Translations under genes and position numbers: made by a program
Assembly: GCA_002269645.1 (NCBI GenBank)
Contig: NIVC01000085.1
Coordinates: 620,001 to 684,000 of the forward strand
DNA length: 64,000 bases
DNA from: Macrostomum lignano
Lineage: Eukaryota
Reading direction: 5' to 3'
The notes under the pieces: generated by a model
What the model was told of the DNA's origin: nothing
Seen by the model: only the letters and a program-made list of their open reading frames with translations
The model's database searches: none
Part shown: piece after piece, positions 1 to 64,000 of the stretch
Position numbering within the stretch: position 1 is the first letter of the stretch
How the letters are laid out: each line of letters starts with the position of its first letter

Positions 1-300
1 GCTCTTTGCAGTAGCAGAGCTAATGGACCACACTATGAAATAGTTGATAAAGCGTCTCGAACTGAATGGCACTCCGATGAAGGCAGGAGAGCTGGTCTGG
101 ACCGGACTCACCCAGAATCCGGGACCTCTGTTGCCATCAAGACAGAAAGTTTGCTCTGACATCGGAGGACGTCACTGCCTGACTGTCGTGAATTGGTATG
201 GGTTGCGGCCGATGTGGGGGTTCATACCTATGGGAAGATAATAGTGTATTTTGTTACAGTGTTCTCGCAGATTTTATAGATTTTAAGGCAGCCTCACAAA

Positions 301-456
301 GGCTGTAGCCCAGTGGTCTAGCGCGGCGCTCTTATGTGCCAGCTGCCCAGGCTCGATTCCAAGTGCAGCCACATTAACTAATTAAAATCTCTGCTTGACT
401 AACGCTGTTGTAGGCCAACTCCCAAGGCACAAGGCATGTTAAACGATAAATAAAGT
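301..456 (+). mobile_element. tRNA-derived SINE copy (family A)
   Basis: Pol III A-box-like TAGCCCAGTGG and B-box-like GGCTCGATTCC. The head and body (GGCCAACTCCCAAGGC...AACGATAAATAAAG) match copies at 42015-42347 and 60421-60750. Confidence 0.75.
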
Positions 457-879
457 CTTTCGGAATGGTGCAGTGCCAGATTGAAATGCAAAAACGTTAG
501 TGATTATTATTTGTTGAATAACTTTTTTCCTCGGAAAGTTTTTTTAAACTTTTTAGCAGTAGAATTAGTCGTTTAAATTCTTGTTACATCGGTGGTATAA
601 ATCTATGACTGAATTTAGGTAGTTTGTAAACATTTGATTTTCTATATTTCGGTTAAAACATGCTGCCCTCATAGTCGTCAGCACGTGCAGGTGAAGCGGG
701 ATTGGTCGGGTTAGTAAACAGCGTCCAACCCTCATTCAGCCACTGAGAGCGGCTCTTCACAGTCTTAGCGCTGTAGCTTCATTCCTTGTCATCTTGTAGA
801 AATTATGAAATCATGTGAAATCACAGACACTATTTGCTACAATTTCTAGGAAAAATTCCGCATTCCTTCAGCGTATTGA

Positions 880-1600
880 AGAGTTGATTCGGGAGGTGAT
901 CAGTCTCCCGAAAACTCCCACTTCCAGACACTTAAGCCTGGGAACAAATTAACGTGTTCGCTTACTGTGGCGGGCTCTTCTTCTGTGTCGAGCAGGTTCT
1001 CCGAGCTCGTTCCTTGTTTCTTCTTTGTTGCGCGCGTTTGTAGAGTTCGCTTCTTCCAATCTTCTTCTCCAGAGGAATCTTTTTGAAGTCTTCGAAGTCC
1101 AAAGTCGGCCGAGAGTGAGAGCAGAACAGTGAAGTCGACGTCGCAATATTTCCTCGAGTGCGGGATTCAGTACGTTCCTCGAGTGCCAAATCAGTATCAA
1201 CAGTGCGCCCTAATAAACTCAAATTCTAACGCGAGGTCCTCCAAAAGGGGCGTCTTCTTCTAGATCTAACGGAATCGGATTCGTGTGCTCCTATCGGTTA
1301 ATCTAGGATAATCCAAATCAACAGTCAGTAATCCTCTAAGGGTATCGGAATCGGTCCGCAGATCCTATCCAATCCCTTAGGAAAATGGGAGGCCTCAAAT
1401 AGTCTCAGTAAAGTCAACGGATCAAAAACGGCCGGCAATAAAATCACTCTCAATTAATCAAAATAGCGAAGACTTGAACAACGCTTCTCAATTGATACGC
1501 TTCTCTCCCAGAGATATAGCCTCGATTAGTTGCTCTAACTAACCACAAGATCTTTTGAGGCTGCTCCGAGTCTGAGATTTCAGCTCAGATTTTGCGCTTA
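880..1600 (-). repeat. unclassified interspersed repeat, copy 1
   Basis: Shares blocks with 43900-44560, e.g. GGGTATCGGAATCGGTCCGCAGATCC, GGGAGGCCTCAAAT, GAGTCTGA(G/A)ATTTCAGCTCAGATT, GTGATCAGTC..AAAACTCCCA. No recognisable protein. Confidence 0.65.
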
Positions 1601-1645
1601 TATTTATAGTCGAAATTGTGGTATATACTTAGTAGCTTGATTCAT

Positions 1646-1798
1646 ATTTCATCATATTTCAACTTATTTCATCATATTTCACCATAGTTGCAACATATTT
1701 CACCATAGTTGCAACATATTTCACCATAGTTGCAACATATTTCACCATAGTTGCAACATATTTCACCATAGTTGCAACATATTTCACCATAGTTGCAA
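1646..1798. repeat. 21-bp tandem repeat (ATATTTCACCATAGTTGCAAC), about 6 copies
   Basis: Direct inspection. Confidence 0.95.
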
Positions 1799-4059
1799 CT
1801 TGTCTCATGCTTCGTCATACGTTGTATTCACTGTCTTAAAATAGAGTATGACAATTTGCAATTTTTATATCATTCAGGTTTTTCGCATTTTTATGTTACT
1901 GCTTACAGTAGTCTACTTGTAATGTTTCTGGATATCTCTACAGTATTTCCCCACAGTTTTTATGCATTGCTGCATCCGCGTCCGCCAAACCCAAAAGCAG
2001 TTGAGGTACCTTTGCTTTGACTGTGTGAACCAGGTCTTAAATGCGCGAAAACTGCCTCCCAAATTGCTGACGTCAGCTTCGGAAACAGCCAGCAGTCACA
2101 GGGTGCTCGTAGAGTGGGTGGGCACGCAGTTTCAGGTGCGGCCTAGTTGCACATTCGTTATGTTGTAATGTCGAAGCCGCTAGCTCGCCCGAATGCCCTG
2201 GGGATGCACGGGCTGCCCTTCAGCTGATTCATCGACCAAGCATAGCCATAGTAGCCAAAGTCCCAGAAACCCGTCTGGCATCTCGCGTTTTGTGCCCACT
2301 TAAGCCGGTCTGAAAAGTCCTCACCCCGGTGAAATTTGGCAACTCGGTACTGCAGCGAGTTTACGGTGACAGACGCTGCATTCTCAGCTCCAGCCACTGC
2401 CGTCACAGTCAGCTCAGGACCCAGTTAGTTTGCAGTAGCTAACGCTGCAAATGAGTCAAAGCAGTGGAGCCTTACTGCCTCATCAAAAGCGGCAAGTCCA
2501 GTACCCATGCTAGCGATCTTTTTGGTCGTAGTCGTTCGGGTGGTAACGAGTGCCTTAGTCCGGTACGGCGAAATGTACTTCGGCAGCTTGGACACGAACT
2601 CTAGCTTGTTGGAGCAGCTGAATTCAACGACATCAGCAAACCTGACGCTCAGAGCCGCGCACCACTTGGACGAGCGGCCCATCAAGAACCGGGCCCAGCC
2701 CCATAGCGGACCCGTCAGACCACTGCCACTTCTGAATAGCCTGGGTCTCTGACTGACCGGACAAATCGCTGCTGGTCATCCGAAGCTGGGAAAGAACTGC
2801 GGGGTATCAACTACATCTGGTTAGTTCTCAAGGAGCTGCATGCAGCCTGCGGCCAATAATGAACACTCGGAAACCGCTGAGCGCTTATAAGCGCAAATCG
2901 CACAAAACCTACAGACCAGGATTTTCGATATCGATGAGGAATCGAACTCACGTAGTCGAAAGGTCCAAACAGCTTTTAAGCGGTGAATCTACCAGTTGCC
3001 AGTTACCAAAGCTTTTATCAGTCTGGTCCGGATTGGTCCGGAGCCCAAGCTGACAAAACTGACCGCTTTTCAAACAGACTACTATGTAGTACAGACAGAC
3101 ATTCACCAGCTTACCAGTGGTTTTATCAAATTTAATTTCAAATGACCGATAACAACCGCTTAGCTATCCTGCATACTGCCGCCACCTTCACTAGACAGAT
3201 AAATATAGAGTCTTTATTAGTACTTTTACAGATACTAATGAGCTCACTCGAGTTGCACGATGTTCCGGTTGAAGGCCGATTTATCGTCAAAAGGCTGGCA
3301 TTGACTCCGTTCTACCTAATAAGTCTGCAGAAGTCTCTGGCCTGATCCCAGGTGTAGCGAGCGCGCCGAATGGAGATGCAGGAGTTCAGGTGTGCTCAGG
3401 AGCACAGAGAATTTAAAATCTACGAGTACCTGCCAGCTTGCAACAACTGATCTGGTTAACGGCAGTCACAAAAGTCTCAGAGCTCAACTGAATTTGCAGC
3501 TGACGAACTGGCAGCAGAAGAGGCATGATGAAAATCTTCTGGTTGAATGTCCTCACGAACTGTGTGTTAGAATTTAATTGCTCAGATTTTGTTTAGAAAG
3601 TCTTATGGGTATGACAGGAAAAACTTAAATTCATTGAATGGGTTCAGTCTAGAGATATTGCTGCTCCCACTGTGCTGCAGGATGCTGCACGAGGTTCTGG
3701 AATCTGTCAGCTGCATCAGCGAAAGACAGCCAAAAACTCAAATCGGCGACTCTTATGATTGACTCTCAAGGCTCCAAAGACTGTTCACTTATTGATGTGT
3801 GCTCAGAGGGCACGATTATTCGCGAGTTTGTTTGTTGTGTCTCACGGCGTCTTACTTCTGGCTACTTCTTGAACTCTGGGCTCTTTCTACTCAACTTGAC
3901 TCACAGCAAGTACAGATAGGGCTTGCATCATTCGTTTTCTATGTTATATACAAAAATAAATGTGTATAAAGTACAAAATAAGTACAAAAATGCCGAGCCT
4001 ACAGCACCTCCCTTTCTTTAGAAAGTCCACAATGTCCACATGTAGAGCACTGTTCACTC

Positions 4060-4557
4060 CTTGTGTAGGCTTGACCAGCAATCTTTCGCTCCGCCGAAGT
4101 TGCAACGCCTCTGAAGTGCCCCCAGAACTTTGATGTTCTCCGGGTTCATAGGGTGGAGACTCAGACACCTCGTCCCGTAGCCTCTCTGGGTCCTGCTCGT
4201 TTTCGGTTGCAAATAAATGCAATTGATCTCTGTGAGCCTTTTTGTAAGCACCGTTGTCCAGCCTGATTTAAGTAACTGTTTTCGGTTGGCAGAACCAATC
4301 TTGGCCAGTGAAGCTAATTTGTCAGTTATGTAGATAACTCTCTCTTGCTGTCGAAATTCGCTTATTAACGGTGTTCTGATGCAATGTCCCATAAACACTC
4401 AGATGACATAATTTCGTTGGTTTCCTTGGAGAAACGGTTAAACGGAAGAAATTTATCAACATTTCTTTGACTCGGGCCCATTGCTGCCACCGATTCTTTG
4501 ACTATGCGAACAAAGCGCTCGGCAAGTCCGTTTGATTGTGGGTAGTATAGAAGTGTA
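4060..4557 (-). pseudogene. degenerate Ty3/Gypsy integrase C-terminal fragment
   Basis: Minus-strand translation YYPQSNGLAERFVRIVKE followed by MFMGHCIRTPL matches the retroviral-type integrase YHPQSNG-AER and SP-ELLMGR-IRT motifs; frameshifted. Confidence 0.8.
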
Positions 4558-4875
4558 GTTACCCAATCACACCCCAACAGCATAAGAGACGAAAAGGTGG
4601 CAGGCAAAGGTCTATGGCCCGAAGCGCGCGAGAGGTGGGGAAAGCGACCCCGCAGTAACGATAGTTTATTTAGCAAGCAAACGAGATTAAAAGAATAAAT
4701 AAAATGAGTTTAAAAAAATTGAGCTGCAAAGCCAAAGCGAGCAACGGGGCCCAGAGGGCGGCGTGCATATAAATAAGCGGGTGAGCAAACTCCCCCCCCC
4801 CTCCACCCCACGGGGGGTAGAGAGGACGGCGTACAAAGGCGGCACAATGTACAGCGCGAGGGGTGGATGGCTAAC
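4558..4875 (-). mobile_element. short (~320 bp) element with imperfect inverted termini; probable non-autonomous relative of the YR retroelement at 11683-15966 (a solo LTR is not excluded)
   Basis: Ends GTTACCCAATCACACCCC / GGGGTGGATGGCTAAC are imperfect inverted repeats. The minus-strand start GTGTTAG..CGCTGTAC and the motif TTTT(A)ATCTCGTTTG are shared with the YR element. Confidence 0.45.
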
Positions 4876-4995
4876 ACTCATTTCACTCCAGGCTCTTACT
4901 TACTTACTTGACTTAGCTGCAGGGGGCTCCGTGCGTCCGGAAACAGCGAGGAGGCGTTGCCGCCCATATCGCTAACCCCTGGCGACCACGGGCAG

Positions 4996-8740
<3,745 letters not shown>

Positions 8741-8744
<4 letters not shown>

Positions 8745-10209
8745 GGCGAGTTGTGCAGGAGAGCTGCCTCTTCTGCCTCGCCGATAGCTCCAGGCTCCAG
8801 CTCCATGGGCTCCTCCCGGATGGATTCCATGGTCGAGGGCGAGGTCGCTACCTGGGCGGCATTCTCGCTCTCGGCCCGGTTTTCTGGGGGGGCCGCAGTG
8901 GTGACACTGGGCTGGGGGTGGCTACGGTTGGGGGCCTTAGCGGTGTCCAGCAGCTGTTTCGCGCGCTGAGTCAGACCAGAGCGGATAGTGTTCCGGGCGG
9001 GTTTCCGGCCCTTTCCACGTCCGCCTGTTGCTGCAGCTTTCGCGGCTTTCCCTCTGACAGGGTCCACGTCCTCGGAGGGGTCGTGACGACCGGGAGCTTC
9101 TTTTCCTGGGCGTTTCCGCCCGGCAGAGCCCCCGACTGCCCGTTTACGCTTCTCCGGGGGCGGTGGGCGGGTGGCGTCAGACTCAAAGCTAAAGAGCTGA
9201 ATCTGCAACAGCCCGACAGAGATGATGGACATGTCCGGGTAGCGGAGCATCCAGCTATCCGACAGTCCAAGAATAGCCGTGAAACCGTCTCCGCCTGGCT
9301 TGGAGATGGTCTCGTGAACTACGACACCGTTGGCCGGTAGCTCCGGGTTGGAAGCCACTAGCAGGTGACGCAGCTCGTCGGCCTTGGTGATGCAGATGCT
9401 AGCCGGGATCCAGGCACGGTGCCGGTGTGTCCGGGGTCGCTCGTCCTCCCTGTAGATGAACAGGTTCTCCAGCTCCGTACCCCAGTCGAAGGTTTTCAGC
9501 AGCTCGAGGAGCTGCTGTCGTGACTGGCTGTCGGTGGGCTGGATATAGAGGGCTTGGTCCTCGACTTTCGTCTTTTGGACTCGAATAGTAGTGCCGCTCA
9601 AGGCCATCTTGACCAGGTGGGAGTCCAACCTGCGCCAGATAAGGTCGAGCTGTTCGGCCGTAAGAGGCGTCTCCTGGCCTTGGATAACCAGGGCCGGCTG
9701 CCTTTTGGCCATAGCCGCGTAGGTTCGCTTCGGCTTTGTGGTTTGGCCAGCGCCCCCCGCTTTGGATCCCTCCACGGCCGTGGGAGCTTCCACACGGGCA
9801 GAGGTCCGGTCACGGGAGGGGCCAGCCGCACCAGGAGCTTCGGCGGCACCTGACGCATCAGACCGGCGCGCGGGGTCCACCCCCTTGTCGGATGTCGGCT
9901 CCTCCGCGGGGTTCGCAGAGTTACCGGCACCCTCCTCAGAGGTGGCCGGAGGGGCGGCTTTCGCATTCCTCCGTTCCTCCGCTTTGCGCTGGAGAAAGGC
10001 TTTGTAGCGAGCAATGCTACGGGCCTTCTTTTTGAAATCTGAGGTCCGCTGTCTTGTCCAGCCACTCCGGTATTATCCTGAGCGGCGGCAGCGGCAGATT
10101 GAGAGGCACCGGGGGTTCCGGTGTTGCGAATGTCCGGCTGGGCCGCGGTGCCAACCTCGGTTGGTGCTCCAGCAGCCTCGGACGTGTCGGAGGTAAATGA
10201 ATACTCCAT
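8741..10209 (-). CDS. LINE ORF1 (gag-like, resembles DUF4780-type ORF1 of LOA elements); one frameshift near 10050
   Basis: ATG at 10209. The downstream frame is open from ~10075 to the stop at 8741 and contains HRHRAWIP...LLVASNPELP...GFTAILGL. It lies upstream of and overlaps ORF2. Confidence 0.75.
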
Positions 10210-11599
10210 GAGTCGCTGAAAGGCGAGTGGGGACTAAAGGTGAGAAGCCGCTGGGCCGTAACCCCAAACCCAACAACCAGGCCAAGAGGTAGCGACCGGG
10301 GGGTGGCTTAAGCCCGTACCGGCCCGACCGCTAGCAACCGAGAAACTCCCCGGCTAAGAGCCCGGCTTGGAAAAACCAGAGGCCGAACCAAAGGACCAAC
10401 AGCACGGTACTACACTGGGCCCTTGAGGGAAGCAGGAGGACTGCCTCCGGAGCCTGCGGGCTGGCCGCATACCCTGTTAAGGTCAGAGGGTGGTACCTGT
10501 TCCTCAGAGCCGTGGCCAGAGGTACCTGATACGCACAGGTGCACTTCCGGGCGGAGCCCGTACCCAACTTGGCCAAAAGGCCACGGATGGGTTGCCGCCG
10601 CCGGAGCCCAGTCAGTCCAGCAGCCCTAGAGCTGCGTTGAACACATGCGGGGCGTGAACCCCTGGGTCGGCTTGCGAGTCAGCTTGGAGAGAGTTCTCCT
10701 GCCATTCCTGCACCAGAATAGAGGGGGTGCAGGTGTGTAGGATCGCAGACCTTAGCCCGTAGGCCTAATCTGTCTCATGCTACACAGGCGTGCTGTACCC
10801 GCCATTGCATGCTCACTCCAGGCTCACAAAGGAGCCCTAAGAGAAATGGAGGCATTATATATTCTGACAATCAATTTCGCGAAGCCACTGCTGTGTCTCT
10901 GCCGAAACAAAACTTGATTCGATGAAATCGGCTCAGCGTGGCAAGAAGCGTCAGGAAAAGAAATTTGCTTTCTGTTTTCTTCAAGTAACTTTTTTAACTA
11001 TTACCTTGCCAACATGCAGAAACTTCTTTAAAGTTATATTCAACCGAAAAAGTTACCGAATAGATAATAATAGGTTGCTGAGCTACGAGCTAAGAGAATT
11101 AGGTAACGAAACTCGTTATATCCAAATGCCTCTCACTGCATGATACTTACAAACGATCGTCAAAAACCTGATTTTCATCCCAGTGCTCCACCCATTGACC
11201 ACCTAAACACTTTACAAATCTGACCCAATATGACCTAGCATGACCATGCAATAAAATTTAAAACAATAAAACTGCTTCCATTAGCCATCACCCATTAGTG
11301 GGGTGCTGGACGCTCCTCAGGCCGGTTCCGCTTCATCAACAGCGAGTCGGGCCCAGGTGAAAAATCGGTCATCCATGGACTTTGAGAAGAAGACCATCAT
11401 GTACGATTCGTACGAAGGAGTCAGGGACTTGGAGTACGGGTTCAACATGGGGAGCGCTGAGGTGTGAGCTTTCATTGAGCTGAGCCAATGTGCTTAGCCT
11501 CAGGTGTGCAGATGAGCGGACGGCTGCAATGCATGAAGATATTTTTACTGAGCTGTACAAACTCTTGATTAGCTTTTTTATTGTCCAACTTATCATTTG

Positions 11600-11646
11600 G
11601 ACATTTGCATTTGCATTTGCATTTGCATTTGCATTTGCATTTGCAA
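11600..11646. repeat. (TTTGCA)n microsatellite, possibly a retroposon tail
   Basis: Direct inspection; a shorter copy occurs at ~46240. Confidence 0.85.
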
Positions 11647-11880
11647 ATTTTTATTGCAATCGTTACTCTCTGAGTAAGGTGTGTTAGACACGCCGGGGGG
11701 TGCCGCTGTACTTATCCCTGTACTTTGGCGGGGGGTTGAGGTGTGGGGGTGTTGGCCGCGCCGGCCAGCTTTAAGCCTCTGCACCCTTAAAGAACGAATC
11801 CTAGTACGATCGTAGGCCCGGCTTGGCTCCGCCGCAATTTATCAATTTTTTTTCTGAGATTTTTTTGCTCAGCCACCGCC

Positions 11881-13230
11881 ATGAGTGCCAGCTCAAAGCG
11901 ACTAAACGTGCGCCAACTCAAGGCTGAGCTGCGAAACAGAGGCCTGCCTACTACGGGCCGCAAGCAACAGCTTGCCAATCGCTTGTCTGCTGCACTCGGT
12001 TTAGAGCAAGCTGACGAAGACTTCAACAACTCCGAGATGACTTCTGCTCCGGACGCCGAAGACAGCATCAGCAGCGCGGACGAGGCGCCTCCGGGGGCGG
12101 GGAGCGACCGGCTGGCTGCGCTGCGGCAGGAGGTGGAGCTGCTCGAACTGCAAGTCCTGGAAGGCCGTCGTCGTGATCTTCAGCAACAGCTTCACACTCA
12201 GCAGCGCTTGACGACTCAGCCCCAGCCAGCATCATCATCAGGTGAGCATAACGCACATGCCAGTCTGCAGTTGCCCGAGGTTTTTGAATCTGGGATGAGG
12301 GAGGCGGCTCAGCTTCAGGCCGCTAATTGCAAGGCTCCGACTCGCAAGTTGCATCTCGTCAGAGACCATATCAAGCTAGCCAGAGGACCCGGCTCAGCCA
12401 GTCAGGAGCAGTTGATCGCCACTATGGAGAATGGCTCGCTCACATTCAGAAAGCAGGAGCCGAAGCTGTCTAGTATCTCTGCTGGTCAGTGGATCGCAGC
12501 CAACTCGATCATCTTGCAAAAGCTAATCAAATAAAAAAAACCTGGCGGCTGCTGGAAGCACTGACGGTCTCCTGACTGACGTCCTTGGCTACCTTGACTA
12601 CAATCGCAAGATTGGAGAGCTGCTGGCTGCTGACTACCCGGAATCCGTGATCTGGGAGTTTGACGAGGACTACCGGAGGCTGGTGGCGGAGTCGGACATG
12701 GCGTGGGGTGAGGAGCTTTAACAGAGTCAACTACTGCAATATTTGGCGGACGATAACAAAAATACACGAGGGCACAAAAGCCAAAATCAGTCGATATATA
12801 TATTTTAATATTAGGCATGCACAAAGTACGTGCGTACATTACAATCGATAATCTTTAAAGGCAACTTGAGCGTGCCCCAACCCCCCCCCCCCAGCGCAGG
12901 CCAACCCCAAAACCGATATTGTTACTCACAATATCAAGTCATCACAGGAGCCCCCTCAGTTGTACCACAAGCACCTCAACGCCCCCAGAAACCTGCGGTT
13001 CACTTTCGCTAAGCAGCCCAGCCAGCAGCAAATCCCGGCAGCAACCAGGCCGATCTGTCTGCGCTTCAACTCAGAGTCCGGATGCACCCGCCAGAACTGG
13101 AAGTTCCGCCACGTCTGCAGAATCCAAGGCTGCCTGGCAGCGCACCAGGCTCACGCTCACACGCAGTCGCCGCATTCTTCGCTCACCGGACAGCTGCCGG
13201 GTCACGTGACCGGTGCGAGTGCAAAAAACT
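11881..13230 (+). pseudogene. YR-retroelement gag-like ORF1 with N-terminal SAP motif and C-terminal Cys/His finger (frameshifted)
   Basis: RLNVRQLKAELRNRGLPTTGRKQQLANRL (SAP-like); YLDYNRKIGELL..VIWEFDEDYRRL in a shifted frame; CLRFNSESGCTRQNWKFRHVCRIQGCLAAH. Confidence 0.75.
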
Positions 13231-13299
13231 GATGCCATTTTACTCAGCTGACTGCTCTATTTTTAATTCCAATTTTTCTGCTCTTACTTCTTCGCTGCC

Positions 13300-14830
13300 C
13301 ATCTAGTCTGACCTGCAACCTGACGCCTGGAATGCTCTGCTCAGCGACGTCCCAGACAGCGACTTTCTGATGCAAGGCGTCGTCAACGGTTTCGCTCTCA
13401 CCAATGCTGGCCAGCCACCTTTGACTTCGTCCAATAACCACGCCTCCGCCCTGCTGCACCGCTCTGCTGTGGAAGCCCAGGTCGAGGAGGAGCTGCGCCT
13501 TGGGAGGTACATCCGGTGGAGCGGCCCGATCAAAGTCAACCCCATCGGCGCGCTTCCCAAGTCCGACGGGCGGGTCCGCCTGATCCATGAAGTCTGTCAA
13601 CGACTTCTACGACCAACAGAAGCACATCAAGTACTGCACTGTCCAGCAGCTGGTTCGTCATCTCCGTCCGGGACACTACATGGCCAAAATTGATCTCAAA
13701 AGCGCCTACAGGTCCGTGCCAATCAGGCCTGCTGACTACCGGCTCGTCGGCCTCGCCTGGCGGTTTGACTCGGACAGCCAGGACAGTCTGCTCTGCGACA
13801 CCAGGCTTCCCTTCGGCGCCAAAGCTGCTTGCAAAGTTTTCCACCGTCTTTCCGCCGCCGTTACCCGGCACATGCACCGGCTTGGCTTTTCTGCTACGGT
13901 GAACTACCTGGATGACTGGGCAGTCGCTGGGAAATCCGAGTCCGAGGCTTTCGCTGCTTTCAATTGCCTGCTGGACATCTTGCAGCGCCTCGGCTCTACC
14001 ATCAACTGGGACAAGGTTGTCAGACCTAAGCAATGCATCGACTTCCTTGGCGTGCGCATCAACACCGCTACCGGCACCAAGTCGGCTCTCGAGACGACAA
14101 AGCTGCTGACTCAAACCTGCTCGGAGACTCGGATGCACCTGCGCTCTGCTCAGAAGCTGATTGGCAAGCTTGGTTGGTTCTGTCAGATTGTCCCTTATGT
14201 CAGAGTCTTCCTGCGCCCGCTCTTCGACTGGCTGACAACTGCTGTTGACTGCAAGCTTTGGGTGACCGATGAGACCCGCGCCAACCAACCTGTCCTGGTG
14301 GCTCTGAGCCCTGGCTTGGCTCCCCCCGGTGGCCGCGCTTTGATGAGGAGTTTGCCATGGAGACTGACAGCAGCCGGTCAGGCGCAGCCGCTATCATCTG
14401 GGGTGCCGAGAGTTTCTGGAGTGTCATCGACTGGGAGCTGGATTGCGGTGGTGTCTTCAAGGATGTTCATATCAACTTCAAGGAGGCTCTGGCACCTTTG
14501 CTGATCATCCTGCACCGTCGCTCTCAGCTAAAGAACTGCAAGATTGTCATCTACAGCGACAGCACCGCTGCGGCTGGCATGATCAATCGGCTGAGCTGTC
14601 GTGACCCGCGGTTCCTGCAGGTGTACCAGACTGTGGCTCTGCTGTGCATCAGGAACAGCATCAGTTTGGAGGCCTTTCACCTTCCTGGTCGCATGCAGAT
14701 TTTTGCTGATGCCGCCTCCCGCATGTGTGCCTCGCAGTCTGAGCTCATTAACTTTTGTTGCCGCTACTACCGTACGCTCGTGATCTGCCCGCTTGAGTTC
14801 GCGTCGCACGCGCTCTCTGCCGCTTACCAA
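13300..14830 (+). pseudogene. YR-retroelement reverse transcriptase + RNase H (frameshifted)
   Basis: NNHASA, PIGALPKSDGRVRLIH, MAKIDLKSAYRSVPI, TRLPFG, VNYLDDW; RNase H ETDSS, HINFKEALA, IYSDSTAA, ADAASR. Confidence 0.9.
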
Positions 14831-14889
14831 TCTCGCCTCCTTTTGCAGGTCGCCCTCGCCCTCCGGAGACGCCGCCCGCCCCCCGCGCT

Positions 14890-15850
14890 GTGTCCGCCGG
14901 ACACCTGTGCCGCCTCGGCCTGGCGGAGAACTCCTGGCGATCCTACCTCAGCCAGCTGCTCTCCTGGGAAGCCTTCTGTGTTAGCGCAGGCCGCCCTTCA
15001 TCTCCAGCTGACGGTGACCTACTCTGCCGCTACATCGCGCACCTGGTGAGCACCCGGCTCCGGTCCTTCTCCAGCCTCCGATCCTACGTCCATGCCGTCT
15101 CTTTTCTGCACCAAGCCACCGGCGCCCCCGACCCAGCGAAAGACTTCACCGTGCAGCTGGCCCTCCGCGGCGCCAAACGTCATCTGGGCCTGCGATGCAA
15201 ACAGGCAAAGCCGCTGACCATCGAGCACCTCAAGAGCATCCATCAGCAGCTCTCGCGCTCCATCTTAAGCGCAGATCTCAGGGCCGCCTTCTGGGCGGCT
15301 CTCCTGGTGGGCTGGTGGGGCATGTTGCGCCTTGGCGACTTCCTATCGACCCGCGGCAGCCGCTCTGTCTCGCGGGCGTGCCTGTCGGCTTCATCTGGCT
15401 GCTGGAAGTTGGCCCTCCCTAAGTCCAAGACCAACCAGTTCGGGTCGACGCCGCATGTCGTTCTTCTGCCACCTGTTCAAGAGTCACCACTCTGCCCTGT
15501 GCGGTCTCTCTGCGGTATCACCTGCACCAGTCACCAGCCAGCGACCCAAGGGCGCCACTCTTTGGCTACGGCCACGGAGGCGAGCTCTCAGCCAGCCAGT
15601 TCATCAGCTGTCTTCGTGCGTGTCTGGCTGCGTGCGGCCTCCCAGCTGCTGGTTTCTCCGGCCACGGCATCCGGCGTGAAGGTGCCAGCTTCTGCCATCA
15701 AATCGGCTTGTCAGAATCGGACGTTCGGGCTCTTGGGGGCTAGAAATCGGACGCTGTTCTCCGCTACTTTTCTGGCAGCTCTACCCTGTCGCGCCGCCAG
15801 CGCTCTGCTTCTTTCATGGCTTCGCAGCTGCAGGCTGCGTCCACCTGACT
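14890..15850 (+). pseudogene. tyrosine recombinase of the YR retroelement (frameshift ~15520, premature TAG)
   Basis: WWGMLRLGDF (catalytic R), KSKTNQFG, LCPVRSL; in the shifted frame FSGHGIRREGA, GG*KSDAVLRY (Trp codon now TAG; catalytic Tyr retained). Confidence 0.88.
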
Positions 15851-16008
15851 GCCTTCCCGCTTTTACTCCTTCCCTTCCCCATCATTGGGGTTGGGATCCG
15901 CTTTTTCGGCCGCTGCCTGCTTTCGCAACCGTTTTATCTCGTTTGGCTCCTTCCGGCGTGTTTAACATTTGCTCATTGATTTTAGTAGCTTAAATATCAC
16001 TGAGCACA

Positions 16009-16110
16009 GTGATCTGTCACTCTGAGCTGGGACCTGAGAACTGTGATCTGTCACTCTGAGCTGGGACCTGAGAACTGTGATCTGTCACTCTGAGCTGGGA
16101 TCTGAGCACT
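16009..16110. repeat. 34-bp tandem repeat x3
   Basis: GTGATCTGTCACTCTGAGCTGGGACCTGAGAACT starts at 16009, 16043 and 16077. Confidence 0.9.
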
Positions 16111-18029
16111 TAGTCTTTGGGCGATAGCGAGGGGCACCGGTCCCAGACGCCACCGGACGCCATTCTGCTTTCGGGTGCCATCTTGACAGATACACAGAGA
16201 GAGAGAGAGAGGGGGGCAGAGAGTCGTGCTGCTTGCCAGCCAACTGGCTTAAGCTGCTGCAGTTGAGATTCCGAGCAGCGGGCAGAGTGAGAGAAAAAAA
16301 CTCACCAAGACCTTTTAACAAGGAACTCTCCTGTGCACCCGAGCCGACTCACCCAGCTGATGTGATTTTAAGCTGAGTACGGCTGAGTACAGCTGAGGGA
16401 CTGAGCAGCATTTTACACCGCTCAGTAGGCCATTAAATGCATTAAAAGATTTCACACTACACTGAGGCACAATGGGTCAGCTCAGCCTCATCAAGTACAG
16501 CTTGGGGTGGCTGCTGCAGCCGCAGCCTTTCTGTTGCCATGCTGGGTGCACAGAGGCGAAGGCGGCGGACTCAGCGCTCATGCTCGGGAGAGAAGTTTCG
16601 GCTGCTCAGGCCGGGGGTGGTCGGCCTCGCCAGAGGCTGCAAAAGGGAGGGCAGCTGAGAGATGAGGCGGTAAAATCTTTCTGCCAACCGGCTGCACAAA
16701 CCTTTGAAACACCTGTCGCTCTGACAGCAACGATGACTGATATCTGCCACTCTGACAGCAGCCGTGACTGACAGCTGGCAGCAGCCAGGAGTAGTAGGTA
16801 AGATTAAACGTTTTCAAAATTCATTTAAAAAAATTAAAGCAGTGAAGCCACTCTTTTGCTCTCTCTCTCTCTCTCATTGTCTCCTTCCCTCTTCTCTTTC
16901 TTCCTTCCATGTACCTATTATTTGGCACGATATTGCTTCTGGTGAATCCTTTTCATTTCCTCCATAATCCCAATAATTCTAGTTTGATTACTCAAAACTA
17001 ATAGGGGGTCGAAAATCTTGAAACATAATAGTCTGCTCTCTGCTTGCTTTTTTCCCAATCAATCTCTTCTAGTGCTTTTTAGCAGTTATTTCGGCTACTT
17101 AAGAATTTCATGAACTCCATTTGTATTATCCCCAAAGAAATCACTAAGAAATCGTCTAAAACTTATGAACATGCTACTTTCACTCGCTACTTGCTCAATC
17201 TTCCCATTCTTAATTTTCAATACGCATTCTTCAAGCTTCATTCAAGTCGCTGCTTAAAATCTTTCAACCAGCGTCACCATTTTAAAAATTATTTAAACAT
17301 AAAAACGTTTCCTTTTTACGAGGCTCCTAGTACGTTTAATTTCAATAATTGTAGTAGCTACTAGTTAAGTAGCAATACAAGAAAGTAATTCACCCACTAA
17401 ATGCAAACTTTCTGGCCCCAAGTAGAAATTAACGTTTAAAATATCGATTAGGATTTTCACTGCGTAAAATTTGTAAAATGTGTGCAATGTAGGCGGCTAT
17501 ACGAGCCGTGTAGGTGACGTCGTGTTAGTGCTAACGTCGACGTTAGGGGTTGTCGCGTGGCTTTTAAACCCTCACCTTGTGCTCTGTCAGCAGTGTCGCT
17601 CACCCGCTCAAATTATCTTGCCAAACTTACGGCCAGTCAACTGCTGTTTGCAAAAGAACTCTGTTAGCGCGATTGAAACGTTTACAATCCAAAGATCAAG
17701 AACAGGACGAATCAACCGGCGGACAAAAAATCAACCGACAGCGAGATTTACAGCGGAGTTAGTTGGCAGCCGAGCTCAGCGGAAGACGCCGTGGTACGAA
17801 GTTGGATGGAAAGACTGCTTTTTTCTGCTGGTTTTGGCACAGCGTATCTTAACTTTTGAAAATATTCCGCAGTATTCAGCATTGGCAATAAAAAAGGTTA
17901 AAATTCAAAACTTAAGCCTCTAGAGCAGATTAGTATCGGTGAGTACGAGCTAGATGAGTTTTGTAGTGGGAATTCTAGCACTCTCCAGTCCCTGATTGAA
18001 TCTGGCGAGATGATTGACTGGGAAGCGCG

Positions 18030-18300
18030 CGCTGCTCCAAGACTGCATGAATACCTTGCTTACAACCGCTAGTTATGCGAGCTGCTGAATAGCGGCTTTG
18101 AAAAATGTCCTGCTCTATGATGACAGCTTCCGGATGCTCCAGCATGAAACTAGTCGTCACATGGAAAATAAGTCTTTCCAGCTGCTCTCACGACACCTGC
18201 TTGGTCCGAATCGACCCAACGCCATGAATAGCAGCTTGCAACCTGGAAAGTGGCCGCAGAATTGGAGGAATAGCCAAATATCTGCTCTTCAACCTAGACA
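18030..18300 (+). pseudogene. degenerate LINE (CR1/L2-like) RT-domain fragment
   Basis: MNSSLQPGKWPQNWRNSQIS resembles the IFNxSLxxGxxPxxWKxAxV motif upstream of the LINE RT core. Confidence 0.45.
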
Positions 18301-18384
18301 TTCTGGTAGAGTAGCTCGCTTAATAAATAGGAATAAAATGAATGAGAGAGCAAACATTAACTCGTTTTTTTACTTTAATTCAAT

Positions 18385-18424
18385 TGCCAATGCATTTCGA
18401 CCCTTGTAGGTCATCGTCAGGGCA
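18385..18424 (-). ncRNA. candidate minimal type I hammerhead ribozyme (Penelope-type)
   Basis: Minus strand reads TGCC-CTGACGA-T-GACC-TACAAG-GGTC-GAAA-TGCA-TT-GGCA: stem I TGCC/GGCA, CUGANGA and GAAA cores, stem II GACC/GGTC, palindromic TGCA in place of stem III. Confidence 0.55.
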
Positions 18425-18452
18425 GTAGTGAAATTGAAAATTCTAATAAACA

Positions 18453-18635
18453 GTTGAATAAATATACCTGTGATAAGTTGAATACACAATATAAATTATT
18501 GTACGTAGTTTTCAATCGAAACAATCGAAGCTTGGAGTGTACGCTACTGCACTGTGTGTTAACTTGTTTCGATTGAAAACTACGTAAAATAATTTATATT
18601 GTGTATTCAACTTATCACAGGTATATTTATTCAAC
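18453..18635. repeat. near-perfect 72-bp inverted repeat with a 39-bp spacer
   Basis: Arms 18453-18524 and 18564-18635; one mismatch seen. Confidence 0.9.
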
Positions 18636-19587
18636 CTAGACAATTTCATCATGTTCACGTCATCTGCAAAGGGAACAATCCCGGTTATCTTCACGCTTCA
18701 GCGTCAAAAACCTAGATAGCCGACTGCCCAACCATTGTAAATATTGTATTTCCATAAACCCGCGATTTTATTCCTGAAAATGCTCTTACATCTAGTTCCA
18801 TTGAGAAAACACACATTTGTCTTCGTTGTGCTTCAACCATTTAGAAAAGCATGCCACCACAACTAGAGCTGGGTTTATTAGGCATCAGGAGCTCCTAAAT
18901 AAGCAAATTATATAAAAGCTAATATAAAATTATAGAAAGAGGTCTTAATGCCAAGGAAACCTACAAAGTTCAGTCCGCTAGACAAAACTTTTGTATGGAA
19001 CTTCTGTATGGATTCTTTGAGAATAATTAATCAATGTAGTGTTGATGGCATTACAAAGGAAGTGAATAATTTTGCCCTATTGATTCATCGGTAGATTAAA
19101 CAGGTGATAGGTCAAAGCATTGTTTTGGAAGCTTTGTAACAGAGTCGAAACTCTTCTCGATTTCTCAATATAGAATTTATGGTCTTATCAAGAAAGTGAA
19201 GACTCCATAAATTTTGTTAAAAAGCTTACTTATGTCTACTATTTTCTCCCCTCTCTTCTTATTCCTCTCCCCCTTTCTCCCTACCCTCGTTCCCCTTTCT
19301 TCCCCTTTCTCCGTTTCTTCTTCCTCTTCCTCCCCCCTCTTTCCCTGTCTGTCTCCCATCTTGCTCCCCCTATGCTCTCCTTTCTTTCTACTCCTATGTT
19401 CTACCTTCTTTCTCCCTCACCTCTTTATTCCCCTGTCTTCCTCTATTTATCATTCTTTTATTTTTGACGTATTGAGGGTTGGCACAGACTATTGGCTGGC
19501 TAACTATTAAACTTTGACTCATTTTGTGCCTTGCGACCTTTTTAATCATGCTGATCTTAGTAAATAAAATAATTACATTTTAGCAGA

Positions 19588-22500
19588 ATGGGCCAAAACC
19601 TTAACTGCCATCGGGCCGTAAACAGAAGCAACATAACGGCGGTGACAGCTCATCTGTGGCTTCAAGTCTTCAAGATTTACGTACAGGCATTCGCTGACCA
19701 AACAAAAAGAGATGATCGCTGTATCAAGGCTGCAAAATTTGCTGCAACCAAAGGTCACTTAGTAGTCATAAAGTTTCTTGTGCAGGCAGTCGCTGACGAA
19801 ACAAAAAAGGATCAATTCTGCATCGAGGCAGCCAAATCTGCTGCAACTAAGGGTCACTTAGACGTCATCGTATTTCTTGTGCAGGCAGTCGCTGACGAAA
19901 CAAAAATATATCAATTCTGCATCGAGGCTGCCAAATCTGCTGCATTCCAGGGTCACTTAGAAGTCATCAAGTTTCTTGTGCAGGAAGTCCCTGACCAAAC
20001 AAAAAGAGATCAATGCTGCATCGAAGCTGCCGAATCTGCTGCAACCCAGGGTCACTTAGAAGTTATCGTATTTCTTGTGCAGGCAGTCGCTGACGAAACA
20101 AAAAGAGATCAATTCTGCATCGAGGCTGCCGAATCTGCTGCAAGCAAAGGTTACTTAGAACTCATCAAGTTTCTCGTTTTCGCAGTCGATGACCAAGAAA
20201 ACAGAGATCTCTGCTGCGTCAACGCTGCCGAATCTGCTACAAAAAGTGGTCACTTTGAAGTCGTCAAGTTTCTCGTGCCACAATTCATTGACCAAACAAA
20301 AAAAAATATTTGCTGCATCAAAGCTGTTGAAGAAGCTGCAAACAAGCGCCAGTGGGATTTCGTCAGTTTTTTCGTGAATACTGTCGTTGACCAAACAAGA
20401 AGAGATGATTGCTGCATCAACGCTGCTAGAAAAGCTTCAAACCAGTGTCAGTGGGAAGTCATCCAGTTTTTCGTGAATACGGTCGTTGACCAAACAAGAA
20501 GAGATGACTGCTGCGTCAACGTTGCCGAAGAAGCTACAAACAAGGGTCAATGGGAAGTTGTCAAGTTTATCGTGCAGACAGTTGTTGACCAAACAAGCAG
20601 AGATGACTGCTGCGTCAACGCTGCTAAAGAAGCTGCAAGCCAGCGTCATTGGGAAGTCGCCAAGTTTCTCGTGCAGGAAATCGCGGACCAAACTAAAAGA
20701 GATGACTGCTGCATCAACGTTGCCAATGAAGCTGCAAGCCAGCGTCAATGGGAAGTTTTCAAGTCTTTTGTGCAGGTAGTCGCTGACCAAACAAGAAGAG
20801 ATGATTGCTGCATCAACGCTGCTAAAAAATCTGCAATCAAGCGTCATTGGGAAGTCGCCAAGTTTCTCGTGCAGGAAGTCGTTGACCAAACAAGAAGAGA
20901 TGACTGTCGCATCAATGTTGCCGACGAAGCCACAAACAAGCGTGAGTGGGAAGTCGTCAAGTTTTTCGTTAAGACAGTCGTTGACCAAACAAAAAGAGAT
21001 GGCTGCTGCATCAACGCTGCTAAAAAGGCTGCAAAAAAGCGTCAGTGGAAAGTTGCCACGTTTTTCATGCAGGCAGTCGCTGACCAGAAAGAAAGAGATG
21101 ACTGCTGTATCAACGTTGCCGATGAAGCTAAAAAAAGCGTCAGTGGGAAGTCGTCAAGTTTTTCGTTAAGACAGTCGTTGACCAAACAAAAAGAGATGAC
21201 TGCTGCATCGACGCTGCTAAAGAAGCTGCATACAAGCGTCATTGGATAGTTGTCAATTTTTTCGTGCAGGCAGTCGCTGACCAATCAAAAAGAGATGACT
21301 CCTGCATCAACGCTGCTAAAAATGCTGCAAGCAACCGTCATTGGGAACTCGTCAAGTTTTTCGTGCAGAAAGTCGCGGATCAAACAAAAAGAGATGACTG
21401 CTGCATTAATGTTGTCGAACAAGCTGCATACAAGGGTCACTTAAAATTCGTCACGTCTTTCGTGCAGGCAGTCGCTGACCAAACAAAAAGAGATGGCTGC
21501 TGCATCGACGCTGCTAAAGAAGCTGCATACAAGCGTCATTGGGAAGTCGTCGAGTTTCTCGTGCACGCAGTCGTTGATGAAACAAGAAGAGATGACTGCT
21601 GCATTAATGTTGTCGAACAAGCTGCATACAAGGGTCACTTAAAATTCGTCACGTCTTTCGTGCAGGCAGTCGCTGACCAAACAAAAAGAGATGACTGCTG
21701 CATCAAAGCTGCTAAAAATGCTGCAATCAAGCGTCATTGGGAAGTCGTCGAGTTTCTCGTGCACGCAGTCGTTGATGAAACAAGAAGAGATGACTGCTGC
21801 ATCAACGTTGCCGAAGAAGCTGCATGCAAGGGTCACTTAAAATTCGTCAAGTTTCTCATCGACGCTGTCGCTAACCAGATAAAAAAAGATGATTGCTGCA
21901 TCAAGGCTGCCGAATCTGCTGCAGCCAAGGGTCACTTAGAAGTCGTCAAGTTTCTCGTGCAGACAGTCGCTGACCAAACAAAAAGATATGCCTGCTGCAT
22001 CAACGCAGCCGAATTTGCTGCAAGTAATGGGCATTGTAAAGTCATAAAGTTTCTTGCGCAGACAGTCGCTGACCAAGCAAAAATAGACGATTGCTGCATC
22101 GAGGCTGCTAAGTCTGCTGCAAGCAGTAGTCGGTGGAAAATCGTCAAGATTCTCGTGCAGACAGTCGCTGACCAAACAAAAAGAGATGATTGCTGCATCA
22201 AGGCTGCCAATTCTGCTGCAAGCAGTAGTCGGTGGAAAATTGTCAAATATCTCGTTAAGACAGTCGCTGACCACACAAAAAGAGATGATTGCTGCATCGA
22301 GACTGCCGAATTGGCTGCAAGAAATGATCAGTGGAAAATCTTCAAATATCTCGTGCAGAAAGTTGCTGACCAAACAAAAAGAGATGATTACTGCATAGAG
22401 GCAGCCAATTCTGCTGCAAGCCGTAGTCGGTGGAAAATCGTCAAATATCTCGTTAAGACAGTCGCTGACCACACAAAAAGAGATGATTGCTGCATCGAGA

Positions 22501-23651
22501 CTGCCGAATTGGCTGCAAGAAATATTCAGTGGAAAATCGTCAAATATCTCGTGCGGACAGTAGCTGACCGAACAAAAATATATCAATGCTGTATCGAGGC
22601 TGCCAAATCTGCTGCATCCCGGGGTCACTTAGAAGTCATCAAGTTTCTTTTGCAGGAAGTCCCTGACCAAACAAAAAGAGATCAATGCTGTATCGAGGCT
22701 GCCAAATCTGCTGCATCCCAGGGTCACTTAGAAGTCATCAAGTTTCTTGTGCAGGCAGTTGCTGACGAAACAAAAAGAGATCAATGCTGCATCGAAGCTG
22801 CCGAATCTGCTGCAACCCAGGGTCACTTAGAAGTTATCGTATTTCTTGTGCAGGCAGTCGCTGACGAAACAAAAAGAGATCAGTGCTGCATCGAGGCTGC
22901 TAAATCTGCTGTAAGAAATAATCAGTGGAAAGTCGTCAAGTTTCTCGTGCCACAAGTCGCTGACCAAGCAAAAAGAGATCGCTGCTGCATCAAAGCTGCC
23001 GAATCTGCTGTAGAACGTTGTCAGTGGGAAGTCGCCAAATTTCTCATCTCGTGTCTTTTAAGTCCGGATGAGAAAGCAAATTTCCATTTCGCAGTCGCGG
23101 CTTGCTCTCGTCTTCGCGAAGATATAGTTGCCTCCGTCGGCCCCAAACCCGACTGGCTCTTCCAATCCGGCTCCATCCTCAGCTTCACTGCAGCAATGGC
23201 CATCGAAGGCAGAAACTCCGTTCTCAACAAAACCCTCTCTCAAATGCAGCCAGCTCAAATCACACAGCTGCTCCGTCTCTCAATCTCTCAACGACACGTC
23301 GCTCTTGCCGCCACACTGCTCAATCATGAGCAATTCAGCAGACAGCATGTCGATCTCTCTGACGACAACACCGAAGCCACCGCTCTCATGCTGGCAGCTG
23401 ATGCAGGTCATCACGAGCTCATTGAGAAACTCATCGATCTCGGTGCGTCAGTGCGTGCTGAAGACAGTCAGGGTCGGACTGCTCTGTCACGAGCGTGCGA
23501 AGCCGGTCACGTGCGAGCAGCCAAGGCTCTGATGGACAGAGGAGCGGATGCAAGTCATCGAGACGGTCGGGGTCTGACGTGTGCGCAGGTGGCACAGCGA
23601 TTTGAGCAGCGGCAGGTGCTGCGGCTGCTGGATCTCAGTGGAGCGGGGTGA
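19588..23651 (+). CDS. large ankyrin-like repeat protein (~29 x 39-aa CC-containing repeats + C-terminal canonical ankyrin repeats); one frameshift at an A-run ~21130
   Basis: ORFs 19588-21249 and 21264-23651 join if one A is added to the A7 run. Repeat consensus RDDCCIxAAxxAAxxxHWEVVKFLVQxVADQTK; C-terminal TALMLAADAGH, GRTALSRACEAGH. Confidence 0.85.
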
Positions 23652-23959
23652 GTGGGGCGATAATTTGGCGAACCTTTTCAGTGCTGTATCGTTTTTAAAA
23701 AGCATTTAGGAATGTTTTGTTATATTATGTAAGAATGAATTTAATTTTAGTTGGAAAGTCTTGATTAATAGTTGCTTAGAACAGACAACATTTTATAGAA
23801 TTTTATGAGGTTGAGAAAGCAGTTAGCAACTTTCAAGAAATACTTAATAACACAGTGTGATAAATAGGCAATTAGATAAATAGCATGCACGGTGAGCAAT
23901 TATTTAGGCCCTAGACAAACCTACTTGGAGCGTCAGAGATTTTAAAGCTATTAATCCTA

Positions 23960-24880
23960 ATCGCCTATCGCCGGTCGGCGAGTTCTACCAGTCTTTCTCC
24001 AATAGCCGCGGGTACAGTACAAGAAAACAAGAACACGAGGGAACACGAACCGAAAGATTTAGAGAGTGATAATCCTATAAGAATAGCTAATAAACAATTG
24101 ACTTGACGGTTTAATTTGACACATTCAATAGTTACAAGATTCAAATTCAAAGCGGCGCAGATAACTAGAGTTGACAAAACGACGATAACGGTTAATAATA
24201 ATAATTAGATTACGCAACTGGCAAGCAGATCTCAGCTGAAGAAGAGGAAGAAGAACCGAACACGACCACGGAGAAGACTCCTAACCCCTGGCCTAAACCA
24301 GAACCTACACTCAACGAGAGCCCTGCCGAATCGACCGTTCAACGGAGTACCGACTAAATTCTATCGGCACTGCCCTTCAGTGTGACACTGAGGCCCTCGG
24401 GGTCGAGGCCGCGTACTTGATCAGATCCGACAGTCTCTATCTAAACCGCGCTTGATAGCGACGACGTCAGACAAGGATGCCGAATCGTTACGCTACAAGA
24501 CTGAAGCGGTTGGGCGGGGAACAAAGATATGGACCGGGGTGACGAAATCAAAACGCCTCAAAGCGCGAACCAAAGGGAAACAGGCCACCGGCCGGGAAGC
24601 TGGACAAAACCAAGAACCGGGGAAAGAAGGGGGAAAAAGTGAGATCCGATTGCCAAACACACTTTCATTTATAGTCAGAGTCACAACCCCTCAAAACCCC
24701 CCTCAAGCCGGGTGGTGGTCGTCTGGCCGGCCGCTTGCTTAAGCCGATTTGCACTGTGCCCGCGGCGCCGGGTAGAACTGGAACTTGCCGCGTGCCAGGG
24801 TCCAGGCCAGCTCTGATTGGCTGGCCGCGCAAAGCTTGGGTTCGCAGACAAAAACTCAACCCTCCGCTGAGTCACAAATG
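23960..24880 (-). mobile_element. possible solo LTR
   Basis: The minus strand starts TGTGAC and has a CCAATCA box followed by TATAAATG; non-coding. No TSD or second copy found. Confidence 0.25.
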
Positions 24881-25639
24881 GCGTCTGACTTCTAACCTGT
24901 TTACTATTTTAGATTTTAACTAACAAGAAAAGTACACCAAAAACGCATGACTAAACTAAAGCAAAATAATAATTCAATAACAATATAGAAACTAATGCAG
25001 TCAATTAACTAACAAAATACACGCAAAAGATACTCACACTACAACAGGATGTTGCAGTAGCAAAAATAGGCAGAATTCTAAAAAGCCGCTTTGAATGTAT
25101 GTATCTATGGTTTTAGTGGCCTTTTTGCTTGTGAAACAATGGATAAATAATCAGCGGTCCCAGTGCATGACAACGATTGTCAACGATTGCCTAAGCTGCG
25201 ATTTGAACTTGTACTTATATTAATACTAACATAGTGAACAGGTTAGCTGAATTATCTGTAGTAAATTAACAGTTGAGATTGACTGTGAGGAAGAGCATGG
25301 TAGACGAAGGGATTCGGCTAACAGAAAAGCACGAGGCTGAATCATGGAGGAAAGAATAGAATGGAGTGGTGGTCTGAGCCAGTTGTTTTTATCTTGCTCG
25401 ATTTCGCTTTTAGCATCCCTTTCCCCCGTTCCTTCCTATTGGCTGAAAGCATATTTTGATGCGAGCTGGTACTATGCTGGGCACGAGCACATAGTAAAGA
25501 ACGGGGAAAATGGATGTTAAAAGTTAAGATCGAGCGAGACAAAAATAACGGGCTCGGATTGGCACTTCATTCTATTCTTTCCTCCATAGGCTCCAATGCA
25601 ACGGCGATGGTTCGAATTTTCAGATAGTAGATAAAGCTT

Positions 25640-26660
25640 TTTAACGTCAAGAAAACAAAAAACTTTTAATAAAAGAAGCGGCATATAAAGAACAAAAAGT
25701 GTCTACCTCCAAAACCATATACACAAACACATTGTCTCATGTATGTATTTTTAGAAGCCTAAAATAATGATTCCTAAGCGTGGAATAATGAGCGTACAGC
25801 ATGACACAATGATTTGTATGACCTATCTGAATACCCAGAATCATTCAGAATACAGAATGGGAAACAAGTTTATAATCCGAAAAGTAAAAAAGTACTAGGA
25901 AAAATGAAGGATGAGAAAGCTGGTGACATCATCACTGCATTTATTGGGTTGATAGCAAAGTCTTATCATGTAAAATGTGAGGAGTCAGACTCAATCAAAA
26001 GATCAAAAGGTGTACCCAAGCATGTAGTTAGAAATGAGTTAAATGAAGCCGCATACAGAGATGCCTTGTGTCAAAATAAGAGCACTGTTCATGAATTCTC
26101 CAAACTGCATTCGGAAGATCATGTAGTTTATCTGATTCAACAGAAGAAAATTGGTCCCTCCGGTGCTGACAATAAGCGATTTATCTTTGGTGACAATGTT
26201 AAAGCTTGCCTTTCAACCACTGAAGACTGCGAGAAATAGGTTTTTAATTAAAAAATTCTAAAAAATGACAACAAATACTTTTCTTCAAGATTTAGCTAAT
26301 GAATTGGAGATTCCAGACTTTCGAGATGTTTTTATGAGAGATACGCTTCCCAAATCAATCAGTACTCCTACGTAAACCATAAAAAAGTAATGCGGTATCA
26401 TGAACTTTGACACCTCCGACAAACCAGGTTCTTATTGGGTCTGTTGTTTGATTGATCCAGATCGCACGCATACATACTGCTACTTTGATAGTTATGGAAC
26501 AGCCCGACCTGAAAAATTGAGAAATTACTTAAAAGGGCAAAAAATTACCGCTCAGACTTTTTACTTCAATATCTTAACAGCGACATCTGCGGTGAGCTGT
26601 GCATGACTTTTTTATATGCAATGACCGGTAGAACCAAAAAGAGCTATAAGGAAATTATTT
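25640..26660 (+). pseudogene. Polinton/Adintovirus relic: protein-primed PolB C-terminus followed by an adenain-type cysteine protease
   Basis: KKVLGKMKDE..FIGLIAKSY..KRSKGV..DNKRFI (PolB); FRDVFMRDTLP, NFDTSDKPGSYWV, YFDSYG, ICGELC (protease); frameshifted. Confidence 0.85.
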
Positions 26661-27274
26661 TAAGTTTAAGGGTGCAGTAGGTTGTTCAGTAGCGGTTGTG
26701 ATTGATGAGACTTGGTAATGCGCAGTTCAGAAGGCAGTTGAGAAAATTTGTTTGATCACGCTAGTTAAGTTTGGCTCCTGCGACGTCGTTGTAAAATACT
26801 TGATGATCTGCATGTATGCTAGTCGTTTACTCTTAGATAGTAATTAGTTCATTCAAAGCAAATAAGAAAGAAAAAAGAAAGAAGCTTTATTTGTTAATTA
26901 TTATTTCTAAAAAATGATTGTGCTTTTATTTCGGTTAGAAAAAATAATGCATTGCACATGAATTTTACTAATAGATCTATAAAACTTTACTACCGAAAAC
27001 TGTTTGCATTAAGTTATTTCGTTTAATTATTATTGTCATACATTTATGACAGAATGGTTTGTTACAGAATGTAAATTGTCAAAAGTTTTATGTGCCCCAC
27101 TGGTAGCTATTCTAAGCGTTCTCATTGGTTGATAGAAGCATACTACCAATCTTCGCCCCCCGATGGGGGACATCTGGATAGAATCCTTGTTCTTTACAAA
27201 TAAAAAATAGACAGCGAAATAAAGCTTTCATAAAAAAACAACAGACATTCCTTCTAAAAACAAAACATCCCAAG

Positions 27275-27700
27275 ACAGCAAGCATCCTCAGACAGCATTC
27301 AAGCATCGATCCCCAAATAGCGAAATCCTCCAGACTGCAAGCGTCCCCCAGATAGCAAGCATCCCCCAGATAGCAAGCATTCCCCCAGACCCCAGATACA
27401 TGTAGTAATCATCCCCCAGACTGCAAGCAACCCCTGATAGCAAGCATCTCCCAGATCGCAAGCATCCCACAGACTGCAAGCAACCCCTGATAGCAAGCAT
27501 CTCCCAGATCGCAAGCATCCCACAGACTGCAAGCAACCCCTGATAGCAAGCATAACCTGGATACAAAGAGACCTTATAGATATCTAGCAACCCCCTCTTA
27601 GATAGCAAGTACCCTCCACCCCCCAGTAGCAAGCATCCTTCCGATAGCAAGCATCCCCTTGATAGCAAGTATCCATCCTTAAATAGCAAGAATCCACCAG
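27275..27700. repeat. variable ~17-21-bp tandem array (GATAGCAAGCATCCCCCA-like)
   Basis: Direct inspection; reverse-complement array at ~42690-43060. Confidence 0.9.
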
Positions 27701-27859
27701 AGAAAGTAGCTAGTGCAACAATTTCCTTAGCTTTATAGTGGCTCCTTTTGTTTGGCATGACTTCTTTTATGTTTGAAACGGTGTCTCTTTTATCTTTAAA
27801 AAGGTGACTCTTTAATTTGATTTAATTTGATTTATTTAATTTGGTTTGACATGATAGCT

Positions 27860-28460
27860 CTTTAATGTTTGACATGGCTGCCCTTTTACGTTTGAAATGT
27901 TGTCTCTGTTATATTTGACATGGTGGCTCTTTTATGTTTGACATGGTGTCTCTTCTATGTTTGACATGGTGGCTTAGTTGTTTGACATAGTGGCTCTTTT
28001 ATGTTTGACATGCAGTCACGTATATTTTTGACATGGTGGCTCTTTTATGTTTGACATGGTGGCTCCTTTATGTTTGACATGGTGTCTCTTCTATGTTTGA
28101 CATGGTGGCTCTTCTATGTTTGACATGGTGGCTCTTCTATGTTTGACATGGTGGCTCTTTAATGTTTGACATGGTGGCTCTTAGATGTTTGACATGGTGG
28201 CTTAGTTGTTTGACATGGCGGCTCTTTTATGTTTGACATGCAGTCACGTATATGTTTGACATGGTGGCTCTTTTATGTTTGACATGGTGGCTCTTAGATG
28301 TTTGACATGGTGGCTTAGTTGTTTGACATGGCGGCTCTTTTATGTTTGACATGCAGTCACGTATATGTTTGACATGGTGGCTCTTTTATGTTTGACATGG
28401 TGGCTCTTTTATGTTTGACATGGTGTCTCTTCTATGTTTGACATGGTGGCTCTTTTATGT
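27860..28460. repeat. 23-bp tandem array (ATGTTTGACATGGTGGCTCTTTT) with variant units
   Basis: Direct inspection; shorter reverse-complement array at ~42500-42640. Confidence 0.92.
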
Positions 28461-28508
28461 TTAGCATTTTGTGTGTGTTTTAAGGCGTTTTAATAAAAAA
28501 GTTTTTTA

Positions 28509-28574
28509 CACTACTAAGATTCGAACCCAGGTCGCTACATTAGCAGTCCAGTCTGTTCGCATCTAGGCTATCTC
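28509..28574 (-). pseudogene. tRNA-like sequence (Ser-GCT-like) inside a composite repeat
   Basis: Minus strand GAGATAGCCTAG...GGACTGCTAA...GGGTTCGAATC carries A/B-box-like motifs and the GGACTGCTAA anticodon-arm string of tRNA-Ser(GCT). No complete cloverleaf. Confidence 0.55.
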
Positions 28575-31500
28575 TTTTCAATTGGAGAACGTGAATTGTG
28601 GCCCTTATAATTCAATACTTTCAGCAAGTCGGTTAGAGTAAAAAGTTATGACATAATCAATTTCTCAGTCAGCCAGTATCAGTCTCAATTCAAGTTAGCA
28701 ATATGGTTACGCAATTTTAATCAAGTCGGGTGTACATTTCTTCGACACTGTTTTCATCTTGTTGTGATGCAATCTTTATCACAATCGGAATTGAGCCAGT
28801 CAGTTTTTTCTCTAGCATTCTTACAATGCATTCCGGGTCGAAAGAGCTGCTTGACCTTTGCAAAAAAGCATGTTTTTCGAATATTTAATCCCTTTAAAAT
28901 TGAGCAATTTCTTAGCCAATATGCATTTACCGTCCCAGGAAAATTTCCGATCGAATGGTGCAAGTTTGAAGAAAATCGGTTGAGCCAATTTTTCTGAAAT
29001 CTATCGCATATATACCTACCGAAAGGAATTTTTAGTATATAGGACAAGGGAAAGAGTAGTAATGACTTGTTACTAAAAATAACTCAAGGTGGCAATACGA
29101 TTGTATTTTTAAATTGGCTACCAGTGTGGCCATTCTATATGCGTTCTCGTTGTTTGATAAGTGCTACAGTGCTAAGTGCTACATTTAATATTTCAGTTAG
29201 TATATAATAACCATCAAAGTCATAACCCGTAACCGTCAATGTCTTCACGTCACCGCATCCGCCTGGTAGCGCACCTCGTCCCGAATGAGCTTCATATCCT
29301 CCAGAACGAAGCTAACTGGTACGGCGCAGTGCTGTAGGGCCGGAGACTCTCAACTTCTTGTCCAGAGTCTTCCTCGATACTTGTAGATTAAGCCGTCGAG
29401 TTATATTCCGGACAGACCTTAGTTGACGTTTGAGTCGGTGAATGATATAGCCGATGTAAAATGACACAATTATTGTGCGTTTGTCGTAAAAATTCTCATG
29501 TTAAAATTAATCAGCCGGTATGTTATGTTCTTTTTTCGCTCGCTGTTGCGCTTTTAGCCAATAAGCTCACCCCACAAGAGCCAATGCTGCACACCGTGCC
29601 CAGGCAGTTGTGTTTTCACTGCAGAGTTTATGGCCTGCCATATTTGGCGGTGTGCTGATTTTGATACTGTTATGTATGCATTAAGGAGACGGAGTCATTC
29701 GGTTGTTGTCAGACGATTGCGAGAGTTTTGTACTCATATATTTCAGAGCGCTCACGCCAAGCGTCTTCTAGGCCTCTTGGCTTTCTTTAAATTCTGCTCT
29801 AGTCTACTTTATAAAATATACTTACTGTGGTGGTTCCCAGGTGTCTATGGCCCTGAGCCCACACACAGCAGATACTTGATACTGGCTGTGGATTGTCTGG
29901 AGCCTTGGATAAACTTGAAGGTTGGGCGAGCTTCTCTCTGCTCTTCTGCGCACTCTCACCCGAAAACCAGACATGTAGGGTTTGAGGTGGTAGTGGTTGC
30001 TGAGCCTTGGTTATGCGCAGCTCAGTTAAGACGTGGCTAAAAATTTGCTAAATCATGCTAGCTAGAATCTATTATGGTAATTGCAAAGAAAAGAAAGAAA
30101 GATGGCTTTTTGCTTGTTGTCTACTTTATCGCCTTTAGATAAACAGTTGTAGGTTGCACTGTGAAAGCTGATTTTAGATGTAAGCGCATTGTGTTTGAAT
30201 ATATTTTAGTAGATGTTTATTTTTTGCGCTAGGGGGGGTAGTTTTTTGTCACGAAAAATTGCGGAGGGAATCTGTGCCAGAAGCCCCATCATGCCTACTA
30301 CTGACTAGGTTTAGGCTAGGCGTGAGGTCCAAGGTTTGAGTCTGCCTCTCGGCGGGCAATTTAAATTGAATTAACTTATTCAATTGTAGCTTGTGCTTAT
30401 ACTAATTTTTTGTTTAATTAGCCAAAGGACACTTAACGCTTTTTTGCCTTTGGGCACAAGTCGCTAAGAAAATTTAAAGGATTTTTTAAATGCTGAGTTG
30501 TGAAGAAGACTGCCGACATGTATTGAAAATTGATTAGTTAGTCATGCTAAATGCTGAGCCAGTTTTTAGATTGTTGAAAGGATTATTGCAGTTTTCTAAT
30601 GAGACTGAGGAGCCGGTCGAGAAGAGAGCTGCACACTTATTCTTAGGGGATAAATGAGAATTGTTAAGGAAACAGCAGGGAATTTTATTATATGGACTGC
30701 AGAGTTGACTCCTTCAGGCTTATGAGCGTATAGCTGCTTTCTGTTTGAGAGGAAAATTAGTTTGAGAGTTTGAGAGGAAAAATGTAGATTTGTTTTAGGG
30801 TAAGAAAAGGCTTGGCCACTGCGCGGCCTTGAGCGCCAATATATTTAGAAATCGATATTTGCGTGGGGTGGAGTTGCGCCTGATAAATAAGAAGCGTGCA
30901 AGCTGATTGGCTGCAGAGCGCCGGGGCAGGCATTCTACACTTGAGGGTCAGAGAGTTAAACGGTGTACGGCCAACACTTTTTAAAGGTGAATTCTCTTTA
31001 AAAAGGGCAACTAACGTAATGGGGGGGGGAATTAGCAGCTGAATGAAGGTAGTAGAACATCAGAAACAATTAGGTTAATGGCCATTAACCTAGAATTGAG
31101 GGGAAATTAGCTTGATGCTTTGTAGGAGATTGGCGCGTATTTTCAATGCTGATTAGCATTCACGCATTTTTTAAGGCGTGGTGATTTCGTAAAAAGAATG
31201 ATGTTTAACTTGGACTCGTAGTTGAGCCATTCTATATTTTTTCCTTGTAAAGCCTATTCATTTGTTTGTACATCTGTACATTTTGATTGCTAGATTATGC
31301 CCGGTTTTGTCATTGCATGTACGGTTGGCTGTTACGAATTAGTAAAATATCGATTGTATATCCTTCGGCTACTTAAGAAAGTAGTCATACAATGCCTTGC
31401 CGATCGTATACTCAGCAACAGTCAAAAGTTTCACGTGTAAAAATCAGGCGCAGTAAAGAAAAAAAACTTCTCTTTAGTCAAAGTGGGTGGAACTTTTGAC

Positions 31501-31922
31501 TGTTGTTGGGTATATTCCATTTAGTTTTAACATTAATACTTTCATCGATTTGAAACGTCTTGTACGAGCTAATTTGCTACCGCCTATTGGGGTGGTTGGT
31601 CGTTCAAAGTGGAGATAAGCGCAGGTGTGCATACATTTCACTGAATCTTACCTTACCAGTGCAACTGATAGCCAAAGCTAGATTGAGTAGATTTTGTTTA
31701 GAAACCCAATGCACACGGTGCTCTCTTACATGAATGCTACTGGCCAATCAGAATGGGATTAAATCTACCATATTTCTAGAGCCTTGTGATTGGTGTTAGT
31801 GGAGCGTAATTTGGAAGTCATGTTGTAGCAGTCCTAAGCCTGCCGAAACGAGGGTGAAAGCAACGATGTCTGCCCGCCAGCAAAAGTTGTCTATGGCCCC
31901 AAGTGGGCACAAAGAAACTATA

Positions 31923-32113
31923 GGCCGTATGCAGAAAGCTTAGTCCAGACTAGCTAGTCCGGACTTGGGTAGTTCAGTCTATAGTCTATGGTCTAGCTAG
32001 CCTAGTTCTGCTACAGTAGACTGGTCTAACTTTGTGTTTCTGCATACCAAATCCAAGTCTAGACTAGCTTTTCAAGACCGGACTACCCTAGACAGAGCTT
32101 TCTGCATACGGCC
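31923..32113. mobile_element. MITE, PIF/Harbinger-like TIRs
   Basis: 18-bp perfect TIR GGCCGTATGCAGAAAGCT / AGCTTTCTGCATACGGCC, 191 bp, non-coding. TSD not clear. Confidence 0.7.
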
Positions 32114-32261
32114 CAATGTGTATATTTTGAGCTAATATTAGCATTAACATGAGATATTAACATTGTATCACGCTGGCGCGCGTTAGATGCACGATTTACT
32201 GTGCGTCTAATATAGGTGTCTATGGCAATTTTCTATCTGAGTAAAAGCAACAAGCGTGCGT

Positions 32262-32738
32262 CTAACGCGTGCGTGTAATGCACGGAAAGTGAGTACAAAT
32301 GTGGATACAAATCAACGTGGCTGGAGCAAAGTATTCGCCATTCCTCTTGCGAAGTGAGCCATAGAAGTATCGCAATAGACTGTCGATCTCGCGCGGTGTA
32401 GAAGTCGCCAAATCACGCTCAACTGACGGATGGTTCTCCATGAAGCTCTGCAACTTACCGACATAATATTCGGTAGCCTTTGTCACACTTTTACTAGCAG
32501 CGGTTTCCTCGATTTCGGAAACGAGCTGTTCCAATTCAAGTAGTTCAGCTTCTTCGTCAGGTATCTTCTTGAAAAGTGCCTCCAGAAGATCCTCCTCTTC
32601 TCGATCAATTGCCGACTCCGGTAGATTATCAGGCTCGTTCAGAATGTCGTCAATCTCATTGGTGGACAAGCCGGAAATCATTTCGTTCGGAAATTTGCTC
32701 AGATTCAGAAGTCTGACTTTAGTTGGTGGCTCAGCCAT
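32262..32738 (-). pseudogene. Crypton-type (DUF3504/KCTD1-like) tyrosine recombinase N-terminal fragment
   Basis: KATEYYVGKLQSF...EIDSLLRYFYGSLRKRNGEYFAPATLICI matches the Crypton N-terminal ELDxxLxxFYxxxRKxNGxxYxPxTL pattern; the catalytic domain is absent. Confidence 0.75.
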
Positions 32739-33071
32739 ATTCTCTCACAAGTGATTTTAATTTAACAGCTTCTTATTCCCTTCTTCGCAACACTCAATCA
32801 ACTTGCGTGCCTTTCACGCATTTTTGTCTATGGTTAAGACAAATTAACTGAGCGTGCATCTAACGCGCCATCTAAAGTATTAAGCCAACGTAATACAATG
32901 CAACTCATACATTAACATGAGGTAAAAATTAGATATATAGTCCATTGACAAGTCTTTCGATTTCTCACGCGGTATACCTTCTGACCTTAGTTTGATTGAT
33001 TGAAGTTAAACTGAACGAAGAACAGGCATAGATAGGAGTTGAGATACCTCACTGGCATATTCTCGATGTGA

Positions 33072-33407
33072 TCAGGTAAATTCTCCGCGCGTAGAAACTT
33101 TTAGTTTGCGAATATGCAATTCAGTTTGCTTAATCGTCGACTTCCGTTTACTTTCTTGCTCCACATGATGTAGGCCAGCTTCTTCTTCGGTCAATTCACG
33201 AAACAGGTTTCCAACGTGATCTTCCGGTGTAGGATTGCATAGTTCCTCATCAATTAGCCTCTCTTGCTTATCCGTCAGCCCTGTCCATTGACCGATTCTG
33301 TCGACATGGTCCCGAGGATCGAGATGCGTGATGAAATCGAGCTCATCTGAGCTCAATCTACTAATTTCGTCTTCGCGTATTGAAGAATAACGCAGCATAT
33401 TCGACAA
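33072..33407 (-). pseudogene. second Crypton-like N-terminal fragment
   Basis: Acidic N-terminus followed by KRKSTIKQTELHIRKL, paralleling SKSVTKATEYYVGKL of the first fragment. Confidence 0.5.
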
Positions 33408-33635
33408 TCAGTAAAGGAAAAAAACACGATGAATTCTTCTTTCTAACATGACTTCAACATGACTTAATATGACAGGTCTCGAGTGCTTAGGCCATAGACA
33501 AGTCAAGAAGAAGCGGGCGAGAAATGAAGCCAATAGCTTACTTCAAATGGAATTAGACCATAGAATGGATTCAGCGGGCGTAAAATGGTATTTCTCGCCC
33601 GCTGCGTTGGCAGGCTTAGATTGGCTACAATACTA

Positions 33636-33730
33636 ATATAGTTAGGCTGTCTTGGGCAGAAATGAGCGAAAAATTTTGCTTCGCGCCTCGTCTGTTTCGC
33701 TCATTTCTGCCCTCAACAGCCTAACTATAT
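33636..33730. repeat. 36-bp inverted repeat (hairpin), possibly a Crypton terminus
   Basis: ATATAGTTAGGCTGT...GGGCAGAAATGAGCGAAA vs TTTCGCTCATTTCTGCCC...ACAGCCTAACTATAT, about 3 mismatches. Confidence 0.85.
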
Positions 33731-33964
33731 TTATATATTACTGAAAATGCTAAAAATCAGTAGCTATAATTAAGTCAGAACTTGATTCTGTCAAGTATAG
33801 TGCTTCTTCACAAATTTTTCCAGACCCAAGTTTTAAAGAAAAACTTTTCCTATTGCTCTGTATTTATTTGTAAATTATACTGCAATTATACTGCTGACTT
33901 TACTGATTTAGATATTGTGTTATTTTTTCATCGCAATTATTGGCGAAACGCGATCCTATCCTAG

Positions 33965-34369
33965 AAGCACTTTGCAGAAAAGTCGCGAGGCGAAACGGCG
34001 TCGCCAAGAAGAGACCCCTGAAGCTCGGGAGCAGCGACTACAAAAAGAGCGGCTGAGTAAGCAGCAGAGTAGAGCTGCTGAGATGCCGGCAAAGAGGGAT
34101 GCGCGTCTTCAGGCTCAGAAAGAGAGCGACGGGCGCCGCAGGTCGTCTGAGGCGCCGGCCGAGCGAGATGCGCGCCTGGAAGACCTGAAGGAGAGGTCCA
34201 AACGCCTCAGATTGGATGAAACACCCGCTGAGCGCGAGGCGCGCTTGCAGGCCGAGAAGCAGCGCTCAAGCCAACGAATAGCAAGCGAAGACCAATCCCA
34301 GCGGGAAGATCGGCTGCAGCAAAACAGAATGCGCTATCGGGCATCCCTCGAGCTGGAAAGGAGCTCCAG
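33965..34369 (+). CDS. exon: charged ETPxxRExRL coiled-coil repeats (splices in frame to the OTU exon)
   Basis: ETPEAREQRL / EMPAKRDARL / EAPAERDARL / ETPAEREARL; donor AG|GTAAGA at 34369/34370 (phase 2). The 5' boundary is uncertain. Confidence 0.7.
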
Positions 34370-34688
34370 GTAAGATTTAGCTTTAATTACATTTCAACAG
34401 TCTTTCTTATTTTGGACGAAGAAGTTTATTCGACAATCAACATAGACTGCTAATTTTAATGAAAAAAATTGCTGCCATAAAATCGAGATCAATTGCTTCC
34501 ATGGTCATTTCCAGTCATTTCCGTGCAATAATTTTACTATGTGTCTCCCATCTGCTCATGGTGTCATTCCCCAGCTGCCTTGATATAATTTCCTTAATAA
34601 TGTTCAATTTTTGTTGGTGAACTTTATAAGCAATAAGTATCCAACCCAAACGCCAAAAACTTTGCCACAGCTCTGCTCATCTGCCCAG

Positions 34689-35120
34689 CATGCTGCCGGT
34701 CAGTGCAACGCAGGTCTCTAGAGTGAGCGGGGATGGCAACTGCTGGTTCAGAGCGATTTCCAATCAGCTGGTTGGCACCCCGATCTACATGGGCCACAAG
34801 GAGCTGCGAAGGACCATCGCTGCCAGAGCGAGGCCACTGCTGGAGGCACAGACGGCGACAATAGAGGCCATCGGCCTGACGGTGGACGAGTTGATCGCAG
34901 ACACCGAGAGATCCGGGGTCTACGTGCATGAGCACATTGCGCCCATGCTGAACCAGCTGCTGGACGTGGACTACGCCATCTACCAGTACGCTGATGCCGG
35001 GCGGCTGCAGCTGGTGCAGGAGGTGGCGTCAGCTGTGAGGCCTGCGGCGGCTGTCGTGTGGCTCCTGTACAACCGGCACGGCCAGCACTATGACTCCCTG
35101 CGCATTGCACCGCAAGTCAT
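34689..35120 (+). CDS. exon: OTU-like cysteine protease (deubiquitinase fold)
   Basis: VSGDGNCWFRAISNQL and GQHYDSL catalytic motifs; the acceptor CCCAG|C gives AG+C=Ser in frame with the upstream exon; possible donor GTATGT at 35121. Confidence 0.82.
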
Positions 35121-36480
35121 GTATGTTTATTGTTTGCTTCTTATCGCAACGTGTTTAGGCTAGCATTAAGATAAAATGGTACTTCCAGGAAATTTTAAAT
35201 GTGTATTGATATGTAGTCTGGCTTGTGGGTGCGCGTGCACTTAGATGTGCACGTCTGGCTTGTTTGGGGGTTGGGGCTTTGCTCTGCACCGTGTGCGTGC
35301 TTAGGGTGGTTACACCCACCCAACTTTGTCATTAAATATATTGGCGTGAGCCAGTGAGGTCTCCTCACGATTTGTTATTCTCTGAAATTCAACCCACGGT
35401 CTTACAGCTATTATTTTGTAATATTAACAGAGCATTTTTATTTTTATGTTAAAGATTTTCTAACTTTTAAGCCCGGAAACATTTTTAAACTCTATTATTA
35501 CAGTATGAGACTTGTGCATTCAATTACAAACTATACTCCCAATCATCAGTGCCGAGTACTCGGTCAGATCTGCTGTGCCGCCTTCAGTGCCCGTTGTTGA
35601 GCCGCAAGCTGGACTGCCCGATTCCAGCGCTGCACCGGCGTTCTGTACTGACTCTGGGTGAGTGGCCCAATTTTCAGCTTATCGTGGCCATTAGGATCTT
35701 TACAATAGGGTCTTTAATCGTTGCTAATAGGGTCTTTAATAGCCATCTAGGCTGTGAAGAAATGTGGTATTTAAATTTCCAAGGCCTTTTAAAATCTGTT
35801 TTAGCTGTTTACAGTAGAAGGACCATGGGGGTGTATTTCAAATACACACATTTTTCTTTTGTCTTGATCTCCGGAAAATATTCAACCAATTGCCATCAAA
35901 ATCCAGAACATGGGCTAAAATTTTCCGCTTTATTCGATGAAGCAACTCCGAATATCACGAAAAATCGGCATCGTCAAGATATTCAACGATTCTCCTCAGG
36001 GGGTCCGGTGGCAAAAACCACCAACATTGGCAAATTTTTTCTATTCACAAAATTTCATCATGAAACCACATCGGCTCAGAAAACTATGCATATCAGTTGG
36101 AAAGGCCTTTGTTCTCAGCATCCCAGGAACTAGGGTCCCCTTCATCACCATCTGGAGCATCGGTGGCGACCGTCGGGACCTTCAACAAAAGAACCCGATC
36201 GGCATCGCAGAGACGGCTGCGTTCCCAAAACTGAAATGGAAGAATCCTCTCCTCTTCTGCATGCAGCATTCAGTCAGTAGACATAGTCGGTGAATGAAAT
36301 GGACGACGGCGACCCTCTAGGTTGACATGTAGACATACAAGCGACCTTCGGGACCTTCAACGGAGTGCCACCACGCGGCCCCGACTAGCTGGCACCCCCA
36401 ACATCGTGATTTTTCTATCAAGGCACCAAACCAGGCATGTCTGCATATTATAATATGCTTTTGCACCGTGTTAAATTGGA

Positions 36481-37072
36481 CAGACAATTGCTTCCCAATG
36501 GCAAGCCTATAGCAATAGGCACGTACTACAATTCTACCAAGAGTTGCACGGGCACCTGCAACAGGATGTTCCGCACATCCGACTGCAAGCGACAGTCCGA
36601 CTCAAGCGAGAAGGCAATCTTCTCCGGCGGCATACTCAACATAGCAGCTGTGAATGCCGCTGCTATCTGGAGACTGGCGCACCCGGAGCTCTGCGCCTCG
36701 CCGAACTATCGCAACGAGTTCCAGCGCAACGCAGCTGCGCAACTTCTGCAACCTCTGATCGAGGAGCGCTCGCAATCGGCCGCTCTTCTTCAGAATCTGT
36801 CCAATCATCACCGGCTGATGTTCCAGCTCGCAGGTTGTAGAATCAACGACGAGCAAATGAAGGAACAGGCACGCGAAGCGGCGGCTGTGGTGTCAGTTGG
36901 TGGCAGAAAGCGCTGTGCAACATGCGCGAGACAAAAGTCAAATGATGAGAAGCGTGCCTTGAGTGCAACAACAAGGAAGTGTTGCGTGTGTGACGAAGGA
37001 ATTTGCCGAAGACACACTGCAATGGAAGAGACAGTGAGTCACCATTACTGCGCACGTTGTACACCAAATTAA
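36481..37072 (+). pseudogene. piggyBac transposase C-terminal fragment with cysteine-rich domain
   Basis: GKPIAIGTYYNSTK, GILNIAAVNAAAIW, RNEF..QLLQP, RKRCATC...KCCVCDEGICRRH...CARC. The usual GGVDxxDQ motif reads SCTGTCNR. Confidence 0.85.
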
Positions 37073-37134
37073 ATAGTGACAATTGACTCAGCCTTTGTGT
37101 CTATGTGTCAGTGTTCAGATCCTTCTGCTTTGAA

Positions 37135-37245
37135 TTTGCTGTAATATCATTTTTGACATGCCGTAATATCATTTTGGCATGCTGTAATATCATTTTTGAC
37201 ATGCTGTAATATCATTTTTGACCTGCTGTAATATCATTTTTGACA
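37135..37245. repeat. ~21-22-bp tandem repeat (GCTGTAATATCATTTTTGACAT) x5
   Basis: Direct inspection, downstream of the transposase stop. Confidence 0.9.
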
Positions 37246-37842
37246 AATTAAATATATTTTATATTATTCAGTCGCCAGTTAAATCTGTAACTCTCCAATT
37301 TAACACGGTGAAAAAGCATTGTATAATATGCAGACATGCCTGGTTTGGTGCCTTGATAGAAAAATCACGATGTCGGGGGTGCCAGCTAGTCGGGGCCGCG
37401 TGGTAGCACTCCGTTGAAGGTCCCGAAGGTCGCTTGTATGTCTACAGGTCAACCTAGAGGGTCGCCGTCGTCCATTTCATTCACCGACTATGTCTACTGA
37501 CTGAATGCTGCATGCAGAAGAGGAGAGGATTCTTCCATTTCAGTTTTGGGAACGCAGCCGTCTCTGCGATGCCGATCGGGTTCTTTTGTTGAAGGTCCCG
37601 ACGGTCGACACCGATGCTCCAGATGGTGATGAAGGGGACCCTAGTTCCTGGGATGCTGAGAACAAAGGCCTCTCCGACAGATGGACCCAGATTATTGAGC
37701 CAATATGGATTCACCATAAAGGTTTATACAGTATAGTGTTGTTTTTCCTTGCCACCAGTGTCTTCGACAAGAATCGTTGAATATCTCGACGATGCTGACG
37801 TCGGATGACTTTGAAAGTTAATTTGTTGGAAAGAGGGGGGAA

Positions 37843-40800
37843 AAATCAACGCGCACCACAAGCACTGGGGCAGCAAAGATACCAACACTAGAGGAGAGGA
37901 GCTTCTGGCCCTCATCTCTAACACAAACCTCATGCTATGCAACCGCGGCAGCACTCCTACCTTTAATAATGGCAGATGGACCGAGGTCCTTGACGCCACA
38001 CTCGTTACCCCAAGACTCTTTGACAGAGTTGAGGAGTGGAGAGTCTGGTCTGAGGAGCCCTCCCTGTCTGACCACTGCTTTATCGCCTTTAACATCGCGG
38101 ACACTAAAACCCAGTCTCCGATCACTTGGAAGCGCAATATCCGCAACACTGATTGGGCGGCCTACAAGGCTGCCCTTGATCTGCACCTGCAGGAACTCAC
38201 GGACTTACGTCCGATTGAGACCTGCGAGGATGTGGATCATATGGCTGAGACGCTGACAGGTTGCATTATTGCAGCCTACGAAGCGGCTTGTCCTGCTCGC
38301 GCCTACAAAGGCAAGACCTCGGCGCCGTGGTGGAACCCGGAGCTGGGGAAACTCAGGCGGAAGGCCAAAAGCCTTCATCGCCGTGCCATGAAGACCGGAA
38401 ACCGGAGGAAATGGAGCTTTTCCGGCAAGCCTCCCGCAATTTCAAATCTGAAGTGCGCAAGGCCAAGGAATGTAAGTGGCGCCAATTCTGCAATGAATTG
38501 GATCAAGACAGACCTACTTCTAGGCTTGTCAAGGCCCTTACAATGGACAAAATGTCCAAATAAGCCATGATCAAAAAAGATGATGGCTCTCTTACTAAAG
38601 ACCCTGAAGAAGTGCTTCAGCATATGCTCAGCACATTCGTCCTGAGGGTACCTACTGCTAGACCGGAGCCCAACCATTCGATGGATGGAGCCACCCTAGC
38701 GGCGGGCATTGTCACTGAAGACCTAATCGCTCGTGCCTCTATCGCTGGGCCTCTATCCAGCTGGGATACGTTCCCAAATGCTGGACTGAAGCTCGGGTAG
38801 TCTTTATTCCCAAACCTGGGAAGGGTGACTACCAAAGCGTCAAGGCCTTCCGGCCTATTAGCTTAACGTCAGCAATGCTTAAGCTCACTGAGAGGCTTAT
38901 TCTCTGGCGGCTGCTCTCCTGCGAGCTGACAGCGATGCCCCTCAGCAATAATCAGCACGCCTTCCGTACCGGGAGGTCGACTGACAGCGCCCTGCATGCG
39001 ATTGTCGAGAAGATTGAACGGGCGGTACTGGGTGACGGTTACGCCCTGGCTCTCTTTCTTGACATTCTTGGCGCTTCGACAACGTTATCTTTGAAGCGTT
39101 TCAAAGGGCCCTTCAAAATCGCCCTTTGAAATCGACATGATCTCCAACCGTACGGTCACTGCCCAACTTCTTGGGCAAACTGCCTCCACCAGAGTCTGTA
39201 AGGGTGGACCCCAAGGCGGATTCCTCACCCCGACGCTCTGGAACCTGGTCATGGACGCTCTTCTGAGTGACTCCCGACCCGAGCCCGTCTTCAAAGTCGG
39301 GTATGCTGATGACGTCACGGTCATTTTGGCAGGACCGTCTCCCAGCACGCTCAGGGATCTGATGCAGAGCTTTATCCGCAAAGCAGAATCCTGGGCCAAT
39401 GACAATGGTCTGGAACTCTCTGACCCTAAAACCGTTGCCATTATGTTTACCAGCAGAATACGCTGGAACATACGTCCTCTGCAGCTCTACGGCAGAGATA
39501 TTGCCTTCGCGCACCAGACCAGATGTCTCGGGGTCATACTTGACCACCGGCTCAACTGGTCCTTCCACGTGAAAGCAAAAGCCAAGCGTGCCTCAGCCAT
39601 CCTGGCCCAGCTCCGACGAGCACTTGGCACTTCTTGGGGTCTATCCCCAAAGCGGCTTTGGTGGATCTATACTTCCGTAGTTAGACCTGCCATTACGTAC
39701 GCCTCTGTTGTCTGGTTTAGCGCTACTCAGGTAAAAAGCCATGCAGATCTGCTCAACACGATCCAAGGCAGAGCGTGTAGGCTCATCTGCAACGCCACCA
39801 GGTCCACGCCCTTTGCTGACATGTGGGCCTTCCTTAATCTACCGCCTCTTGACCTCTTCGTCAGGGGTGAGGCGGCTAGAACGACGCGGCGTCTAATTGA
39901 TGCCGGCGTCAAATTCATTTACATGAGAGCACCTGCTAAGCGGAACCTTGTCCCGCATAGCGACCTGTGCCTCAACTTTCTCAACGAGTGTCAAGCCAAT
40001 CGCGTCTTCACCGATGGCATTGCCTCAACCCTCAACTTGAGACAGCGCTACTCCGTAGCTATCGACTCACGCGATAACATCAATGACCAATGGAACCCTG
40101 GTGAGCTTCATTGCTACACCGATGGTTCTAAGCAGTCAGCCAACACCGGCTTTGGTGTTGGAATCTTTCTGAACGGGATGGTCATCGCTAACCACGCTCA
40201 ATACACTGGGGTCAACTCCAGTGTTTTCCAAAATGAAGTTCTGGCCATCAGCTCCTGCACTGCAGAGCTTCTCGCCACTGGCGTTACTGGTAAGAACATC
40301 ATTTTCCATTCGGACAGCCAAGCTGCCTTGCATGCCATCAGTGGCTGCAGCACCAACTCTGCTACAGTCCTCGACTGTATCAAACTCCTCAACGTGTTGG
40401 GTTCCGCCAACAAAATTACCCTTAAGTGGGTTCCGGGGCATGTGAGGATCCGAGGAAATGAGTTGGCTGACACCCTTGCAAAAGTTGGTGCCTCCGGCTC
40501 CTCTCTCGGCCCCGAAACTCTTGTCCCGATTCCTGGCTGTGTCATCGACTCGCGCATCAAAGCGTGGATCAGGACTCAGCACCGCTCGACTTGGGCGAAC
40601 CGCACGAACTGCAGGCAATCCAGAGGCGCTGTCCCTCAGCCCTCTCACCAGCTCCGGGAGCTTCTTTTGCGCCTCTCACGCAGAGACATCCGGTCTGCCA
40701 CCATGACCCTCTGTGGTCACGGCTGCTTCTCCAGGCACCAGTACCCTGCAGGGCAACGCCACCAACGCCACCTGTAGTTTCTGCAACTCAGGTGACGAAA

Positions 40801-41116
40801 CCGCTGAGCATTTCGTCAGCATCTGTCGCGCCTTCACGCGGGCCAGACTCACTTACCTCGGGCCACACACATCTATTACTGAAGCGTGCAAACCCGAAAA
40901 CTTTAATCAGCTCATGCGCTACCTTCGGGCCACCCGCAGGGCTGAACTCTCCTTTCCAGAGAGCACTATAGCTGCTGGCGACACTGGGGGACCTCCCTGG
41001 GCGGCGCCAACCCTCCGTCCATAGCGACGCGTCGGCCGTTCAGGGACTAGCGGAATGGGCGTCCGCGCCTTCCCGCTGTGTCCCCTCCGGGACAGCCCTG
41101 CAGCTAAGTCAAAGTC
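37843..41116 (+). mobile_element. 5'-truncated LOA-like LINE (second subfamily), degenerate ORF2
   Basis: 9-bp TSD AGGGGGGAA at 37834-37842 and 41117-41125. Starts at INAHHKHWGS of APE; GYADD, HCYTDGSK, GNELADTLAK, CSFC..EHFVSIC; internal deletion near 38740; ends CCTGCAGCTAAGTCAAAGTC. Confidence 0.9.
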
Positions 41117-41372
41117 AGGGGGGAATTTTGATCCAAATGGTGGACTTTTACGAAAATCGGTTATTCGGTTTGCGAGCTATGGTGAAATTGGTTGTGTGTA
41201 TTTGTAATACACCCCATGGTCTTTCCCCATGGGGAAAAATAGCGTGGTCTTTCTACTGTTTAGTGTTTGGTAAGCTGTGGGGCAGTTACTAAAAATCTTT
41301 CTTAAAAAAATCCATAGCTTTTGGGCTAGCCAGCTGCGACAGCCTACCGACTCACAGCTGCCTGATGTCAGC

Positions 41373-41413
41373 ATGGCATCTGACATGTCGGATCTCTCAG
41401 ATGAGGACACTGG
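41373..41413 (+). CDS. Mab-21/cGLR-like gene, putative exon 1 (MASDMSDLSDEDTG)
   Basis: ATG with donor GG|GTGAGT; phase 2 matches the acceptor of exon 2. Confidence 0.55.
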
Positions 41414-41594
41414 GTGAGTGCTTGTTTATTATTTTTGAACCTCCTTTACAAGCTAAGTGATCTTTTATAGCTTCGATTACACTAGAAAATTACCGTTTAA
41501 ACTGAAAGGCAGCTATTCGATGTTAAAATATTTTTATTTTTGATTTAAAAATCACTTTCCTGTCTTCTTGCTTTTACACTGACGCAGAGCCTCT

Positions 41595-43090
41595 GTGAGA
41601 TATATTTCAGAAAAAATGGTTCAACCGATTTTCTTTAAACTTGCACCATTCGATCAAAAATTTTCCTGTGACATCTTTGCTTGACATGTATCTTGGATAA
41701 GAAATTTATCAATGCTGAAGGAATTAAATATTCGAAAAACGTGCTTTTTTGCATAGGTCAAGCAAAATTTTCAACTTCATATGCATTGTAACAACGCTAG
41801 AGAAAAAACTGACTGACTGAATTTTGATTCTGATGAAGATTGCATCACAACAAGTTGAAAACGGTGTCGAAGCATAGCACCAGACTTGATTGAAATTGCG
41901 TAACCATATTGCTAACTTTAATTGAAACTGATGCTGGCTGACTGAGAAACTGATTATGTCATAATTTTTACTCTAACCAACATGGTGTAAGATTGAATTA
42001 TAAGGGCAACAATTGGGGGCCGTAGACCAGCGGTCTAGCGCAGCTGCTCTGGTGTGCCAGCGACCCAGGCTCGATTCCAAGTGCAGCCACATTAATTTGG
42101 GGCTGAATTGGAATCTCGGCTTCGCTCTGCTCGTGCAATTAACGGCCTTGAGAGCCAACCCCCCAAGGCGCAGTGAAGTGTACATGCCTAACGATAAAAT
42201 AAAGTTAGGGCCGCTGTACACTCCTGTGTGAGTGTGTGCCTGCATACGTGTCCGCGCGCTTGGGCAGTTATGCCTCTCGCCGGTTGTTGTTGTGCCTATG
42301 TCGCTTAAAGTGCGCCAGGGTGCACACAACCCCCTGCCTCTAATAAAAAGGGCAACAATTCATGTTCTCCAATTGACAAGAGATAGCCGAGATGCGAACA
42401 GACTGGACTGCTAAAGTAGCGACCTGGGTTCGAATCTTAGTAGTGCGAAATATTTTTTATTAAAACCATAGAAACACAAAAATGAAAAACAAAAGCGCCA
42501 CCATGTCGCCATATCAAACATAAAAAGAGCCACTACGTCCAGCATAAAAGAGCCACCATGCCAAACATGAAAGAGCCACCATGTCAAACATAAGAGAGGC
42601 ACCATTTCAAACGTAAAAAAGGCGTCATGCCAAACAAAATGGAGCAGCTATAAAGCTAAGGATATTGTTTCACTAGCTACTTGTTATCTGGTGGATGCTT
42701 GCTATTTAAGGATGGATGCTTGCTATCAGTGGGATGCTTGCTATCAGTCTATCAGTGGGATGCTTGCTATCGGAAGGATGCTTGCTATCTGGGGTAACTT
42801 GCTCTTGGGGGGGGGGGGTGGAGGGTGCTTGCTATCTGAGAGGGGCTTGCTAGCTATCTATAAGTATTCTTTGTATCCAGGGATGCTTTCTATCTGGGGG
42901 ATGCTTGCTATCTGGGGGATGCTTGCTATTGGGAGGCAAGAGGCTTGCTCTCGGGGGGGGGGCGGTACTTGCTATCTTGGGGGGAGGGGTTGCTATCTGG
43001 GGGATGCTTCTTGCTATTGGATTTGGGGGTACTTGCTATTTTATTTGGGGTGCTTGCTATTGTATTTATTTATTTATTTGTTTTTATTGT
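41595..43090 (+). mobile_element. unclassified composite repeat, copy B (carries a SINE insertion)
   Basis: Inverted homolog of 27275-29015; tRNA-Ser-like head at 42380-42445, then 23-bp and ~18-bp arrays. Confidence 0.75.
42015..42347 (+). mobile_element. full-length tRNA-derived SINE (family A)
   Basis: 13-bp TSD AAGGGCAACAATT at 42002-42014 and 42348-42360; A/B boxes; ends CTAATAAAA. The empty site is visible in copy A at ~28595-28610. Confidence 0.9.
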
Positions 43091-43129
43091 ATTTATTATA
43101 TTTATGCTGACACTACATCCTGACAGTGT

Positions 43130-43500
43130 TATAGCGCGAAGATAGCGGCACAGAAGCTGCAATGTCTCACTGATAATTGAGTTGACGGTCGATACTCCGA
43201 TGCGATGGGTGATGGAAAGTAGATGTTGGCTGTCACCATGTCCTATGAATCGCAATGTGAGGGCCAGTCTTTTCTTGACAGAAAAGGCTTGGGGGAACTC
43301 GTGTCTAGATTTGTAAGTGGCTTTTCAAGGCTCCATTCGCAGAAAGCAACGAAAGTAGTCCGGTTCCATTTGCTGAATCTCATTGAACAAGATGCTGTGC
43401 TCTCCTTTTACAATGCGATGGAAAAGAAACTCTCGAACCCAAAGCCGCATCTTTTTTGTGACGGCGGCGCAGCAGCAACAGCACAGCAGCAGATACAGCA
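43130..43500 (-). pseudogene. PIF/Harbinger transposase N-terminal fragment
   Basis: RLWVREFLFHR..KGEHSILFNEI..EPDYFRCFLRME and RLALTLRFIGHGDSQHLLSITHRIGVSTVNSIISET match Harbinger N-terminal/HTH motifs; contains a stop. Confidence 0.82.
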
Positions 43501-43899
43501 AATGGTGGAAGCTTCATTTCAAACGTCAGATTTGCAAAGATAGAAGATGGATATAATTTATTTATACGGGCGCCTTGACCTGCTTTATTCTGATACTCTT
43601 TTAAATACAGAAATCATCAGTACAGCAACCACGCTCTGCATACTGCTCCTGAGCAGTGAGTTGTTTACCGTATGGTTGATTAAGCAATAAATGGAACGTA
43701 GCCCCCTCCTCTTCCTTCCTTCTGTCTCTCGGCTAGTTGCATTCAACATCAGTAGATTGCAGAGTGAATGCGATTAATCACCAGAAAAAGTTTGAGTGAT
43801 CACATGAAAAACTGGAGTGATTAAAAATATGGGCTGATCATCAACTGAAACTTCGTGTGACCACACTAATTTTGGACTCGTCTGATGACAGTTTGAATG

Positions 43900-44560
43900 A
43901 ACCTTAAGAGTGGTGATCAGTCACTCAAAAACTCCCACTAACAGACTGCAAGTATGAGAACAGAATTGGTGATCACTTACTGTTGCGGGCTCCTCTTCTT
44001 TGTATGGCAAGTCCGTAGAGCTCGTCTCCTCAATGTAGTCTTCCTTCGGAGTTGTCTCCTTGAATTCTGAAGTCAGTCGAGCATGAGAGCAATTTAAGTG
44101 AACGCAAAAATTCAATCCGTGGACAACAAATATTCTTCGAAATCAGTAATCAGAATCAGAGATAACAAAGTAAATTCTATAACAATAACGAGGTCCTACA
44201 GAAAGAGCGTGTTCTTCTAGAAATAATGGAATCAGAGTCGTATGCCCTTATCGGTTATTCTAGGGTACCAAAATCAATCAAATCAATAATCGTCAAAGGG
44301 TATCGGAATCGGTCCGCAGATCCCGTCCAATCCCTTAAGAATAGGGAGGCCTCAAATTCAATAACTCAATAGAAATCAACGGATCAGTAACGGTTGGCAA
44401 TAACACAGCTCTCCATAATCAAATAACAAAGACTTCAACAAAAGCTTACCAATTGGAATTTGTCTCCCTCAGAGATGTAGCCTCGTTTGGCTACTCTAGC
44501 AAAGCTCAAGATTTTTTGAGGCTGCTTCGAGTCTGAAATTTCAGCTCAGATTATTTACAG
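43900..44560 (-). repeat. unclassified interspersed repeat, copy 2
   Basis: Homologous to 880-1600. Confidence 0.65.
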
Positions 44561-44899
44561 ATATTTCCAGGACGACTAGTAGTCCTTGATATATTTGTAC
44601 CCACTTTGAGTCGAACTTGAGCTAAAACCGGTTTTTTGATGAGGTCAAGAAAGGAGTTTTACAGGTGGGGTTTTTGAATAGAAAGGGAAAGACTTGGCCA
44701 GGTTAACATTTACCATATTTGAAAATTCTAAAAATACATGTTGCGAACCAGTTTCTTTAACAATAGAATGGTCACTCGCTGTTTTTGTGATATTACTGGT
44801 ATTACTAAAAACTATGAAGCCTATTTATTAAATTATATTCATATTTTTATCTTAATTCATTTATTAGTCAGCTATGTTTGGAGATCTCTAGCTACATCT

Positions 44900-45980
44900 T
44901 CTTTCCTCCATCGGGCTTAAAAAGGTACAATTATTTAGTAGCAGTCTTACTCTATAAAACCAAGACAAAATTCAGCAAACAAATCTTTACAAGTGTCGCT
45001 ATTCATGACGAATCAAAGCGTTTGATGTACAAATTCTTTTATGATATGAAGCAGCAATACAAGAATGAAATCAAACTGTTGTATACCGACACAGACAGTT
45101 TGATCCTGAACACTGACACTAAAGAATTTTATCAACGTCTTTGACACAGAAGGACTTGTATGACTGATCTGAATACCCTAAATCATTTAAGACGCATAAT
45201 CTTAATCAAATGTTTGACCCTCGTAACAAGAAAGTAATTGGGAGAATGAATGAAGAGAATTGTAGGGACATCATAACCGGATTTGAGTCTGATTTTTTAT
45301 GGTATTTGATACCTCATATTTCACAAAAAAGGGTGTTTCCAAACGTGTAGATAGGCCGATGAAGTAAATGAATCCGCATATGGAGATGCTCTGTGTCACT
45401 ATAAGAGAACTATCCATGATTTCTTGAAGCTGCAGTCCAAGAATCACAATATTAGTACGATTCAACAGAAGAAGATTGACGTGTCAGGTGCTGAAAATAA
45501 ACGATTTGCCCTTGATGACAACATAAATATAAAGTCTGCCCTTTGGTCATTGAAGATTGCAGCAAATTGGTTTTTAATTAAAAAATATTTTAAAAATTCT
45601 GAAGGGGTCTTTACGAGAGATGAACTTACTAAACCGCCCACTACTCTTAACCTAACCAACACTCTTACACACAAGATAAAAAGCAATGAGGTTTCATAAA
45701 CTTTGACACTTTTGACAAACCAAGTTCTCCTTGGGTTTGCTCGGGTGATTGATTCTGACCGCAACCACAAGTACGAGTACTACGCTCGCACAATTTCGAT
45801 AGCTATGGAACAGCTCCACCGGAAGAATTAAGGAATTGCCTGAAAATGTAAAAAATTTCCGCTCAGACTTTATCCTTTAAGAGCTTAGCAGCGAAATCTG
45901 CGGTGAGCTGTTTATGACTCTTTTACATGTATTGGCCAAAACCCGAAAGAGCTACAATTGGAAATTGTTCTAGGGTTTAC
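44900..45980 (+). pseudogene. second Polinton/Adintovirus relic (PolB C-terminus + protease)
   Basis: AIHDESKRLMYKFFYDMK..KLLYTDTDSLI (PolB motif C), NKKVIGRM, ENKRFAL; protease NFDT..WV, FDSYGT, ICGEL; many stops. Confidence 0.85.
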
Positions 45981-46316
45981 ATGTTGATTTCGGTTTTTAA
46001 AAACATTTAGATCAGTACTTTTGTGGTGGGAGATGGGATTATATATAAATGGATTTTTTTAGACGATTGTCCTGGGGGTTGCCCATTGTTATCCCTATTC
46101 GATGAGCAGTGCTAAGTATTTACTCAATTTTACATACTCGCACAAGAGCATCATTATGTATAAATAGATGTTAATTTTTTGCTGTCAAAGACAGGTCGGG
46201 GGTAGTCGTCTATTTTATCGCCCATATTTAAGCAGTTGTTTTGCATTTGCATTTGCATATGCATACATTTTACATTACATTTTGATCTAAGGGGAATGAG
46301 CTATTTTTTACTCCAG

Positions 46317-46705
46317 GTCCTCAGACGATTCCAAGCAAGACAAGCGCCTGAGCGAGGAGCTGCATCGACTGCTCAGCGATGCGGGATTCACCAAGCAGAG
46401 AGCAAAGTGTCAGCAGAGACTGGCTGACTGGCTGGAAGAAGTCGCTCGAGTCCTCACACAGGATGGCAATCGCAGGCAAATGACGGGCAGCTACGCAGAG
46501 GGCTGGGCCAACAGTCTGGTGCAAGTGAACGGCAGGACAGCTGCAGACTCGGACATTGACTGGACTGTGCTGCCTGCTGGGCAGCAGTTCCATCTGGAAG
46601 GTGGCTGCGATGATCGAAAAACTTGGTGGCATGGACAGAACCCTTGCAGAGACGCCACTCGGCTGCGGGTCACGGAGGGCCACGCACAGGTGGCAGTTGG
46701 TGCAG
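46317..46705 (+). CDS. Mab-21/cGLR-like gene, exon 2 (NTase active-site motifs)
   Basis: Acceptor TTTTTTACTCCAG|G, donor G|GTGAGT; open frame with MTGSYAEGW...DSDIDW. Confidence 0.85.
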
Positions 46706-47635
46706 GTGAGTGAGGCTGGGTTCATCATCAGAATGCTGAGATCCGCATGCAACTGGAAGCCCATTAACTTTGATCAAATTTTAAATTCGCAACCGAGTGG
46801 CGCCCAGCCTCCAGCAGCTTCTGACTGCGAATGTCGGCTTAGGTGCTGAAACAAGCGGCAGGTGAAATTGAAAAGAAAACTCTGATGCCAGCTGGTTGAG
46901 TCGAACAGGTGTTATACTTTCGGATCTCAGTGTCTTGTGTTGTCCGCCCAGATAGGTACTTTTTGATATCCCCCAGATAGTCCAAGCATCTTGAAGTATC
47001 CGGTTCGGATATTTCAAGCTGCTTTGAGTTCTTCAGAGTACTTGCAGTCTCCCCCAGAAGTCACACGCAGGTTGATATATCCGGTCGAAAAACTAAGGTT
47101 TGCTTTGCGATATCCGGATTGTGAAGTCCGGGTCAATAAACGAGTTGTCAGTTAAAATATTTTCTAAGCAAAAAAGCAATAAATACAAAATTATCAAAAA
47201 ATTGCAGGAAGCAGTTTTTGTTTTTATTTTCAATCACTTAGTTAAATAACGTGCGTAGTCAGTTGATATTAATTTTAGTTCAATTAGTTTAAATCACCAG
47301 AATATTGGTGAAGCACTTCCACTTTAGGTTCGGCCTGCGTCCTGTATCGAATCAGATGTAATCCATTGACGCAGCGCTTTAGGCCAGGTACCTGGTAGAC
47401 GTTTCGTCTCACGCATCTGCGCACTAAAACTGGAGATCGCAAAGCAAAGCCTAACACCGGGCTATCGGGTTTTAAATTCACAGGCTTTTATATTAGCGTG
47501 CATAAGTATTTAAAAAAGTATTTTTATAGTCAGGAACTCAAAATTCCCAACCAGTCAAGAGAAGATCTGTTGTTTCAAACCAACTCATCTTTTTCACACA
47601 CCACAAAGCCATTCTCCGCTCACTGCGCTCTGCAG

Positions 47636-49233
47636 GCAGCCAACCTGCAGTGACAGCCACGGCGTGCGGTGTGCGGCCTGCACAGGACACGTGCCATGCG
47701 ATCCAGTGCTGCAGCAGTTTCTGTAAGGACAGGATTAAAAAACTGACTGCAAACAGGAATGATGTTCACCTCGTTAGGGCGACCAGACCGAGTGAGACCA
47801 ACGAGCTCAGAGTGAGCTTCAGCTTTCAAGAGAAAGACATCATGAGACAGCTGAGCACAGTCCAGGGCCAGCTGTTCACACTCATCAAGTTCATCTTCAA
47901 GAGACACTTGCCGCTCACTCTGGACACACCTGGGCTCAAGACCTACCATGCAAAGACTCTGCTCTTCACAATGCTGGAGAAGCATGGAACAGATCCTGAA
48001 ACTGAGGCTTGGCAGCCCCACAATCTGATCGCTCTGCTCAACGAGTCTCTCGACATGATGCTGAGCTTCATCGACTCGAGCAGCTCGCCCGATGAGTGCA
48101 TGCCGCACTTCTTCATGCCCGACGCTCCGCTCTACTTCAAGAGCGCTGGAATCGGCGGCGACTTCTACAACACGAAAGCGAGGGTTCGAGACCGACTTTG
48201 TGAGCTGAGAAGCGACATCGGCGGAGTGGTCGAGCAGCTGAGGAGACTCGTGAGACCTCTGCAGTCAGAGAAGTTCTACTTTCACCCGTTCACTCTGCTG
48301 CCTCTGACAGCGCCGCCTGCTGTCACGGAGATCAGGGAAATAACTCATATGTTTGACTTTTACATCAAGTTCGCAGACGTGTACAGTGTGGTGCACCAGT
48401 GTGTGAGCGAGCTGCAGTCGGAATCGAGCGACAGAGACACCCTGATGAGGCAGCTCAGTCTCCTTCATCAGCTGCAGCGGTGCAAGTGCGCCGCCCTGTG
48501 CATGACCGCCATGGCGCATTTAAAGTTCGGAGAATCTGAGGAGGCTGAGAGACTCGCGATGGAGCTGCAGAGACATCAGGTTGAGTCAGGGTTGAAGCCA
48601 AATGATATTCGAGACGAGAGTACCAGGTACCAGATCAAGATAATACTGCCAGAAAACCCAGACTGGGCGTGGAGGTTCTGCCTCCCCTGCGACTCTCCGC
48701 CTCGCTTCCCATTCCTTCCCGAGTTCACACAGACTCTGTTCACAGCCAGACTGTCGCAGCCTCTCTCCTCCCACCTGTACGTGAACTTCCGCTGCCTGAG
48801 CTGGAGTCTCCAAGCTGAGCTGCTCCGCAATCGTGCACCTGCAATCGCATTCGATCATTGGATTGAACAGCTGCTTGGAGACCCGGACTTGGAGGAGCTG
48901 CTCACTCTGGCTCACTACAGCGACTGCCGCAAGCACGTGGAGCTCAGCCTGCAGCAGATGGAGATGATCGAGAAAGAGAGACGCGTCGCCATGGAGACGC
49001 AGGACGAGGAGAAGATCGGCTGGGTCAGGAAGAAGCGGTGGCGAGTTTCGAACTGCAGCGGCAGCGACAGCGGCGCCCACCGCAGCAGGGAAGATGAGGA
49101 GCGGAGGCTGTGGGCGAGGGCGAGGCTGCGGCGAGACGGGGCCGACTTGGGGCGCCTGGTCGCCATGGAAACTGCAGCGGAGCAGAGAGACAGCTGGACT
49201 CACGCCAAGCTCAATCGGATGAGACTGCAGTGA
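47636..49233 (+). CDS. Mab-21/cGLR-like gene, exon 3 (third Asp, Mab-21 C-lobe, helical extension)
   Basis: Acceptor CTCTGCAG|GC in phase 1; QDTCHAIQC, DVHLV, LRVSFSFQEK, LKTYHAKTLLF, W..NL, CMPHFF are typical Mab-21 motifs. Confidence 0.88.
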
Positions 49234-49719
49234 CCTGAGCCCTCCTGCTATTAACTGCAGCTTTGCACATTTGTGCTGCAATTCAATTCTCTCTGCATAC
49301 CGAGTTGCTTTTTCATTCGAACTGCGTGTCTGCTTTGATGCGGGCTTTTCTCTGCGATTTTGTGCTGCGGACTTCAATACCCAATTGCCAATGCTGTTTA
49401 ATGACAATATTCAAGCCAAATGCACAGGTAGCAGTTATCTGCATGAACCTGGAGAATTGAAAGGTCGGCTGGGTGAGGGAGAAGCTGAAGAAGACTTGAT
49501 GCAGCCGCTTGAGTTGACCTCGTTATCTTGTAAGGTTTTCTGGCTTTTACGCGTCTGTTTGGGAAAATTTACTGTTTATGTTTGTCATAAATATTTATAT
49601 CGATGTACTTTTATGGCTTAAATTAATTTGTGCACATGCTCCCTGATTCTTTAAACATATCCCCCCAGAACAAGCCACATGTTTCATTATGTACTTACAT
49701 CATGTACTCATGTACCCTG

Positions 49720-50290
49720 CAGTGACTGACAGCCTGAAAGCCTCCTCATGAACATTCAGTGGCTGACAGCCTGACAGCTCCCTCATGAACATTCAGTGAC
49801 TGACAGCCTGACAGCTCCCTCATGAACATTCAGTGACTGACAGCCTGACAGCTCCCTCACGAACATTCAGTGACTACCAGCCTGACAGCTCCCTCATGAA
49901 CATTCAGTGACTGACAGCCTGACAGCTCCCTCATGAACATTCAGTGACTACCAGCCTGACAGCTCCCTCATGAACATTCAGTGACTGACAGCCTGACAGC
50001 TCCCTCATGAACATTCAGTGGCTGACAGCCTGACAGCTCCCTCATGAGCATTCAGTGACTGACAGCCTGACAGCTCCCTCATGAACATTCAGTGACTGAC
50101 AGCCTGACAGCTCCCTCATGAACATTCAGTGACTGACAGCCTGACAGCTCCCTCATGAACATTCAGTGACTGGTAGCCTGACAGCTCCCTCATGAACATT
50201 CAGTGGCTGACAGCCTGACAGCTCCCTCATGAACATTCAGTGACTGGTAGCCTGACAGCTCCCTCATGAACATTCAGTGACTGACAGCCT
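49720..50290. repeat. 37-bp tandem repeat (CATTCAGTGACTGACAGCCTGACAGCTCCCTCATGAA), ~15 copies
   Basis: Direct inspection. Confidence 0.95.
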
Positions 50291-50714
50291 GGCATCAACT
50301 ATAAATCCATTAGTTAACTTATTGCTGTTTCACATTGGTCTTGAATCGGTAAAAGTGACGAAGTTCCTCATCTACACTTCAGTAGTTGAAGTTGCTTTGC
50401 TAAAATGCGTTTGTATAAAGTATGTATAAAGTATATTTGGTTGTTTTTTCCGCTTTGAAATAATTGAAAATAATGGAAGAGTCTGTGCATGAGTTCTGTG
50501 CACAGGGCTGCCTGCAAACTGCCGCGTATTGAAAACTTTCAGGATTTTGTAAGCCAGAAACCAATTCTTTCACCGATACGAGGATTCCATTCTATGGAGC
50601 ATAAGATGAGAATACCTACAGTTAATCACCTCTTCTCCCTTTACCTCCCTCCCCTCTCTTTCCCTTCCTTCCTTCTCCCTCTTGCTTCCCTCCAATTTCT
50701 ACCACTTCCCTCCC

Positions 50715-53430
50715 TCCTTAGTGTCTTCCCCTCCCCCCCAGTGTCTCGCTCTCCCCCCCAGTGTCTCCCTCCCCCCCACCAGTGTCTCCCTTCTCCTCCC
50801 CCAGTGTCTCCCTTCTCCTCCCCCAGTGTCTCCCTCTCCTCCCCAGTGTCTCCTTCTCCTCCCCCAGTGTCTCCCTCTCCTCCTCAGTGTCTCCCTCTCC
50901 CCCCCAGTGTCTCCCTCTCCCCCCCAGTGTCTCCCTCTCCCCCAGAGTCTCCCTCTCCTCCCCCAGTGTCTCCCTCTCCTCCCCCAGTGTCTCCCTCTCG
51001 TCCCCCAGTGTCTCGCTTCTCCTCCTCAGTGTCTCCCTCTCCTCCCTCAGTGTCTCCCTCTCCTCCCTCAGTGTCTCCCTCTCCTCCCTCAGTGTCTCCC
51101 TCTCCTCCCTCAGTGTCTCCCTCTCCTCCCTCAGTGTCTCCCTCTCCTCCCTCAGTGTTTCCCTTCTCCTCCACCAGTGTCTCCCTTCTCCTCCCCCAGT
51201 GTCTCCCTCTCGTCCCCCAGTGTCTCGCTTCTCCTCCCCCAGTGTCTCCTTCTCCTCCCCCAGTGTCTCCTTCTCCTCCCTCAGTGTCTCCCTCTCCTCC
51301 CTCAGTGTCTCCCTCTCCTCCCTCAGTGTCTCCCTCTCCTCCCTCAGTGTCTCCCTCTCCTCCCTCAGTGTTTCCCTTCTCCTCCACCAGTGTCTCCCTT
51401 CTCCTCCCCCAGTGTCTCCCTTCTCCTCCCCCAGTGTCTCCCTCTCCTCCCCCAGTGTCTCCCTCTCCTCCCTCAGTGTCTCCCTCTCCCCCACCAGTGT
51501 CTCCCTTCTCCTCCCCCAGTGTCTCCCTCTCCTCCCCCAGTGTCTCCCTCTCCTCCCCCAGTGTCTCCCTCTCCTCCCCCAGTGTCTCCCTCTCCTCCCT
51601 CCGTGTCTCCCTCTCCTCCCTCCGTGTCTCCCTCTCCTCCCTCAGTGTCTCCCTCTCCTCCCTCAGTGTCTCCCTCTCCTCCCTCAGTGTCTCCCTCTCC
51701 TCCCTCAGTGTTTCCCTTCTCCTCCACCAGTGTCTCCCTTCTCCTCCCCCAGTGTCTCCCTCTCCTCCCCCAGTGTCTCCTTCTCCTCCCTCAGTGTCTC
51801 CCTCTCCTCCCTCAGTGTTTCCCTTCTCCTCCACCAGTGTCTCCCTTCTCCTCCCCCAGTGTCTCCCTTCTCCTCCACCAGTGTCTCCCTTCTCCTCCCC
51901 GAGTGTCTCCCTCTCCTCCCCCAGTGTCTCCTTCTCCTCCCCCAGTGTCTCCTTCTCCTCCCCCAGTGTCTCCCTCTCCTCCTCAGTGTCTCCCTCTCCT
52001 CCCTCAGTGTCTCCCTCTCCTCCCTCAGTGTCTCCCTCTCCTCCCCCAGTGTCTCCCTCTCCTCCCCCAGTGTCTCCCTCTCCTCCTCAGTGTCTCCCTC
52101 TCCTCCCTCAGTGTCTCCCTCTCCTCCCTCAGTGTCTCCCTCTCCTCCCTCAGTGTCTCCCTCTCCTCCCTCAGTGTCTCCCTCTCCTCCCTCAGTGTCT
52201 CCCTCTCCTCCCTCAGTGTCTCCCTCTCCCCCACCAGTGTCTCCCTTCTCCTCCCCCAGTGTCTCCTTTCTCCTCCCCCAGTGTCTCCCTCTCCTCCCCC
52301 AGTGTCTCCTTTCTCCTCCCCCAGTGTCTCCCTTCTCCTCCCCCAGTGTCTCCCTCTCCTCCCCCAGTGTCTCCCTCTCCTCCCTCAGTGTCTCCCTCTC
52401 CCCCACCAGTGTCTCCCTTCTCCTCCCCCAGTGTCTCCCTCTCCTCCCCCAGTGTCTCCCTCTCCTCCCCAGTGTCTCCCTCTCCTCCCCCAGTGTCTCC
52501 CTCTCCTCCCTCCGTGTCTCCCTCTCCTCCCTCCGTGTCTCCCTCTCCTCCCTCAGTGTCTCCCTCTCCTCCCTCAGTGTCTCCCTCTCCTCCCCCAGTG
52601 TCTCCCTCTCCTCCCTCAGTGTTTCCCTTCTCCTCCACCAGTGTCTCCCTTCTCCTCCCCCAGTGTCTCCCTCTCCTCCCCCAGTGTCTCCTTCTCCTCC
52701 CTCAGTGTCTCCCTCTCCTCCCTCAGTGTTTCCCTTCTCCTCCACCAGTGTCTCCCTTCTCCTCCCCCAGTGTCTCCCTTCTCCTCCACCAGTGTCTCCC
52801 TTCTCCTCCCCGAGTGTCTCCCTCTCCTCCCCCAGTGTCTCCTTCTCCTCCCCCAGTGTCTCCTTCTCCTCCCCCAGTGTCTCCCTCTCCTCCTCAGTGT
52901 CTCCCTCTCCTCCCTCAGTGTCTCCCTCTCCTCCCTCAGTGTCTCCCTCTCCTCCCCAGTGTCTCCCTCTCCTCCCCCAGTGTCTCCCTCTCCTCCTCAG
53001 TGTCTCCCTCTCCTCCCTCAGTGTCTCCCTCTCCTCCCTCAGTGTCTCCCTCTCCTCCCTCAGTGTCTCCCTCTCCCCCACCAGTGTCTCCCTTCTCCTC
53101 CCCAGTGTCTCCTTTCTCCTCCCCAGTGTCTCCCTCTCCTCCCCAGTGTCTCCTTCTCCTCCCCAGTGTCTCCCTCTCCTCCTCAGTGTCTCCCTCTCCT
53201 CCCTCAGTGTCTCCCTCTCCTCCCTCAGTGTCTCCCTCTCCTCCCCCAGTGTCTCCCTCTTCTCGCCCAGTGTCTCCCTCTCCTCCCCCAGTGTCTCCCT
53301 CTCCTCCCCCAGTGTCTCCCTCTCCTCCCTCAGTGTCTCCCTCTCCTCCCCCAGTGTCTCCCTCTCCTCCCCCAGTGTCTCCCTCTCCTCCCCCAGTGTC
53401 TCCCTCTCCTCCCTCAGTGTCTCCTTTTCC
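50715..53430. repeat. ~21-bp CT-rich minisatellite (CCCAGTGTCTCCCTCTCCTCC), >100 copies
   Basis: Direct inspection; produces spurious long ORFs. Confidence 0.97.
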
Positions 53431-54044
53431 TCTTCAGTTTTTGTCAGCAATCATGGATAAAAAGCAGATTCCGTGGTCTGCTACTGTCAGTAGAGTCGAA
53501 GAAACTCGCAGCCTGAAACAATCGCCACTGCAGTCTCATCCGGCATGCAGTTTCTGAATGAACATCCAGTGCGAACTTCAGCCGGCCATCCGGGATGCCA
53601 GGAGGCTGCTGCAGATCCCCCCAAGTTATTGCAATTTGCCTTTCTTGACTCCCCTCAGGCAGCAGAGATGCCGCGCACTGATAAGATGGAGCCGATCATC
53701 AGCCAAGGGCCACCACCGGAGCGGGACACGAAGCCCCTTCCCCTCTTCCTTCCTTTTGCCCCATCCAATTTCGTCACAAATCCTCTCCATCATTAGGAGG
53801 CTGGTAGGACGGATTTGCGAGCAGAAGAAGCCACGAGCTTCTGCCTGCATTGGTTTGGCTTTCTTAGGGCGAGCGGCTGATGCGGATTAGGCGGTCACCG
53901 GGAGTGGGGGCTGCCGCAGTTGTGAGCACAGGGTGTTGATTGGCCACCCCCGTGTGTTTGCTTGAGCTGAGTTGTGCAGCCCGTGCGGTATTTAGGGCTA
54001 AGTGCTGTCTGCCTTGTCTTGGCTGGTTTGGGACTCGCTTTGCT

Positions 54045-54178
54045 GCTGAGCTGAGTGCTGATGCTGGCTCTGATTGCTGCTGAGCTGAGTGCTGATGCTG
54101 GCTCTGATTGCTGCTGAGCTGAGTGCTGATGCTGGCTCTGATTGCTGCTGAGCTGAGTGCTGATGCTGGCTCTGATCC
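54045..54178. repeat. 34-bp tandem repeat x4
   Basis: GCTGAGCTGAGTGCTGATGCTGGCTCTGATTGCT. Confidence 0.9.
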
Positions 54179-54264
54179 CCAACTGTAGTTTGTCTGTTCT
54201 CACCTTGATGACGCTTTTCTGTGCCTCTGGTATTCTATTGCCCTTGTGTTTTCCTCCTTTCCCC

Positions 54265-54600
54265 TCATCTACTCTCCTCTCCTCTCCTCTCCCTTCATCT
54301 ACTCTCTAATCCGCTCTGCTCTCCTCTCCTCTCCTCTCCTCTCCTCTCCTCTCCTCTCCTCTCCCTTCATCTACTCTCTAATCCGCTCTGCTCTCCTCTC
54401 CTCTCCTCTCCTCTCCTCTCCCTTCATCTACTCTCTAATCCGCTCTGCTCTCCTCTCCTCTCCTCTCCTCTCCTCTCCCTTCATCTACTCTCTAATCCGT
54501 TCTGCTCTCCTCTCCTCTCCTCTCCTCTCCTCTCCTCTCCTCTCCCTTCATCTACTCTCTAATCCGCTCTGCTCTCCTCTCCTCTCCTCTCCTCTCCTCT
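54265..54600. repeat. composite (CTCTC)n / CCTTCATCTACTCTCTAATCCGCTCTG repeat
   Basis: Direct inspection. Confidence 0.92.
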
Positions 54601-55096
54601 CCCCTTCTTTACTCTCTTCTACTTTTTTCTCCTATTATTTTCTTTTTTCTCCCCTCGTCTTCTCTCTCCACAAAAACTTTATTATTAGATTCCAATAAGC
54701 AATTGTAATGCCGATAATTTATTAATTTAAAAAAAGTTTTCCGTTTGAACTGCGCTCGGACATCTTTCTCTTGATCTTTTTACAAATATAAAGCTACCCA
54801 ATTGTTTAATCATTTATGTGAACATCCTGCGAGCTGCAATAAACACGTGTGTAAGTACAGATGCATTCTATAATTGATCATGTTAACGGAAATAATTTTC
54901 AGTAAAATTGTAAGAGTATTATTATATAACAATTATGAACTTATTTCTAAGAATCGCTCAACGCCTTCTTGCCGGAGTTTGGACTTTGGCAAGTTATCCA
55001 GTAATTTCCTTAGATTTCCAGTTGTTGCCCAAAGATTTTGTATGACATCTCAAAGTCACTCAATCACGATCGTTGGAGCATCCATCGCAGCTGCCA

Positions 55097-55484
55097 TCAT
55101 GAGCGCTCATTGGCAGTTTGGCAGTAGAGCCTGCAGTCAGCTGGTGCCGCAGTCCTCGCTGACATGGCCGGAGACGCTGTGAATCTCAACTGACAAGCTG
55201 ATGTCGTAGCAGCCCCAGCAGGTGCACCAGCACCACCAGCTGCTGCAGCAGTCGATGTCGAAGAAGACGCTCCGTGCAGAAATGTCGGCGAATACGGCGG
55301 CGGAGGCATCAGGAAGATTGGCGACGTCACTTCGCTGCCAGGTGACAGAGTGCTGGAGCAGACGGTCGGGCTGAACCTCTGCCAGCGTGGCGAGTCGCAC
55401 AGGTGGCAGGGCCGCGACTCCTGCTGGTGCTGCAGGTGGCTTCGACTGCTCAGGCCTCCTCCAGTGAAGGCTGCGGCGAGGCAC
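55097..55484 (-). CDS. Ig-domain transmembrane gene, last exon (cytoplasmic tail, PPPPY motif)
   Basis: Acceptor CTTTTCAACTCCAG|G in phase 2 with the upstream donor; reads through MPPPPYSP to TGA at 55097. Confidence 0.62.
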
Positions 55485-55499
55485 CTGGAGTTGAAAAGA

Positions 55500-55735
55500 T
55501 AAAATCTGAAGGCTACGTACGGCGGCTGTTCAGTCCAAGGACTGGGGGGTCACCTCACACACCCTCAATTAGCCAAGCTAATGCTGGCACCCATTTTACA
55601 GCTGAGTGAACTGAAGCAATGCAGAGTTAAAGTGTGTCCTGCTCAAGGACACAAATTGTTCCGAGTTTGGTTGGGAATCGAACCCCCGATCTTCAAATCG
55701 GAAGTCTGACGCTCTAAACGTTAGGCTAAAACCCC
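55500..55735 (-). mobile_element. CORE-SINE (tRNA-derived head + CORE domain)
   Basis: Head TTAGCCTAA..GCGTCAGACTTCCGATTTGAAGATCGGGGGTTCGATTCCC, then TGTGTCCTTGAGCAGGACACACTTTAACTCT...TTCAGTTCACTCAGCTGTAAAATGGG, resembling the MIR CORE consensus. The 3' end is uncertain. Confidence 0.75.
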
Positions 55736-56127
55736 ATCTCCCTAGTACTCGTAGACTCAATAGATACTTAAAAGTTTCGTTCCAGAATTAACTCTGAACA
55801 AATTTATGAATAGATTACGAGTATTTTTAGATTACGAGACAATTCATTCCACTAGAAGTGTCACCCAGATATGAAAAATTCACTCCTATTGTGGTGTCTG
55901 ATATTTCTAAAGATTTCCCTCAAAATTCCGCTTGATATTCCTCGAGAATTCCCTGAATATAATTCCCAGAATTCCCCTTAAGATTGCCCCTCTGATATTT
56001 CCCCAGAATTCACCTCCCCCCTAAGATTCCTTCTCTGATATTTCTCGAGAATTCCCTTATGATTCTGTGTTGAATTCCTCCAGCATTCCCCATCAAAGCC
56101 GCACGCAGCTCACTCTGCACTGCTCAC

Positions 56128-56877
56128 CCGGGCGCCTGCTGCTGCAGCAGAGGTGTACTCGGGTACGACCTGCCCTGCTCCGGCGGCAGGTAGCAGCCAC
56201 CGGCTGAAGCCGCAGTGAACGCAGCCGAAGCCGCCGCTAGCTGCTCATCGTTATTCCGTCCACCGGTGCAGCTCCCCGACTTTGACGCCGAAGCCGCTGA
56301 CGAACTTCGCCGAGAGCCGCCGTTAGCGTAGCGTCGTTTCAGACGCAGCGCGTAGCAGGCGGCGCAGAGCAGCAGCCCGAAGGAGGCGAAGCAGGCGACG
56401 CAGACGCCCAGGACGAGGCGACGCCATGCCGGTCGGAGAAACTCGGCGAAGCTCATCTCGCTGTCGTCGGCAGATGGTTTCCGTGTCGTCTTAGGCGGCT
56501 CTGCTAGCTGCGGTGGCGGTGGCAGCCAGTTGAAGTTGTCGTCGCCTTCATTGTTGCGCTTTCTCAGCTGCGGGCGGTCCGCTTCCGAGCTGCCGTCAAA
56601 CTTGACGCGCTCTCGAATCGGCAGCGGACGGACCTTCAACCTGACGCTTGCAGTCACCACTCCGGAGGCGTTCGCAGAGGAGAACCGAGAGCTGGGGCCT
56701 CGATGACTTCGCAGCAGGTCCGCAGAGCAGGTGTACAAGCCAGCCATCTCCTGGCGCACATCAGCCAGCTTCAGGCTGACCACATGGTAACTGTTGCGCT
56801 CGAAGAAATCCCTGAGAGACAGCTGGCGCCGATGCTGACGCCCGCCCGTCTCTGAGAAGCCGTCCAGACGGTCTTCG
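56128..56877 (-). CDS. Ig-domain transmembrane gene, middle exon (Ig C-terminal half, linker, TM helix)
   Basis: SLKLADVRQEMAGLYTCSA (E/F strands), TM LVLGVCVACFASFGLLLCAACYAL followed by RLKRR; acceptor CTCCGCAG|C, donor GG|GTGAG. Confidence 0.78.
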
Positions 56878-56984
56878 CTGCGGAGATGAAGGATGGATTT
56901 TGATGAATGAGCAGCTGAGGCAGAACTTCCACTTTGACAATTTGAGGGCGCTTAAAAGGTAGATACTTTCAAAAAAGCACCGTT

Positions 56985-57680
56985 GTGGCGCCAAAAAGGG
57001 ACTATTGGGGGGGGGCAAAAAGACACTATGATGTGGCGCCAAAACGACACTATGATGTGGCGGCAAAAAGACACTATGATGTGGCGCCAAAACGACACTA
57101 TGATGTGGCGCCAAAAAGACACTATGATGTGGCGGCAAAAAGACACTATGATGTGGCGCCAAAACGACACTATGATGTGGCGCCAAAACGACACTATGAT
57201 GTGGCGCCAAAAAGACACAATTAGGGGAGGCGCCAAAAAGACACAATTAGGGGAGGCGCCAAAAAGACACTATTAGGGAGGGCGCCAAAAAGACACTATG
57301 ATGTGGCGCCAAAACGACACTATGATGTGGCGCCAAAAAGACACTATGATGTGGCGCCATAAAGACACTATGATGTGGCGCCAAAAAGACACTATGATGT
57401 GGCGGCAAAAAGACACTATGATGTGGCGGCAAAAAGACACTATGATGTGGCGCCAAAACGACACTATGATGTGACGCCAAAACGACACTATGATGTGGCG
57501 CCAAAACGACACTATGATGTGGCGCCAAAACGACACTATGATGTGGCGCCAAAACGACACTATGATGTGGCGCCAAAAAGACACAATTAGGGGAGGCGCC
57601 AAAAAGACACAATTAGGGGAGGCGCCAAAAAGACACAATTAGGGGAGGCGCCAAAACGACACTATGATGTGGCGCCAAAG
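56985..57680. repeat. 27-bp tandem array (GGCGCCAAAAAGACACTATGATGT-like) with ~25-bp variant units
   Basis: Direct inspection. Confidence 0.95.
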
Positions 57681-58781
57681 AGAAACTATTAAGCTATTAT
57701 TACTACTTTACAATGGCCAATCCGTTATCCACGCCAAGCGGTGACTCAGCGACAAAAATCTCTCTGCCAATTCAATCGTCATGTTTTTTCAAGTTATTCC
57801 GCAGCTGGCGTGATTGACGATGAAGGGGGGGGGGTTGCTTTCGGCCAATCATTCACTGCCTAAGCTGCATTCTGCAGTTGCCTTCTGCCTCAGCCGCTTT
57901 GACACAAAATCAATGATGCGCGCTTTTCTACAGAAAGAAGAAAAACCAACAATTTCTGATTGGAAATTGATGGGCTGAAAGAGCCGCGGCAAGTTACTGA
58001 TTTCTGACCGCGCTCTCCCGCTTCGGGCTCTGCTTTAAGGACTTTTTTGTACGATTTTGGTTCTCCGCTGTCTCATTAATTACACCTCATCTCACCTCTC
58101 TCCCTCTTGATCCTCTCTCGCTCTCTCTCTCTCCATCCGTACCCTCTTTCATCCTCCCTGCCGTCTCACCCTCTCTCCCCCTGTCTCTCCTTCTCTCCCC
58201 CATGTTCCCTTCTCCCACCTTCTCTCCCCCTCTCCGTATTTCTTCTCTCGTTTCGTCTCATATTCCCTCATATTTTCAGTTCAATCTCCATGCAAGTACA
58301 AGCGTGTATGTATTTGTATCAAGATTTAGAGATGCTACTAAACGTCGATTTTCTCAACATATCGGTATCCATTTTTGTACATCAGTTTCAAGCATAAAGG
58401 TGTACGCAAGCGACTAGGGTTCTATGTAGTTTTAAGTGTACTTTTAAAGTAGAAGCTCGTGAAGTCCTCGTTTTAAAACAGTCTAAAAGCCCAAAATGGG
58501 GTCAGCGGAAAGTTTCTTAAAGTCCATTGCTTTCGCACCGAAGCACAGCCGACTAAGGAATTCGGCAAACATTCAGCTAGCAACAACCAAAGCTTTAGTT
58601 ATACAAGCGTAACATTGTTAAATCCACTGTGGCTCCCATACCAATGAATGACTGTCGGAATAGCTGATCCTTGCATGTTTGCATTGGAAAGTTTTGCTTT
58701 TTTAGGTTTTGGGGAAGAAATTCCCCTTTGAACAACTGGGACTGATTTTTAATGCAATTGAAACAGTTATATAGTTTAGAC

Positions 58782-59560
58782 TGGGGAGAGACAGGAGACA
58801 GACAGGAGATAGACAGGAGACAGACAGGAGACAGACAGGAGACAGACAGGAGACAGACAGGAGACAGACAGGAGATAGACAGGAGATAGACAGGAGACAG
58901 ACAGGAGACAGACAGGAGACAGACAGGAGACAGACAGGAGATAGACAGGAGACAGACAGGAGACAGACAGGAAACATACAGGAGACAGACAGGAGACAGA
59001 CAGGAGACAGACAGGAGACAGACAGGAGACAGACAGGAGACAGACAGGAGACAGACAGGAGATAGACAGGAGACAGACAGGAGACAGACAGGAAACATAC
59101 AGGAGACAGACAGGAGACAGACAGGAGATAGACAGGAGACAGAAAGGAGACAGACAGGAGACAGACAGGAGACAGACAGGAGATAGACACGAGACAGAGA
59201 GGAGACAGACAGAAGACAGACAGGAGACAGACAGGAGACAGAGAGGAGACAGACAGGAGACAGACAGGAGAGAGACAAGAGACAGACAGGAGACAGACAG
59301 GAGACAGACAGGAGATAGACAGGAGACAGACAGGAGACAGAGAGGAGACAGACAGGAGATAGACAGGAGACAAACAGGAGACAGACAGGAGAAAGGCAGG
59401 AGACAGACAGGAAACAGACAGAAGACAGGCAGGAGACAGAGAGGAGACAGACAGGAGACAGACAGAAGACAGACAGAAGACAGACATGAGACAGACAGAA
59501 GACAGACAGGAGACAGACAGGAGACAGAGAGGAGACAGACAGAAGAAAGACAGGACAGAG
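58782..59560. repeat. 12-bp tandem repeat (GACAGGAGACAG-like)
   Basis: Direct inspection. Confidence 0.96.
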
Positions 59561-60420
59561 CAGATAAAACGCACAGTGATATTTAATAGGATCCATGCTA
59601 TGTCTAATTTTAGGCAATTCAAAAGCAGTGCTGGTTCGTCATCATACCAGATAAGACGCATTGGGGAGTCCCTGCCCAGATTTCATCCAGCAATGTAAGA
59701 CGGCGATTATATTCCTAATTTCCTTTTTTTAACCCGCGACCCCCGTCCTAGGGCGCAGTTCCTGCAGTAGCTGATCCCCACCAGAGTCAATATCCGATAC
59801 TTGGCCTCGCAGCGAGAGTCACGTGACCCGCAAGGCCCCCCAGCTTTGCCCACTTATAGCCCCTGCCTCCAGCCAGAAAGGCACTGCATCAGCAGCAGCT
59901 AGGAATTGGGATTTTCTCCGCTTTCACCACAGTTCGGTTTCGAGTGCGGGTTTTTTTCTTGGGGGGGGGGGAACGGATCCCCGCGGCAGCTACGATGAAG
60001 AAAATCGTCCCTGCAGACTCCAGATGGGGTATCTCCAGTCTGAACTTGAAGGGATATTGCTGCTTTGGATTTTAGGGAGCTTCGCAGTGAGTGGGGGGTT
60101 TTGGATGTTGTAAAGATTTTACCGAATGATCTGCATTGTTTGTTTATGCAGCGGTGCCCGCGGATTTTTGCTGTATTTTTCTTTCTTAGAAATTAGAAGG
60201 TTGGAAATTTCTGCAGGTTCAGCGTACTGCGTTGAATTTTGACTGTTTTTTATAGTCTAGGCCGTAAAAATGGGCAGCAATGCACTGGTACCCCAAATTG
60301 GCGAAGATTTAGATGCTTTTTAGTGCATTTTTTTACAATTTTACAGGTTTACAATCATATTCATTATAGGGGCAGAGCAGACTCCCCTGAGCAGTCACAC
60401 AAGCGCGCGCAAGCGACCCG

Positions 60421-60592
60421 AACTATATTTATCGTTAGCCTGCATGTACACTTTACTGTGCCTTGGGGGTTGGGCCCTCAAGGGCGTTAATTGCACGAGC
60501 CGAGATTCAAATCTAGCTCCAAATTAATGTCACTGCATTTTAAATCGAGCTGGGGCCGCTGGCACATCAGATCGCCGCGCCAGACCACTCCA
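60421..60592 (-). mobile_element. tRNA-derived SINE (family A), minus-strand copy
   Basis: Reverse complement AGTGGTCTGGCGCGGCG..TGTGCCAGC..GCTCGATT..CATTAATTTGG..CCCAACCCCCAAGGC..TAACGATAAA matches 42015-42190. Confidence 0.8.
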
Positions 60593-60750
60593 GGGGTAGA
60601 ACACTCTCACACTACGACCCCTGGTTCGATTCCGTGCAAGGTCACATTCATTTGGAGCTTCTGTCCACGAAACTTCTGTGCACGCAATTCACATCCATGA
60701 GGGCCAACCCCCAAGGCCCAGAAAGTGAATATGCCTAACGATTGTATTTT
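60593..60750 (+). mobile_element. tRNA-derived SINE (family A-related), plus-strand copy abutting the previous one
   Basis: B box GGTTCGATTCC, then CACATTCATTTGGAGC..GGCCAACCCCCAAGGC..ATGCCTAACGAT. Confidence 0.65.
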
Positions 60751-61049
60751 CTCAGGAATCAGCGAAATCGCCTCAGCGTTGACTGACTGTGAGACGATGT
60801 CGCCGATGGCTTTTTAGTGTCTGTGGAGGATTTTTTTACCTGACGTTCAACCTACTTTCTCCATGGCGAAGCCATCAGATAAGGCCAGCAGAATCTGAGC
60901 CATGGAATGGTCGGAAATGTACTCAGTGACATGAAAACTGCCACTCCAAATACATAGTCGGAAAGCCTAACGTCGTTTGAGCTGAAGTCAATCGTACTGG
61001 TGGCGGTTTTCGACGTTGCAAGATTTGAGAGGCCTCGAAGTTGAGGATT

Positions 61050-61480
61050 GAGGTGGAGACGTGCATTTTCTGTACCGCGACGAAGCTTCTGCATCCTCGC
61101 CGAAACTTCCAGGGCTGTGGCCCAGATAGACCTTGGTCCCGGCTACACATCGGCTACGTCGGACCAGTAGCTGGCGAGATGCTGCTGGTGGTGGTCGACG
61201 CCAAGTCCAAATAACTATACGTGTCGGATAACAGGTCCGATTTAATGAGCAAAGAGAATTTCGAAATTCCTGCGTAAAATGGTATCCAGCAGTTTAGGGT
61301 GGCACCTTATCATCCAGCCGAGCGAGCTGTTCAGATGGACGCTAAAGCGGCCCTTGGGAACGCAGTGCGATGGATCTTTCAAGGAAAAAAGGAGAAAGTG
61401 CAGCATGGATTTTTTCTCAGCTATCGCGTCACGCCGCATGCAATCACGCACGGCAAGGCCCGGTTCTAGACGAACGAGCC
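61050..61480 (+). pseudogene. degenerate Ty3/Gypsy integrase fragment
   Basis: VETCIFC, PWSRLHIGYVGPVAGEMLLVVVDAKSK*, NGIQQFRVAPYHP-AERAVQ. Confidence 0.8.
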
Positions 61481-62599
61481 TGTTGACATGGTCCTTGCCA
61501 GAGACTTCGGTCGATGGAAGCTAGCTAGAGTAGTCAGTGTTGCTGACTCTGCATCCAATACCTCTCCAGATTAATGAATGACGATCGGGCAGTTCGACGA
61601 AATGTTGGACCACGTCCTCGAAGGTCCTCAGCAGCGGCCTATCCGGCTCTAGTCGTCAACAACCTGATAGATTCCAAGGCTGAGGAGGCTGCCGAGTCTT
61701 CGAACCGGTGATTCGCTTGAGTCCAACCGCGACAGAAGGTCCTGAGGTGCAGGTGACTCGCTGCACAGGTCATTGATGATGCGCCGACAGACTGACCGAT
61801 TGACCGTAATGTTGACTGTGATAAAACTGATTGTTTTTTAGACGAAATGGACTGTAGTTTACTTAGTTCCCTTACACTTAATCGTATTTTTTGCGCTAAT
61901 GATGTTTTTAAGCCCCAGTTTTTGTGGTTTAATTTCTTTTTTGTTCGATTTTTGTCGAGAAATTCAACACACGAAAGTCTTTCGATTTTCGTACCTGAAG
62001 TCGTTTTGCTTATTTTTCTTTCTTTGAAGTGTTTCGTTACAATATTATTTGTCACTATAGTTGTACCAGCTACTAAAATACCTCCAAAATGGAGCTGATA
62101 CGTTTAATATTGTTACTAATACAGACCCCTATTATTATTACCTATACTATTATAATTGCATTTATTTTTAGCTTCTGATCATATTTCATTGTGTCCAGTC
62201 ATGTCCTATATCCTATTGTATGATACTTCAACGAAACCACAAAAAATAATTTATTCTTAGAAGCATTTCTCAATATATCGACAGCAATTCGATCAACGTA
62301 AGAATCGCATTTTGTAAAGTGCGCATGCGCTTGAAGTGCCACTGGCAGCCGCGCAAAGGGACACGCAAGAAAGCAATTTTGCAGCTGGGCTGAATTGATC
62401 CGCAGTGTCTGGTTATCAGAACACAGGACGACTGAGCCTGCCTCTGATTGAATCTGGGATATCATAACTGTAATTAATTGAATCTCCTTTATACACACTG
62501 CTGGAGCGTCAGCTTCATCCAGAGAAGCTGGGATAACGAAACTAGCCCAGTTTATAGAAATTCGGGTAGAATGGATGTGCTTTTTCGCGATTTCCCCTA

Positions 62600-63022
62600 T
62601 TCCATTACACTACACAACTCTACTCTACTCTAATCAGATCTAGTCTACCCTACTCTACTCTATTCCACCCTAATTTACCCTAATCTACTCTACCCTACCC
62701 TACCCAACATTACGCTAGCCTAATCTACTCTACCCTACTCTACCCAATCTTACCCTACCCTAATCTACTCTACCCTACCTTATTCTACTCCACCCTATGA
62801 GCGTATTCGATTCTACACAATTCTACACTACTGCACCCTACTGTATTCTATTCTACTTTACTATAATCTACTCCACTCTACTCTACTTTACTTTAATCTA
62901 CTCTACTCTACTCTACTCTACTCTACTATACTCTAATCTAATCTACTCTACTCTACTCTACTCTACTCTACTCTACTCTACTCTACTCTACTCTACTCTA
63001 CTCTACTCTACTCTACTCTACT
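62600..63022. repeat. (CTACT)n-type simple repeat
   Basis: Direct inspection. Confidence 0.92.
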
Positions 63023-63188
63023 CCTCACAAACCATTCCAGATTTTAAAGCCACAACTTATCTTGACTAGATGGTATCTCCTGTTTTGTATCATTAAACCA
63101 GTGTCTGATTCAACGCCAGATTGCCAGAATCAATTCCATTCGAATCAAATTTCAATTTCAATTCAGCCGTGCAAATTAATTCCCTCAC

Positions 63189-63375
63189 CTGACGAAGCTC
63201 CACCTGAGCGAATCCGGCTGTGCCAGGCTGATGTTGAGCAGGATGCAGAACAGGTGCACTAGGCTGCCCAGCTCCGCTGTCTGAGTTGCATTTGGTCGGA
63301 GCTCGAGAATTCCAGCTGCTGATGATGCTGCCAACGGCTGCTCCATTGGATTTGCGCTGTGCTGTCTCTGACGTG
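63189..63375 (-). CDS. Ig-domain transmembrane gene, upstream exon (Ig N-terminal half)
   Basis: ILELRPNATQTAELGSLVHLFCILLNISLAQPDSLRWSFV (A', B-Cys, C-Trp); donor AG|GTGAGG is phase-compatible with the exon starting at 56877. The 5' boundary is uncertain. Confidence 0.7.
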
Positions 63376-63569
63376 TTGCAACTCGGTGCTTCTTCGATGT
63401 TGGCTTGAGTGACAGGCCAGTTTGTGAAATTATTTTGCGGTATTAGCTATCTGCTTCCGGCTGCCGCAGCTGGTGCGACTGGCATTGAATAAAACTCCAC
63501 TGGCCAATCAGAGGGGAAGCCGGTTTAAATCATTGCGAATGCCCCTGTTAATCACCATGGCCTCTCCTC

Positions 63570-64000
63570 CCGCTCCCTCTCCAGATCTCTCTCCTCTCTC
63601 CTCTCTTCTCTTCCTCTCCTATCTCCTCTCCTATCTCCTCTATTCTATTCCTCTCCTATCTCCTCTCCTATCTCCTCTCCTATCTCCTCTCCTATCCCCT
63701 CTTCTCTCTGCTCTCCTCTCTCCTCTCCTCTCTCCTCTCTTCTCTTCCTCTCCTATCCCCTCTCCTATCCCCTCTCCTCTCTCCTCTCCTCTCTCCTCTC
63801 CTATCTCCTCTCTTCTATTCCTCTCCTATCTCCTCTCCTATCTCCTCTCATATCCCCTCTTCTCTCTGCTCTCCTCTCTCCTCTCCTCTCTCCTCTCTTC
63901 TCTTCCTCTCCTATCCCCTCTCCTATCCCCTCTCCTCTCTCCTCTCCTCTCTCCTCTCCTATCTCCTCTCCTATCTCCTCTCCTATCTCCTCTCCTCTTC
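63570..64000. repeat. (CTCTC/CTATC)n pyrimidine simple repeat
   Basis: Direct inspection. Confidence 0.95.

Follow-up and report, generated by a model that had tools for sequence, protein, structure and literature searches.

The 64,000-nucleotide stretch of the Macrostomum lignano genome analysed here (the window) raised the question of whether it carries an intact gene for a cGAS-like receptor (cGLR), and of where such a gene begins. The initial annotation had described an uncharacterised protein of 675 amino acids encoded by three exons, in which a Mab-21-type nucleotidyltransferase (NTase) was followed by a C-terminal extension. Our reading, to which we give a probability of about 0.7, is that the locus belongs to a cGLR subfamily, specific to Macrostomum and heavily expanded, in which an ankyrin (ANK) array is joined to a cGAS-fold NTase and to a C-terminal domain without known relatives. 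The features of the locus are as follows.

19588..23647, + strand: probable true first coding exon, with the start MGQNLNC..., 34 ankyrin-like units, canonical ankyrin repeats and the end ...LLDLSGAG
19664..23010, + strand: coding tandem repeat (99 bp, 33.8 copies, 79% matches; Tandem Repeats Finder)
21129..21137, + strand: single frame break in the repeat exon, at the A7 homopolymer GCTAAAAAAAGCG (three-frame translation)
23648..46316, + strand: intron of 22.7 kb, filled with transposon ORFs
41373..41413, + strand: exon 1 of the initial annotation, MASDMSDLSDEDT, an unsupported candidate
46317..46705, + strand: exon 2, with the N-terminal spine helix, beta-1 with M-T-G-S, the 20-residue activation loop and D-S-D-I-D-W
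47636..49233, + strand: last exon, with the third catalytic Asp, the remaining NTase core, the Mab-21 C-lobe, the C-terminal extension and the stop codon
48235..49230, + strand: family-specific C-terminal domain of ~330 aa (AlphaFold2; conserved columns)

Exon structure of the locus

The join of 41373-41413, 46317-46705 and 47636-49233 that had been proposed gives 2028 nt, that is 675 codons and a stop codon with no internal stop, and GT/AG is present at each of its borders. The second and third of these exons, which form a 662-codon open frame, are real: they were recovered by tblastn with five paralogs (46315-46707 and 47629-49230), and their GT/AG borders and all of their splice sites are conserved with a syntenic M. 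lignano paralog locus (L001). The stop codon and the C-terminal tail are common to the window and to the paralogs P0001 and P0003.

The proposed gene span was too short, however, since it left out the 4-kb ankyrin exon at 19588-23647. The N-termini of P0001, P0002, P0005 and P0008 mapped to about 19588-23647 by tblastn, and blastn showed synteny with L001 over the whole locus, the 5' and 3' flanks included. The donor of the ankyrin exon (GG/gtgagt, phase 2) is conserved with L001 and phase-compatible with the acceptor at 46317, and the join yields an open frame. Pfam matches were found both in 19588-21129 (Ank_4, 84 bits) and in 21180-23647 (Ank_4, Ank_2 and Ank, with 167, 149 and 135 bits, respectively). 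The paralogs and the synteny show the ancestral first exon, as predicted from sequence, to be this ankyrin-repeat exon of ~1,350 codons, 22.7 kb upstream. The ankyrin exon and the core exons together predict a protein of ~2,015 aa, and the corrected gene model matters because the Mab-21 part alone leaves out two thirds of it. The window copy itself may produce the full ~2,015-aa protein, a shorter core-only isoform, or nothing.

The 99-bp tandem repeat encodes divergent 33-aa ANK units with the consensus VQTVADQTKRDDCCINAAESAASKGHWEVVKFL (unit extraction and per-position entropy). The window has 34 of these units while the annotated paralogs have at most 8, and among syntenic paralogs the number of tandem units varies between 0 and 34. 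At the frame break two nucleotides stand in place of a codon, the repeat register is kept, and the 33-aa unit is restored across the break with one X; either one nucleotide has truly been lost here or the long-read assembly is in error at the homopolymer. The intron that follows is 11 times longer than that of L001 (22.7 kb against 2 kb; blastn), and Pfam identified in it RVT_1 and RNase_H at 39137-40777, Exo_endo_phos_2 at 37932-38570 and OTU at 34690-35163; a sense-strand LINE is among its transposons. The 54-nt mini-exon of the paralog was not found in the window intron by blastn of L001 or by peptide search, and it is also absent from several paralogs.

These observations could indicate that the paralog in the window is in decay or no longer functional, split by transposable elements, with a frame-shifted ankyrin exon and with exons 2 and 3 as an intact relic. 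The expanded intron with its LINE and other transposon ORFs, the 1-nt deletion in the repeat exon and the loss of the mini-exon would fit such a copy, as would a dN/dS of 0.63-0.88 against the syntenic paralog and the fact that the homolog search found no database protein identical to the window product. However, the ~6 kb of coding sequence contain just a single lesion, and its position in an A7 run is that of a classic long-read assembly error. Exons 2 and 3 contain no stops, while a neutral copy at equal divergence would be free of stops only ~2% of the time (P ~0.02). All of the splice sites are intact and conserved, the lack of the mini-exon is shared with several paralogs, and a high dN/dS is usual in expanded immune receptor families. 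We consider decay of this copy to be somewhat unlikely.

Predicted catalytic core and C-terminal domain

GSYAEG, D-I-D and QDTCHAIQC, on which the initial annotation had based its active site, are all present in the window frame. The M-T-G-S motif is located at 46480-46491 (G-S codons 46486-46491), D-I-D at 46552-46560 (D codons 46552-46554 and 46558-46560), and the codon of the third Asp, within QDTCHAIQC, at 47686-47688. The spacing of these elements (M-T-G-S, X20, D-I-D-W, X65, D) fits the published cGLR motif, h[QT]GS-X8-20-[DE]h[DE]h-X50-90-[DE] (Li et al. 2023, PMC9980059): D-I-D-W is found 20 residues past the S, which is the maximum of the 8-20 range, and 65 residues separate the third Asp from D-I-D, inside the 50-90 range. 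Neither neighbour of the third Asp (Q-D-T) is hydrophobic, in departure from the strict 'h' positions. The third Asp, D148 in core numbering, aligns with the catalytic Asp of the D-h-V-x-A-F strand of lophotrochozoan cGLRs that have Pfam Mab-21 NTase matches.

The fold was modelled on P0003, which is 83% identical and has the same motifs, as a proxy for the window protein. In the AlphaFold2 model (pLDDT 81.4, pTM 0.83) a strand at residues 62-64 is followed by G65 and S66, D87 and D89 open a strand at 87-101, and the third Asp lies within a beta strand. A structure comparison with cGAS had been suggested as a check, and it gave a clear result for the proxy: at least the top 40 Foldseek matches in the PDB were cGAS, with a probability of 1.00 and over both lobes (350-390 aligned columns, TM 0.50-0.57 normalised to cGAS). 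The family profile likewise found cGAS among PDB sequences at 5e-7. The predicted Mab-21 C-lobe was recovered by Pfam Mab-21_C (PF20266) at about 47920-48132, with 27.3 bits against a cut-off of 24.1. The Pfam Mab-21 NTase model (PF03281) had no match to the window protein, to P0003 or to other close members, and hhalign against one coral cGLR aligned the C-lobe only; the equivalence of the N-lobe therefore rests on the predicted structure, the secondary-structure placement and the short motifs. The HMMER alignment to cGAS also bore out the absence of a cGAS-type zinc ribbon, as the family has 'STVQG' where cGAS inserts about 12-17 residues and the zinc thumb H(X5)CC(X6)C is missing. As had been proposed, the locus is an invertebrate gene of the Mab-21/cGLR fold, in which the G-S loop and the three acidic residues are all preserved.

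The C-terminal extension differs from its first description as a helical, possibly TPR-like segment of ~250 aa. The AlphaFold2 model made from the window's own translation (pLDDT 86, pTM 0.81) gave a domain of ~330 aa with mixed helix and beta structure, in which four helices are followed by a small beta sheet, further helices and a charged tail of low confidence, and the beta sheet carries the conserved motifs DWAWRFCLPC and YVNFRCLSWSLQAELL. Foldseek found no relatives of this domain in the PDB at E <=0.001 (best E = 0.37), its best matches being non-significant alpha-solenoids, and no Pfam match, TPR included, was found in it. Since neither a PDB fold nor a Pfam family matched significantly, the extension is not demonstrably TPR. 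Its fold is predicted with confidence and its conservation extends through the entire Macrostomum expansion, so that it offers structural and ligand studies of orphan cGLRs a defined target.

With the core exon structure, fold, conserved motifs, family membership and synteny of the locus in hand, a mode of action can be proposed. As the paralogs and the synteny show, the ancestral protein consists, in this order, of the MGQN... start, ankyrin-like units of 33 aa in variable number, canonical ankyrin repeats, a cGAS-fold NTase core in which a T-G-S activation loop is followed by a D-x-D...D triad predicted to bind metal, and the ~330-aa C-terminal domain. By homology with characterised cGLRs, the enzyme would be inactive at rest; binding of a ligand or partner would reposition the G-S loop, the core would condense NTPs into a cyclic di- or oligonucleotide, and this product would switch on a receptor further downstream. 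Since the DNA-binding zinc thumb of cGAS has no counterpart here, binding would most plausibly fall to the ankyrin array, to the C-terminal domain, or to both. We infer the expression and catalysis of the window protein as well as its ligand, product and receptor.

The family and the remaining readings

A word-index search found 43 homologs, all from M. lignano, the best of them 84-86% identical and most with N-terminal ANK repeats. A deep profile search gave 704 matches, 87 of them below 1e-30, and the named strong matches were again all from M. lignano. Identity within the family falls to 20-40% overall, and all five catalytic positions are retained in 90 of 121 members, the window included, with G-S retained in nearly all of the 121. 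A fused caspase domain (Peptidase_C14, 89.9 and 96.4 bits) occurs in two paralogs, and the second as well as the third acidic residue is missing from each of them. Planarians and cestodes, which are sister flatworm lineages, lack STING.

The description of this gene as uncharacterised does not extend to its family, which is listed as ANK-fused cGLRs in Table S2 of Li et al. 2023 (PMC9980059). Five M. lignano members (Table S3, #89-93) were purified in that study for a screen with dsDNA and poly I:C, and the best match of the window, PAA68676.1 (P0001, 84% identical), was among the screened cores (PMC9980059). None of the 15 actives reported came from a flatworm (Li et al. 2023, PMC9980059). 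Only two ligands were offered in this screen, to cores that had been truncated, and its authors noted that many cGLRs seem inactive for want of the right ligand (PMC9980059). The locus adds a further member to a published cGLR family whose ANK fusion and intact active site have been known since 2023 and, with a near-identical paralog already purified and screened, it adds little new in kind to cGLR biology. Of use, besides the gene model and the C-terminal domain, are the variation in ANK units (0 to 34) and the caspase-fused members with dead catalytic residues, from which testable ideas follow on the diversification of recognition and output within a cGLR family of an animal whose relatives lack STING.

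The core could instead be catalytically silent like MAB21L1, in which case it would sense or oligomerise and signal through ANK or C-terminal contacts, or through a fused caspase, with no nucleotide messenger. The five screened M. lignano cores, for which no activity was reported, the presence of MAB21L1 among the structural matches and the absence of STING in sister flatworm lineages are all consistent with such a scaffold, and the loss of acidic residues in the two caspase-fused paralogs indicates that catalysis is dispensable for the fold to function in this family. However, selection on the active site is hard to avoid when 90 of 121 members keep G-S, [DE]x[DE] and [DE] at 20-40% overall identity, and the screen offered truncated cores two ligands only, in a study that itself pointed to missing ligands. 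A silent core is, in our opinion, unlikely.

A broader and decidedly speculative reading, which we regard as doubtful, is that Macrostomum kept and expanded a cGLR lineage of more than 100 paralogs with hypervariable ANK recognition, C-terminal sensing or effector coupling and a non-STING output. The hypervariable tandem ANK array (34 units in the window) would then allow recognition to diversify, much as the LRRs of NLRs do, a C-terminal fold of ~330 aa not described before would act in ligand sensing or effector coupling, planarians and tapeworms would have lost cGAS/cGLR and STING, and the catalytically degenerate caspase-fused paralogs would hint at the non-STING output.

The proposed first exon at 41373-41413 has no counterpart in any paralog or in L001, and it is located in window-specific, TE-rich sequence directly 3' of the LINE. 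The intron holds 627 ATG..GT phase-2 candidates including this one, 7 of them with a GTRAGT donor, and the proposed exon is therefore no better than chance. An alternative first exon transcribed from an internal promoter is possible at this position, though nothing argues for one. A 675-aa core-only protein with this new exon and a promoter inside the transposon-rich intron is highly improbable: the join has an open frame, a good GTGAGT donor and the correct phase, and the annotated paralog P0003 (659 aa) likewise lacks the ANK region, but the exon is without homology support, seven equally good and 627 looser candidate first exons exist in the same intron, and the N-terminus of P0003 is unrelated to MASDMSD....

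Comparison with known systems

The closest known proteins are M. lignano PAA68676.1 (BOX15_Mlig016402g1, P0001; #93) and PAA93208.1 (#92), both from the 140-protein screen of Li et al. (PMC9980059), which are 76-86% identical to the window protein over the core and extension. They share with it M-T-G-S, D-S-D-I-D-W, QDTC-H-A, the C-terminal domain and N-terminal ANK repeats, while the window differs by its 34 repeat units against 2-8, its 22.7-kb intron, the lack of the linker mini-exon and one frame break. The lophotrochozoan (mollusc-type) cGLRs have the same 'TGS-x-AEG...SD-x-D' block and 'PA...D-h-V-x-A-F/Y-x-C' third-Asp strand, and their C-lobe aligned to the window family at 1e-14 in a whole-library search. 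In contrast to them, the flatworm family has an activation loop 12 residues longer (X20), an N-lobe too diverged for Pfam Mab-21, and an extra C-terminal domain and ANK array.

Vertebrate cGAS shares the bilobed NTase fold over ~380 columns, the G-S loop, the acidic triad and the C-lobe helices, at 13-17% identity, while the window family is without the zinc thumb. The N-terminus of cGAS is disordered and basic, and ankyrin repeats take its place in the window family. In the coral Stylophora pistillata, cGLR cores are also joined to protein-interaction repeats, as ANK- or death-domain-fused cGLRs (Li et al. 2023, PMC9980059); the coral and Macrostomum fusions are probably independent, the coral side having been compared in sequence through one canonical cGLR. 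Finally, MAB21L1 and MAB21L2 have the same fold, and MAB21L1 (5eom) was matched by Foldseek at E ~6e-6, ranked below cGAS. The MAB21L proteins are developmental, single-copy and without extra domains, whereas the Macrostomum family is massively expanded.

Gene model and the collinear paralogous locus

All 43 homologs retrieved by word-index search came from the free-living flatworm Macrostomum lignano, the best being 84-86% identical. An ankyrin-free profile of the family, run with HMMER over 1.84 billion representatives, gave 704 matches, 87 of them below 1e-30, and every named strong match was again from M. lignano, the sole exceptions being two anonymous metagenome fragments. No deposited protein was identical to the product of the window, so we read the window gene as a putative unannotated paralog or homeolog, or else as one from a very close relative.

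The initial annotation described a 675-aa cGAS-like receptor (cGLR) encoded by exons 41373-41413, 46317-46705 and 47636-49233. When joined, these three segments give 2,028 nt (675 codons and a stop) with GT/AG at every border. The tblastn search of paralogs against the window located exons 2 and 3 at 46315-46707 and 47629-49230, in agreement with their proposed placement, whereas the 41-nt exon 1 had no paralog match and the model is incomplete without an ankyrin-repeat (ANK) exon. Most relatives are 800-1,100 aa long, and some exceed 2,000 aa; their ankyrin repeats precede the segment "SDDSQQDRRLSEELHRLL...", with which exon 2 starts. The N-termini of the paralogs mapped to 19588-23648, on the same strand as exons 2 and 3. 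This block opens with MGQNLNC (MGQNQS in the paralogs) and ends with ...LLDLSGAG at a donor (GG/gtgagt) whose phase is compatible with the acceptor at 46317. The conserved start (19588-19610) resembles an N-myristoylation signal, which, if true, would anchor the protein to a membrane.

Other features of the window
4996-9880, minus strand: LINE-like element (endonuclease, RT, RNase H) and, after it, a gag-like ORF
11881-12534, plus strand: SAP-domain ORF
13587-15993, plus strand: second retroelement, with an RVT_1 match and downstream ORFs
19664-23010: 99-bp coding tandem repeat, 33.8 copies, encoding 34 divergent 33-aa ankyrin-like units
21129-21137: single frame break, 2 nt in place of a codon within an A7 run, 33-aa register kept
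34690-35163, plus strand: OTU-protease ORF
37932-40777, plus strand: sense-strand LINE within the large intron of the cGLR gene
50489-53557, 54246-54698, 56761-57638 and 58595-59661: large CT-rich minisatellites whose strand skew is extreme (GC skew near -0.5)
56124-56783, minus strand: 219-aa ORF with a predicted transmembrane stretch and a sub-threshold PRIMA1 match (19 bits, cut-off 38.6)

Comparison of the window with L001, the syntenic M. lignano locus holding the gene of protein P0008 (GCA_002269645.1), showed that the two are collinear, with identities of 94% in the 5' flank, 82% in the start-codon region, 89% in both the ANK exon and exon 2, 91.5% in exon 3 and 90% in the 3' flank. All four splice sites are conserved. 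However, the large intron measures 22.7 kb in the window instead of 2 kb in L001, and it is packed with transposon ORFs, namely the sense-strand LINE (endonuclease, RT, RNase H) and the OTU ORF. The 54-nt linker mini-exon of L001 gave nothing significant in the window by blastn (word size 7) or tblastn (PAM30); it is also missing in several paralogs.

The number of ankyrin-like units is highly variable within the family, with 34 in the window, essentially none in L001 and at most eight in annotated paralogs. Canonical ankyrin repeats follow the 34 units (Pfam Ank_4, 167 bits; Ank_2, 149 bits). The repeat exon of the window also differs from that of L001 by the frame break at 21129-21137, which is the one lesion in this ~4-kb exon and the sole frame break in ~6 kb of coding sequence. 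It may be a typical long-read assembly error or a real lesion. Because of the mapping of the paralog N-termini, the synteny with L001 and the lack of support for exon 1, the most parsimonious gene is 19588-23647 joined to 46317-46705 and 47636-49233, encoding ~2,015 aa, provided that the homopolymer lesion is an assembly artefact.

The window as a whole carries a heavy transposon load, and its CT-rich minisatellites yield long spurious proline/serine ORFs. L001 lacks the array at 50.5-53.4 kb, its flanking sequence aligning with 49242-49456 and 53449-53804 of the window. The ORF at 56124-56783 may belong to an unrelated gene for a membrane protein, as its final exon.

Active site and predicted fold of the core

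The catalytic motifs reported in the initial annotation are present: GSYAEG (G-S codons at 46486-46491), D-S-D-I-D-W (46546-46563) and QDTCHAIQC (Asp at 47686-47688). The Mab-21 check by HMMER was positive for the C-lobe (Mab-21_C, 27.3 bits, cut-off 24.1) but not for the NTase N-lobe, for which Pfam gave no match even at E <= 1. A single-sequence search of PDB sequences matched cGAS weakly (E = 0.22), and when the family profile was compared by hhalign with a canonical coral cGLR, the C-lobe alone aligned (probability 45%), establishing no residue equivalence in the N-lobe, which lies beyond the reach of these sequence-only methods (Pfam, hhalign).

The core fold was taken from P0003, a proxy protein that is 83% identical, has identical motifs and shares the architecture of the 675-aa model. 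Folded with a 25-row family alignment (pLDDT 81.4, pTM 0.83), it matched cGAS across both lobes: the top 40+ PDB matches in Foldseek were cGAS, with E-values from 1.5e-7, probability 1.00, 350-390 aligned columns and TM of 0.50-0.57 normalised to cGAS. MAB21L1 also matched, but ranked below cGAS. In the model G65-S66 follows strand 1, D87 and D89 open strand 2 and D148 lies within strand 146-155, a predicted layout that is canonical for a Pol-beta-type NTase.

The cGLR motif of Li et al. 2023 is h[QT]GS-X8-20-[DE]h[DE]h-X50-90-h[DE]h (PMC9980059). The window conforms to it with M-T-G-S, X20 (the longest spacing permitted), D-I-D-W, a second spacing of 65 residues and Q-D-T, in which the residues flanking the third Asp are not hydrophobic, unlike those of the published motif. 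The distant matches of the deep search were cGLRs of the lophotrochozoan type, which the Pfam Mab-21 NTase model matches in part, and the Asp of their "D-h-V-x-A-F" aligns column for column with the third Asp of the family. In the hmmalign census 90 of the 121 members, the window among them, keep G-S, [DE]x[DE] and [DE] even as identity drops to 20-40%, a pattern that speaks for selection acting on the active site. The assignment of the family to the cGLRs was correct.

As the initial annotation had noted, a cGAS-type zinc ribbon is lacking, the zinc thumb being absent from the family. A conserved Cys/His cluster (D-T-C-H-A-I-Q-C-C-S-S-F-C, window 47692-47724) directly follows the third catalytic Asp; it comprises C150, H151, C155, C156 and C160 in core numbering, plus C111 in exon 2, and its CC pair is conserved in most of the family. 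In place of the zinc thumb, these residues may bind a metal or form a group of disulfides.

The C-terminal extension

The extension was folded from the window's own translation of 48235-49230 with a 41-row alignment, and gave a compact, confident domain (pLDDT 86, pTM 0.81) consisting of four helices, a small beta sheet, more helices and a charged low-confidence tail. The sheet holds the conserved DWAWRFCLPC and YVNFRCLSWSLQAELL motifs. The suggestion of a TPR-like module was not supported: Foldseek against the PDB returned generic alpha-solenoid noise only (best E = 0.37, none at 0.001), and Pfam gave no match. The model is that of a family-specific fold, which occurs throughout the Macrostomum expansion. 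A mobile module shared with other domains, an idea based on the UniRef name of P0122 ("GB1/RHD3-type G domain" protein), found no support, since Pfam detected no domain in the retrieved proteins P0122 and P0134.

Interpretation and relation to published cGLRs

The best explanation for the identity and architecture of the gene is an ANK-cGLR pattern-recognition enzyme (probability about 0.7). A ligand or partner would be bound through the repeat array and/or the C-terminal domain, upon which the cGLR core would make a nucleotide messenger; for catalysis itself we put the chances at roughly even.

That the window copy is a decaying paralog split by transposons is rather unlikely. Its dN/dS against the syntenic paralog (exon 2, 0.88; exon 3, 0.67; ANK exon, 0.63; dS ~0.11) is compatible with either fast immune-gene evolution or relaxed constraint. 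At half the observed divergence, a copy evolving neutrally would have retained stop-free exons 2-3 in only ~2% of cases, and in 11% if divergence were 3%. We lean towards an intact gene because exons 2-3 are stop-free and the repeat exon has one lesion, of the long-read assembly type.

A non-catalytic scaffold is unlikely for the window core, which keeps its acidic residues; it is favoured by the M. lignano paralogs P0026 and P0050, which have lost the second and third of them (D-x-N and S/T in the catalytic columns). In these paralogs (1099 and 2111 aa) a caspase domain (Peptidase_C14; 89.9 and 96.4 bits, respectively) is fused C-terminally to a cGLR-like core and ANK repeats, which suggests a direct sensor-to-protease design that would dispense with the nucleotide signal. 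A short isoform made from the exon at 41373-41413 is highly improbable, this exon lying in window-specific sequence immediately past the LINE and being no better than chance as one of 627 phase-compatible ATG..GT candidates of the large intron (7 of 627 have a GTRAGT donor).

The preferred ANK-cGLR has published relatives, and the claim of an uncharacterised, novel gene is superseded. Li et al. surveyed >3,000 cGLRs, 13% of which carry additional domains, including TPR and ankyrin repeats, and reported none beyond Mab21-like proteins in "Nematodes and most platyhelminthes" (PMC9980059). Their Table S2 lists PAA68676.1 (P0001, the best match of the window) with Ank_2 domains. Their 140-protein screen took in five M. 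lignano cores (entries #89-93), #93 being P0001 and #92 a member of the same subfamily; activity was seen for 15 enzymes, those of insects, anemones, molluscs, hydras and corals, and many cGLRs were inactive, according to the authors probably for want of the right ligand (PMC9980059). For planarians, an absence of both cGAS and STING has been reported (PMC13563047), cestodes score 0/0 in the species table of Li et al., from which M. lignano is absent (PMC9980059), and our literature search found no report of a Macrostomum STING. Three points merit further work, namely the unexplained C-terminal fold, the ankyrin array with its 34 units, and the missing receptor. The core of the initial observation is real: the window gene adds a member to the published cGLR family, and its "TGS-x-AEG...SD-x-D" block is identical to that of mollusc cGLRs (Li et al. 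Table S3, PMC9980059).
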